The position numbers and the translations under genes were made by a program. Under the pieces are notes generated by a model. The model was given only the letters and a program-made list of their open reading frames with translations. It had not been told where the DNA came from and searched no databases. A stretch of 64,000 nt of DNA from Lepidodermella squamata (taxonomy: Eukaryota; Animalia; Gastrotricha): positions 2,666,001 to 2,730,000 of the forward strand of contig JBLDXI010000020.1 in assembly GCA_047495785.1 (NCBI GenBank), read 5' to 3'. Within the stretch, counting starts at the first letter, position 1. Each line of letters opens with the position of its first letter. This document shows, one piece after another, positions 1 through 64,000 of the stretch.

Positions 1-794
1 ACCGTCCAATGCCGGCGAGTGTCTGAGCTATCAAACGACAGACGGACTCGTCGGATTCAATGATGACTTTTGCGTCAAGAAAAAAGCCGTTTTGTGCCAA
101 AATACGGTAAGTTTTTAAATCACCAAGCCTAAAGTCGAGGGAAAAAATTGCGTTGCCTAATAAAAAAGTTATTCCTCAATTTCATCATCAAAATTTGAAA
201 TTTATTTGAAATTTAAATTTTTTATTTCCGAATTTTCGTAAATTTTTGAAGGCGAGGAAAACTCGAAGCGATTTATTGTTCTCCCGAATTTTTCAGATTT
301 CCTCCAATTTTCTCCGATTTTTTGAGCAATTTATCATTTTTTCTCTTGAATTTGAAAATTTTGAAAATTTTGACAATTTGATTTTTTTCTAAATTTACTA
401 GGACATGCAATATGTCGTAGTAAAGAACAAGATGTCTTGGCCCGATGCTGTTGCCTTTTGCCGTGAAGAAGGCGGTCGGCTGGCTATACTCGCCAATGCT
501 ATCGGCGAAGATGCGGCTCGAGCGGCGTACCGAGAAGCCGGCGTGACTTCAGCCTGGCTCGGTTCGAGGCGCTTGAACCAAGGCCAGTGGCTGTGGATCG
601 ACGGTGAACTTTCATCCGAAACGCCGGAAACAGACGGAAAAACGAATCTTTGTATGTTCAAATTTTCGAGATTTTCTAAAATTTTCTTATCGAAATATCC
701 TATGTCCATAGGTGCTGTGATCTCGAGCGATGGCTCCATTGAAAGCAGCGAATGCGACGCATCGTATTCAGTGCTCTGCGAGAGGAGCGGATAA
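1..794 (+). CDS. C-type lectin domain protein, 3' part (5' end outside window); exons <1-106, 402-651, 712-794
   Basis: CTLD pattern MSWPDAVAFCREEGGRLA...AWLG...WLWIDG...C...SSECDASYSVLCE. Bases 1-106 encode the end of a preceding CTLD (ECLS...NDDFCVKKKAVLCQ). An in-frame 60 nt GT-AG intron at 652-711 explains the AT-rich insert in ORF 405-794. Confidence 0.85.
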
Positions 795-1189
795 TCATCA
801 TTTATCAAACTGCTATGTCAAACATTTTAATGTTTTGTTATTTCGCTGATCAATTTTGTTATGTGGCTTGTTATAATAAAGTGGATGAAGACCCTGGTAG
901 TATTGTGCGGATTTTTCTTTTTTTCAAGTGTAGGGGTTGTTGGGGCAATTTTAGATCCATAACGTGATTTTTTTTCAACAATTTTCCAACACGAACATAG
1001 CAAGTTTAAATACCCCCGCCATTATCCCGACTTTGAAAATTCAAAAATGAGAGAAATAACTCCAGATTCTGAGCACATTTATGGGTCTGAATGTTTGCGC
1101 AACTAAAAAGGTTCAGAGGTTCAACTCTGAAACTAAGCGTCCTGGAACTAAACTTTTCCAATTCTTTGCGAACTTCGTTTGTTGACTGA

Positions 1190-1345
1190 TACTGATTTGT
1201 AAAATCGATACTTGGAATCGATATAGGCTTTACAGGCGGAAGTATAACTTGTAAAGTGACTGCCCATAGCGCAGAATACGCCTAATGTGGAGATCTATCG
1301 GTTGTAGGCAATGTAACAAAACAAAACATCATGATTTTAAGGATA
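1190..1345 (+). repeat. Dispersed repeat, second copy at ~51020-51200
   Basis: AAATCGATACTTGGAATCGATATAGGCTTTACAGGCGGAAGTATA...CATAGCGCA...GGAGATCTATCGGTTG aligns by eye with 51032-51138. Confidence 0.75.
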
Positions 1346-1651
1346 AAGCTCTAAAAACCATAATTTGGTGAAATCTAGTGCTGGAGTCTCGAATTGAGTA
1401 CTGGAACCCTAAATTAAAGTTGGCAGAGCCCATATTATATTATTTATAAATCCGATTCGGCTATGGGATCCAATTAGGCTTTGGAGAAATGACGCAAACT
1501 CAGGATAAAACAGTGTTTGAAATGATTTTTTATTTCCAGTTTCAATGTGGCGTTTTGTGTGTACCCGCTCATTTTAACCTGCGCAGCTATAGACGGCCAG
1601 GCGGCACCGGGGCGCGTGCTCAAACAAGCGCATCTGCTACCTGTCACAGTG

Positions 1652-1658
1652 TATAAAA
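1652..1658 (+). promoter_or_regulatory. TATA box of astacin gene
   Basis: TATAAAA ~70 nt upstream of ATG 1723, after a GC-rich patch. Confidence 0.5.
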
Positions 1659-1722
1659 ACTGAACCGCGAATCGTGGCCCCTCAAAGCAGTAGCTAAAAC
1701 ATATCTTCAACAAAACAGCAAA

Positions 1723-4700
1723 ATGATAAGATTTTTATTACTATCTACCGCCTTGTTGTATTTTTGTTGTTACCCGGCGCAATCATCAGCTGAAAATCAT
1801 CCAAATCAGGTGAGAAAATTTGCCGTGTTTTTTTAATAAAAATAATTTATTAAATTTGCAGGCTCGTCATGCGCGCGAAGAAAATTTCGAAGATGAAGAG
1901 CTGTTTCAAGAAAACGATGGAGAAATTGGAGACGCCGAGCATGAAGCTGAGCAGCTGCACGATGTCTTGAACGAATTGGGCGATCTTGCTGCGAAACGAT
2001 ACGCTCAAGCTGTTTGTCTTTTTTCTAAAATTTCTTCATTTCAAATTCAAATTTCATCATTTTAATAGGAATTGAGCGAGGTAGCTGATGAATGGCCGAA
2101 AATTCGTGTCAATTACCACAACGATGTAATAACGGCTGACAAGCTTGACGAACTCGAATCGGACACGACTAATGCTGAGTTACCGAATGATGATGGAGCC
2201 GAAGAAGCTACTCAAGACGTTGAAGCCGAGGAAGATTTCGAAAGGGCCGAAGTTGAAGCTGACGCTGACTTGGAGGAGGAAGCCCACCCGATTTCAGAGG
2301 GCGAAGTCGAAGAATTTGATTCAAGCTTGAACAACGAACAGCAGGCTGCGGATTCTGATGTTGGCGAGCTTGGCGATGGCGATTGCAACGTTCTGCTCAC
2401 GAATGACCAAGCGAGGTCGTTGGTTTACGATATGAAGCGAGCTATGAATATTAAGGTAACCGATAAGGAGCGGGGCATGGACGCCTTTTCCAAAGCCTGG
2501 ACGCTGCCGATTCACTACTACATCGATCCGAAATTCAGTAATTTTTTCGTATTTTTCTGAATTTTTCTCGATTTTTCCTTAATTTAGCAAAGGCCGAGAG
2601 GAAGAAGATTCGAGAGGGTGTTAAACTCTGGGAACAGCACACGTGTATTCGCTTCAACGAAACCAAACGGGCCTCAAAGACCAAGCCAGGTATCCACGTC
2701 CAACCTGGATCAGGGTGAGTAATCGAGGATTTTGCTTCGAATTATATGATTATTGCGAAAATTATTTGCAGCTGCTCGTCTCACATCGGCATCACCGGTA
2801 CTGGTTATCAGCCTCTTGTTTTGGAACAAATCGAACGCTGCTTGAGGGTAATAACGTGACGTAGAAATTAATCCAGAATATTTCAATTACTGGATTTTTT
2901 GCTTTATAGATTGGAACTATCGCGCATGAATTCGCCCACGCATTAGGACTGGTAAAACGACGGAAAATATTTTTTTTAATGGTTTAATTATGTGAATACT
3001 TTGCAGAAACACGAGCACTCGCGTTCGGACCGAGAGGGAAATGTTCGAATCAACATCGATTTGGTTCCGAAGTACGTTCAATTTGTACATTTTCAACCGT
3101 CAAATTTGAGTCTGAATATTATTTGTAAGGATACCAGCGTGAGATTTATCGGTTAGGCAAGACACTAGAAAAATATAAACAAATTATTAAATCATAATTT
3201 TGCGAAATTCAGTGCTGGAACCTTAAATTTAGTGTTGGAGCCTGAAAGGTCAGGGGTGGTACATTGAGGTGGGTTTTTTCGATACCTCGCCGTGAAACTA
3301 GATTTTTCACAACATTTCTATCTAAAAAATTCCCTGTCGCTAGTATAGAACTATAAGCGAGAGTTGTTAGCAATTTTGCTTAAATTGTGTTCATCATATT
3401 CCAGAGATAAGCGGCACAATTACATTCCAATGGGCAAGGATCAAGATATGAACTACGAAACGCCGTACGATTTCCAGTCTTCGATGCACTACCCAGCCGG
3501 ATCTCCGCGTGTTGTCGAACCGCTAGACATGCGATACCTATCGACCATCGGCCAACGCTACGACGTCACCTTCATCGACATCAAGCGCATCAATTACCAC
3601 TACAATTGCACAGGTAATTATCACCTGGCTTTTTAACTGCAATTTATTTCAGATTTTTATAAAAAAATCATTAAATTATTTTAGCGCTCGATAAATTCTA
3701 TAAATTAATCAATTTAATTAAAAACTTAAATTTAAGCTTAATATTTAATTTAATTTAATTTTTATTCGAAATTTCCAGTGAGAAGTTGCTCAAGCAAGCC
3801 GCTTCGCAAGCCTTGCCGCAACGGTGGCTATCAAGATCCCAACAAATGCGAACGATGCAAGTGCCCGCCAGGCTACGGCGGCCGCGATTGCTCTTCCATG
3901 CCGCCATCGACGCCGTCAACATGCGGCGGCGAGATCATAATCGAAGCTGGGTCATCGAAAATCATCCGCTCACCCAATTTTCCGAACCAATATCCGGCAA
4001 ATGCGCATTGCGTATGGTGGATTAAAGCGGTATAACGAAATATAGTAATTTGAAATTTTTAACATAATTTTGGCTATTTCAGCCGCGGAGAACCGGTCTT
4101 CTTTTCGGCTTTGAAAAGCGGCCTGATGTTGCGTGCTCCAATAATGGTAAAAAAGCCAATTTGATTATTTTTTAATTAATACATTATTTTTAACTCTCAG
4201 CTTTCTGCCGCGATTACGTCGAGATTCGAACCGATGATAATCCTCTTGTTAATGGCCCGAGGTGATTTTTTATTTTTTTTTTCAAATTTTCAAAGAAATG
4301 CCTGATTTATTGAATTTATTAAAAGATTTTGCCGCTGCGGTATCAGCAATGGTCGAGTTGTGGTCGCTAAGAAGAACCGAGCAATTGTGATTTTCCAAAG
4401 CTTCGGAAATACCCCAGCGAACGAAACTCTCGGCTTTCACCTCGTCGTTCATGCCACTCGAAGGGATGAAGACGCGGCGAAACTGGCGAAAGCTGACTGC
4501 CGCCTGACGAAGACCGGCTACGACTACTCCGGGCCACGATCGGTGACAGACTCTGGCAAGAAGTGCTTGGAATGGAACAAGCAGAAGGAATTTGCGCCCG
4601 AGTTGTTTCCCGAGTGGAAAAGTGTTGGTAACAGGTGCCGCAATCCTAACAGTGCCGAGGCGCCGTGGTGCTTCCTAGCGTCGGACCCGAAGAAACGCGA

Positions 4701-4767
4701 ATTTTGCAAGAAAATCCCCATGTGTTCGGCGGGATCACACCGATTGGCGGAGGAGGAAACCGAATAA
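1723..4767 (+). CDS. Secreted astacin-family (M12A) zinc metalloprotease: signal peptide, long acidic propeptide, astacin, EGF, CUB, kringle; about 12 exons
   Basis: Signal MIRFLLLSTALLLFCCYPAQSSA. Spliced zinc motif HEFAHALGL|KHEHSRSDRE (exons 2910-2951, 3007-3071). Met-turn YDFQSSMHY. EGF CRNGGYQDPNKCERCKCPPGYGGRDC. CUB CGGEI...IRSPNFPNQYPANAHCVWWI. Kringle YSGPRSVTDSGKKCLEW...NRCRNPNSAEAPWCF. Confidence 0.93.
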
Positions 4768-6127
4768 TAATCATTTTTTTTACTTTGTTGACTCGAGAAT
4801 ATCGAACATGTTTGCTATGATAAACAATGCGCTGATGATAATAAATTACAGCAGGAATTTGTAACATTCGAGTTTTTTCACATCAGATATCGAGAATCGA
4901 GAATCGAGAAAATATTAATTACGACGTGATTCGTGAATTTTTTGAAAATTGCGGAAATAATATGTGAGCATGACAGCGTGTCCCATACCTAAGTAAAAAC
5001 AAGGAAAAAATCAGAACCTCTGAACTGAGATGCTCATGGTCAGAGAAACCTTTGAAAAATTCAAAATGCCGCGAGAATATTGTAATCAACTAATCAACTA
5101 GCCAAGGACCGAAAAAACCGAAAAAATTTGTCCAAGCGGGAAATTATCGAAATGAACCGAGCCAGTTACCATCGAGGTTTTCCTGTTTTTTTGGTAAATT
5201 TTAGATTTCTTCGGCAAAATCGTTAAGCGATGGAAAATTCTCCTGTAAATTGAAGTTCAAAAAAATAATTTTGAATCTCCTTCAAAAAGTTGCAAAATTG
5301 AAAAAATTGAAAACGGTGTACAACGAACGGCATTTTGGGAGCAATTCATTTCACTCAAAAATACGGTTTTTTCAATGCAATTCCCGATATTGATCTCATG
5401 GATACCGTATTTTGCGCCGTAGTGGGCTGTTCACGAGATATACCTTAGCCTGCTGAGCCGAGAGCCGACATCTGTTTAATTATTGATCAATAGAAATCAG
5501 CGATTTTTCCGATATCAGCAGCCTGGGACGCTTGAATCTGAAATTCTTGAACCTAAATTTCACTGTTGCGAATATTAAGAACTGATCCTCATTCTGGTAC
5601 CCGGTACCAAACTCTCAACTGTTTTATTGTTAAAATTGGAGTCAATTTTTCAGTTAATTAAAAAAAAATTTGAAAAAATTGAACTTTGAAACAGGAAAGG
5701 TCATTTTGCCAGAATGTTTTCCATCACAAATTGCTATGAATTGTCCTCGAAATTTGAATTTTTATGGGTTTTAATGAAGCCAGTTTCCAATAAAATTCCC
5801 GCGCAAAACTTAGTATAGTCACATGAGATGAGAAATTCACTGCCATTTTATTCATATGAAGCTATAAATAACATGTATTTGGCCTAACATTTCCGATCAT
5901 TAGGTGAATCTAGAATTGAAGTCCAGTCACATGCATACTCCCAGGTTCAAACAAACTCCGCACGCGACTGCGGTGCCACCTGTCGTCTGTTGTCACGCGT
6001 GACCTCTCGCACGCGCTCATAATTACGCTGGACTCAGGTTCGCAATTCAATCCAACATTCACATTTCCAAAACTTCAAACGAACGATCGACAATTTATTA
6101 TCAACTTGATTTGCTACCAGCTTCAAC

Positions 6128-7918
6128 ATGAAACCGTCCGCTTTACTCGCAGTCATCGGCGTGCTTTGTCTTATTGTTACAGGTTAGTAAAAATTATCCT
6201 TTTCCAAGTAATTATTTCGAAATTTGGTTCAATAGAATCGTTTGCCGACGATCCTGACGCGGAGATTGCCCAACTTATCCAGGAGGCGGTGGTCGTTGAC
6301 GAGGGAAACAGCGCCGAGGAAGAGCCGGCCTCGCACGAAATTCGCCATCACACCGTTAATTTAGAATGCATCTCATCAACAACTACTAGCCTGCCTCAGC
6401 CGACTAGTCCGACTACTACCACGTGAGAAAATTCAATCAATTGTTACTCTAGAATTTTTATTTTATTTTGTTCTGTCACCTCAGGACTTCCACGACAACC
6501 ACGAGGTAAGTATGCGCTGAAATTAAAATTTTTGAAGAATAAAATAAATTTTCCTCTCAGGCCGACTACAACTTCAACGTAAGATTTCGGGATTTTTATA
6601 ATTTGAATTGCTGAAAATATTAGAAAATCAGGACTACTCGTCCGACAACAACGACAACTACAACTAGACCAACGTAATTAAAAAAAAATATCCTGGTATT
6701 TTACCTGAATTTTTCATATTTTTTTAATAGGACCACTTCGACTTCTACCACCACGCGTCCGACGTAAATTTTCAACTTTAAATTTGAGTTAAAATTCCTA
6801 AATGAAATCTGGTTATAGGACTACTACGACCACTACTACAACGACTCGTCCTACCACCACAACTACGACAACTACGACAACTAGGCCAACGACAAGGTGG
6901 GAAAATTATTTGTTTTTTTTTTTCAATTTCACTATATGACCTAAATTAGGACAACGACGACTCTGAGGGATGTTACCACTACAACGACGACCCGTCCAAC
7001 TACGACAACGGCAACCACTAAGCCGACCACGAAAACGACCACAACTTGCGAAACGTAAGATTATTATACCTTTGCGAACAACAAATTACATAAAAAACTT
7101 ACGCTAAATCTAATTTAAGTTGTAAATATTTATATTCACAGGACAACTGAGGAGTCGGGCTCGGAGGAGATAATCGAAGATGAAACGACACCGCAACCGA
7201 CTACAACACGCTCGACTTCGACTTCGACCCGCCCCACCACCAGAACAACTACAACCACGACTACAACCAAGCCGACGACTACAACTACTCGCCCGACTAC
7301 TACCTCTACTACACAGCCCACTACTCGTACAACGACTACCCTGCGAGATGTCCAGGTATGCTCTACTTAGAGGGTGTTCCAAGGGTGCATAGTTTTATGT
7401 CTCCTGAAATTGCATTCAGCGCTATTAAATTCCCAAGTATAGGTACCTGCCAGAGTTCTTTATTTTTCATAAAATTAAACAAATTCTAAAATCAACGACT
7501 GAAATTTTTTTCATTTTTTTTCAATTTTTATAATTTGAAATTAATTTTAATCGGTCAATTTTATAGATTTTCATTTTTATTAAATATTTCCAGACCACGA
7601 CGACAGCAGCTCCATCTACCACCAAATTCTGGCCGACGAGCACTCATCGGCGCCGTACTACCACTAAAAAGAGGACGACCTTACCAGATGTCCGGGTTGG
7701 TTTAACCCCATAATCCCGGAAAAACCATGCATATTTTTATTTAAATTGTTCAGACAACTACTACCAAAAAGATAATCACTCGCGAGTCGACGACTAAGAG
7801 GACTACGAGACTTCCGAACCCTCGTACTACAACGACCACAGCAGGAACAACAGAAGAGCCGTGTACCGAGGAAGAGGAGAGCTCAGAAGAGGGCGCGGCT
7901 CGAGGTTACGACGAATAA
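6128..7918 (+). CDS. Secreted Thr/Pro/Arg-rich mucin-like protein encoded by 11 exons including micro-exons
   Basis: Signal MKPSALLAVIGVLCLIVT. Exons 6128-6182, 6236-6422, 6485-6505, 6561-6578, 6632-6673, 6731-6763, 6819-6896, 6950-7054, 7142-7355, 7594-7695, 7754-7918, all GT-AG and in frame. TAA at 7916-7918, AATAAA at ~7988. Confidence 0.85.
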
Positions 7919-8051
7919 CTCCACCACATTCGATATGACTTGTTAATTTAATATATTAATTAGATCACTACATTTGACTATTGCGAAAATAAAATTGGAC
8001 CTTGTTTTTTATAATTCAATTTTATTTCGAAAGACAAAATCGAAAATACGC

Positions 8052-9137
8052 TCATTCCATGAATACCGGCTCTGATTTAACGGGTGAAGATTTTTCCAAC
8101 GTAGCAAGTTCATCTTCGCTCGCGCCATTCTTCGCTTCCGAATTTTCCACGCTCTGATGAATGAAAATATTGAAAAGAAAACCTTAGAAATAATAGCAGC
8201 AATCACCTTATCAGCCTTTCGGCCGCCTTGTCGACTCCTGGCAGTGCATTTGACCATGAACCAAGTCTGCAAGAAGCTTTGAACAAAGCTAAATGATCGC
8301 ATTGAAAAAACTCACGTAAGGTCGCTGAGCTGAATGAGCCGCTCCAATGCGCCAAATGGGGCAGTTTGGGAAATTGGCCATGAGGGCCTTGAAAAAGGCA
8401 AAGTAGCCACGTTGCCGCTTGCCGTATTCTTTGCTGTCTAATTTGATCTTGATGTCGCACGGCGCAATATACTGGCTATAAGAAAATTATATTTGACCTA
8501 ATTTCGGACATAACTCGCACACACTTACTTCATCAACTTGACGGTTTCATCCTCGGCCTCATCTCTTCGCCGCTTTGTCGCTTTCGTTTTGCCATTCAAG
8601 TAGTCGAGAACAGGCGCCGAGAACTGCGAGAAATCGTAGTTGATCAAGGGTGCGTTATCCTCAGATTTCTTTTTATGAGACTTCCCGACCTTCTGGACTT
8701 CTGAAGCAGGCTCGTCCTTCAACGCTGTTTTAATCAGTGAAACTTTGCTGGAAGTCGAGCTAGTTGGAACTGGGCTTGATGATCGCTTGACATACTGCTT
8801 CTTCTTGGCTGGAAAAACGCAATTTTCAAGCTGTTGAAGCGAGGGAAAATCGTGAAAGCTTACCTTTAGCTTTAGATGAAATCTCAACGTGGAAGAAAGG
8901 TCGGCACCTGCACTCACAGCAATTGCTATCGCCATTTGAAGCCTCCCGGCCGAGCCAGATGAATTCTTTACACAGACAGTCTTTAGTCGTGCAACGGCCA
9001 CGAGCCTGGCCGGAGTAATCAACATTACTCAACATGGGATTCATCGTAGTAATTTCAGTATCGATCTAAAGAGAATGATTCAGCTGATAGGAGACATTGA
9101 AAAGGCAAATTAAAACCTTCACAAAAAACTTAGCCAT
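8052..9137 (-). CDS. Uncharacterised multi-exon protein with N-terminal Cys/His cluster (putative zinc-binding) and basic NLS-like motifs
   Basis: Splicing joins MAKFFVK|IDTEITTMNPM...RGRCTTKDCLCKEF...NCCECRCRPFFH...|AKKKQY...TKRRRDEAE...|...FFKALMANFPNCPIW...|TWFMVKC...|SVENSE...VFME* through canonical ~55 nt introns. Confidence 0.7.
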
Positions 9138-9307
9138 GCGGCTGTGCTGAATTCGTTTCTCCAAAGCAAATTTCCTCATTTTCATAACGCTCTCAATTTG
9201 AAATAAGAAGTGCGCGCAATAGTGCGCCGAACCTCCGCACTCTCTCCTGAGCTACTTCACATTAAATTTGACGCATTGACCCTGTAAAACTGATATTCTT
9301 TATTGTT

Positions 9308-9793
9308 TCAACCTCTGTTTGCCATGAATGTATAAAATCGTTTGAAAAAGTTACTAGAAACTAATGCATAAATTGCGTAAATGTCAAGCGCCAGCATAGG
9401 CACTAAAATCAACGCTGTTCCGATGAAAATTGACAGCGGTGTAGGATCCTGCCATAGAAATATGTAGACGAGAATGAACTGGAAATAGATCAACGCGACA
9501 AGAGCACATAGGCCGTAGACCACGAACATCAGAAACATAAGTAGGAAAATATAGCGTTTCCATTTTTGAGATTGGTCAGTTGATGGCTCTTCGTCCGAAG
9601 GGTCTGGAATTACTATGACATCGAATATTTCCCGTTGACTGGTCTTGTTTGATGACGACCGGCTCTGGCGGGAGGTTTGAGAGCCTAAAAGCCGGCTAAT
9701 ATGTTCACTTGTATTTGCTTGGCTATGTTGACTGCCATGGGAACTTCGAGCCTCCAATTCAAGAAGCCTTGAACTGCTATTTTCAGTCTTCAT
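9308..9793 (-). CDS. Small membrane protein (Ser-rich N-terminus, 2-3 hydrophobic helices); start uncertain
   Basis: 162 aa ORF with hydrophobic stretches YIFLLMFLMFVVYGLCALVALIYFQFILVYIFLW and LSIFIGTALILVPMLALDIYAIYAL. No family recognised. Confidence 0.55.
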   Translation of the reverse strand: MKTENSSSRLLELEARSSHGSQHSQANTSEHISRLLGSQTSRQSRSSSNKTSQREIFDVIVIPDPSDEEPSTDQSQKWKRYIFLLMFLMFVVYGLCALVALIYFQFILVYIFLWQDPTPLSIFIGTALILVPMLALDIYAIYALVSSNFFKRFYTFMANRG

Positions 9794-10202
9794 CACCTTG
9801 AAATTTGTGGGCTCTTATTGATAGAGGGTGTGTTATGAAAAATGTTCGTAATGGTGACTCTTTTTGAGCAACTGGGTGAATATAGGCTGTCCTTTCATGA
9901 TTCCCTTTCAATAATATGAATAGACACATTAGTTTGTCTTCAATGTGTTATTGAGCTTTGGCGACGAACTTGGCAAGATTTTCCAGCCTTAGATACCAGG
10001 CCACAGCTTTGAGAATCAGGACGACTTTTTTCTCCCTCTCTCAAACCTCGCTCCTTTGTTTTTATTCGAATAATGGTTCCCATGCGGGGGCAATACACCT
10101 ACGCGAGAACTCACGAGAACAAAGACAGCTCTCAGCCTCAAGTAGGTGTTTACCTGTTCCTGGTTTCATTCTGCGAAATCAGACCTCATAATTTGCGGTG
10201 TA

Positions 10203-10757
10203 ATGGCTTCTTTACTTTTTAGCTTGTTTTCAACCATTTTGCTGGTCAACTCAGCATTTGGACTCATCGAAGACGATTTTACTGATGCTGCGTATTACAA
10301 TGACACCGAGAAGGTTGTTAGACTGCTTCAACAAGGCATAAAAGTCGATGCTCGCCAAAGTGATGGCTACACAGCCCTTCACTACGCCGCTATGGCTGGC
10401 AATACTGACATTGTCGCCTTGTTACTGGAAAGAGGCGCTAACATTGAAGCCCGCGATGAGGATCTCTACACGCCGTTGATGCTAGCTGCCTACTACGGAC
10501 GAGCTGAGACTGTTGGCTTTCTGTTGGACCAAAGCGCTAACATTGAAGCTAAGGATGAAGACGGCAATACTGCTTTGATTGCGGCAGCTTTTACTGGAAT
10601 GACAGATGTCGTTAAAATTTTGGTGGCCCGCGGCGCTGATATGGAAGCTAAGACAAATAAAGGCCTCACCGCTTTGGGAACTGCTTATTTCACGAACTTC
10701 TTGGAGACTGCTAAGTACTTGGAAGGCAAAGGAGCAAAACTTTCAAGCACAAAGTAA
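10203..10757 (+). CDS. Intronless ankyrin-repeat protein with N-terminal signal peptide (copy A)
   Basis: MASLLFSLFSTILLVNSAFG followed by near-consensus repeats GYTALHYAA, LYTPLMLAA, GNTALIAAA, GLTALGTAY. Confidence 0.92.
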   Translation: MASLLFSLFSTILLVNSAFGLIEDDFTDAAYYNDTEKVVRLLQQGIKVDARQSDGYTALHYAAMAGNTDIVALLLERGANIEARDEDLYTPLMLAAYYGRAETVGFLLDQSANIEAKDEDGNTALIAAAFTGMTDVVKILVARGADMEAKTNKGLTALGTAYFTNFLETAKYLEGKGAKLSSTK

Positions 10758-10956
10758 TTTATGGCCCAATGACAACCATTGATTACATCAGTTATGTAGT
10801 TATGTAGTCTGATACCAAATGCTAAATGTCGAAAGGCAACTTGCATAAATAAAGAGTATGAGTATGAGTATGAGTATAAAACAGCAAGAAAAATAATTGA
10901 CAAATTTTTAAGGTGCATGAGATACAAATTGAAGTTTTTTGCGGCTCGATCATCTT

Positions 10957-13659
10957 CTATCTGTCTCGTCTACTAGCTCCAGAAACTGAGCTCCTTTGAT
11001 CATCGTCAAGCCCTTCATCGGCCCAGACTGCCCAAAAAAGATCAATGACCTGTCCAGATTTCTTGAAAATAAAGATGATATAAGCCACATTCATTGAGAT
11101 GATGAAATTTGAATTTACCCCGACTTTAATTTGTCCCCTCGCCTTGAAATCAATCTCGTCGGCGATTGACAGTCGATGGCGGACAGCTGCTGATACGTGG
11201 GTCTTCTTCCCGAGACCAGTGGCGTGAATCAGAGCAGCAGTATGCATTGCCTCGCCAAAAATGGCCATTTGAGGGACCCGCAGTTGGAGCACGCGGGCGA
11301 AGCAAGCCCCAACGTGAATGCCAATGCGCACGTGGAAGGACTTGTTTGCGCTTTCGTCGCCGTTAACGTCGATTTCTGTAGCGAAAATCTCCTGGAACTC
11401 CAAAGCGAGGTAAACAACCTCGGCGACGTGGCTGACAGTTCTTCGTTCGCCAACACCGGCCGCAAGACCGAATCCGTCACCTTATGAGAAAGAATGGAGA
11501 GTCATTTCACTTCAACTCAATTAGAAAAATCTAACCGAAGATTTCGATTTTGCATATGTTGAACTTCATGAGACGCGATTCAATGGTTTCGTTGAACAAC
11601 GCAAGCATTTCCATAAACTCAGCGCTGTCTAGCTCCGCCATTAAATCATGAATATTTGTTATGTCCATCAACATGACGCAGGTGTCTGAGGATGAAAAAG
11701 TTTTGTTTCGCTGCATTCTTTTCAGAAATGTTTACCAATGCAATGAACCGGCGCTCCTACGTTTCCTCTCCGGATAGAATTTATCATGGATCGCGGTACG
11801 CAATCGTACATCAGCGTGAATGACTGGGTTGTTGTTAACGTGATACATAAATGTGAATTTTAAGAAAATGCTGGCGGTTATACCTTAGCTAGTTGTTCCA
11901 CGGTTTGGTAGGACCGAATGATTTGTCCCTGTATTCTCCAAGTTACCAGAACGTGGGCCCCTATTGCGAGGATGGCGATCGCTGCGGAAAATGCGAACAA
12001 AACTGCAGCTGAAAATATTGAAAAATATGTATAAAATTGTTTCCGCAAAAATGTCACTTACAGACTACTGCCTCGTCACCCCAAACCTTGGCCGCATAAC
12101 TTAGCGCCTTCTCAACCTGAGGAGTGAGAGTTGAGATAATCCAATTGATACTCGAATCCTGCGCCTGCATCACAGTGTTCCACACGTCCGAGGGTATTGT
12201 AATAAAATCTTGGATCAGAACCTGCGATAGACAGCGAATGATCCGGATGCGTTATTTTGAGTATAAATAGTGCTATACATATCGATGCCACTGCTCCACA
12301 TTTTTCATGTTATCTGAATCGGTAAGGTTTTTAATTTTCTGATATCCCTCGTCACTGGTTACTGTAACAATTCGCATGAACTCGCCGTATCTCATGTAGA
12401 AATTCAGCATATTCTGAAGGTAAAAATAATTATTATTAATAGTTTAAAATGATAGTCTTACTTGATAAATCAAGTCGTTTATTTCCACAGTTCTGTCTGT
12501 AAAAGAGGATTTGGAGGCTTTGTGGGGATTGAGGGGGTCTCTTACTTTCTGCCACAAGTTTTCGGCCGACTAGAGCGTATTTCTTGAAATTAATGTACTG
12601 AAAACATTGTGTCACCGTTTCAGAATTATGTCATGGTAAAAGATCAACAAACCGTTTGGAAACAGTAGAAAGTTGTGAGTAGCTCTCGCCAGCCAGGGAA
12701 TCGAGCTGAACGAATAGTGCTGGTTCTTACCAAGGCTGCTAAATTGTCGACTATTCCCGAATAGTAGATAATGGCATCTTCTTCCGAAGTCCCGTTAGGA
12801 GCCTTTCTCATATCTCGGTTTGCCTTCAAAGATGCGCGTAAAACGACTGCTGAAGTCAAATTCACCCGTTGCGCACTGGGCAAAGCTGACAGATCATTGG
12901 GCCAGCGACTTATCATCAACAATTTCTGTTTTCAGAGGATTTATTACTCCTTAGGGAAAATTCAGCTTCAGCTGATCATACCGAGTCAACATTCCGCATC
13001 GGTATTTGAGCCTGTGGTTGATAGCCTTGATAGAATCATCATCAAATTTCATCCATTCAAGGTTACCTTCTGCAGGAATGTTTCGTAAGGACCTCTGTTG
13101 AATCTGCAAGCAAACTCAATGAGTCGATATTAGTGAATAATCTCAGTTTTTACTCGTAGAACGGTTCCATCTCCAAGCTCATGAGGATGATGATATCGAA
13201 CAATTCGAAGATGATGCTGTTGAGGTCCTTGAAATGATTCCGAATTGAAAACATGTTGCGGAGATTCGATTAATTATCTCACCTCCAACTGCCGAGAACG
13301 TTCAATTCTCAACGTAGAAACTTGCGCATCCGTGTAAACTTGAACCATGATACCAGTAGTTGACAGAACAGCAAAAAACACAATCTATTTTCAGCCAGCA
13401 CAAATGAATTAGAGCAGATTTTTAACACTTCCCTGAGTATTACCAGGCCAATCTGTCCGTATCGGCCGATTTTGTGCTTCGGGTTGAACTGCAGCTTTTC
13501 TTGTATCCAGCCGATAGTGTAATAGAAAGGACTATCAGCGAACGTCAAGTGGGCCATAGTGTCATCGATGATGATAGTCGGCGTAGTGACACTTCCATCG
13601 TCGCCATAAGATATCTGATATCCTTCTCCCCCGACCGGAGTTACCCTTGAGCCTGGCAT
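10957..13659 (-). CDS. Membrane guanylyl cyclase-like protein, TM-NIT-like-TM-coiled coil-cyclase (copy 1), about 15 exons, catalytically degenerate
   Basis: Cyclase motifs VMLMDI, KIEIF|GDGF, VRIGIHVG, PQMAIFGEAMHTAALIHATG, RGQIKVG|KSGQVIDLFW. The region between the two TM helices has NIT-like features (ISRWP, DAIIYYSGIVDNL, GWRELLTTF, WNTVM..QDSSI). Confidence 0.82.
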
Positions 13660-15189
13660 GTTTCAACTTTAGGATAATGTTAGACTGCGAATAAAATTGC
13701 CGTCTCAGCAGATAGGTTATATATCCAAGCACGGACCTGAGGTCGCTTTTATAAGTCGGCTGAATACAAATCATCCATTATTCATTAGTAAATGAGGTAA
13801 TTATCCACAGAGAAAAATAAGCTTGCCATCAATATTTGTAGGTCACGATAAATTAATTAAAGCCTCAGTTTCGGACTGCCTTGACCAATTGCTGCTTTTA
13901 ATGCTAATTATGCACTGTCTCATCTTTCGCTATACCTGGATTCGGAGCTTATTCGATTCTTGATTAATTCGAGGCCAGTTGAAATTTCTGCACGGAGTGG
14001 CAGTGCTTATTGCATTCTTGTACTCGGCCCGTCCAAATCGCGACTCGGTCGCGAACCATCGTAATCAAAATTGGATCGCGATTAGTCTACGAAGTGCTCG
14101 AGAAATCGAATCGAATCGCACTCTACTTAACCATTTTCAAATTTACTCAGGTTTTCGGTGGTTGTTGCCTAGAAGCCTGACCACCAACGGGCGCAGATGG
14201 AGCGTTGATTATGCTATCACAGGAAACCCTGCGCTAACCTGCCCGTTACAACCCTGCATGGCGGAGATATTGATACGCTGAATTTGATGCGGCTACCAAA
14301 GATTCATTTCTTAACAACTTCCTACACTCTCCACTTCTTCCAAGTTTAAAAAGCTTTGGTTAAAGGTCCTTTACCACGTTATTTTTCAAGTTTCAAGAAA
14401 ATAGGATTCAGGTTTGTTTGTAGTCGAATCCCAGATCCAACCAATCCTTAATTAAAAATCGAGCAGAATTTAGGCAGGCATACATTCGGGCAGCATTCCG
14501 ACCCAAAAATCACCAGAATAAGCGTAAATCACTGAAATAGATCCGTAAAACTGGGCAGCATTTAGTCCACGATTCGTATAATTCTCACAAATCTGGAAAT
14601 GGTAGCGAACAGAATTGCAACGAGCTCCCTGAAATGGGGCCATTGTCATAACAGCGAGAGAATTGGGGTGGAATTCAGATATATTGTCTCAGATCTGCTT
14701 CTTTTGAATCCAAACTTACCCCTCGCCTTGACACGCTTGAGGGTGAAGAAGTCAAGCTGTCACGCGCAAGAAATCGACATTAATGAAAACAGGTCACCGA
14801 TTTCTGGGTATTCGATCCATTCGCAGAAAGAATTTTGGTGAATTTGGAGAAGCGGTTTTCAGATTATTGATCAGATTAGTGATCTACGCAACTGCGGCAG
14901 TTTTTCGAACGCATTTTTTCGCAAAACGCTGTTTAATTAAGGCGTATGCGCTTCTAGGGCTTGTCCTGAGCTAACACTATCAAGAATTATCCGCCATGCG
15001 GAAATCACCAAATTCAGGGTGATCCACACAACTTTCAATTTTTCGGATTTTATATTTTCACTTTCATAAAATACATACTTATACTATGAATTGCTACAAT
15101 TTTTTTGCAATTTTTGGTTATGAGGATGGAGTTCCTTTGGTGATAACAAGAAAAAAACCGCGACCCGAGGCGATGCACAGGTATGGCCA

Positions 15190-15660
15190 GGTAATTGCGC
15201 CCAAATTGCCCCATGGAAAAGTCATATATGGGGGCGAATTGGTCTATTGGTTTAATTAGTCTATTTAATTATGAGAACCTTTTAAGCGTCCTCCGACTAC
15301 CTAAGACAGTTAGGATGAAAGCCAGGAATATAAAAGAAATTATTTGAACATATTATGAATAAATGATAATAAATTAATAAAAAAAAAGTCAGAAAAAGCA
15401 AATAAAAATGTTTTGCTACCGGGAGTCGCCACAGACATGCGGCGCATCATAACCACTCTACCACCCAACAATCCCACACTGTAATTTTCATCATTCATTT
15501 AAAAAGATTAAGCTGCCCAATTCGCCCCAAATCGCCAGCCCGATTAGCCCCAAACCTGGGGCGAATTGAGATACATGAATTTTCGGAATCAGGACGTGTA
15601 AATATGCAATAAAATCAGGGGGTAATTTTTTTTCACTACCCAACTCGCCCCAAACAGCGG
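15190..15660. repeat. Cluster of short CCCAATTCGCCCC-type motifs in both orientations, probable DNA-transposon subterminal repeats
   Basis: GCCCAAATTGCCCCA (~15199), GGGGCGAATTG (~15231, ~15558), CCCAATTCGCCCCAAA (~15516), CCCAACTCGCCCCAAA (~15639). Confidence 0.4.
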
Positions 15661-16488
15661 TAGAATACGTTGACCAGTATGATGCCAAATTTTAGTCACT
15701 GCAATTCAGTTAGCACATAAGCAATTAGGCTCACCACCAAGCGTTACAAAAACACACCTCTTGCAGCAGCAATTACGCAACGCAAATAATTAGCGCACCG
15801 CATGAAGGGACAAGTGAGCACGAGGCGCGCGCGCGATTTGCAGCATGATTAAATAAATGCGACACGCAACTCAACCAAAGTGAAAAATATTTTTAAAAAG
15901 GTGAAGCACAAATCCCTAAAATCGAAACAAGCTAGTAAACCTGGCGTCCATGTCGCGGGTTGGGCGACAGAACGACTTGCCTAGAATACAGTATGTCCAA
16001 GAAATTCCACCCAAGTATTTTAGCCGCCATTCATTCAGAGGCAATATCTTTCCATCGGAATAATGTCTCTCGTTCACGGAACAAAATATCTACAATTATC
16101 CGAAAGACATTTCGATGCGGAAAATTGTCTAATTTATCGGAAAGTATCTTTTTTTCCGTCGGAACAACGAAGCAATAAAAAGATGGCGGTCAAGTTACAG
16201 CAATGGCTGCAGCCGGCCTATAGTCAAGCATGGCTAATTTAGCCATAGTATCCAAATTTTCAGTTTTTGAAATGCCACAGTGCCCTCCGTTTTAAATTTA
16301 ATTTAATTGGATGAAACTTGGGGAACTAGTATTACATTTAAACACGGGGAATCTTTTGATATTAATCGCCCTTATCGGATACCACATATGGCTGATCCAG
16401 CGTGCGAAGTAGGATCCTCGAACCAGGGGGTATTTTCAGGCCTAAATTTTACCACCAAAGGGTCCCCCGTGTGGTTTTTTCGGGTGTG

Positions 16489-16833
16489 ACTTTTTTCATC
16501 CGACCAATGTCTTTTTTTATCCGACCAATGTCTTATTTCATCCGACAGCCAAAAATGTGACTAAAATCATCCGACATGAAAATATCGATTTTCTCGATTT
16601 TCCCAAGTTCGATTTTTCCGTAGGGGCAGACCCCTTTCATGCACCCTATTTTGGCCCCTGAACCGGCGGAATTTTATGGTGAAAGTTTCATCGCGATCTG
16701 AGTTGTCACTTTTTTACTGTGATTTTTTGAAAATATGAAAAAGCAAGTCGGCTGGTTTTAGTCACATTTTTGGCTGTCGGATGAAATAAGACATTGGTCG
16801 GATAAAAAAAGACATTGGTCGGATGAAAAAAGT
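16489..16833. mobile_element. MITE/foldback-like element with ~87 bp inverted arms made of ~21 bp TCCGACCAATGTC units
   Basis: 16489-16575 is the near-perfect reverse complement of 16747-16833. No coding capacity. Confidence 0.75.
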
Positions 16834-18068
16834 TTTCCCCGTTTTTTCGGGGGTTTCCCACTTGGGCCTTGCGAACTGGGGTTACGATACCCCTCATTCC
16901 CCAGCGTACTTCGCGCCCTGGGCTGATCAGTCGCTTACGACCCGAGCTTTAGATCTTCTTGTACTCACAAGTTTTTTGACAACATTTGACTACCTGATGT
17001 TTGATAGTCATTCGAAAGAGCACCTTCAAACATCAAATTAGCTAAAGATAGTTCGTGTTTATTAATTTATCGCCTTTTACGCGTGAAATGTGGGTAAATG
17101 TGGGTAAGGGTGAATGTGGGATCTTGGTTTCAATTTTTTCATTTTCCGTCGCTTAAAAGACATTTTCAGAGGATATTCAGCAGCTTTGATGGAAAGTTCG
17201 CGACTTTGCTTGAGGTTGTGCAGCTGGTGACGTGGAAGGCTGATGTGACCCATTCCGCCGTTATAAAGACATTTTCCTACCGAGCGAGGAAAAACTCCTG
17301 TCGCATGCGTTGGCTTAGGCCCACGAGCTAAGATTAGTCGCCATCGATCTGCGGCATCATTCCTTTCCTCCAGCGGTTAGAAAAATGTTTCAAGCCCGGT
17401 CGTCGCCGAAGATTGGTTGGAGCTTTGGAGTATGAGAAATCGAACAGGCAGGGACAACTAGGTCTGTTGAGTAACCTGAGTTCGGCGGAAAAGGCAGCTG
17501 TATTCGAGGAGGTAGTTGTGGGTTACAAGTAATACAAGATGCGAAGCGCGGGTGGTGTCAAAATCGCGGCGGATGACCTATTGTTCCTATTGGTCGTGTG
17601 ACCCGAAGCTAAGTTTCCAGTTATCGAAGCTGAAGATTAGGCAGTGAAAGCTGCGCCCCTGTTCGTGGTGACAAGAGGCGTGGTTCATTGTTCCATCATC
17701 GAAAAGACATTATTCGAGGAGAAAGATATTGAGAGTGGAAAATAAGTAATTTCGCATGAAAAGAGATATTTTTTTATTCCGATAGAATCAGGATATCAAT
17801 TTTCACGCGAATGAGTTGAATGTGGAAATAATAAACAAAAATGCGCTTAATCAAATTCAATTTCGAAAATTTGATTGACGGGCGGAAAATGTGGCTGTAA
17901 ATGTGGCCTGGCCGGGTACCGTGGTTCTAGAATTTCTCACCAAAGGCCTCATAGTTAGCCCGTGGACAATTCTGTATGAAATTTCCGTATTTTACGAATT
18001 ATCAGGCGGGACCGAAAAATAGGGCAGAGCCGGAATAAAGGGCAGAGCGTAATGGCCATCCTATTATT

Positions 18069-18120
18069 TACTTGGTAGGCAAAAGAGCAAAACTTTCAAG
18101 CACGCAGTAATTTATGGTCT
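18069..18120 (+). pseudogene. 3' remnant of ankyrin gene copy A marking the left edge of the tandem duplication
   Basis: TACTTGGTAGGCAAAAGAGCAAAACTTTCAAGCACGCAGTAATTTATGG matches 10716-10765 (YLEGKGAKLSSTK*). Confidence 0.8.
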
Positions 18121-18236
18121 AATAGCACTCATTGACAACATCATTTCAAAGGATAACACAGGAAGAAAAATAATTGACACATTTTTAAGTTGCATTTGGG
18201 TTAAAAATTGAAGTATTTTTGCGGCTCGATCTTCTT

Positions 18237-20948
18237 CTATCTGTCTCGTCTACTAGCTCCAGAAACTGAGCTCCTTTGATCATCGTCAAGCCCTTCATCA
18301 GCCCATACTGCCCAGAAAAGATCAATGACCTGTCCAGATTTCTTGAAAATAAAGATGATATAAGCCACATTCACTGAGATGATGAAATTTGAATTTACTC
18401 CGACTTTAATTTGTCCCCTCGCCTTGAAATCGATCTCGTCAGCGATTGACAGTCGATGGCGGACAGCTGCTGATACGTGGGTCTTCTTCCCAAGACCAGT
18501 GGCGTGAATCAGAGCTGCGATGTGCATTGCCTCGCCGAAAATGGCCATTTGAGGGACCCGAAGGTTTAGCACGCGGGCGAAGCAAGATCCAACATGTATG
18601 CCAATGCGCACGTGGAAGGACTTGTTCGCGCTTGCGTCGCCGTTGACGTCGATTTCTGTCGCGAAAATCTCCTGGAACTCCAACGCGAGGTAAACAACCT
18701 CGGCGACGTGGCTGACAGTTCTTCGTTCGCCAACACCGGCCGCAAGACCGAATCCGTCACCTTATGAGAAAGAGTGAAGACTTGTTTCATTAAATCCATC
18801 AGAAATAAACTTACCGAAGATTTCAATTTTGCATATGTTGAACTTCATGAGACGCGATTCAATGGTTTCGTTGAACAACGCAAGCATTTCCATAAACTCG
18901 GCGCTATCTAGCTCCGCCATTAAATCATGAATATTGGTTACGTCCATCAACATGACGCAAGTATCTGAAGGGAATAGTCAAATTTGCGTTTATCTTGATA
19001 GGAATTAGGAATTAGATTGATCTCACCGATGCAATGTATGGGCGCTCCTATATTGCCCCTTCTGATTGTATTTATCATTGAGCGTGGCACGCAGTCGTAC
19101 ATCAGCGTGAATGACTATTGACATGACTCGGTAATATTGAAATTAGTTCCGTTTTCTATATTAATACCTTTGCTAGCTGTTCCACTGTGCCGTAAGAGTT
19201 GATTATTTGCCCCTGTATTCTCCAAGTTACCAAAACATGGGCGCCTATCGCTAGAATCGCTATTGTTGCGGAAAAGGCGAACAAAATGGCCGCTGAAATG
19301 GGGCAATATTTCAATCAAAATGAGCGGCTGTGGAACTTCCACTCACAGACAACAGCTTGGTCACTCCAAACTTTTGAAGCATAGGTTAACGCTCTAGCAA
19401 CACGTGGGGTTAACGTTGAAATAATCCAATTTATGCTGGAATCTTGTGCCACCATAACAGCACTCCATTCTTCTCCACTCATCGACGTGAAGTCTTGATT
19501 CAGAACCTGTTGGTTATTGAGAGAAACACAAAATAATTGCATTTCAAGCTAAAAGCTCGTGCTTTACATATCGATGCATCTGCTCCACATTTTTCATGTT
19601 ATCCGAATCGGTCAGGTTTTTGATTTTCTGATATCCCTCGTCACTGGTTACTGTGACGATTCGCATGAACTCGCCGTATCTCATGTAGTAATTCAGCATA
19701 TTCTGGAAGAAAAATGTTGACAACAATCCACCACAATCGATAATCTTACTTGATAAATCAGATCGTTTATTTCCACACTTCTATCTGTAAAAGCATAACA
19801 ACGGAGGCTTAGCGGTGATTGGATGTGAGCCACTTACTCTCTGCTGCCAGCTTTCGGCCGACAAGAGAATATTTCTTGAAGTTTATGTACTGAAAGCATG
19901 GTAAATGTTATTGGTATGGTTGAAGGCAATAGCATAAACGAACTGTTTGAAAACAGAAGAATGTCGTAAGCAGCTCTCGCCAGCCAGGGAATCGAGCTGA
20001 ACGAACCGTGCTGGTTCTTACCAAGGCTGCTAAATTGTCAACTATTCCCGAATAGTAGATAATGGCATCTTCTTCCGAAGTCCCGTTAGGAGCCTTTCTC
20101 ATATCTCGATTTGCCTTCAACGATGCGCGTAGAACAACTGCCGATGTTAAATTCACCCGTTGTGCGCTGGGCAAAGCCGACAGATCATTGGGCCAGCGAC
20201 TTATCATCAACAATTTCTGTTTTCATTCGGAATATTTTTCATTCGGGATTTAATTCAGCTAATCAAACCGAGTCAACATTTCTCATCGGGATTTGAGCCT
20301 GTGGTTGATAGCCTTGATAGAATCATTAATACTAAATTTCATCCATTTATGGTTACCTTCTGCAGGAAAGTTTCGTATGGACCTCTGTTGAATCTATAAG
20401 CAAACTCAATGAGTCGATATTAGTGAATAACTTCAGTTTTTACTCGTAGAAAGGTTCCATCTCCAAGCTCATGAGGATTATGATATCGAACAATTCGAAG
20501 ATGATGCTGTTTAGGTCCTTGAAATGATTTCCGAATTAAAAAAACATGACGAAGCTTAGATTTGTTATATCTCACCTCCAACTGTTGTGAACGTTCGATT
20601 CGCAACGTAGAAACTTGCGCATCTGTGTAAACTTGAACCATAACACCAGTCGTCGACAGAATAGCAAAAAACAGTATCTGATTTTAGCACGCAGGAATTA
20701 ATGATTGCGACATTTCAGCATTTCAATATTACCAAGCCAATCTGAGCGTATCGACCAACTTTCCGTTTTGGATTGAATTGCAGCTTTTCTTGTATCCAAC
20801 CGATAGTGTAATAGAAAGGACTCTCAGCGAACGTCAAGCGGGACATAGTGTCATCGATGATGATAGTGGGAGTAGTGACACTTCCATCGTCACTATATGA
20901 TATCTGATATCCTTCTCCTCCGATCGGTGTTACCCTTGACCCTGGCAT
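18237..20948 (-). CDS. Membrane guanylyl cyclase-like NIT-domain protein (copy 2, tandem paralog)
   Basis: Same exon structure as 10957-13659, with near-identical ORFs (MPGSRVTP..., EDAIIYYSGIVDNL, VRIGIHVG...MAIFGEAMHIAALIHATG). Differences I checked are mostly synonymous or conservative. Confidence 0.82.
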
Positions 20949-21768
20949 GTTTCGAGCAAAAACTTTTAAAGACTGCGAAATGAAAATGTGCAAAAGCGAT
21001 CTCAGGGGAGGGATTATATAGCCATGTTCGGACCTGAGGTCGTTTTTTAAGCCCGGTAATTAATTCGGCTTAATAAAAATGATTTACTATTCATTAGTAA
21101 ATGAGCTAGGAGCTAGTTATCCACGAAGAAAATTAACCTTGTCGCCGATATTATTGTAGCCGGTGATTGACTATAAAGCCTCAGATTCGAATCGCTCTGA
21201 CCAATTACTGCCCTTTTAATGCTAATTGGGCCGGGCCCATCCTATCTTTCGCAATACCTGCATGCGGCGCTTATTTCATTTGTAATTAATTCGTGTGATC
21301 CGTGGTCATTTTTGCACGGAATAGCAGTGCTTATACGGAGAGCTTTGCATTTTTCGATATTGATCCGTTTCTTGTCCGCTTCTAGAATCTGAGGTTAAGC
21401 CAGATCTTCTGGGAAACACAAAACAACTGGGGTATCTCAACTGCAGGAATAAACAACTATCAAAATAAAGGATCAACATGCTTTGATCACTTGATTGGAT
21501 CCGCTACGCAGTAAGAAAATATCGCCAAGCGCTCATTTGAATTCATAAAAGGGGTGAGACAAGAGATTGAGTCTTGAGGTAAACATATTATTGTACTGAT
21601 TTCAAGACTTATTCTGGGAAGAAAAAGGAATTTTATTGCTAAATATTCATCATCGCATAATTTTAAAGCTTATGAGAAATGTCCTGTAGCGATGAGCTAC
21701 GACAACACCGGTAATGTTTTCAGGTATAAAAAAATTCTAGCAAAAATCTGCAAGCTTGCCAATGACCA

Positions 21769-22332
21769 TTATTTGCCTGTTGGGACTCTTGCTCCTTTGG
21801 AGACGAGGAAGTTGACGACGTTCATATAATTTGCAAAGTAAGCTGCGCCTAAAGCTGTCGAGCCGTCTTTAGATTTCGCTTCGATATTGGCTCCACGAGT
21901 TATCAGCAGCGCAACAGTATCTTTCATCCCTGCGAATGCTGCATTCATGAGTGGAGTTGATCCTGCTTTATCACCCGCTTCGATTTTAGCATTCCTATCA
22001 AGCAGTAGGGCCACCGTATCAGTGCGGCCCATGAATGCCGCATTGTGCAGTGGGGTATTCATGTTAAGGTCACGTGACTCGATGTTTGCACCTTTGTCGA
22101 GCAGCATCGCAATAATTTCGACATTTCCAGCTGCTGCAGCGGCATGCAAGGCTGTGTTGCCTTCCTCAGAACGACTTTCGACATTAATGCCATCGCCGAG
22201 CATCCTTGAAACACCTTCCGTGTCATTGTGATAAGCAGCTCCGACAAATTCGTCCTCCTTAGTAGCGGAGGTAAAGTTTACGAGCAAACATAAGATAGAA
22301 ACAAGAAAGAACGAAAAAGCAAGCCGAGCCAT
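21769..22332 (-). CDS. Intronless ankyrin-repeat protein with signal peptide (copy B)
   Basis: MARLAFSFFLVSILCLLVNFTSA-TKEDEFVGAAYHNDTE, then GNTALHAAA, MNTPLHNAA, GSTPLMNAA, GSTALGAAY. Colinear with copy A. Confidence 0.92.
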   Translation of the reverse strand: MARLAFSFFLVSILCLLVNFTSATKEDEFVGAAYHNDTEGVSRMLGDGINVESRSEEGNTALHAAAAAGNVEIIAMLLDKGANIESRDLNMNTPLHNAAFMGRTDTVALLLDRNAKIEAGDKAGSTPLMNAAFAGMKDTVALLITRGANIEAKSKDGSTALGAAYFANYMNVVNFLVSKGARVPTGK

Positions 22333-23018
22333 TTTACGTACAGCAATTCTAGGTTTTGAGAAGAAATGAAAAGTGCTAGTCAACCCAGGCGAATTCACAC
22401 AGTTATAAACCCTAAGCCTAATCGGTTTATCTATTGAATATCAACTGTTTACGTTCAAGCTCAAGGTAAAACGAGGTGAACACGAATTTTTCAGTGATGT
22501 GGCGTGATCTTTCACCACGTCGTCTTTAATATGTAATCCAGGTAATCCTTTTAGTTTGCCTAATCATTTTTGTATAAAAATAAGGCCGTCTTTAAGCTTT
22601 CTCGGTCGTCGCTATTTTAGCCAAAATGACCTCATAAATCAGTACATTTTCAGATGAAAAAAGGAATCGAGGGTTGAGGATTTCCAAATATTTCAATTTA
22701 ACCCACTTATTGAATAGTCCAAGCGCAGTTTATCCTTCAGTTAAAGCGACTGGGCTTCGACACTCTCCTGTTTCATTTGTCAATTCTGTCGATTCGCCGG
22801 ATCTCTGGCAAACCCTCTTCGCTCTTTCGCTCACAAAAAAGCAGGTATACCTATAAGTCACGCGATACACTATGGAGTAATAGCGTAAAAAGTCGTTTTT
22901 TCATTCCCGTGAGTCAAAATGAGCAATAAAGAATAGGAAACTTGGGAAATTACCTGCGAAAATGTTATAATTTTTCGCCTGCTACTAGCTCACATTTCCT
23001 GATGCGGTTGAGTAAAGA

Positions 23019-24117
23019 ATGAGCTATTGCTACAGGTTTTGGCATGGGAGTGATGAATCCGGAGGTCAGGGCAACTTTGCTCAACAGAGCTACATTTTCT
23101 GGAGGTGTCTGATACGGGGTTTAATCTACTGTGGTTGCTTGATAGCTGTGAACTGGCACGCAGCAGCCTTGAAATTTTTTGCGGGAATTCGAGCTCCTCT
23201 CAACGATTTATACAGTTTCAAGCAGTGCTTAGGCCCTGGTTCGAACGCTACACAGTGGGAAGTTTTCTGGTTGGTCTCAATTGTAGGCTGCCCTATCATT
23301 CTAGGCTACTTCGAACGCAGCATCTGGTTCGCACCAATTATTCACCCAGGGCGGTCAACAAAGTGCGCCTTCTTATTCTTTTGTTTGCCATTGATTTGGA
23401 TGATGGAAATCGATGCGTTTGAAGTGAATTGCAACGCCTATTACGCAGCTAAAGGTCGCATCACTAGCTTCAGCTCTGGTGTTGTTCAACCTGAGCCTTT
23501 CGGCAGCTTTGATCTAGAGGTTTAAATTTCTCAAATTATCTATTGATTCCTTAATCATAATCTATTCAATGTTGCAGCCCGTTTCTAATCCACGCCTATT
23601 CCAGCCATTTTATTGGGCGAATCTCTTAGAGCAAGTCATTTTCCTAACCCCAGTTGTTGCAGAAATTTTCGTTTTCCCGAATGTTGAATCCTTGCTTCAT
23701 CTAATGACAACCTACCTCATTGAAGTGATCGATATCGCAGATTTCCTGACCCTTCTGAGCACAGTGCATGTCGCTAGCCGATGGGGCCTGGCCTCGGCTA
23801 TCCTTGCCTTCGCAACAATCGCCATACTGATCATCATTGTTACGGAATCCAACTTTTGGATAACAAAAGAAGAAACTGACCTCAACATAGCTTTCAGCAT
23901 CATGCTATCACTTGCTAAAATATTTCTTGTCAATTTCCCGTTTTTCGTTATTCGAGTTTACTTGATTGCACGCCATAACCCCTCTTCGTTGATGACTGTT
24001 ATTTTGATTGGAAAAAACGCAGGTTATTTCATGTTAGAATTATCTCAATTGATTAAAGGTCTCAACGAACCTACGCTTAGTGGGCAGGTTACTGCGTCAC
24101 CGCTTGAAACTTCTTAG
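23019..24117 (+). CDS. TMEM26-like multi-pass membrane protein; two exons (intron ~23520-23603)
   Basis: Motifs LPLIWMME, WANLLEQVIFL, IDIADFL, VNFPFFVIR..., ILIGKN...LELSQL resemble the TMEM26/TMEM121 pattern. A GT-AG intron joins ORFs 23019 and 23569. Confidence 0.7.
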
Positions 24118-24140
24118 AAAAAAATAAACAGTCGCGTTTT

Positions 24141-26525
24141 TCAGTGTTGGCTAAGTACGGAAAAAGCTGTTACTAGAATTGGATAGCTGTAAATTGCTGC
24201 GAAAATCGATGAACTCAAGCTAAGAACTGTTAGTAATTGTGGTAGTTCCTCACTCAAAATGATCATTAGCAGAATTGCAGAGAGTAGCGTTCCACTTATG
24301 CCTGCAACGATAAAAGCTTCTTGCCGCAGATTCAAAACATCAAAATTTTGAACTTTAGAGGTGGTCAGAAGATAGATAGACATCCCTGTAGCAGCTAGTT
24401 TCAAAAACAAAATTGCCATCAATGCACCAAGCCATGCGGATGTGAAATTGGAACTGCAATTTAATTTTACGATACTGAGATAGATATCGTCAAAAGCATT
24501 GTATTCCGAAGTCAGATCGGCCTGGCAGTGAATATGGTCGACTGTAAGCCAAATGATAATAAGAATGATGCTTAAAGCAGTAATCGATCCCGTCAACTTG
24601 AGGCTGTCGAATTCATTGACGGGAGCCACGCTTATGATTTGGTGACTTTGTTGTTGACATATTGACGGCAAGCTGGTTTGAGAGTACATGCGTTGATGGC
24701 GTCGAGCAACGCGTTTTGCTTTTTGTCTACCATTGCTCATAGCCTTCTTCGTTCCGCGTGCATGCAGGAAAAGCTGGGCAAACTGACAGCTGACCAGAAA
24801 CGAGAAGCCAAATCCAAACAGGCATATAACGCTGTTCATCATCGGAGTTTCTTGCTCGATAGTATCCAGGAAGGATCCAATACTAGCCGCTAGAATTGCG
24901 GACAAAGTGATTGCAGTGCAAGCCAGCCACCTTAACATCATAGAGATCGGCTTGTTCTTAGTTTTAAGCAAAGCGATTCCACTTGTAATAGGGGTGAAAG
25001 CGGCCGAAATCCCACACACTATGAAAACACTCAACGGCATTCGGTTGTTCGAAACTCTGTACAGAGGTGAATCTTTCGGGGGTTCCTTATCTAACTTTCG
25101 CCAGGGGAGTTCGTCGATAAGCTTGATACTTGTATAATCATTATTGTCAAATCTTCCACTGGTATTAGGCAACTGAAAGACCTCCATGACGTTTCGAATT
25201 CCTCCCGGATTGAAGTAGTGAGAGAATGCAATGAAGTCAGTGGCCAACTCGCCCGTACTACTATATTGAATCTTTCCAACTCTTAGACCATCGAATTCTA
25301 GAGATTTAGCAGACGAATTAATGTGTCCTATCGCTTCTCTCGGGAAACTCCAATAATCTTCCAATTTCCTTCCTATTCGAGCCAACTGATAAAATGAGGC
25401 ATTCAAAGTTAGAGCTGCAGCGTAGGCGACATCGTGGCACTGAAACCGGTTCCCGTAATCGACCCCTCTCGAGAAATTAGAAATCGAATCAAACCATTTC
25501 TCAAATTGGTTCGCATCGTAATCGAATTGCCGCAGTTTTATTGTTTTATTCAGCGGAATCTGGCGATTGCCGACACCAAAGCTGTACTCATACTGCTCTA
25601 GGATGATAGATTTCGTGCAATTCGGACCGATTTCTTCAGGCAGGGTAGTTGGGTCGGTAAGAACAGCGCCGGTAAGGAAGAAAACGTATCGATTCCCGGT
25701 AACTCCGACGTGATAAGCTGCGCAGAGAAATCGCCTAGCTACGTCGATTTGACTAACCCACATAACTATAATTCTAGCATCGCTTTCTTTCAGAGCCTTT
25801 GCTTGAGCTGTATCTCTAACCTCAGCAATAGCATCATACCAAACTACGGTCACGTTATGACGGGAAGAGACCTTTTCCAAGGCTTCAGCTGCCATCATAT
25901 CTTGCGTGTTGTAGACATAACTTGCAATAGCAATCCTTCGCCATTTCCCAATGTGACGAATGAAGTGTAACTGGGCGTGGACTTGGGCTAACGATGTCGC
26001 CTTTATCAAGTATAAATTCGGGTATTTAACACGATCTGTGAGTGCCATGCCAGCACAAGCCGCTGCAAAGGCGACCATGCCAAGATGGTGAAGTACCGGC
26101 CCTAAGCCTTGACACCCGTTGGAGAAAAATCCAGCGATCATGACCGGGGCATAAATTGTCGAACTATCGTTGGAATCAGTCATAGCTTCGCGCCAAAATT
26201 TGATTGTCTCCTGAACCGAGAACAAGCCATTGTTCCTTTCGTCGGCAACTGCAAGCTCAAGCGTGTGGTTCGGCAGGAAGTCTGGCCGATTGCTAATTGC
26301 GTTGAACGCTGCCTCGGCGCCGTATCGGCATTCAAGACCAGTGCGGGGCGGGTTTCCAGTTTGGGGCAGAAGCATCAAAACTTTGATCTTCGCCGTGAGG
26401 GAATACTGCACCAAAGAAGTAACCAGAAATAGAACCAGTTGTGGCTTCTTCATATCTCGAAAGGTATTCATGATTTCGCTGAAGTTCTGTCCTTGACGAA
26501 ATGAGATATCTTGCTCCCTATTCAT
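24141..26525 (-). CDS. Intronless divergent GABA-B-like class C GPCR (Venus flytrap domain plus 7TM); start may be an internal Met (MKKPQLVL)
   Basis: AISNRPDFLPNHTLEL, LTDRVKYPNLY, KWRRIAI, LKESDARII, FLCAAYHVGVTGNRYVFF, PPKD linker with no cysteine-rich domain, seven hydrophobic helices. Confidence 0.88.
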   Translation of the reverse strand: MNREQDISFRQGQNFSEIMNTFRDMKKPQLVLFLVTSLVQYSLTAKIKVLMLLPQTGNPPRTGLECRYGAEAAFNAISNRPDFLPNHTLELAVADERNNGLFSVQETIKFWREAMTDSNDSSTIYAPVMIAGFFSNGCQGLGPVLHHLGMVAFAAACAGMALTDRVKYPNLYLIKATSLAQVHAQLHFIRHIGKWRRIAIASYVYNTQDMMAAEALEKVSSRHNVTVVWYDAIAEVRDTAQAKALKESDARIIVMWVSQIDVARRFLCAAYHVGVTGNRYVFFLTGAVLTDPTTLPEEIGPNCTKSIILEQYEYSFGVGNRQIPLNKTIKLRQFDYDANQFEKWFDSISNFSRGVDYGNRFQCHDVAYAAALTLNASFYQLARIGRKLEDYWSFPREAIGHINSSAKSLEFDGLRVGKIQYSSTGELATDFIAFSHYFNPGGIRNVMEVFQLPNTSGRFDNNDYTSIKLIDELPWRKLDKEPPKDSPLYRVSNNRMPLSVFIVCGISAAFTPITSGIALLKTKNKPISMMLRWLACTAITLSAILAASIGSFLDTIEQETPMMNSVICLFGFGFSFLVSCQFAQLFLHARGTKKAMSNGRQKAKRVARRHQRMYSQTSLPSICQQQSHQIISVAPVNEFDSLKLTGSITALSIILIIIWLTVDHIHCQADLTSEYNAFDDIYLSIVKLNCSSNFTSAWLGALMAILFLKLAATGMSIYLLTTSKVQNFDVLNLRQEAFIVAGISGTLLSAILLMIILSEELPQLLTVLSLSSSIFAAIYSYPILVTAFSVLSQH

Positions 26526-26954
26526 AACTGCGCGGGGTTCTCATTAACTAGATGGATAAACTATCAGACGGAAGCTTCTGATTAGTTCGATTGAAGCCAC
26601 ATTGGCTAGAAATGTCCCTTCCCTAATGGATGGCTTTGCTGGCACTGTGCCTCTTCTTTACGTTAACGTGCCTTGAATGCTTTGAATCAATCTCTCAGAT
26701 TGCACTGACGAAGCGCCTCAGGTTTGTCTATTCTGCTAAGTATATTGCGGTCATGTTGCCCTAGCGCATTGGGGTGAGTGGGTATTAGGCGAAAAAATCG
26801 TTGAATCGGGACAAATTAGACGCCGCGGTAAATCTCGCCGATCTAGCACCTTACTCTTGATACAACTGATTACAAGTTCGATAGCATTAGTCTTGATTTG
26901 CAGTTAGCAGTTAGCCAGAGGAATATGTAAGATAAAAGATAGTCTCAAAACAAT

Positions 26955-27036
26955 CGCTGCCAGTAGGATTTGAACCTACGCGCGGAGACCGCATCTGATT
27001 TCAAGTCAGACCCCTTAACCACTCGGGCATAGCAGC
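26955..27036 (-). tRNA. tRNA-Ser(TGA): tRNA-Ser (anticodon UGA), 82 nt with long variable arm
   Basis: GCTGCTATGCCCGAGTGGTTAAGGGG-TCTGA-CTTGAAA-TCAGA-TGCGGTCTCCGCG-CGTAGGTTCAAATCCTAC-TGGCAGCG. Stems pair, G discriminator, TTTT run downstream. Confidence 0.95.
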
Positions 27037-27358
27037 TTTGCTGAAAGCATCAAAACCAAAACGGCACAAAATAATCATCTCAAGGCACTTTTACAGATGC
27101 TTTCAACAGCGTTCCTCGTACCACAATTTTGGTCCTAAGTACAAATTGTGCATTTGTTCTCAGATTTCAGCGGTTTTAGCCGTAATTTGTTCCAATTATG
27201 GATAGGGCCAACCTTTTGCACCTGTTAAAGCCAACAGGCTGAGGGTGAAAACCGATCCTACCACATTAATTATTTTGCTTTTATTTTTCATCAGCGGCGC
27301 ATCAAATCAACAACAAAAGCGCAACAGAGGCGAGTTTATTAAGGTAATTATCAGTGTA

Positions 27359-27769
27359 TTACAACCGGTATCGTTGAACGCATAGAGGTTCAGAGGTCCA
27401 GGTTCCATCGACACATTCGATGTAATTACCACTGCCGACAAGTGTATAACCACGATCGCACGTCACGCCTCGCCGCGCCCCGTCACCATTATCCCCAGCA
27501 GCTATCTTGCCATTAACGAGTTGCGGTAAATCAAACTCCGAACAATCACGCCTGCAAACTCCGGGTAACGACCATTTCGAATCAGTGCATTCGATGAAAT
27601 CTGGGCCCTGCAGTCGATAACCTGGTATACACGTGACTAATCTGCGATTTGTGTTGGCCAAATCTTGAAATAGATGCCCATTAGGAATCTCGGGAAGGCT
27701 CTTCTCGCATTGATCTTCGCCAAGCACGACACAGAGAAGGAATGCGAAATAAACAGCCGCAGACTTCAT
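27359..27769 (-). CDS. Small secreted protein with two sushi/CCP domains, intronless
   Basis: Signal MKSAAVYFAFLLCVVLG, then C..LPEIPNG...VTCIPGYRLQGPDFIECTDSKWSLPGVC and C...LPQLVNG...VTCDRGYTLVGSGNYIECVDGTWTSEPLC. Confidence 0.88.
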   Translation of the reverse strand: MKSAAVYFAFLLCVVLGEDQCEKSLPEIPNGHLFQDLANTNRRLVTCIPGYRLQGPDFIECTDSKWSLPGVCRRDCSEFDLPQLVNGKIAAGDNGDGARRGVTCDRGYTLVGSGNYIECVDGTWTSEPLCVQRYRL

Positions 27770-27842
27770 AATTAAATGTTGAGCCATATCAAATTTCGCA
27801 CTAGCCACCCGTAGGCGAGGCACCTGTTTTTATTTTCGCATC

Positions 27843-30224
27843 TCAAGAATTCGAACCACCTTTCATAGGGTTACACAATATTGCGACAGTTGTTAACGAG
27901 AAAAACAGCTCGCAAGATGCAAGTGTAAATAATCGAACACATGGGTTACTCAAGTTAGACACGACAGCTATCAAAAGAATGGTGCCACAAAATAGAGAAA
28001 TAGCATTGAATGATGCGAAGCGCAAACTTTTACAGGTAAACTTATGACAAGATGGAACCTCTGATTTTCCAGCCGCATAAGCTGTTAATCCTGCAGAAAG
28101 CAGAAGAACGCCCTCTACAGCCAAAATCGAAGCTAGAAAATGGGTTTCAAAGTGCGATGAGCAATTTATGGTCTCCGTATGATAATAGCTATCAGAAATT
28201 TCGTCAAAAGTAATGCTAGATATCGTAGTGAAAATGTTTGGAGAATCTAAAAGAATCCAGCTTAACGAAATTGAGAAAGGCGCGAGAATCGCGCAGATCA
28301 GCCCTGATACAAGATATCGCTTCTCTTTCAGTTTAAACTTGAATTCCATATCAGCAAGAGCTGAGTCTTTCATTCCAGAATGGCTTACTGAAGCTGTTGA
28401 GCTTCGCCTCGAGCTAAATGTGTAAGTATCAAGTAGGACAGTTGAATATCGTCTAAAGGAAACAGATTGGCGAGAAGTGTAGTTGAAGTAAGATAACCGC
28501 GGTTTGTTGGCTTTATAAAACTTGAGAAAACGTGAATATGAGATCATTTTGGAAGAAATAATTGCGACTATAATCCCCAACCAAATGGTGTGCAAGAAAG
28601 GTCGAAGCCAACATTCCAACTCGGGCAGATAATCATACCCAGCGACGAGAAAAACTGAGGAAAAATTCACCGCAATACAAGAAGCGACCACCGCGACTTT
28701 GCATGTCAGAGTGAACATTAAATTTCCAGTTGAATTTGCCACTCGAATTTTCTCGTTAATCATCAAAATGAGTTGCAGAATCGATATCGAAACTGCTATA
28801 GTGGAGAAGGTTATGATAGCAGCTTTGCCACATTGAGCAACCCTCCGCTCAATGTTGGACAGATCTTTTGGAGGTAATTTCGACTTGGTTCTCCAAATAG
28901 GCTTCTCAATTACTGACATTCCAAACTGGAGTAAATCAATCTCCTGATACTCGGTCCAGTTTTGAAGTAAAGGCATACGGTACAAATAACGAGGTTTATT
29001 GTCGACCAATTGCGCCAGGTAGAGATTATCGTCCACCTGGCCTCGGGAGTTGAACCTTAATCGACCTATTCGAGTTCCAATAAAATCTGTAGACGAAGCG
29101 GTTGAGTTCACTACCTTATGAACTAATTCTGGATACTGTTGGAAATCAGCCAAAGTCTTGCCGTGGCTGGTTTGTAGAATCTCTTGACTTTTATTCAGAG
29201 TCAAAATCGCCGCCATCATCGCATCGTGGCACAAAAATCTGAATTCGTTATCAGAAGGTTCCGTGTAATTCAGCAATTGCCGGTACTTCTCCTCGAAAAA
29301 ACTTGGCTCGTATCCAAAATTTGTCTGCTCATAAATTCGAGGCGGTAAGTTTCCATAGAAACTGCTCATTTGTTGCGTTTCCAACATTTGCTTCGAGCAC
29401 GATTTAGGAACCGGCAGTGCGCCGAAATTTTCGGTTGAAAAAGTGCACAGATTCGAGACAAAGATGAAGGAATACATTGGAGCTGTCATTCCGACAAGAT
29501 GAGCGAAACAAATGAATTTTAAACAGCTGGCAAGTGGGATCAGCATAACTGCGATAACTCTAGCCCCGCTGGCTTTGATTGCCAAAGCTGTATCGATGGT
29601 TATATCGAATTCACTGGCGTAAAGAAGTACGTCCACGCCATTCGCCGTTGAAACCGAATGCAATTTTTCGGCAAGCAAATATTCGTTGGCGTTATTCGCA
29701 TTGGTTACAATGGCGATTTGGCGCCATTTGCCAACTTGTGCGATAATCGCAAAAATTCCCAGAACAGCATTACCAGCCGGAGTTTGAACCGAGTAAAGTG
29801 TTGAGAAAAGGTTCCGTTTCGCAAGGATGAAAGGTCCAGCGCACTGTTGCGAGAACAAGGTTAGCTTCATATTCCGAAGGGCTAAAGCTGAATATTGGCA
29901 TGAAACTGTCGGTCCTATTAAGACTGGCGAAAGAGTCGAATTTCCTGTTAGAACGAAGTTATCTATGACTTTAACTATGCTAGGTAGGGCTTTCACTGCC
30001 CCAGGTCCTTCATCCACGATGTTTTGCACGATTTTGAAGCCTGGCAAGATATCAGAGCGGGAATTTGCTTGATCTATGACGAATTGCATGGCAGCTCGAC
30101 AGCCTGGCATGTCCAACTTACCATCTTTGAATGGTAGGGAAGCTAGAATTATCAGTTGGCTTGTCTTGTCCGCGGCAGAAATTCGCAAATGCAGAAGAAT
30201 TATGAAGTAAAAAATCGGGGTCAT
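27843..30224 (-). CDS. Intronless divergent GABA-B-like class C GPCR
   Basis: Signal peptide, ANSRSDILPGFKI, KWRQIAIV, IKASGARVI, CHDA, PPKD linker, 7 TM helices ending LCNPMK. Confidence 0.88.
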   Translation of the reverse strand: MTPIFYFIILLHLRISAADKTSQLIILASLPFKDGKLDMPGCRAAMQFVIDQANSRSDILPGFKIVQNIVDEGPGAVKALPSIVKVIDNFVLTGNSTLSPVLIGPTVSCQYSALALRNMKLTLFSQQCAGPFILAKRNLFSTLYSVQTPAGNAVLGIFAIIAQVGKWRQIAIVTNANNANEYLLAEKLHSVSTANGVDVLLYASEFDITIDTALAIKASGARVIAVMLIPLASCLKFICFAHLVGMTAPMYSFIFVSNLCTFSTENFGALPVPKSCSKQMLETQQMSSFYGNLPPRIYEQTNFGYEPSFFEEKYRQLLNYTEPSDNEFRFLCHDAMMAAILTLNKSQEILQTSHGKTLADFQQYPELVHKVVNSTASSTDFIGTRIGRLRFNSRGQVDDNLYLAQLVDNKPRYLYRMPLLQNWTEYQEIDLLQFGMSVIEKPIWRTKSKLPPKDLSNIERRVAQCGKAAIITFSTIAVSISILQLILMINEKIRVANSTGNLMFTLTCKVAVVASCIAVNFSSVFLVAGYDYLPELECWLRPFLHTIWLGIIVAIISSKMISYSRFLKFYKANKPRLSYFNYTSRQSVSFRRYSTVLLDTYTFSSRRSSTASVSHSGMKDSALADMEFKFKLKEKRYLVSGLICAILAPFSISLSWILLDSPNIFTTISSITFDEISDSYYHTETINCSSHFETHFLASILAVEGVLLLSAGLTAYAAGKSEVPSCHKFTCKSLRFASFNAISLFCGTILLIAVVSNLSNPCVRLFTLASCELFFSLTTVAILCNPMKGGSNS

Positions 30225-30950
30225 TTGTTTTGAAAAGCTTTCACTACAATATTGCGCGAACTTCTAACATGGCTATGTCCTTGATTAATTGTACGTCAGC
30301 AAGTGACAGTTTTTTAGTAATTTAGTGAACGATCTTTTTGCTCCTTGCAGCTTGACACAGCTAATAATAATTAATATAATTAGCCTAAAAATAAGACCTC
30401 CCTGCCATGCTCGCTGTGGGAAAAAACATGGCATGTGAAATTCCAGACGTAACACGTGATTTCGACCAAAATAAAGCTGCTGATATAATCAGTCATAATT
30501 GAAAACATCTATTTTTTCAATTTTAGTGACGTATTCGGAAAACATATTTTTTAAATTCTTAAGATCAAATTCGAAACATTTTTTACGTGAGTTCAATAAA
30601 TTAGGCCGTATGAATGGAGGTTCCGAAGAAACCGAAGAAGAATACGGTCATCCGTGATGGAAAAGTGTTTTGTATTCCGTGCCATCCAAGATTGCTTTAT
30701 TCGCCCACTTCTTAAATTCAGCAGCTGCGCCCAAATCATTTCGGCAGCGCGGCTTTTGATTAAAAAGAGAGTTAGTGTAGTGCTAGCGCGTTACAATCAG
30801 GCCAATCAGGCCTATTGTGATGTATTAGAATACTTTATTTTTCTATCCGGTTTGCTTATAAAGATGACGAACAGAATACGACATAGACAAAATAAAAACT
30901 GTTTTATATTACAGAAGAAGATCCTGAAAGATTGTTATTCTAGAAAATTG

Positions 30951-32075
30951 TTAGGTATTGGAAAACAGCATAAGTAAAAGGAATGCAAAACAGACACCGT
31001 AGGCCAATAAAAGACAGGTAAAAGCAGCAATATCCAAGGCACGGCCATTTCTAAGTATGAACAGTGAATTCTCCAACAGAATAGTGGCATACCAATCAGG
31101 ATAAGAGTTAGCTAACCCACAAGTGACCAAGCAATAAAATGTTATTAAGCCGGTGAGAAACTGGCAACATTTCATTAACACAGTCATCATAACAAAGTCA
31201 GGTTTTAATGGTAGATATTTCAGAGAGTCGGCTTCCATAAACACGAGAGCTAGGAGAATGGTTACAGCCAGAACTGGCCGGTCCGACAGACGAGGTTCCA
31301 AGATTAGGACGATGAATACAAGGGCTGTGATAACAACAAATGGTAGAATGAGATTCCACACGTAAAACGCCGGTTTTCTTTGAAATGTGATAGCATACTT
31401 GTAAGTCGATCTGTTGCTGACCGTAACGGATCTGTCGACAATACGCCAATTGTCAATATAGTTCCGAATGTCGTAAGCATACGTGTCTCCGGGAGACTCC
31501 AGATAATAATAGAACCTTTTCTGGGTGGCGATTTTCAGTTTGATACTGCAAATTTGAGTATCAAAAGGGAAAATTGCTACATTGAGATCGCAAGTTGAAG
31601 TGAGTTTAACCATGAACACCCAGACAAAAAAGATACCACTAGGTCTGATTACAACGCTCAGTTTTGAGTCTTTACTAACGCTCACGTGAGTTGAGGATGG
31701 GTTGACATGGATGAATTTAGGCCGCCATAGCATGGAATCATGAAGCTGAAATGACGCTTTTTCTGAACCTTCGAGGTTTGCAGCGGCAGGTGGCCACTTG
31801 CAAGAACCATCCCATTGTACGTTGAAATACAGAGTTGCCGAGAAACTCTGCAGCTGATCGTTGATGGCCCCAACCATTCCGGTGTATGAGTTTATTGCAA
31901 CCGTCACTTTTCTACAACCGCTCTCACCAATATCGCGACATAATGGGCCTGGGCTCTCCGCACTAAGGTGGGGACAATGCGACAGAAGGCTTCGAGCCCT
32001 CTGCACAGATGACGTGTTCGCATAAGAGAATGAGGGTTGGAATAAAAGACCTGATAGTATAATAATTGATAACAT
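30951..32075 (-). CDS. Intronless divergent Cys-loop ligand-gated ion channel subunit
   Basis: Signal from MLSIIILSGLLF, LWRPKF, Cys-loop CDLNVAIFPFDTQIC, RKPAFYVWNLILP (M1), DRPVLAVTILLAL (M2), short M3-M4 loop. Confidence 0.9.
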   Translation of the reverse strand: MLSIIILSGLLFQPSFSYANTSSVQRARSLLSHCPHLSAESPGPLCRDIGESGCRKVTVAINSYTGMVGAINDQLQSFSATLYFNVQWDGSCKWPPAAANLEGSEKASFQLHDSMLWRPKFIHVNPSSTHVSVSKDSKLSVVIRPSGIFFVWVFMVKLTSTCDLNVAIFPFDTQICSIKLKIATQKRFYYYLESPGDTYAYDIRNYIDNWRIVDRSVTVSNRSTYKYAITFQRKPAFYVWNLILPFVVITALVFIVLILEPRLSDRPVLAVTILLALVFMEADSLKYLPLKPDFVMMTVLMKCCQFLTGLITFYCLVTCGLANSYPDWYATILLENSLFILRNGRALDIAAFTCLLLAYGVCFAFLLLMLFSNT

Positions 32076-32191
32076 AGCAGACGAATAACAACAGAAGTTC
32101 TGAAAACTTTCATATAAACTCGGCGTGTTTGCCTTTAGACATCCAATTTCCGATTTGGCACCATACAACCATAACATTTATAGTGTTATAG

Positions 32192-33349
32192 TTAAATCGA
32201 ATTGAAAAGGAAAATATTTACAAGAATGAACGACGCGAGTGACGTTGAGCAAGCAATGGCATCACATAATCTATTGCGAGAGGCTTTCCATCTACCGAAA
32301 ACAATTGCATTCTTGTTGAACCATGTTGGGAATTTTTTAGCGAGATGGCAGGTGAAAAACGCGTATAAAGTGATGAATAAAGTGAGAAGTTCGCAAGATC
32401 GTGTGTAATCTGTCAGTAACATCCTACCAGGCTTAGCTGGTGTTCTACTGCTTATCTCAATTCGCAAAACTGTCATAGCCAGAAGGATAGTTATGGCGAA
32501 GGCAGGTCTCAAGGGCTTCGAAGCGTGGATAGCAATAGAAAGAAACTGGAGGAAAGTCAAAACGGCGCAAGGTATCATTAAAAACCATATGTAGAAATCT
32601 GGCACGCGTTTGAGATATAATTTGAAAACAGGGCTTGCATTCCCAAAATATTTCCCAATCGTCGAACCAAACCTAACCAATTTCCAGATGCCCCAGTTTG
32701 CCTTGTTTTCGGAAACCATTCTAGTCTCTATCGTGGCCGCATCTTTATTTTTGTTGGCCAATCTTATGGTTATTTTACATCTTTGAGAGTCGAATGGGAA
32801 GTTGCTTAGATCAATTTCACAGGATGAAAAAAAGATTCCACTCAGCTGCAGGCTGAAATATACACTGTTCCTGGAAATTCGAGCGTTGAAGATGGATTGC
32901 AGGCCTGACATTGTTGGATCGTCGATGGCACTTTCGTGAAAAAATTTCGGTCTCCAGAAAAGGCTAGCATTTGGGTAGAAGGTGAGTCCCCTCAAGTCGC
33001 TAACTTGGTTACAAGTCACTGACCAGGATGACATGAAATCTGCTTGCAGTTTGACAGTTTCAGTCACGTCGTCAATTCCGTAGAATCGCCGTATCGAAAA
33101 TCTAGTGGAGATCTGTGTTGTCGAGCATGAATGATCCAGATAGTCGAATGTGTTGCTTATATTGCAGCTAGGATTAGCCACTCCAAAAGAAAAATGATTG
33201 CACCTAGCTATAAGGTCCAAACTTCGCGCGTTTGATAAATCAAACATCTGATTGCCGAAAGTGGTTCTTGCTGCAAGAATCAGCGACATGACGAATCTGA
33301 GCGCATGTTTAGTTCGCGTAAACGCAGTTGCCAGTGATTTGATTGTCAT
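32192..33349 (-). CDS. Intronless divergent Cys-loop ligand-gated ion channel subunit (tandem paralog)
   Basis: FWRPKF, Cys-loop CEIDLSNFPFDSQRC, RVPDFYIWFLMIP (M1), PLRPAFAITILLAMTV (M2), four TM helices. Confidence 0.9.
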   Translation of the reverse strand: MTIKSLATAFTRTKHALRFVMSLILAARTTFGNQMFDLSNARSLDLIARCNHFSFGVANPSCNISNTFDYLDHSCSTTQISTRFSIRRFYGIDDVTETVKLQADFMSSWSVTCNQVSDLRGLTFYPNASLFWRPKFFHESAIDDPTMSGLQSIFNARISRNSVYFSLQLSGIFFSSCEIDLSNFPFDSQRCKITIRLANKNKDAATIETRMVSENKANWGIWKLVRFGSTIGKYFGNASPVFKLYLKRVPDFYIWFLMIPCAVLTFLQFLSIAIHASKPLRPAFAITILLAMTVLRIEISSRTPAKPGRMLLTDYTRSCELLTLFITLYAFFTCHLAKKFPTWFNKNAIVFGRWKASRNRLCDAIACSTSLASFILVNIFLFNSI

Positions 33350-33909
33350 TATCCCGTAAGCAAATTATCGCATGTATGGAATCAAGTCTGAGTGGCTGTG
33401 GTCGCATCCATAGTTTTAATATAACCGAGACAGGATATTGCGAGCGAGCATGATTCCGCTCTACAAATGGATGGATGCGGAATCGTGATGAATCAAATAT
33501 CTGATCAGATTTCCGTGGGCATCCGACGTTTCTTTTCGCTTTGGTTTCGAAAATGGTTAGACTGAACTCTTGACTGTCATGTAAAACCAGAGCATGGTCA
33601 TATTTAGAATGAAAATCAAAACGACAAGAATTATAGAAAGTTCTTCCAAGTTATAAAATAAAAGTAATAGGTAAGCCAAAGGCGAATCGAACCATACTCG
33701 ATATTCTAGCCTATCGAAGCAATCGAAGCTGAGCCCTCGATCACATCCAAAATCCTGTGTGGAATAAATGACAAAAATATAAATCCGAGTCGTCTGGCTC
33801 TATTGGGTAAAATTAAAGATCACGGAGTTTCATCATGAAATTGATTAATTTACGCTTGTGAATTTTGCTTTTTGTATTGATAAGGATTGCGCTCCTTATG
33901 TATGTCGTA

Positions 33910-34376
33910 GTCTAATAAATAAGCAACTTAGTTGGATTGGGAATCCAACTAGTTTTTTGCCAATTTGCTCAAAAACCTAGTTTAATATATCGTGATAATT
34001 GATCCAATACCAAAAGTTTGGGTTAAATAGCAGAATATTACGGAATTCACCTAAAATTTTGAGAATCCAACCCTGAAGGAGGTCAGAAGTGGTTTTCTTT
34101 GCTATTCCGTCTCGTTTATTTCGCCGAAATGGCAATGGCTCTACCATAACAAAATTTAATTTTGCAAATTGGAATAGGGAGCAAAACTAGCCAAAAATGC
34201 ATTTCTAACATTGCTTGACGCTATCAATCGAGTTGGTTGTTCAAAATCTAAGCCTCTCCCCAGAGAGGTAATGCTTCGCGCAATAATTGTGTTTAATTGC
34301 CTTGTAAACCAGGTTTTTGAAAGTTTGCTTATTAAACTAGTTGGATTCCCAATCCAACTAAATTGCTTATTAGACT
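33910..34376. mobile_element. MITE-like element with ~70 bp inverted arms, each holding the hairpin TAGTTGGATT-GGG-AATCCAACTA
   Basis: 33910-33984 is an imperfect reverse complement of 34305-34376. Confidence 0.7.
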
Positions 34377-34476
34377 TACATGTATAACTCCGTAAAACTG
34401 GTGGGAAAATCGTAATGCGGCGCCTAATTTCATTCAATCCAATACCCAACCATTATATTTGGTTGCTTAACTGGTT

Positions 34477-34509
34477 TTAGGGTTAGGGTAAGGGTTAGGT
34501 TAGGGTTAG
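34477..34509 (+). repeat. Short interstitial telomere-like (TTAGGG)n tract
   Basis: TTAGGG TTAGGG TAAGGG TTAGG TTAGGG TTAG. Confidence 0.65.
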
Positions 34510-36003
34510 AGGCTGCTGGGTCTTAAAATTGGGGACTTGGAACTGACTGGAATAATTTGGTACAGAATTCAATCATGTTTGGTACTGCATTCAATAATTT
34601 GGTAATGTTCACTGTATCCCAGAACTGATTGTGAGGCGTCAAACGCCAAACTCTGGACGCCTATAAGTTCAACCAACGAATCATTTCGCTGCGCCATTCA
34701 AAATTCAAAGACCGCAGATGTCATTTTAGCCACGGGCGGCATGGATTTAGCAGTTCTAGTTATCAAAAAATCAATTCAATTTTTTTTGCTCGATGTTAGT
34801 TAATACCCATCGAAAGTTTGGTCCCTGCCAGCTTGCCGTATTGTAATCATTTGAAAGGCCGAAGCCGAGCGAGATGAAGAAAGCTTCCTTTTCCACCTTT
34901 CCCTTTACTGCTTCCCTTTCCACGAGTATAAAAGAATGATGATAAAAAAGGCAAACACGGCTTTGAATTTTTGGTTCACTTTTATTTTCTTATTATTTTT
35001 CCAATCGTTGTTGCTTCCGCTCATTTGTTTTAAATGACATGTACAAAATATTCGCAAAAAAGAAACGAGGAGGCGAAAGCTTATACATATATATAATATA
35101 TAATGTTGTAATAGAATAATAATATAGTCGTCGAATCATATCATCATCAATTTACACATGCCAAAGTTGAGTTAGTGACGTAAAACAGTCTTGCAGCGAG
35201 AAGAAGAAGATGAGCGATCAGGGCGCTTTGAGGTAAAACTTTGCATCGAGAAAGATTTCATCAGACTTGATATTTTATAGCATCAAATTCGTGAGGTGCA
35301 ACATTGAGGAAGTTCGGAATCACTAACAAGTATTATTATTATTCATATTTTATACACAAGAAAAATGAGCAAAGAAAAAACGGCTGATCGTCGGCACACG
35401 AAAAACACAACAATCATGATGATGAAATTGACAAGTAAAATTTAGAGTTAAATTTGATCAGAACGAAAATCCTTGGAAGATGTTGCGATTTTTGTTGTTT
35501 TATGAAAGAAAAAACGAATGAAATAAAACAAAGAAAAACCCCGATAGTAATTAATTTTTTGTATCGAACTCACGTATTTTAAATACGGTAAAGAAATAAA
35601 ACCAGCAGTTGTTGAATGTCGAATAAGCCCGCCTTAAAAAACACGCAACGCCCAAAATTTTTGTTTGGAAGATGATACTTTTTTTCCGCAGCTATTTACA
35701 CAACAATTAAGGCGGACATCATGAATGCAGGTATTGCTCGGCGCAGAGATTCACACAATTTCAGTAATTAATTAATTAATACAAGAAAGGACCAGGTTTT
35801 GTGGAGGGCCGAAATACACGTCGATAAAAAGCATTTTTTTCCGCGCAGCGAATCGACGAGGTAATAAAAAATTATTTTTTTCTTGTAATTGTTTCAATAC
35901 ACATAATAATATATATTTGCTTTTCATAATCAATTCTGTGTGTGTGGTCGTGTGAAATTTTTTTTTGTCGAATCAAATTTTTTTACGGGTGATTTTAGGT
36001 GCG

Positions 36004-39000
36004 CTAAAAATGGCTATCAGTGGCGTGGTACGATAACCGCACAGCGGCTGGTTCTGACGAGTCGTGGCCGTTTGAAGGGAGGCCTATCACCGCAGAAGTT
36101 GGCAATCTTAGCGCGGCCATCGCCCGGCGGGGCCACGACCGTGTCCTACCCCGTCCCCCACCTCCGCCGCCTCCGTTGTTCGCCGCCATTTCGTGATGAT
36201 TCATCACCATACCGCCGTTCAACGCACAGCCAATCTCGTCGAGGGTACACGGGCCTAGATCGCCGTTGTGATGGCCGAGATGCCGCTCCCACGACACCTC
36301 CAACTGCCGCTCGTTGTGATGCTCCGACAACTTCATCTCCTTCGCCAACTGCCCGACATTCAACGTCAACGGCGGGATTAGGCTATGCCCGCCCGGGGTC
36401 GGGAAGCCTTCCTCACTGGTCGAAGGGCTCGAGCCAATCGCTGGCGGCCGGTCAAGCGTGCCGTCCAGGTAGAACGAGTAGTCTTTAATCCTATGCCGGC
36501 GGCAGAGAACGAACAGAGCCAGCATGACTAAGCAGCCGATGACGAAAGCCAGGACGCAACCCATCACGATGATATAGACGTAGTCGCCACTTGTCGATTG
36601 GTCCAGGTCGGATTTAGTCGGGTCCATGCTCGAGTTAACAGCGATCGGAATGCCCTGAGCCCTCGCCGCGATTTCGTTGAAATCGTGCCCGGTCGATAGG
36701 CTGAAGGTCGAAGTCGCGGGGAGGATGGTCGTAGTCGTAGTCACTGGCTCAGTCTCCTGGGCCGGGTATTCCGGCTCCGGGGCCGCGACTGGTTTCTCAG
36801 TTTCCGGCTCGGGTGTCGTGGTAGTCGTCGTAGTAGTGCTAGTCGTAGTCGTTGTCACCTCCTCCGTCGTGGTAGACGTGGACGTAGTGGTGGTACTAGT
36901 CGTCGGGGAGGTCCTCGGGGTCTCGGAACAGAACACCCTAACGTCATTATCATGGCCCATGCAGTAAGGTGTCTTATCAGTCGCCCATCCGTTATTGACG
37001 CAGCTAGACAACGACGCAGCCCCCTCGCCGCATTTAACATCAGACAACCAAACCGTCAAATTCGAGGTGTCATCTCTGTGAGCTGAGTCGACCTCAGAAT
37101 TCGCGACACTCCACCCGTAGGCGAATCCTAACTGCCGGCAAACTGCTAGGCTTAGGTGATTCCGCTGATCTACGGTTGCTAGGCCCTTATCGCAAATCGT
37201 GCCCTCAACATCGTCGACGTTGATCACAACCAGCCCAGACCGGGTTAGCCGGACTGAGAACAGCGTCTGGTAGCAGAGAACGTTCAGCATCGAGCAGTTA
37301 TTAGGCCGGCGTTGATACGCGACCGAGCAGTGTTCGATATGGTGCTCGGAGAACAGACACGCAATCGAATCGAGCAGGACCGGGAAGTCGGGTTTCCGCG
37401 GGCCCGGGTAAGCAAACCCGCCCGAGTAGCCCTCCTCCTTACAATACGTCTGAGCAACCGTGAACGAGCCGAAATCGTCCGAGAAGCAAACACCGCCTTG
37501 GACTGTATTATACAACTTCGCCTCAAGTCGGCCGGAGTGAAGATTTTTCGCCGCTGGGATCAACGCGTTACCATCCTGGTCGAAATGGTGTTTATGGACA
37601 TGGTACTGAATCTTCTCCCGAGTTACTGACGACTTGTTGTAGCACATAACCTCGGCGAAATTTTCCTGCCCGCAATTCTGGACTAATTGGACGTTACATT
37701 GCTGGATCGCCCGTTCAGTTCCGGTGCATTGCGTCACGACTACGCCATTCATATTTTCACCCTTCGAGTTCGGGGCGATGGTAGTAGTCGCCGGGCGAGA
37801 GTTACCGCCCAACCCGCAGCACATATCAACGCCGCCGTTGAAGCTGAGTTGCCGGCAAATGACGTCAGCCGCCTTCGGGCCCCAGCCCATTTCCTCAGAA
37901 TTCTCAGAATTCGCTCGAATCGGCGCGCAAATAGTGTGCCAGTTGCCGGTCTGCGGTATGTACATCTCCAACTGGCCGTAGCCCAACTGGGCGCCAGGGC
38001 CAACGAGACGGACAGACGGGTCGCGGCAGACAACGGCCGCGTCCCGGCGCGATGCCGCCGTGCAAGTCGCGTCCAGGCCGAACAACGCGCATTCAGCCAG
38101 GGTGTCTTCATTGCCGGTACACGACAACGAGCCGACGAACTGCGGCACCAACCCAGCCGCGCTTTCCGACGCCGAGAAGTGGGCAGAGTCGGCTAGGAAG
38201 CCGGTCGGGTAGCCCAACTGCCGGCAAATCACATCGGCGGCGTTGGCGTCCAATCCGGTCGCGCATACCGTCGACCAGGTTCGCGAGTCGGCGCTCAGTT
38301 CGACAACGCCCGACGAGAACCCGTTACCGCCCGTCAACCGGATCGACCAGAGCAGACCCGGCGGGAAGCGGATGACCGAGGCGGTGGTTGTCGAGGTCGA
38401 TCCTGGGGTACTTGTAGTCGTCGTGGTTGTAGTAGAACTACTAGTCGTCGAGGTTGATTCCGTTGTTGTAGTAGTCGGGGTGGTAGTCGATGTTGTAGTC
38501 GGCTCGGTAGTGGTAGTCGTTGTCGACTCAGTTGTAGTCGTAGTCGGTACTGTAGTAGTCGTGGTAGTAGTCGATTCCGTAGTCGTCGACGTAGTCTCAG
38601 GCGTCGTGGTCGTGGTCGTTGTAGTCGAGGTCGAAGTCGAATCTTCCGTAGTCGGGCTAGCCGGGGATGAAACAGGCTGCGACGAGAAGGTTGGCTTATC
38701 ATCCGTGAAATCCGACCTATCCTGAGTCCTGCTGCGATGGCTGTCCCTAGCAACCGGTACCGTAGTGCCCTTACTCAAATTCGAGACTGAAACCTCGTCC
38801 GACGTCGACATGGTAGTAGTCGTAGTCGTACTCGAGGTCGATGTAACCTCGAAACACTGAATCGCACCTGGGATGCCGTTGACATTCACCGTTTTGTACG
38901 CAACGACCTGATCAGCGATTTTGATGACACAGGTCGATGAGTCATCACACGTGTAAGTGTCAACCCAAAACATGAAAGGCTGGCCGTTAACCGCCTTCAA

Positions 39001-42000
39001 TCGACTCTGGTCCAGTGTCACGACCTCGCCGGAGTAATTCGGGCCGATATGCTGTTTACACATGCGATTCGCGAGTTCGGGCGTTACCTGGCTAGGCCAT
39101 AGATAAGACCAGACCTTGGGCGTGACTGAGAATTGGATGAGATGGACGTGGCTATTTGAAGATTCGACCGGGCCTAGCAGTTGGAGCTGAGACGAAGCAA
39201 CGACCTCAGACCCCATTTCCGGCACCTCGCCAATCTCGTGGCATAGGACGTACGCCTGGCTACCGGCCGGGCAGCCGCCAATAGCGAAACTACACCGCGA
39301 CTGCTCGGCACTCGTGCAATTCGCCTCAGTCACCCAATACTCAGACCAGTAGTCTTCATGGACCAAAATCGGCAAGCCAACTGATTCGACCGAAGCGCCG
39401 GCCTGGTGGCACAGCGACGAAGCAATCGCCGTTGAACTGGGCGACATACTCGAGGCGCAAAGTGGCAACCACGTACCTGGGCTGCTCAACTGGTCACCGA
39501 CGTAGACGGAAACCGGGCCTAATTTCGCGACATGGCTGTTATCAATCCGATCTGTTAGTTCAAGGTGGACGTATTTGAAGCAGGCAAGCCTCAAATCGCT
39601 GTGGTGTTGCTTGCATGTCGACGAGGTAGCATTCAGCCAGCCTGAGGATGGGCACTCGAAAATCGACGATTCCTTCCCAGTACAACGCGGGTCGGCGAGT
39701 AGCACCGGCCAATCAGCGTGCGGGCCCTTGTGATCGTCATTAGTCGCGCCCATAATGATACCATCGGCGAAGCCCAACTGCCGGCAAACTACCATAGCCT
39801 CCGTTCGGCGGAACCCGGCTGTTGAACAAATCGTTCCGGACACGCCGTCATGAATCAGCTCAACCAACCCGGACCGGCCGGGTATTTTAACTTCGACGGA
39901 ATTTTCGTTTCTAGAGCAAACCAACGCGACTGGTTTGCCGTCGCAAATCGTCGTGATATTACTACGGCAGTCGTCGAGGGTCGCAGCGTCAGCCGAGCAT
40001 GACCAGCCCGAGTACCAGCCGTTGGGTGACACGAATTCATTGTCAACCTCCGGCGAGTAGGAGAAGCCGGTTTTGAATCCGAGTTGGCGACAAGCGAAAA
40101 CCGATAGCGATTCGGTCCAGTTCGATGAACAGGCGAAACCTGATGTCGAAGCAGCGCCACGGGTCAATTTCAGGAAGCCGCTATTTGAAACAGCGCCGTT
40201 TGTCAGCTCAAGCGAGAACGACTCGTATGAACACCTCAACGCAGCAGCTGAGGCGCAAACTGTATCAGAACCGCCTGTTAGCGTCATTTTACACTCAATA
40301 ATCGATTTAGCGGTTTCAGGGCAATCGAAGCTGATCGGCAGGATTTCCGACCCGGTTGGCATATTCGTCGATTGTTCGAACGGTTCGCCCTTATCGAACC
40401 CTAATTGCCGGCAAATTGTGCTAGCGACGTTGGGGTAACTCGAGAAATTCTGCCCGCAGATGAAGCGATGGCGGCCGGCGACGGACAGGCCGATGAGACC
40501 GGCGCGGTCGTCACGGCCATGCATGAGCGCCACGGAGTTTTGACCTGATTCGAGACAGGCAACGGCTAATCTCGAGCAGTTCACAGGTTGACGCGCGAAA
40601 TTGACTGAACAAGCGCTGATTGAGTCGGTTCCGTTCGGGCATGTGACTGATTCGACGAATGAGTCGTACTCAGAGGCTGGGCCGGGCGATGTGGTTGATA
40701 GCGAAATTGCGGTAGAATAACCGAGTTGGTTGCAAACAGCCTTCGAAAGCATGGCGCTAGTGCTAGGTAGATGGCAAACTTCGGTCCAAATTGTGCCAAA
40801 TCGAAGGACTTGGAGGCGACCGACACCGGTGATTGAACCGAACCCAGTCAAGCGGAACGGTAATTCTAAAAATTGAGAAAAAAATACGTTTTATTCCACT
40901 TTCAAAAAAATTTAAAAAAATTCCTCCTTAATAAAAATTTTGATTTTCTTACTCAATTATTTTAATTCTGCGTTATTTTTGTTGTCTTTTTTCGCATTAA
41001 TTTACGTCCATTTTTTGGAATAATCACAAAAATTCCGCGACTGTCATCGTAAAATTACCTTCATCTGGGACTCGTCGCGTCGATAAGCAGACGAGTTCAG
41101 CGCGACGCGGGCACTCGGCGTCGACGATGGCTTCAGAATAGCAGTCAGACATCGAGCGCTCAGTTCCGCTGCACTTCACCTTGACAGTTTCGTTCAGCTT
41201 CGCCGCCATCAGCGGTGCACGCCCGCAACAGAACGCGCGGCCATCAGCGAAGCCTGCCTCGCGACAAGCGACGCGAGCCGACAAGTCGTCCCAGCCGGAC
41301 GCGCATACCGCCCGTGAAACGGCCGCGTTCTGATCGTACAAATCAACAACGCCAGCTATCGGCAGGCCCATGTCCATCGTCGGCGTGATATGCACTGCAA
41401 AAAAAACATCACAAAAAAAATTAATATCACCTCAATTATTATCCGATTATTTTCGTTCCCTATTATCTAGTTTTTCACAGTCTGGCTACGAGTGTTTGGT
41501 AAATAATAAAGAGAAGGACATGCGATCGGCAGCGCATCATCAACGCGGTGCTTTTGAAGTCACCGCTGCGCTTTAATAACAATCAGGGGGCAACTGTTCA
41601 AGTGCGGCGGCGCACAAGGTAAATAACGAACAGCAACGAACAGCTTATCCGCGTCCCGTGAAATAACACACACAACACAGTTATTGTTGTTGAGTATTAT
41701 AGCCGAGAATGACAACGCCTGCAGGGGTCATCGCACGCGGCGACCGGCCGCTAAAATAACACGCCGGCAGGCGTAATAAATTTGTCGCCAACGTCATAAT
41801 TCGGCAGTCGGCAGTCGGCAGCAAATCACCACACCTCGCGCATCAAAATTACGCAATCAACGCAGGTCAAATGCACGCGGCCGGCAACTAATTTAACAAC
41901 GCCACACGTGCACGGCTCTATAACCGAAAACGCAATCAGATATCAAGAACAGCAACAACTGAATCATGCACAAACGTTATGACACACACAAGCAATAAAA

Positions 42001-45000
42001 ACGAACCCCTAAAACGACGTGGTGAAACTTGTGCTGTTCGATGTGAAAAAATCGTGCGCGATTGTGAATGATGAAAAATAATTAAGGAGGAGTTTTTATT
42101 TTGTTTACCTGATGAGCTGTAGCATTCGACAGCAGCATCACCTTGAGACACGCATTCAGTTTTATCGAAATCAAACCGGCATTCCGCTAGACTTGACTCG
42201 CGGCCAGAGCAGCGAACAGTCGGCAGCCAGACAAGGCCGGCAGTGGCTGCGTACGAGCCGTGGTCGAGCGAGCGGCCCCAGCGGAAGCCCATTTGGCGAC
42301 AGGCGACGGACGCAGCCAGGTCGTCGATATTCTCAGGGCAAGTCCGGCCCCACGGCGAGCCAGGGTAGGCCAACTCCAGCCGACCGCGGCTAACACTTCC
42401 GTTGACTAATCGAACGAAAACTAGCAAATCGCCCGTGACAGCCGTTGTTTGAACCTCAGCGGAAGAAGTCGCGCCCATCTCGCCGCTAGTCAGCGACAAA
42501 CCGTAGGCGGGCGTGAAATTTTCCATACTCGCATCCTCCGCAGATTGGCCGCTAAGTGTTCGGAACATATTAGCGCGACGGGTAGTTTTCGGCATCGAAG
42601 CAGTCGTTGTTGTGGTAGTTGTCGTCGTTGAAGTCGTCGAGCTTGACGAGGACGACGAAGACGAAACCGGCCAAGAAATACTCGGTGATTGCGAGAAACT
42701 CGGCGAACTCCACGCCGGCATGCCGTTGATGGTCGACTGGCGTTTTTTGTAGCACGAAAGCGTCAAAGGCGACTGGCTGTTGCAGCCGTTAGTTAACACA
42801 CTTGGCTGAATGCCAAAACCGTCCATCGCGCAGTCGAAAACGGTCGTTTCTCGCCCTGTGCAGTTCAAAGAACGAATCCAAAGCGCTCGCTCTGAGCCAT
42901 GAGTCATCGCCGGGATGACCTCGCCAGTATCGTAGCCCATCGTTGTGCAAATCGCGCGAACAGCCTCGTCCGAAACTGAGTCAGAGCAGAAATAACCGGC
43001 TTGATAACCGACTTGCATGCGAACTGTGCCGCTCGAGCTGTCGATGGCTGGTCCGACGGGTTCGGGCAGGCCTTGTGGTGAATCAAGCCAGATTCTAGCG
43101 CCAGCTCCGTCGTGGAAACACGCGACGGCGGGTAGGAAGCCACGCTCAAAACTCGGACATTTCGGCTCGCTGTTCCAGTTCGTCAACTGGCAATCTGACA
43201 ATTTCTTCTCAGTACCCGAACAACGTAACGAGCTGAGTAAGACTGGGTAACGGAAGCCCTGCGGTTTCGGGTTGCTCATAGTCGATCGAAAAGCTAAACC
43301 GCCAGCGTAGGATAACTGACGACAAGCAACGGTTGCTCCCCTCGAGTCCCATGAATCAGGGCAAATGTAGCCATGCGCCGATTCCCAGTGAGCTAAAATC
43401 AAACCGGAAACTTCGCGGTATTGAGTGACGAATGGGAACGGCACGACGCTGACGTAGGACAGGCTAGAATCCGGGTCGGAATACGTGCACTGAATCGACG
43501 CAGCCTCGCCGCTAGGGCAAGTCGCCTCGCGGTCGAGCAGGCAGTCGGCGAGAACAGTTGCTTCCACCGGGCATTTCGCCATCCACAACCGTTGTTCGGG
43601 TTTTAGGTGTAAAGGACCGTAAGCTGAGCAGCACATAAGTGCCGCGCTTTGAAAGCCAAGTAACCGGCATACAACCTAGAAAATAAGCAATAATTATTAT
43701 CGTTGCGTTTTTAGTGGGTCAACTCTGACGTACATTGGCATCTTTTTGTGTAAATCCATCGGCACAAATGTAGCCGGGTCCAAACCGAGTTTGTACGAGG
43801 ATGGGTCCTTCATTCGGCGCGTATGCTGAGGAGTTGAAGCCGACTAAAAAGCAAAGAAAACAATATTAGAAAGGTTAACATTTTTGTTTTTATCGTCTTT
43901 ATTATCGTGCAGAATAAGGTCAACGACAGTGAGCTTTCTGCAATCGTTTTTTTTCTTCTGCTCGTCAATTTTAAAATGTGTTAAGGAGGATTTTTCACAT
44001 TTTCTTGTTTTTATACCATTTCAGCTTACTGATTTAGTTGTTTTCATTACTCATTGATGTGGTGTAATTATCTTCGTGTCATCATCAACAAAACCAACAG
44101 CAACAACAGTGGCATGAGCGTAACGGATTTCTAGGGCGTTGCGTGTCGGAACGCCAAACACCGACTTTGAGCTGCAGCAGACAACGACGAAGACGACGAA
44201 GGAAAGAAGGTGCGTGAGTCACGACGCGCTTGGTACATTATCATTTTTAATTGCACGCGCACTCTTGACACACGATTCGCATTCAAGCGCGGCGCGACGA
44301 GAAGAAAATTACGATTCATCGCGCTTGCGCGGATTTCATCTCTAGCTAAACAGCAGACACAAAGGCCCGGTTCGTTACAAGGTGAGACAAAGGCGACGTG
44401 CCGGCGATATGAACGGCCGATATGAAGTTTACATTTCACGACTCACGTTTCTCGCTGAGGCGGAAAATGAATTGACGGCGAAGGGCGAAACTGCCACCAG
44501 CAGTAGTCGCGCCCTTTTGAACGCAACTCAGGTCGTAGACAAACAATCCACCTACTTCAGTCTACTACTACTGAAAAGACTACTGCTTATTCAAACTACC
44601 GCGCCCTGATGGACTTCTGGGGTTCACACCGAGTAAACTAATTTAATTTCAAAGATAAGCAGTGTAGTGGTTGAACTGGGGCGCGCAAGTGAACAGTTAG
44701 CCCGCGCCCTCGGTAAACAGCGAAATTTTCAAGAGGTCAGCTGCGGTGGGCGACGTGCAAACACGCGCCTTTTCGAAGCTCAGTCGCGAACTGTTCCCGT
44801 CTCACCACTCAACAAACGCAACCCTGGGCGGCCTGCTAATGCACTGCTAATTAATCAAAACGCTGGACGTTAATGGCGCAGGTTAAAATATGCGCCGGCG
44901 CTAAAAACTCGAGTTGCGAATTCCTCGACAACGACAGCTACATAAACAACAACACAGACAATTTCCGCGTTTTCGCGTTGAAATTAATTATTTTTGAACA

Positions 45001-45324
45001 ACGGCGTAAAAAGAAGTGAAATTCGAGCCGGGTAATAAATAATTATAACAAAAGCGTCGTTCCGGCCGTTTTGTTGCTGCGTTTTATGATGATGACCACA
45101 CGAAGTTGTTAAATAAAAGCTCGTGTTAAAACGGTGTTAAAAATTATCTAAACAAAAACATGTTTTGCAGCAAAAGTTATTGGTGACTCACTTCTTCGAA
45201 GGGCTGATCGCTGCCATTCTTGCCGGGAAGGTTGAACGCCGAGGAGTAAAAGTGAAACGAGGAGACTTAATAAGTGGGCGGCGTATCTTCGCGTGTCGCC
45301 GCGCCACACGCAGTTGCAAGTCAT
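36004..45324 (-). CDS. Large type I membrane scavenger-receptor cysteine-rich (SRCR) protein, ~2335 aa, about 15 SRCR domains, three Thr-rich spacers, TM and cytoplasmic tail
   Basis: Exons 45324-45192 (MTCNCVW...AAHLLSLLVSLLLLGVQPSRQ signal), 43843-43734, 43675-42109, 41394-41059, 40865-36004 sum to 7008 nt with compatible phases. Repeated (V/A)CRQLG(F/Y) and C.G.E..L..C motifs. TM YIIVMGCVLAFVIGCLVMLALFVLC. Confidence 0.9.
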
Positions 45325-48300
45325 TAAAAAAAGTAGGTCGCTCGATCAGTTGAAAACAGCAACAAACCACAGTAAAAGTGTGGCGATAAATAATAAAACA
45401 GCCGCCTTAAAATTTGTGTTTCGGTTAAAATTCTAAACGGAAAAAGTGAAGAAAAAATGTAATTCAATTACAGACCGCATATCATTTTCGAGGGATTAAT
45501 AACGCTTGATAAAGTTTGGCGGTGTAGTTGATGCTTCTTGGTGGTGGTGTAGTTGGAAGATGGCCGTTTCGATTAGCCATTTTGGCTTTTCCGGCGTCAG
45601 GTCGTGCCCGGGCGTTTGAAAGAGCGCATACGCATCCGGATGATGATGATGGCGATGGCCAAAAGTATCAAGAAGACACGCTGATGAAAATAATAGCCAG
45701 GCTCTATGATGTTGTATATGTATTTCTAAAGGCGGAAGGCCTATTATTATTACGTGTAATTATAATGCTAATAACGGCAATAAAACAAGAGGTCACTGCC
45801 AGAATGTTTCGAGCTGCTAAAAGCGAACGAAGAAGAGCGAAGATGAAAATTTATTGTAATTTCCCTGCTGTTCGTTGTCGTAAGAGATACCTTCTCTACG
45901 TAGCTAGATAGATAGGTATAGTTTGTAAATAGGGCCCTCTCAATGCCTCGCATCATCGCTCGACGAACAATGTCTGAGCGCGCGATGTTTGGTGACAAAA
46001 GAGCCCTCTCTCTCTGTTCGCTCGTCGTCGTTCTCGTCGTTCGTCTTTAGTCCAATTTCTTGTGACCCGCGCTCGCAGGTGAGCAGAGTGCGAGCGCGCG
46101 CATCGGCACCCAGCCGAGCGCGAGAGGCCCCTCAACTACTAGCAAAACCCTAAACAACAACAAATAACACACAATAGCGCGTTACGCCATAGCATGCCAG
46201 TTACGCCAGCCGAGTTAGAACTCTACCATGCTGCGAGCGCATGGGTATGGGTACTATGGTAATCTCTGGAAAAATGGATAAAAATGCAAAGCGCGCGCGT
46301 TTTCAAAAGGGTTCAACAGGTAACGCCGCTGCTGCATGTTTCGGTCCAAGAAAGCGAACGTACGTATATAGCTGCAGCGCATCCCCACGAGAGAAGTATC
46401 ACGTTGTGACGCAACGCCTGAGCGCGGCGTAATAAAATTCGAAAAGCTACTACCTGAGGCCGGACATAATGGCCGTAAAAGTTCGTAACGCTGTACGATG
46501 AAAATGAATTATGAACGACCCCGCCAAGCAGCTCAACACAAGCAGCAGCCATATGACGACGTTCGTTCTCGCAAAAGGTCGGCAACAGCTTAGAACAGTT
46601 TAATCTACTGATGACGCACAGCGTATTAAGGTGGCGCTCCTTACCTCAACTACAAGTAGCCGAGTGCGACTATAGCCGGAAGGAAAACGTATTAGTAGTG
46701 AGGTTTGACCTAATGCGCGCTAAGCAAAATTATTGTGGTAGTAAAGCTTAATTGCTAGGCTATCTTTTTCGGGGCCACGCGACTCTAACCGCCAGTGACC
46801 CGGCTGAATTCAGTGGCGAATTAACTGCGGCAAAATGTTGTCAACTCACGACGGGCGTGGTGTCTAGGCGGCGAGTTCGAGGCGCGGGTAATGCGTCGCA
46901 CGGGGCCATTTCTACGTCAAACTCTACTATACTGTACTATACGCCAATCAGGTGTTGGTCATTTCTTGGTGCAGTGCGCCCGGGCGCGGTAGAAATTACC
47001 TATACGACAGCCGCGCGCGTCTGGCCTGGCGTGATGTGCGCGCATTAAATTAAATTAGCCATTATTCAAGTAGGCAGCGCTGAGACATTTTGCTGGCAAA
47101 ATATTTTTATTTAGCACGGCGCGGGTGTTACAACAACAACATTGTTAAATCGTGTCACTTTCTCCCGAGCCAACGAATCTCTCATAATAAATTTATATTT
47201 AAAATGCACACGAGTCGCGTCCTGTCAAGAGCGGCTCGCATTTCAAGGTGTGTATTTAACATTTAAAATTCCAAGCGCTCCCTATAAACAGAGTAAATTA
47301 AATTATGAATGAGAGAAATTGAAACGCGCACCAAGTTGATGCGTACCATGTCCCACGAAATGATAACAATAATAAGTAGTAGTTGGCCAGTTATTTGTAA
47401 CGGCGATGATTGAAAAGAAGCAGAAGCAGAAGAAGACACCAGACAAATAACATAGTGTCTATGTAGCTGTAGTAGTAGGGTGTGAAAAAGAGTCGCGGCG
47501 GTGTTCGGAACCGCAGCTGAATAACGTCGCTATTCGGTAATAATGCGGACAACAATGGAACCGGGCGCGTCGTTCGGAAAAACAAGCTGCGAGACAACGT
47601 GTCATTTTGTTACTAATTAAGTAACAGCTTGGGTGACGGGCGATCGACTGCTGCCGTGAGACAATGACACGAGTCGGCAAAAGGTGCTTTCAAGGCCACT
47701 TTTTCACGCTTTTTCGGCGACCGAGTTAATACTAATAAACATAGTAAGCAGCAGCAGCAGCAGCAGAGGCAAGGGGCGCGGTTATCAGGGGGCGACGCGG
47801 AACTGTGCCACCGTTTTTGCCTACGAACCGTTTAAAGGTGTATTACTACGGCACTGCTGGCATGAAGATGATGAAGAAGGAGCGGCCCTCCAACATTTAC
47901 CCAAGGCAAGACACAAGAATTATAGCTGTTTGTCGATGGTCAGCAGCAGCAGTAGTAGTAGTATGAAGGATTGCGCGTATGGCCCCCCTTTGCAGGGTAA
48001 TCATAGGTAGATAAACTTTGGCTAGGCGCAGTTGAGAACAGCTCATTTCCTCCTTCCCGTCACCGCGCATTGTTTGCGATGCCGGCCGGCCAACAAGAAT
48101 TCATTGTGAATCGTCGTTGTTCGCATACAAAAGATGATCATCGCCGGCATTTTTGCTTGGCCCGGGTGCGTTTACTCGACGGGGACGGGCCACCCGAAAA
48201 CGCCGGTCGTGACGTGACGCGCGTTTACTCAGCGAATAACAATGTCATCATCGCCATGTTTTAGCCTCTCATCGATGAGCAGAAGCAGCCCGCCGTTGAT

Positions 48301-49072
48301 ACGAGACAAATAACCGCTACTTGCAACGCAAAAAACAAACGTGTTGTGCTAAAAACGGGCGTGGACTTGAGAGAAGACGAAGAAAGATGCGCGCGCAAAA
48401 CATGTCAAAATTGTCGCGCGGAAATGATGTAATAATTTCACAGGTTTAAAAATCTCGCTAATACCTGACAAGTGGTCGTCGTCGGTTTTATCGACGACTT
48501 GTTAAAAGGCAACAGAAATTGTGCAGCCTCATCAGCGCGTCGCCGGCAGTGAGTTGATTTCGCCGTTGTGATACCTGTGCGCGCTTAGAAAATAAAAACG
48601 CAATAAACAACGTTTTTCTATTAATTTCAACGCGTGACGCTAGTGTCTCGCCGCGTATTAACACAGGTACCACTTCGGTTCCTACTACTACGACTACTAT
48701 CTAACATCTTCTTCCGAGCAGCGGTAATTTTTACACGAGGCGTTACATAAAATTTAGCCGTCGCGCGCGCGGCTAATGATAAATATTATTAGCGCTAATA
48801 ATGAAACATTTTTCTGCGCACGCGCGAGCCGCAAAAATTTTTGACAATATTTTCGCTTTCGGTAATTTCTTGTCATTTACGCAAGAGGTTTAGCATCGCA
48901 ACGCCAACCGCAGCACGACACTTGTCAATTGTCTTCTTACATTTTCTAACTACCTGCCTACCTGCTCGGCGCCGTGGGACTAATAAATCCGCACGCGTTC
49001 GACGTTGCAATAAAATTGGTTTAATATTTTATAATAAAGTACGCACGCGGACTTACTAAAAATTTGATGTCT

Positions 49073-49110
49073 CTCACTCACTCACTCACTCACTCACTCA
49101 CTCACTCACT
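49073..49110 (+). repeat. (CTCA)n tetranucleotide microsatellite
   Basis: About 9 perfect CTCA units. Confidence 0.9.
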
Positions 49111-51019
49111 TATGGCTACAACTCGCGCGTGCGCGACTATTTATTTTCGTTAAGAATTTAGACAAGGAATAACGGGGCGGAGGATGCTGAGCGAGGCTTT
49201 GTTTTTAAAACAATAATAAAAGCAATCACCTTACGAAGAGTGCACCCGTAAACACACGCGAAAGTGATAGTTTTGATTAGCGAATATATATAGGCATATA
49301 GGTAGTAAGTACAACTCACAATAATAAATTCGTTAAAACAATAGACGACTGCTGTTGGCATTTGTTATTGGTGTTTCTTGCGTGTCGCGCGAGACAGTGA
49401 TCATCAAGGCGATTTATCACGACTCATCTCTTTTAATTGGAGTGATAATAAAAATAAAAAGCAGGCGTCTTTTCAGCGGCGCGGGTGGTGGAGGTGGCTG
49501 CTGCTGCTGCTGCGATGAACAACGCGAACAATTTTTACGCGCACATAATTTGCGTTTTTGAAAACACCTGCGTGTGTTTATGTGCTGTTTATTGTTGTTT
49601 TTCCGACAACTAACAGCTGCTACTGCTGTGCGAAGAAACAGCGAAAGGTAAACGCGGCAGGCAGGCAAAAGTCAGCGCCGACAAACAACCGCAACCGGTT
49701 GTCGTCCTTCGCAAAAATTGAAGACGGAAAATATTATAATAGAACAGCGGAACAAGGCGACAAAACGTGAATTAAATTAAACAAAACAATAAAGAAAATA
49801 TAAAAACACAAATAAAAATGTTATTATTTATTGTATAAACGGGAATAATAACAATTTATCACACTTTTTTCGCCGGTATTTCATCATCATAAAATAATGA
49901 AAATAAAACAGCAGAATTCCTCATCGCCGCCGCCCGCAGAAAAACGTGATGTCTCGGCGCCACTTGGCGACGGCGGCAATTATCTGGCAATATAATAATA
50001 AAATACCTTTTTACTGCACCATGGATGCGCCGTATTTCCACAATTATTAAAATAATTATTGTTTGTCGCATATACAACTGGTTTATTTGACGAGACGCGC
50101 GGTGGAATCTTTATTTTTTACGTGCCACTTTTTCTTTAATGCGCGCGCGCGTATGGAAAGGTAATCGCATAAATAACAACAAGATAGTGCGCTGTTCAAT
50201 AATTTTCATCGTCACCACTCGACGCGCGCGGTGTTTTTGCGCATCGGCAAATTGAGTAACTATTTTGCAGAAAAATATAAATGCCTTTACACATTTATAT
50301 CGCAAGAGATAAACAGGCGTATTTACAGATATTTAGCAGCGAAAACATGACGTGATTTTTTTCAAGCAAAGTGCGTACGAAAATGTTGAGAAGACACGTA
50401 TATAACGCCGCAAGTTTTAGCAAAACACAGCAAAACTCAGGTATAAGAAAATACGCGCAAAGATACATTTGTAGCCGTAGGTATTTCTTACCCTGAATCA
50501 GGTTAAATCTCTGTTAAGTGTTGGCGTAGTATATAACAATCCATTACTGTTGTTGAGATGGAACGTGTGAAAAGACATTTAGCCTGGGATAAGCCGAAAA
50601 ATAACCACTCAGCCGGGTTTGTACGTGACTCAAATGGGACAAACGCACTCCAATTTGATCTGCTGCGTAGCTGAGAGTGATTAGTGAATACTTAGACTTT
50701 GGGTCTAATATCTCCCTAATAAAAGGAAATTTTCTCATGGCATGAACAATATATATAAAATAAACGATTTCTTTTCGTTTTTTTACATGCAATTATAAAA
50801 AGTTTCCCAGGCATGACCGAAAAAGATTCTATAAGCGCCACTAAAAATGCCGTTCCAGAACTAAATTTGTTCCGATTCTTTGCGATTTCTGCTTTTTCGT
50901 TTGCTGATCGATACTGGCGACCCCTGAACGTTGGATTTTTTATTTTAGACACATGGTGCCCTTATGCTATGAAGAAAAATTATCGATATTTGGCTTCCAA
51001 GCCGGTTAATTCGGGAAAT

Positions 51020-51200
51020 CACTGACTTGTGAAATCGATCCTTGAAATCGATATCGGCTCTACAGGCTGAAGTATATTATATCGTAAATTGACCGCATAT
51101 AGCGCAAAAATTCGCGCTAAACGGAGATTCATCGGTTGATCGGCATAATTACAAAAAATTGAGATTTAAGTTCTAGTTTTTAAAATTTATCATCAAAATA
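51020..51200 (+). repeat. Dispersed repeat, copy of 1190-1345
   Basis: Direct nucleotide similarity to 1190-1345. Confidence 0.75.
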
Positions 51201-51422
51201 CCATTATTTTTTTTCGCTAGAGCCTAATGAATGAAACTAAAGAGTTTTTTGAAATATGTATACGCCTTAAAATTTCAGTATTATTTCAAACACGTTAAAT
51301 AATCATAATCTAACGCCACTACGATTTACCACGCGGCTCAAAGATGGAATATACGTAAAACTTGAGCTTCACATGTACTTCGTTAATAATACTCCACAAA
51401 CGTTCACATTTTCATAAAAAAA

Positions 51423-52552
51423 ATGGAAAGCAGCCCAGCTGTATTGGTTGACACTGTAAACAGCGTCGATTTGAATTTCGCAGAGTCTAAAGCCTACCAA
51501 GAAATTCTAGGAAATTACATCTACCAAAAGGACCAAGATGCAGCGGCGAAAGAAATCCGCCGAGCCGTAGCCAGTTACCGGCAATTTTTCTACTTTGTCG
51601 CCACAACTTCGTCGAATGTTGGCGTTATCATTCCGCCGGGCATTGACAAAATTTGGCGCTGGCATTTATTGAACACCAGGCAGTACGTGAAAGACTGCCA
51701 GTCACTTTTCAAGCGATACCTCCACCATCGCGATTTAATTTTCAACAGCAAAACGATTCCAAGACAGGCCGTTGCCAAATTGCCAGTGCAACATCCTCAA
51801 AATGTCGACGATGAAGCGATGGAGATTTGGCGGGCGATAGAAAGGCTGGACTTCAGCTACATTTGGCGGAGTTTGCGCGATCGGAAGGGTGAAATTTGGG
51901 CGACACTTTTTGAGAATAAGCTAGAGATGGACTACAAGCGATTTTTGTTTTTAAATGCCGATAACCCTGATAGGGTTTACGTTCCCTGGTATCAGGCCTT
52001 GGAAGATTTTTGGTGTGAACACATTTTTCTAGACACGCATCGCTACTTCGACGATTGCAGCAAAATTATCGGTAATTTTTTCGAACAATTCACGATTTTT
52101 TTCTGAATTTGCGTTGTTTTTAAGGGGAATACCTTCACTTCGATCCGAACCTTGGAAAGAGCCCTGATATCAACAGATTGTTACATGAGACGAAGCTGGA
52201 CTTTGAAGATGTTTTCCCTCTATGTGAATTCAAAGTCGATATGAAGAAATATCCGGGTTTCACGGCGATGAATGCTGAAGATATTCATAACTTACCTGGG
52301 CCACTACCGGGAATCACCGAAGAAGAGGCTGAAATTGCTGCGGCAGAAGAGGCGGCGAATTTGCCTAATGAACCGGAACTAGATCATGTTGCCAAGGAAG
52401 CTGGCGGAAATGTTACAGAAGACATCAATGGCCCAGCAGCTTCGCAGCCCGAGGCTACAAAACATATGGAAGATTCAGCTAATATGGAATCATCTGAGAA
52501 GAAGGATGATCCTGAAGCCAAGACTGAAAGTCAGGATAAACATTCAGGGTGA
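51423..52552 (+). CDS. Protein with two GRDP/DUF1399-like domains and acidic tail; intron 52072-52124
   Basis: YRQFF...PPGIDKIWRWHLLNTRQYVKDCQSLFKRYLHH and YKRFLFL...LEDFWCEHIFLDTHRYFDDCSKIIG|...YLHFDP match the Y.RFL...D..WH.H.L....Y..DC....G..LHH pattern. Confidence 0.75.
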
Positions 52553-53580
52553 ACAACAACTGATGCGTTGAGACTGATTTCATTTTTCATTATCTTCGGA
52601 CGGCAAACTGAAAAAATAAAAACACTTGACTATAAGTTGATATTATTTGCTCAACAGCGACGAATTCGACCATGCTTTTGAACGGGCAGCAGCTATTGTA
52701 GCTCGAGATTATTAGATCAGTAATATCAAAATTTGTGAAGTTATAAAATTCGGCTTGTTGTTGTCACGGTAATATGTAGTTTTTCTGCCACCCTAATATT
52801 AAAAAAACCTTGTAGGGTGATTAAAACCCCAGGGTGTCTAAAATGGTATATCTCCGCAAACTGCGAAACCGTATAGATTCGGTGAAAACGGATAAAGAAA
52901 CCAGGCTTGGCGATGAGTCAGGACCTTTTTTTATGGGATTGGCAGCACCAAACTGATCTATAAATTGCCTTTTTTGTACGAACTATCGTCGGTGACCAAA
53001 CCGAATGCATTATTCTAGCTAGATCTCATCACGCTGATGAACTATTTCTTTGAGAGCGGCTTCCTAGATACCAACATTCTCGAGTTAATTACCCAGGTGT
53101 GACATCAGGTAAGGTCACCTGGCCAACAACTTAATGTTGGATTTTCTTGCTCCGCGATTTTTTAAATGGGCGGTAAATTCGCAATCTTTGAGGTTCGATC
53201 TTTTGAAAAAAAATTGGAAAAGTACCAAATTTGTGAGCAATTTGAAATAACTATATCTCAAATTGGCCAATATATCAAAATACCTGTTCGTAATTTTTCC
53301 AGCGCAATGCTGCTGATGGATTGAGGTGTTATTGCTTTCATTCATAAAAATTGGTCACAAGCGTAATTATTATTAGGCCGGCAATGAAACGCGTGCCATT
53401 ATTTTTGTTTTATTTTTATTCTCATTTATTATTATTAGCCTTACTCGCTTTACCCGCATTAGAAACCTCAGTTAATGACTGTCGATGCTTGACGTCGGTT
53501 AATCTGATTCTGCATAACCTTGGACCTATTCTAATTTCTGGAAATTTCTATTTTTCTAGTAAATATTTAGTAAATTTTGA

Positions 53581-55158
53581 ATGGCTATGAACGAAGCTCA
53601 CTGGAAGAGGAAAGCGCGCGAAGCTTTCGACCGGAACCTGGCAATTGAACGTGAAATGATCCTCGGCATGGGTCTGCTTAGTGCCGGTGAAATCCGTCTG
53701 ATGTCCGGCGGCCAGGTAGATGCTTTGCATCTCAGCGCCCCTCCGCAACTCGCCAACGCTTATTTACCCGCTGATGTCGATTTAATCCCCGAAAATCGGA
53801 CCACCTTGAATGAAATGCTGGTCAAAATGGGCCACTTACAGGTCGGAAAGTTTCTTCTCTGCCGGGCGATTTCACCGAGTCGAAAGGCGAGTAAATCTGA
53901 TATTCAGGTTCTTGTCGACGATCCGGATGGCGAGTATGCTTTGGGCATTATAATGCCGAAGAAGTTCGTTTCATTCCGCAACTCAACCGGAGCCATGAAA
54001 ACGGAAGAACTGGCCCAAATCCCGCCGGGAACAATCATGGCCCTGATGCATCCACTTTTCACGATGAACTCAACCAACATGATGAATCTGGTTTGCATGA
54101 ACCCTGCTGCTCATCTCGTCATCCTCGACAAGCGGCATCCGTTGCTTAAAGACGGAAAATTCAAATTCCGAGCCCCGCTACCCGATGGATCGATGGGCAC
54201 TGGTTCCGTAACTTTCGACAAATTGCCACCGAAAGAAGCTGGTTTGAAGTATTTCGAATCCGGAAATCAAGCTATGGCATCCTTCTGCTTCAACTTGGCA
54301 TTGCAGAGCGAAGAAAATCACGAGGCGAAGGCGAAGCAACACTCGAATCTTGCGTTGATCCATCTTAATTCGAGCAAACCAGATCTTGCGTTGCTTGAGG
54401 CTGAAAAAGGGCTGCAGTTGGACCCGAAAAATGTCAAGCTAATCCAGCGATTTGCCGTCTCGCTCTTCCGTCTAGCCCGTTATGATCACTGCATTGATTT
54501 CCTACAGCAGAACTCTGAGGCCCTCAAGAACTTCGAAGAGATGAAAAAGCTACAGGAGAATGCTAAGCAGGCAGCGTCAGAAGCTAAAACTGGTAAATTT
54601 GACTTCGACGCAATGGTCAAAGAAGCTAAATCAAGGGTTCATTTGGAGGGGCACCACGAGTTCTGGCTTCACGAAGATCTGGAGATCAAAGACCACCATC
54701 AAATCTTGGCTAAAGCTGATGTAGCTCCTGGGAATCTTCTGGTTGTCGAGAAAGCTTTCACCTACGTAAAGCCGTTAGCATCCCTTTCAGCCGGGCAGAA
54801 ATTCCTCGAGTTTATCACTGCTTTGTGCATTCGATTTTCATCTTCCAGCGAAGAGGAGCGGTACCTTTTCGAGCAGCTTGGCCGCGACTACAAACCGCCT
54901 CGCAAGGATTGGCCTGATCATTGCCCGCAACATGTTCGCGACAACTTGGGCCGATTCTACAAGTTTGAGCACATTGCGAAGGAAGCTAAAGTTGGCAAGG
55001 GCGATTCAATTGGTCTATGGCTCAAAGGATCGCTGGTTTCGAAGAGCAAGAAGGCTGACAAAGCCAATTGCCGTTTTCGCTTTGCTGGGGATTATCTGTT
55101 CATTGAATCTACTCGTGACATTAAACTTGGCGATCAGTTGTGTTTCGCGGACTTGTGA
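53581..55158 (+). CDS. Intronless TPR plus degenerate SET-domain protein
   Basis: TPR helices (HSNLALIHL...ALLEAEKGLQLDPKNVKLIQRFAVSLFRLARY). SET-like AKADVAPGNLLVVEKAF, GLWLKGSLV, ANCRFRFAGDYLFIESTRDIKLGDQL. Confidence 0.75.
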   Translation: MAMNEAHWKRKAREAFDRNLAIEREMILGMGLLSAGEIRLMSGGQVDALHLSAPPQLANAYLPADVDLIPENRTTLNEMLVKMGHLQVGKFLLCRAISPSRKASKSDIQVLVDDPDGEYALGIIMPKKFVSFRNSTGAMKTEELAQIPPGTIMALMHPLFTMNSTNMMNLVCMNPAAHLVILDKRHPLLKDGKFKFRAPLPDGSMGTGSVTFDKLPPKEAGLKYFESGNQAMASFCFNLALQSEENHEAKAKQHSNLALIHLNSSKPDLALLEAEKGLQLDPKNVKLIQRFAVSLFRLARYDHCIDFLQQNSEALKNFEEMKKLQENAKQAASEAKTGKFDFDAMVKEAKSRVHLEGHHEFWLHEDLEIKDHHQILAKADVAPGNLLVVEKAFTYVKPLASLSAGQKFLEFITALCIRFSSSSEEERYLFEQLGRDYKPPRKDWPDHCPQHVRDNLGRFYKFEHIAKEAKVGKGDSIGLWLKGSLVSKSKKADKANCRFRFAGDYLFIESTRDIKLGDQLCFADL

Positions 55159-55243
55159 TGATTTGATTTTCAAGCGAGGATAACTCAGAAATAAAATAAA
55201 CAATTTTGGCCCATGGTTTTTCGAATTAACTGAAGCTGTGTGC

Positions 55244-55279
55244 GGGGAAGGGAGGAGGGGGAGGGGGGGGGGGGGGGGG
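55244..55279 (+). repeat. G-rich/poly-G tract inside a repeat whose end (55357-55390) is shared with 16406-16438
   Basis: GGGGAAGGGAGGAGGGGGAG followed by ~17 G. CTCGAGGATCCTACTTC is the reverse complement of GAAGTAGGATCCTCGA at 16406. Confidence 0.6.
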
Positions 55280-55828
55280 TACGAGGGGTACTGTACCCCC
55301 ACTTCGAGAGGGCCCGGCGAAAAACCCCAACAAATCGTGGCTGAAAACACCCGAGCGAAAAATATACCCCCACCTCGAGGATCCTACTTCATCCACTGAG
55401 CGAAAAGTGCGGATACTTTATAATCTTTCGCCTACCTATTAGAATCACAGACTCACATCGAATGATTCATTTCTCAGGTGCCCAATGAGTATAACCACTT
55501 CAACATCATTCTTGGAAAACTTGCCACCACAGATAGGTTAGATTTACCGGAGGTTCAAAGTGCAATGACTCATGTACCGATAACTCATATTTCGGGCAAG
55601 AGAAGGTCCCTTACTAGTGTATATGCTGTCTGCTAATGAAGTCAAACTTATACTCGGACGTATGTTATCGCTTAAACTGAAAACTGAAGACGATTAGACA
55701 CGGCGATAAGAATTTTCGCTGCGCTTCGCGGTCCGAAAAGCCGGAGAATTGGGTCGAAATCTTACCGCACCCTCTTTCTCACGCCTGCACTTAATGGCGT
55801 TTGCTACTGATTCCAAGACAACACTGTC

Positions 55829-55835
55829 TATATAA
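55829..55835 (+). promoter_or_regulatory. TATA box of lipase gene
   Basis: TATATAA ~70 nt upstream of ATG 55899. Confidence 0.5.
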
Positions 55836-55898
55836 GACGCAATCTTAAGGTCATTTTACAACATCGCTAAATAATAGTTTGAACTTCCTATTGAAAAA

Positions 55899-56964
55899 AT
55901 GCACTGCAATATCTTCAACCTCGTTGTTCTTGCAACACTGGCCGTTGGCTATTCTCAAGCGGCCAAGACTCAATGCTACGACGGCCTCGGCTGCTTCTCG
56001 AATGAAAACCCTTTCAACGACCTGCCGCTTCCGATGGCTCCGGAAAAAATCGCGCCGAAATTTTACATGTTCCGCAACAACAAATACCAACTGATCAACA
56101 GCAGTTTGAACCTCGATATGAATCAAGTCGTCGTTATTGCCCACGGCTGGAATGAGTATTGGTCGGATGATGACAATGCTTATAGGGCTATTTTTGGCAA
56201 GCTAGAAAAGGTTCACCCAAATGCTGACCTTCTGTTTGTCGACTGGAAGAAAGGTGCCGAGAATGGCTTCGGGCTCAACTTGTACACCCAACCAGCCAGC
56301 AACACTCGAGTTATTGGCCCAATGATCAGGCAGTTTTTGGAGGCGAATCCGAAATTCGAGCCTAAAAACACCCATTGTATCGGTTTCTCCCTTGGGTCAC
56401 ACGTTTGCGGCTTCTTTGGCAAATCGATTACCAAGGGGAAATTGGGTCGCATCACAGCTCTGGACCCAGCTAATCCCAACTTCGATAAGAGAAATGCCAC
56501 CGCCCGAATTGACTCGGGTGATGCTGATTTCGTCGATGTTATCCACACATCTTGGTGCGGTCTTCAAATAGCTGTTGGCCACGTTGACTTCTGGGTAAAT
56601 GACGCCAATATTCAGCCTGGATGCTTAACACGCAGACGCCGACAGTCATACAGTAAACTTTCAATCATTTCTAGCATAAGCCGATTAATCACATCTATTT
56701 TTAGTTGACCCAACGAAAGACTTCTTTGGATGCTCTCACTTCCGAGCTCTATATGTCTATGCAGCATCTTTTGATGGCGCATCCGATTCCTGTTCGCTGA
56801 ATTACTGCCCATGTGAAACCAAGCAGCAGTTTTCCAAGGGCAAATGCAATCCTTGCGACGCGTCGGTTTCCCAACAAGTCGGGCACTGGTCCATCTTAAA
56901 TACGAACCGTGGAACCTTCTATGCCAAAACGTCAGGAAACCATCCGTTCTGCGTTCAAAAGTAA
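55899..56964 (+). CDS. Secreted pancreatic-lipase-family lipase/phospholipase A1 without PLAT domain; intron 56653-56704
   Basis: Signal peptide, CYDGLGCFS, AHGW, nucleophile GFSLG, ALDPA, DADFVDVIHT, GHVDFWVN...QPGC. Second exon supplies GCSHFRA (catalytic His) and ends HPFCVQK*. Confidence 0.92.
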
Positions 56965-57479
56965 TGACAATGAGCTTAAGCTTCAAAATTGAGGCTCACG
57001 ACATATCGGCTTCTTCAATTTTACAAATTGAAGTAAATTTTAATTCTGAATATAAAATCTCTTAATTGAAATAAAGTTGATGGCAAATGGCAAAAGAGAC
57101 TTTTAACGGTGTTTGAAATTCTACACAGGGTAACAGAACCCCTCTATTAAAATTTACTGATGACTTATGACGCATTATGAACCCGGAATTCATGAAAAGC
57201 TATCGATCTTCACGTGGGATATCCACGTGGATCGAATCAAGTGAACGTTGTAGCATAGTCATAATACAGAGTAACATATTATATAGACTGCAATGGGGTA
57301 GCGTGCTTTGAGGAAACGCCAAAAAAGCACTTAGCCGCACACATACCGCGAACGAAAACTGCAACCATTCCGGATGCTTTCGAAACACGATGTCTGGTTA
57401 ACCCGCCTCCGACCAAATCTCACAACTGTCATGATAAAAAGACTGATTCTTCTGCTTACTCATCTACCATAATTTCGCG

Positions 57480-59765
57480 ATGAATTTGTTTCATTGGATA
57501 CTGTTGACAGCCTCAGTTTCGACAGTAAAAGCTGCTGATCCGTTGGAGTATAACAATTCGAAACCATCAAATTTGAGCTTTCTCGCGTTCATACCATTTA
57601 GAATCAATGGTCGTACAACCTCCCCTGCGTGCGAGGCCGCGGTTCGCTTCGTCGTGAACCACGTTAATTCCCGGAGCGACATTCTCCCCGGTTATACATT
57701 GAACTTGCAGTTAGAAGACGAGGGGCCTGGAGCTAATGCTGGAAACGTGGGTCTTATGAAATTTATGCGCACCAGCAATCCAAAATCGCCAGTTGTTTTC
57801 GGACCGACAATTTCTTGCCACACACAAGCTTTGACAGCAAAAAAACTCGGCTTGACTGAGTTTTCCCCATTATGCGCTGGGCCTTACATTCTAGCCAGAA
57901 GAAACTTGTTCTCAAGCTTGTTCTCGGCTCAAATGCCCGCAGAATATACAGCAATGCCAGCTCTAGCTTTCATCAAATTGGTTGGCAATTGGAAAGAGAT
58001 TGCAATTTTAACCAACGCCAATAATCCTAATGAATACCTCATTGGTCAAAGATTGTATTCATCGGCGACTTCATCAGGAATCAATGTAGTTTATTATGCT
58101 AGCGAGTATGACATTACAATGCAATCAATACTAGACATCAAGTCAAGCAACGCCCGCGTCATAGCTCTTGCAGTTGTTTCGGCTCCGATGTGCGCCAAAC
58201 TTTTATGCTTCACCCATATGGCTGGCATGACGGCTCCGTACTATGTGTTCGTTAACATTCTTGTTTGTTTTAACGTCATTGAATCCCTTCAGCCATTTCC
58301 GCCCGGTTGTAACCGCTCCATGATATTTGACCAACTAAAGATAAGTTATTCTGTCACAATATACACAACTGCAGTCACTTCATTTCGTGGGCAATTCGGT
58401 TACACCACGTTAGACTTTGACAACAGTATTGCAAAGGTAGTCAACGACACGACACCTGCTTATGCTTTGAGGCAATTGTGCCACGATGCAGCAGTCGCAG
58501 CGATTTCAACGCTGGAAAACTCAGACAGAATTCTGCGGAAAAACTACAACAAGTCTTTGCTTGACTTTGAAAATGAGCCTGAGTTGATAGGTAAAATCGT
58601 TAGCAGCATGGCAATGCGAACTGACATCGCAGGTATCCGCACTGGCCGCATCACTTACGACGAGTTTGGAAACTTCGCGGAAGACTTTTATTTATCTCAA
58701 ATGAATAGCAAGGGTGATTGGGAAATCTTTGGTTCGATAACACCTATTTTGAATGCTACCGCATCCTCGCGTTATCGGTTGGACAGCTACAGGCTAAACA
58801 TTAGTCAGCAGGTAACATGGTCTACCAAGTCTGGACTTGTTCCTAAAGACTTGTCAGCCATTGGACGTGTTGAACTCAAATGCCTTGAAGGGGGCTCTTA
58901 TGGAATTTTGGTGTCAGCGTCTGCTCTTCCCATTGCTCAAATAATTCTGACAGCCATTGCATGCAAGAAACAGAAAAATGCAGTAGCTTTGACTCCTGTT
59001 CGAAGAATCTTTCTACTAGGTGTATTTATTCTGTTCAACTTTGAAGCCTCACTTCTAGTCGCTGGGACCGATTATTTTATTGAAATATTGTGCGCTCTCG
59101 CTCCGGCTGTTTGCGTTATTTCTATTACGAGTTTCCACGCTCTGCTAGCGCTACTGTTGGGTTGCTTTCCGCAGATCAAATTGCGCAGGAATGAGCGAAC
59201 TACCAGCGCGAAGAGCAAAAACACGCATCAAGTGTATCCGGATGATGTGCTGAAGGTTCAGGATGTAAGTGCAGAGGGGCCAGTCCGAAGATTCGGCATG
59301 TTCGGAAGGAAACGCAATGCTGCCCCTTTAACCGTTTTCCTACTCGCGAACATTGCGATACTTACTGGCTGGCTATCGGCTAACCAGCCGAAGGTCTTAA
59401 ATTTGATTTCTGAGCCACAGTTTGACGAGTACCGCGATAGCTATATCGAATTTCGGCAGTCGGTATGCGCCTATGAAAACTGGGCATACTGGGTTGGTTC
59501 TTTCCTTGTCCTGCAAATCCTGTGGTTGACTTCAGCACTTAGCCGCGCGTTCCGGAAGAAGTTACGCGGGACCAATGTGGAATTTACTATCGTGAAGATA
59601 GCTTTGATCAACGCGGCTGGGACGTTTTTGGCAATAATATTCATAATGCTTATCATATTAGCGAGCAAAGTATACTGTACCAAAGTGATTGCACTGGCTA
59701 TATGTTTCATCTTGTACTCGACTACAGCTTCAGTAATTTTGATGTATTCGAAAAAATTGATGTGA
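57480..59765 (+). CDS. Intronless divergent GABA-B-like class C GPCR, closest to 27843-30224
   Basis: VNSRSDILPGYTL, DEGPG, CAGPYILARRNLFS, TNANNPNEYL, YASEYDIT shared with the 27843 paralog; 7 TM helices. Confidence 0.88.
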   Translation: MNLFHWILLTASVSTVKAADPLEYNNSKPSNLSFLAFIPFRINGRTTSPACEAAVRFVVNHVNSRSDILPGYTLNLQLEDEGPGANAGNVGLMKFMRTSNPKSPVVFGPTISCHTQALTAKKLGLTEFSPLCAGPYILARRNLFSSLFSAQMPAEYTAMPALAFIKLVGNWKEIAILTNANNPNEYLIGQRLYSSATSSGINVVYYASEYDITMQSILDIKSSNARVIALAVVSAPMCAKLLCFTHMAGMTAPYYVFVNILVCFNVIESLQPFPPGCNRSMIFDQLKISYSVTIYTTAVTSFRGQFGYTTLDFDNSIAKVVNDTTPAYALRQLCHDAAVAAISTLENSDRILRKNYNKSLLDFENEPELIGKIVSSMAMRTDIAGIRTGRITYDEFGNFAEDFYLSQMNSKGDWEIFGSITPILNATASSRYRLDSYRLNISQQVTWSTKSGLVPKDLSAIGRVELKCLEGGSYGILVSASALPIAQIILTAIACKKQKNAVALTPVRRIFLLGVFILFNFEASLLVAGTDYFIEILCALAPAVCVISITSFHALLALLLGCFPQIKLRRNERTTSAKSKNTHQVYPDDVLKVQDVSAEGPVRRFGMFGRKRNAAPLTVFLLANIAILTGWLSANQPKVLNLISEPQFDEYRDSYIEFRQSVCAYENWAYWVGSFLVLQILWLTSALSRAFRKKLRGTNVEFTIVKIALINAAGTFLAIIFIMLIILASKVYCTKVIALAICFILYSTTASVILMYSKKLM

Positions 59766-59938
59766 GCATAATACGCCAGTGTTGATATAAGCAGCAACAC
59801 TAAAAGCAAGATTCGAATTATTGGGTTCATCTTCAAATAATACTGACTGAAATTCAGCGAAATTTATCATTGTAATGTTACTTGCTGATGTACTATCTTT
59901 CTATGAAGTAAAGGATACGAGATACTTATACGTATTCC

Positions 59939-60605
59939 CATAGAGCTAGTTTTGAGATAGTAGAGGCCCTACTCCTGACAAAGCCTATCTGCAAACGCCT
60001 TGAGCGCCAGATTTTGTGATGGAATCAGCATTGAATGGTTGGAAAAGTAAACAAATGAGGTGATTTCCGATCGCTCAACATTCTTGGGTCACAATTAATC
60101 ATTTCCGGCGGTAAGATAGCTCTTGCAACGATGAACACGCTAATTATTTTTCGAAATTTGAGCGATTTTTTCCTAAATTTCTATTATTTTATTGATTATT
60201 CCATTTGGTTATTTACATTGTAGAAATTGGGACTGCCTGGGATATCCAGAAACTTTGATGACTGCAAGTGCGCCTCGTGCACTTGGTGTGCGGTTGGATT
60301 GGAGCTGCATCAGAGTTTGAATGTAGTGAAAAACCATTATTCAATGTTTTAAAAAATTCCAGGAAATCAGAAAACCCGTGCAACAATATGTAGAGCTCGA
60401 TGATAGGTACCTACCCCATAAGAAATATGCTTCAATTACGAACCGATTATTAGTAAAAGTCATGTTTATCTTTTTCTAATCAAGAAAATGAATTTAAATT
60501 TTTTTGTGCTTTCCATTGCTCCGAAAATTCATCATTACATCTAGCTCCCATGGCGTTTACAGGCTTAGCCAGGAGTAGGACCTCTGTCTTAAAACTAGCT
60601 CTATG
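59939..60605. mobile_element. MITE-like element with ~47 bp imperfect terminal inverted repeats (CATAGAG...CTCTATG)
   Basis: CATAGAGCTAGTTTTGAGATAGTAGAGGCCCTACTCCTGACAAAGCCT versus AGGCTTAGCCAGGAGTAGGACCTCTGTCTTAAAACTAGCTCTATG. No TSD evident. Confidence 0.75.
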
Positions 60606-61544
60606 CTTATTACTGATTTTCAGATCATCTTGTATAACTACTCACAAACAGACAACCCAAATCTACTCCAAAATGTAGATGCAAGTGACAGGGCGATGCG
60701 CAGGATTATCAGCATTTTCTAGAAAGTTCCAAGTTGGGCACGGGTTGCAAGTGTCTGAAAATACCAGATCAAAAAAGTTGCCAGCGAAGTATTTAAGGTA
60801 GACGCCAACGTGTCGTTTATAAAAAGCTTGTTTACACCGACTTCGAGCACGTTTTTACCTGGCGTGACAGCCATGACGGTGCGATCGGCCTGGAAAAACT
60901 GACAGAGAAGCGCTATAAAAGCTGGAAGCTGGTTTAGCGAAATTCAGTCCTTTGCAGAAGATTTCTCTCAAAACCCAGAATGTTCTCCCTCCAAGCCGTC
61001 ACTGTTTTATGCCTTGTAGCCTCCGCTTCGGCGCAATGGTGGATGCCCGGTCCTGATCTGTGCACTGAGCCAAAGTTGAAACCAGCAGTCGAGTAAATAT
61101 TCTCGAAACATTTGTAATTTCATAATTTTTTTGAAAATGCAAGGCGCAAATGTCCTCGAACCGCCGACCGCGAAGCGGCAATGAACTGTCATACCTGCTT
61201 GTGGAAAGACACGCCTCGTGCACTTTTGTATGTATAACATCGATGATTTTGCGCTAAAGCCGACCAACGAGAAAAAAATTCCTATACAGAGTACTGCGCA
61301 CAATAAGAAGTACTACGCGCGCATAATATTATAAGATATACTTATAGCCCGCATTCTGTGTGAAAAAAATGAATGTACTGGACAAATGACCAACAAATAT
61401 AAGTGCGCTTTTGTGGATGTTACCATGAAATCTTCTGCTTACCTGGTAGAGAACTGTCGAAAGTATCAGGAAATCGATAGAAAAGCATGTGCAACCGTGG
61501 GTTATTCACCGCTAGGCGACTTGAAAGTGATCTGAAAGCGCAAA

Positions 61545-62285
61545 AACCTTGGAAAAATGCACCCACTGGTGTCTTGAGCGGCGTTTCTGCGAAAACCAAA
61601 ATGGGTTCACCCACAGTTTTTTCACATTCCCTAGCCGAGCACATGGAGGGCTTATTAGGGAAGTAAGAAATAGCCAGTTAATATGGAGGACATCCACGGC
61701 TTTTCAGTATTTTCCCTCCCGGCTTGAAAATCGTGGAAAAAGCGAAAATTGTATGTTTTTAGTCGCTCTTATCTCGAAAACACCCATGGTTGCACCATAG
61801 CTTTTTGTAGTCAAATAGGAGAAGGCACTAGGAGGAAGGTTTTAACAGGGAAAACAACAAGAACCACCCCAACTTATCCAAGACTTTTTCGTCCTGATTA
61901 GCACTCACTACGTCACACCCAACACCTCGAAAATGCATGGCCTGGCGTCTTTTGGGGCATTGCTGCAAGAAAGAGCATGGGTTCAACCACAGTTTTTCAC
62001 GTCCTTTAGTAGAGCACAAGAAGATCTTACTCAGGAAGTAAGAAATTGCCAGTAAATGCGGTGTTTATCCACGGGTTAAGAGTCTTTTCTCTCCACATCC
62101 GATTCAAGTCCGAATCGAAGAGAAAGTGAGGATTTTTCATCTTTCATGGCACTTATCTTGAAAAAACCCATGGCTGCACCATAAGTTTTTGTATTCAAAC
62201 AGTAGAGGAGATTGAGAAGAAGGTTTCAAAAGAGAAAACAGCACGAACCACGACAACTTATCCACGACTTTTTCGCCTTGATGGA
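61545..62285. repeat. Diverged direct tandem duplication, unit ~375-385 bp
   Basis: ATGGGTTCA.CCACAGTTTTT...GGAAGTAAGAAAT.GCCAGT...CTTATCT.GAAAA.ACCCATGG.TGCACCATA...GAACCAC...AACTTATCCA.GACTTTTTCG occurs twice. Confidence 0.8.
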
Positions 62286-64000
62286 CAATCACATTTTAAG
62301 CTCAAAATCGAACTTCAAAACTGGGCTATTCACCTTACCTTACGCGGCAGAGCCCTTATTTCACCTGTAACAAGTTGAATGAAGCGCATACTTCTTATAA
62401 AATAGCAAATATGCGGGTGCTACCATGATTTGCCATGATTTTCCATTCGGTCCCAGACCGCGGTAACAAGACGGTTATGGTAAGGAGTCATCCGATTTCA
62501 ATCTCTCAATGAAGTCATGGTATCTATGGACTGACGTATTAAAGATGCATTTTCGATCATTTTTAGCAACGGTAATTGCTTCCTTGTATCTGGTACGTTG
62601 GTCTTTTCGTATTCTCAAAAACTTCCATGCAAGTTGCAACTTGATTTTGCTCATTCCTTTTGCGAATGCTCCTTATGGAGCGCTAATTGCTGGGCTCAAC
62701 TTAGCTTTTGTTATCCTTCCATTTGTAGGGTGTAGAGTGGAGTGTGGTTCGGAAGTGCAAGAAGCCGTGGATAATAACGATTTGAATCAGCATTTCACCT
62801 CCAAAGAAAGATTGCCTTGTTCCCCTCATTAGAAGGAAATGAGAGAAAACTTGGCTTACATAGTCTGAGTGATAGAGGAAAAGAAAAACCGCCGACAGCG
62901 CCATCTGCTTCATCATGTCGGTGTATTGTGTGGTATTCAAGAAAATCAGCTGGAGTGAACACTTTTGCAACGATGGATCGAAACGTTTTCATGTCGGATT
63001 AGCGGTTGTTATAGAAAGAAAAGATGTTCCTTGAAACCTCTATCGACGGAGCGGTCGACAGTAGGTGGGTCAATCGCACAATAGAGGCCGGCGAGGGACA
63101 CGCAAGAAATCGTTTGTGTTGTGGAATAATGTAGCTTAACGACAGCATTCTCTTCCGCACTGGTCAGATTAGAGAAAAATGGCCATCCGTCGCGGTTTTT
63201 TTTATTACGGACGGTAAACATCAGCCAAATTCATTAAATTGACTGATCTGAGAAGAGCGATAGATTCAAGTGCTGCTACAGTCCCTCGGGATAACTTTTC
63301 CCATTGGCGCTAAAACGTGATACAGTGCCATCTCATGTGGCTAAAATCCTTGCTTTTTAGTAATTTCAATCAACGCTGCACTCAACTCAACTTTCCAAAC
63401 CGCGGAAACACCTTGATCCGTCATTTTCCCATATTTTCCGTCAAATGCGTCTATCGCGTTCTATTGTTGGCGCCGCCCACCGTCAACTTTTTTGTTTCCT
63501 GTTCAAAGAACTAACTAGCTTGCAAGTGCCTTTAGATAGGAAGCATCATCTTCGGGTAGCTGAGTTTGTGACCAATGTATGTAAGTTGGGTAGGTTACAT
63601 TTGGTTAGGACCAGAGGGCAGACTCCCGTAGCCCATCTCCTTTTGGTCCGATGTTGTGAGCATTTTAAGCACAGGGGCCCCGCCAAGGCAGGAGACGTCG
63701 GTCACTCCAAGTCTCTGGTAAACCAAGACCAAGTCTCCCAATTTGCTGGTAGCTCGTTAGCTAAAGCTTTTCTAGACGATCGTTTTGCACTCGCTGAGAG
63801 TCCGCTTTCTACGACAGCAGGGCGTACGCGACGCGACACAACGTTTGCCGTGAATTACGTTGCCCGCTACCGCCACGGGGAGGCTGCCGTTGTCGCTTGA
63901 ACAGCAGTCAGCTCTACGATCTAACACTCATTTGGGTAATTTTGTCAATAGGGCTTTCCATATTAGCAGTGTGGAACTTTAGCTCAGGGGATGGAAGGTT

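Follow-up and report, generated by a model that had tools for sequence, protein, structure and literature searches.

Tandem NIT-type guanylyl cyclase-like receptors that retain half of a cyclase active site

The 64,000-nucleotide stretch of Lepidodermella squamata DNA analysed here (the window) carries a tandem pair of minus-strand paralogues, copies A and B, which by sequence comparison belong to a branch of the animal NIT-domain receptor guanylyl cyclases (NIT-GCs) that is very divergent and had not been annotated before. Their predicted cyclase domains are of the C1/alpha type, in which the pair of metal-binding aspartates is kept and the transition-state asparagine and arginine, the triphosphate lysine and the base-recognising cysteine are lost. 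The observations as a whole are best explained by divergent NIT-type half-site receptors that would act in an asymmetric cyclase dimer with a second subunit, a reading to which we assign a probability of about 0.5. No other cyclases were found in the 64-kb window.

Copies A and B together span exactly positions 10957-20948 and are contained in a duplicated unit of ~3.2 kb (10873-14010 and 18150-21334, 81% identity). The final gene models were guided by homologues on metagenome contigs (L005g and L003g).

10957..13659, minus strand: copy A gene, 14 exons, 637 aa, intact ORF; exons 13659-13444, 13384-13283, 13227-13154, 13103-13067, 12925-12653, 12597-12546, 12496-12462, 12413-12279, 12221-12062, 12008-11884, 11823-11736, 11685-11536, 11480-11119 and 11061-10957.
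18237..20948, minus strand: copy B gene, 14 exons, 637 aa, intact ORF; exons 20948-20733, 20677-20576, 20517-20444, 20393-20357, 20216-19944, 19889-19838, 19784-19750, 19702-19568, 19506-19347, 19292-19168, 19114-19027, 18964-18815, 18760-18399 and 18341-18237.
12926..13066 (copy A) and 20217-20356 (copy B), minus strand: intron 4, which holds an exon relic.

The introns of copy A are 48-60 nt long, with the exception of intron 4 (141 nt), and six of the seven introns of each metagenome homologue agree with copy A in position and phase. An Rfam scan gave a tRNA as its sole match, and no homologue of a class C GPCR ORF was found at E 1e-10.

Each protein is predicted to have its N terminus in the cytoplasm and to cross the membrane twice, by the transmembrane helices TM1 and TM2, between which lies a glycosylatable ectodomain of ~270 aa; TM2 is followed by a signalling helix and a class III cyclase domain, and a kinase-homology domain is absent. 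Hydropathy, linker alignment and Pfam bear out an order of TM, ectodomain, TM, helix and cyclase, in line with the sequence-only reading, with the exon count refined to 14. The parts of copy A are placed as follows.

13337..13452, minus strand: TM1, residues 70-88, scoring 2.14 in a Kyte-Doolittle 19-residue window; split by intron 1.
12072..13336, minus strand: putative divergent NIT-type ectodomain, residues ~90-358, 270 aa, exons 2-9.
11962..12071, minus strand: TM2, residues 359-377, hydropathy 2.65; spans intron 9 (phase 1, Ser codon).
11737..11961, minus strand: juxtamembrane helix/linker, residues 378-432, collinear with the NIT-GC signalling helix.
10957..11685, minus strand: class III cyclase domain and tail, exons 12-14, Pfam PF00211.

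The sequence KHKIGR ahead of TM1 fits a cytoplasmic N terminus. The ectodomain of copy A contains the motifs RWP, NGTS..YYSGIV, PGWRELL and VWNTVM and four N-x-S/T sequons, and its 270 aa compare with 265-286 aa in reference NIT-GCs. L003g has a phase-0 intron inside TM1, as does copy A, and the phase-1 intron in TM2 is present in both L005g and L003g. In the linker, LMYDCVPRSM..RRG of copy A aligns with LLYQ-LP.sVA..LK.G of NIT-GCs; TM2 and the cyclase core are 55 aa apart. The Pfam Guanylate_cyc profile (PF00211) matches the large cyclase exon with E 3.9e-14 and the preceding exon with E 0.0077, and the best PDB match of the cyclase domain is human GC-C (8FX4, E 6.8e-9).

Catalytic residues were called from an alignment with 227 cyclase domains, with which the alignment to GC-C agrees. 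At the eight key positions (D, E, D, R, C, N, R, K) canonical GCs read DEDRCNRK, whereas both copies read DEDQAHLG.

11665-11663, minus strand: copy A D440 codon, first metal Asp (MDI).
11545-11543, minus strand: copy A E480 codon, base-specifying Glu (KIE).
11478-11476, minus strand: copy A D484 codon, second metal Asp (FGD).
18944-18942, minus strand: copy B D440 codon.
18758-18756, minus strand: copy B D484 codon.
11221..11268, minus strand: copy A degenerate motif MAIFGEAMHTAALIHA, replacing YCLFGDTVNTASRMES (cyclase and GC-C alignments), with Ala555 at the Cys position.
11271-11269, minus strand: copy A Gln553 codon, directly before the motif.
11244-11242, minus strand: copy A His562 codon, at the Asn position.
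11232-11230, minus strand: copy A Leu566 codon, at the Arg position.
18501..18548, minus strand: equivalent copy B motif MAIFGEAMHIAALIHA (cyclase-domain alignment).

Both alignments confirm in each copy the claim that the Asp pair (MDI, FGDG) and the Glu (KIE) are kept. The canonical PRYCLFGDTVNTASRMES has become PQMAIFGEAMH(T/I)AALIHA in both copies (Arg to Gln, Cys to Ala, Asn to His, Arg to Leu), so the reported loss of Cys, Asn and Arg is upheld and extends to a second Arg (now Gln) and to the KGKG Lys (now Gly). The retained Asp pair, with Asn and Arg lost, supports the alpha/C1-like character proposed for the domain. The phosphate-binding loop after the first Asp, canonically DIVGFT, reads DITNIH in A, DVTNIH in B, DVTNIS in L005g and DIVNVG in L003g.

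The family considered here has four members, A, B, L005g and L003g, and the relatives L005g and L003g are only 28-38% identical (38% over full length between A and L005g). All four keep both metal aspartates, have Leu at the Arg position and share the motif LIH(A/G); the Asn position is occupied by His, His, Glu and Lys in A, B, L005g and L003g, respectively. Only 19 columns of the cyclase-exon alignment are invariant, among them those of the LIH motif and of the second Asp; the first Asp, encoded in the preceding exon, is invariant across the family alignment. The base-specifying Glu kept in A and B is Phe or Gln in the relatives and is not a family-wide feature. Because the half-site state is common to such distant relatives, we infer that it is old and maintained, that is, ancestral to the family and conserved.

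In a cyclase tree the four members group together as a clade (100), whose stem is very long, at ~4.4 substitutions per site. The stem joins a region without resolution that holds NIT-GCs and other animal GCs, the nearest rows being P0014 and P0044 (NIT-GC), of which P0044 is the reference NIT-GC Saccoglossus XP_002742255.1; the nearest cyclase domains are animal GCs, NIT-GCs among them. Searches for further family members were unsuccessful, with only P0002 and P0003 appearing among 5.8 billion clusters and no member in JGI metagenomes; a 59-aa exon had no meaningful match in the ESM Atlas, and among ~15 billion public proteins none is more than ~42% identical to the best-conserved exon.

An asymmetric dimer is the most likely working form of these proteins, because in a homodimer neither of the two sites would have Asn, Arg or Lys, and hardly any activity would be expected. 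In an asymmetric dimer the A or B protein would contribute the Asp pair to a shared active site, and a second cyclase subunit, either canonical or C2/beta-like, would contribute Asn, Arg, Lys and base recognition. Such a dimer would have a single catalytic site plus a pseudo-symmetric site whose lining is the family-specific LIHA motif, and the ectodomain would tune the catalytic one through the helix after TM2. Soluble GC (sGC) alpha (PDB 3UVJ, 6JT0) and the C1 domain of membrane adenylyl cyclases (for example AC5, PDB 8SL3) likewise keep the Asp pair and have lost Asn and Arg, and AC5 C1 also has Gln at the PRY Arg position in the PDB alignment; unlike them, A and B are membrane receptors with their own ectodomain and a changed GFT phosphate loop. 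Caenorhabditis elegans ODR-1/DAF-11 is an obligate heterodimeric receptor GC in which each monomer supplies part of a single catalytic site (PMC5225109). It provides a precedent for receptor-type cyclase monomers with a partial site, although its subunits belong to a different family: they are single-pass proteins that have an ANF-type ectodomain and contain a kinase-homology domain.

Some features count against an asymmetric dimer: the phosphate loop is altered whereas sGC alpha keeps it, the Glu varies in relatives, and the cyclase branch is very long, as is expected if catalytic constraint is relaxed. These same features favour non-catalytic pseudo-cyclase receptors, in which the domain would make no cyclic nucleotide; instead it would dimerise or act as a scaffold under ligand control, or would pair with active cyclases in a dominant-negative or modulatory role. 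Of the eight key residues five are missing, and the new invariant LIH(A/G) in place of SRMES suggests a re-purposed pocket. However, both metal aspartates are invariant despite the low identity among family members, and the strong purifying selection on the cyclase domain (omega 0.058 between A and B) is compatible with either reading, catalytic or not. We regard loss of catalysis as a real possibility, although not the one we favour. Still more tentatively, these proteins could be a lineage-specific expanded family of NIT-derived two-TM pseudo-cyclase chemoreceptors, in which the cyclase domain would be a signalling or dimerisation module with a re-purposed LIH pocket and the ligands would be other than nitrate or nitrite.

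The asymmetric-dimer reading also takes the ectodomain to be of NIT type, as the sequence-only reading had claimed. The exons of the four family members, each used as a single query, do not match the Pfam NIT profile (PF08376) even with E values allowed up to 10; the exon-by-exon profile check was thus positive for Guanylate_cyc and negative for Pfam NIT. Against a NIT-only HMM built from 122 NIT-GCs, the A and B ectodomains score 5.3 and 7.3 bits, not above shuffles (up to 7.8), whereas L005g and L003g reach 21.8 and 14.7 bits against shuffles of <=6.6. NIT HMMs and semi-global PSSM alignment on the ectodomain of the first gene model also did not rise above shuffles, and hhalign with copies A and B only was weak (P 0.04). 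When the ectodomain profile of all four members is aligned by hhalign with the NIT alignment of the 122 NIT-GCs, the match has 91.3% probability (E 9.3e-7) over 177 columns, with a score of 47.8 versus 15.0 for the reversed profile, <=18.3 for column shuffles and <=22.7 for block shuffles. The NIT assignment therefore stands at the level of the family profile and fails for Pfam NIT and for the A and B ectodomains alone, and homology to the NIT domains of bona fide NIT-GCs is supported, only indirectly, at family level. The missing Pfam match and the shuffle-like scores of A and B would also fit a non-NIT helical sensor with a convergent or merely architectural resemblance to NIT-GCs, as would the cyclase tree, which fails to put the family within the NIT-GC clade; the scores of the relatives, the hhalign match and the collinear motifs (WP; N.T..E..l.(F/Y)YS.I; W..L; W...M) make this improbable.

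NIT-GCs have two conserved arginines where their two helix bundles meet, one in LQxER and one in ERAxG. The second conserved NIT arginine (VERALG) aligns, within the hhalign match, with Ala242 (KYALVG) and is replaced in L005g and L003g too; the second ER is also absent from many arthropod-type NIT-GCs. The first (LQxER) falls just outside the aligned part, and there is no Arg at the extrapolated place. The suggestion that the nitrate-binding motifs are eroded accordingly holds for the second Arg, the first lying beyond the alignment. Since at least the second of the two arginines is replaced, the ligand is probably not nitrate or nitrite.

Animal NIT-GCs, recognised only since 2020, include those of Trichoplax (PMC7400543) and Platynereis NIT-GC1 and NIT-GC2 (bioRxiv 10.1101/2023.08.02.551600). 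One member makes cGMP upon addition of an NO donor, and a cell assay has been used for Platynereis NIT-GC1 (10.1101/2023.08.02.551600). Like A and B, NIT-GCs have a cytoplasmic N terminus, TM, ectodomain of similar length, TM, short helix and cyclase, without a kinase-homology domain, and the relation is visible at profile level. Their cyclase domains are only ~25-30% identical to those of A and B, in which Pfam NIT is undetectable and the VERALG Arg replaced, and 99 of 122 NIT-GCs have the full catalytic set where A and B have DEDQAHLG. The last phase-0 intron of the Holothuria and Haliotis NIT-GC genes lies at the KGKG position, as in A and B, and is the sole intron in common; the NIT domain occupies one large exon in these two genes, in contrast to the 14 small exons of A and B. 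The two four-helix bundles of the bacterial NIT domain of NasR (PF08376; PDB 4AKK, as cited in PMC7400543) are the presumed ultimate fold of the A/B ectodomain, although there is no direct sequence match to bacterial NIT and the proposed ligand-binding Arg is replaced.

A self-sufficient homodimeric cyclase would have to use non-canonical residues, such as His562 for Asn. In favour of it, substitutions at these catalytic positions are tolerated by some atypical class III cyclases, and A and B have kept both aspartates as well as the Glu. However, the residue at the Asn position varies across the family, the Arg position is Leu in every member, the Lys is Gly in A and B, and no conserved substitute side chain is visible, which makes self-sufficiency quite improbable.

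Both paralogues have intact ORFs and are maintained by selection (92.3% protein identity, 49 of 637 residues differing). A dN/dS near 1 had been named as a sign against the original claim; the measured value is 0.085 at dS 0.49, which shows purifying selection. An initial 13-exon model (609/610 aa) contained an in-frame TGA in copy B and was dropped after comparison with the metagenome homologues, which showed that a 74-nt exon had been missed, that a 37-nt exon is read in a different frame and that exon 5 is longer. In the 14-exon model the TGA (20283-20285) is intronic: intron 4 holds the relic of a formerly longer exon, read in a different frame (AEGNLEWMKFDDD.., with homology to AHAQTAMREVDT of L005g), and in copy B the TGA falls within it. 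Between A and B this relic has many replacement changes, a stop codon and a 3-nt indel, and intron 4 identity is 0.84 versus 0.93-0.96 for the flanking exons. Reading the TGA as selenocysteine was rejected, there being no SECIS at the Rfam gathering threshold and the codon being intronic in the revised model. The sole sequencing run that covers the locus consists of DNA contigs, with introns covered, no joints and no alternative letter at the TGA site. That either copy is a decaying pseudogene, as the TGA of the 13-exon model and the frame change relative to relatives that both copies share at the end of exon 4 might suggest, is very improbable given two intact ORFs with the TGA inside intron 4, the low dN/dS over dS 0.49 and GT-AG boundaries at 13 of 13 introns in both copies. 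The practical lesson is that a naive exon model led to a false pseudogene call that only homologue-guided remodelling removed.

Copies A and B appear to represent a NIT-GC branch in which a one-sided (C1/alpha-type) active site has persisted over a long divergence. If they pair with a complementary subunit, they would be another independent origin of asymmetric cyclase dimers, alongside sGC, membrane adenylyl cyclases and ODR-1/DAF-11, this one in a sensor receptor with two TMs. Without such pairing, they would be a conserved family of pseudo-cyclase receptors; were these chemoreceptors, they would form a new class and would extend the NIT-GC lineage to an animal group in which annotation has missed NIT-GCs. 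Under either reading, the family offers defined residues and constructs for testing.

The cyclase locus at 10957-20948 consists of two minus-strand paralogues, copies A and B, that lie within a duplicated unit of ~3.2 kb whose two versions (10873-14010 and 18150-21334) are 81% identical. This is a eukaryotic genome, whose introns are GT-AG and ~50-60 nt long. The pair and its neighbours are as follows.

10146-10757, plus strand: intronless ankyrin-only open reading frame (ORF) with a hydrophobic N-terminus
10957-13659, minus strand: cyclase gene, copy A
16489-16578 and 16744-16833: arms of a 90-nt inverted repeat, 96.7% identical and 165 nt apart
18237-20948, minus strand: cyclase gene, copy B
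21769-22398, minus strand: intronless ankyrin-only ORF with a hydrophobic N-terminus
24141-26525 and 27843-30224, minus strand, and 57480-59765, plus strand: three intronless ANF_receptor ORFs of 761-794 aa
26955-27036, minus strand: tRNA gene of 82 nt, the sole Rfam match in the window
36004-43636, minus strand: SRCR-rich ORFs of 1615 aa and 566 aa in a GC-rich block (57% GC versus ~42% elsewhere)

The ankyrin ORFs stand on either side of the cyclase pair (gene order ank -> <- A ... <- B <- ank), an arrangement that does not amount to a duplicated cassette of two genes. Ankyrin genes (L003:451-1641 and L004:195-4528) also adjoin a homologous cyclase gene on metagenome contigs. The inverted repeat sits in the 4.6-kb spacer between A and B and could be a small foldback element. 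The ANF_receptor ORF at 24141-26525 resembles class C GPCRs in an ESM Atlas search; a word-indexed search of 5.8 billion clusters returned no homologue of it at E 1e-10.

An HMMER search of 1.84 billion cluster representatives with the large cyclase exon found nothing below E 1e-30, and the closest matches are only ~41-42% identical. Identity across most of the exon is highest for two ORF fragments, P0002 and P0003, on eukaryotic contigs from ENA metagenome assemblies; these contigs contain full homologues. The ENA assemblies concerned are ERZ23486787, ERZ27333047 and ERZ27332993. L005g comprises 632 aa in 8 exons and is 38% identical to A. L003g (1041 aa, one splice junction approximate) is 28% identical to A and has a Cys-rich N-terminal extension. 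This apparent cytoplasmic extension of ~450 aa (L003:2231-3592) carries repeated CHC.P.DC.C.C..C motifs and has no counterpart in A, B or L005g. Six of the seven introns of each homologue match those of A in position and phase.

A 13-exon model, in which A was intact but B contained an in-frame TGA, was replaced after comparison with these homologues, which exposed a missed 74-nt exon (..SLEMEPFY). The comparison also showed that the following exon is just 37 nt long and in a different frame (..NRGPYETFLQK), and that exon 5 begins earlier (KLLMISRWP) and extends to ..FYCFQT. In the resulting 14-exon models both copies are intact, at 637 aa each, and the TGA of B falls within intron 4. This intron (A 12926-13066; B 20217-20356) retains the recognisable remains of an ancestral extension of the exon, in a shifted reading frame; A and B therefore apparently have an old frame change in common, bypassed by a new donor site (GTAACC). 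The equivalent junction is irregular in L003g too, where there is no in-frame GT donor.

The sequence-only reading had proposed that both copies keep the Asp pair of the active site and have lost Cys, Asn and Arg, and an alignment of 227 cyclase domains, including 122 animal NIT-domain guanylyl cyclases (NIT-GCs), bears this out. At eight key positions 99 of the 122 NIT-GCs and 63 other hits read DEDRCNRK, and A and B read DEDQAHLG. HMMER alignment to human GC-C (8FX4) gives identical substitutions, and in such an alignment the Gln is also found in the C1 domain of AC5. Partial loss occurs in a few ordinary NIT-GCs too, with sets such as DEDRCHSK and DEDRCNLK. A, B, L005g and L003g represent only three independent lineages. 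All four keep both Asp and carry Leu in place of the Arg; where canonical cyclases have Asn, they have His, His, Glu and Lys respectively, and SRMES is replaced by LIH(A/G) throughout. Being common to the four members, the half-site state is, as judged from this alignment, old and maintained. The guanine-specifying Glu, also said to be kept, is present in A and B but is not a family feature, the relatives having Phe and Gln.

Half-site cyclase subunits are already well known. A class III cyclase site takes its Asp pair from one subunit and Asn, Arg and Lys from the other. Because A and B have lost the latter residues, neither site of a homodimer of either copy, or of an A-B heterodimer, would contain Asn, Arg or Lys, and a self-sufficient enzyme is far less probable than the two readings that follow. 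We put at roughly 50% the probability that A and B each donate the metal-binding residues to an asymmetric dimer, paired with a so far unseen partner. ODR-1/DAF-11 offers a precedent among receptor cyclases, its monomers each contributing to one shared site (PMC5225109). A non-catalytic pseudo-cyclase receptor is a serious but less probable explanation: the DIVGFT phosphate loop is altered in A and B, unlike that of sGC alpha, and the invariant Asp pair stands on the other side.

Hydropathy places TM1 at residues 70-88 and TM2 at 359-377, and basic residues ahead of TM1 and behind TM2 fit a predicted topology with both termini inside the cell (N-in, C-in) and an ectodomain of 270 aa. Of the four N-x-S/T sequons in the ectodomain, L005g keeps three. 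A 55-residue segment joins TM2 to the cyclase core and aligns with the NIT-GC signalling helix; a kinase-homology domain is absent. This layout is also that of reference NIT-GCs, whose ectodomains measure 265-286 aa.

The claim of a NIT domain is supported indirectly, at the level of the family rather than the single copy. Pfam NIT gives no match on single exons, and with a NIT-only HMM built from the 122 NIT-GCs, TM helices left out, the ectodomains of the 14-exon models score 5.3 bits (A) and 7.3 bits (B), not above their own shuffles. L005g and L003g reach 21.8 and 14.7 bits, with 300 shuffles of each at 6.6 or less. In hhalign, the four-member ectodomain profile matches the NIT-only alignment over 177 columns (probability 91.3%, E 9.3e-7, score 47.8), against 15.0 for the reversed profile, at most 18.3 for 24 column shuffles and at most 22.7 for 10 block shuffles. 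We conclude, transitively and from sequence profiles, that the ectodomain is probably a strongly diverged NIT-GC-type domain; an unrelated ectodomain is much less likely. The suggested erosion of the NIT motifs is seen at one position, where the Arg of VERALG aligns with Ala242 within the match; the first NIT Arg lies just beyond it, and its place, by extrapolation, has no Arg.

The two proteins differ in 49 of their 637 residues, and dN/dS is 0.085 at dS 0.49 (0.058 in the cyclase domain); pseudogenes are likewise improbable. Identity between the copies is a mosaic (11119-12221 versus 18399-19506): exons 9-11 are at 0.67-0.81, with dS ~1.5, and exon 13 and intron 13 at 0.94-0.98, which suggests that gene conversion may have acted across the 3' part. 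The single public run holding the locus (X1, DNA) yields no splice joints, its contigs spanning the introns. Over 18100-21200 (3.1 kb) these contigs depart from the assembly at five single letters and by one inserted A. They are fragmented into short lengths with two levels of depth, a pattern expected of a heterozygous sample or second haplotype.

A, B, L005g and L003g group together as a clade (100*), whose very long stem joins a poorly separated region containing NIT-GCs and other animal membrane guanylyl cyclases. Named proteins among the nearest cyclase domains belong to animal genome records (nematode, mollusc, tardigrade, hemichordate, nemertean and a frog assembly). Compared with NIT-GC genes of Holothuria and Haliotis, the window genes share a single intron, the last one (phase 0, at the KGKG position). 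NIT-GCs are known from numerous invertebrate phyla, and for one of them a response to an NO donor has been described (PMC7400543; 10.1101/2023.08.02.551600). The novelty lies in the subfamily, which Pfam NIT does not detect and annotated proteomes lack, and which is present in the window as a tandem pair with its one-sided site fixed.
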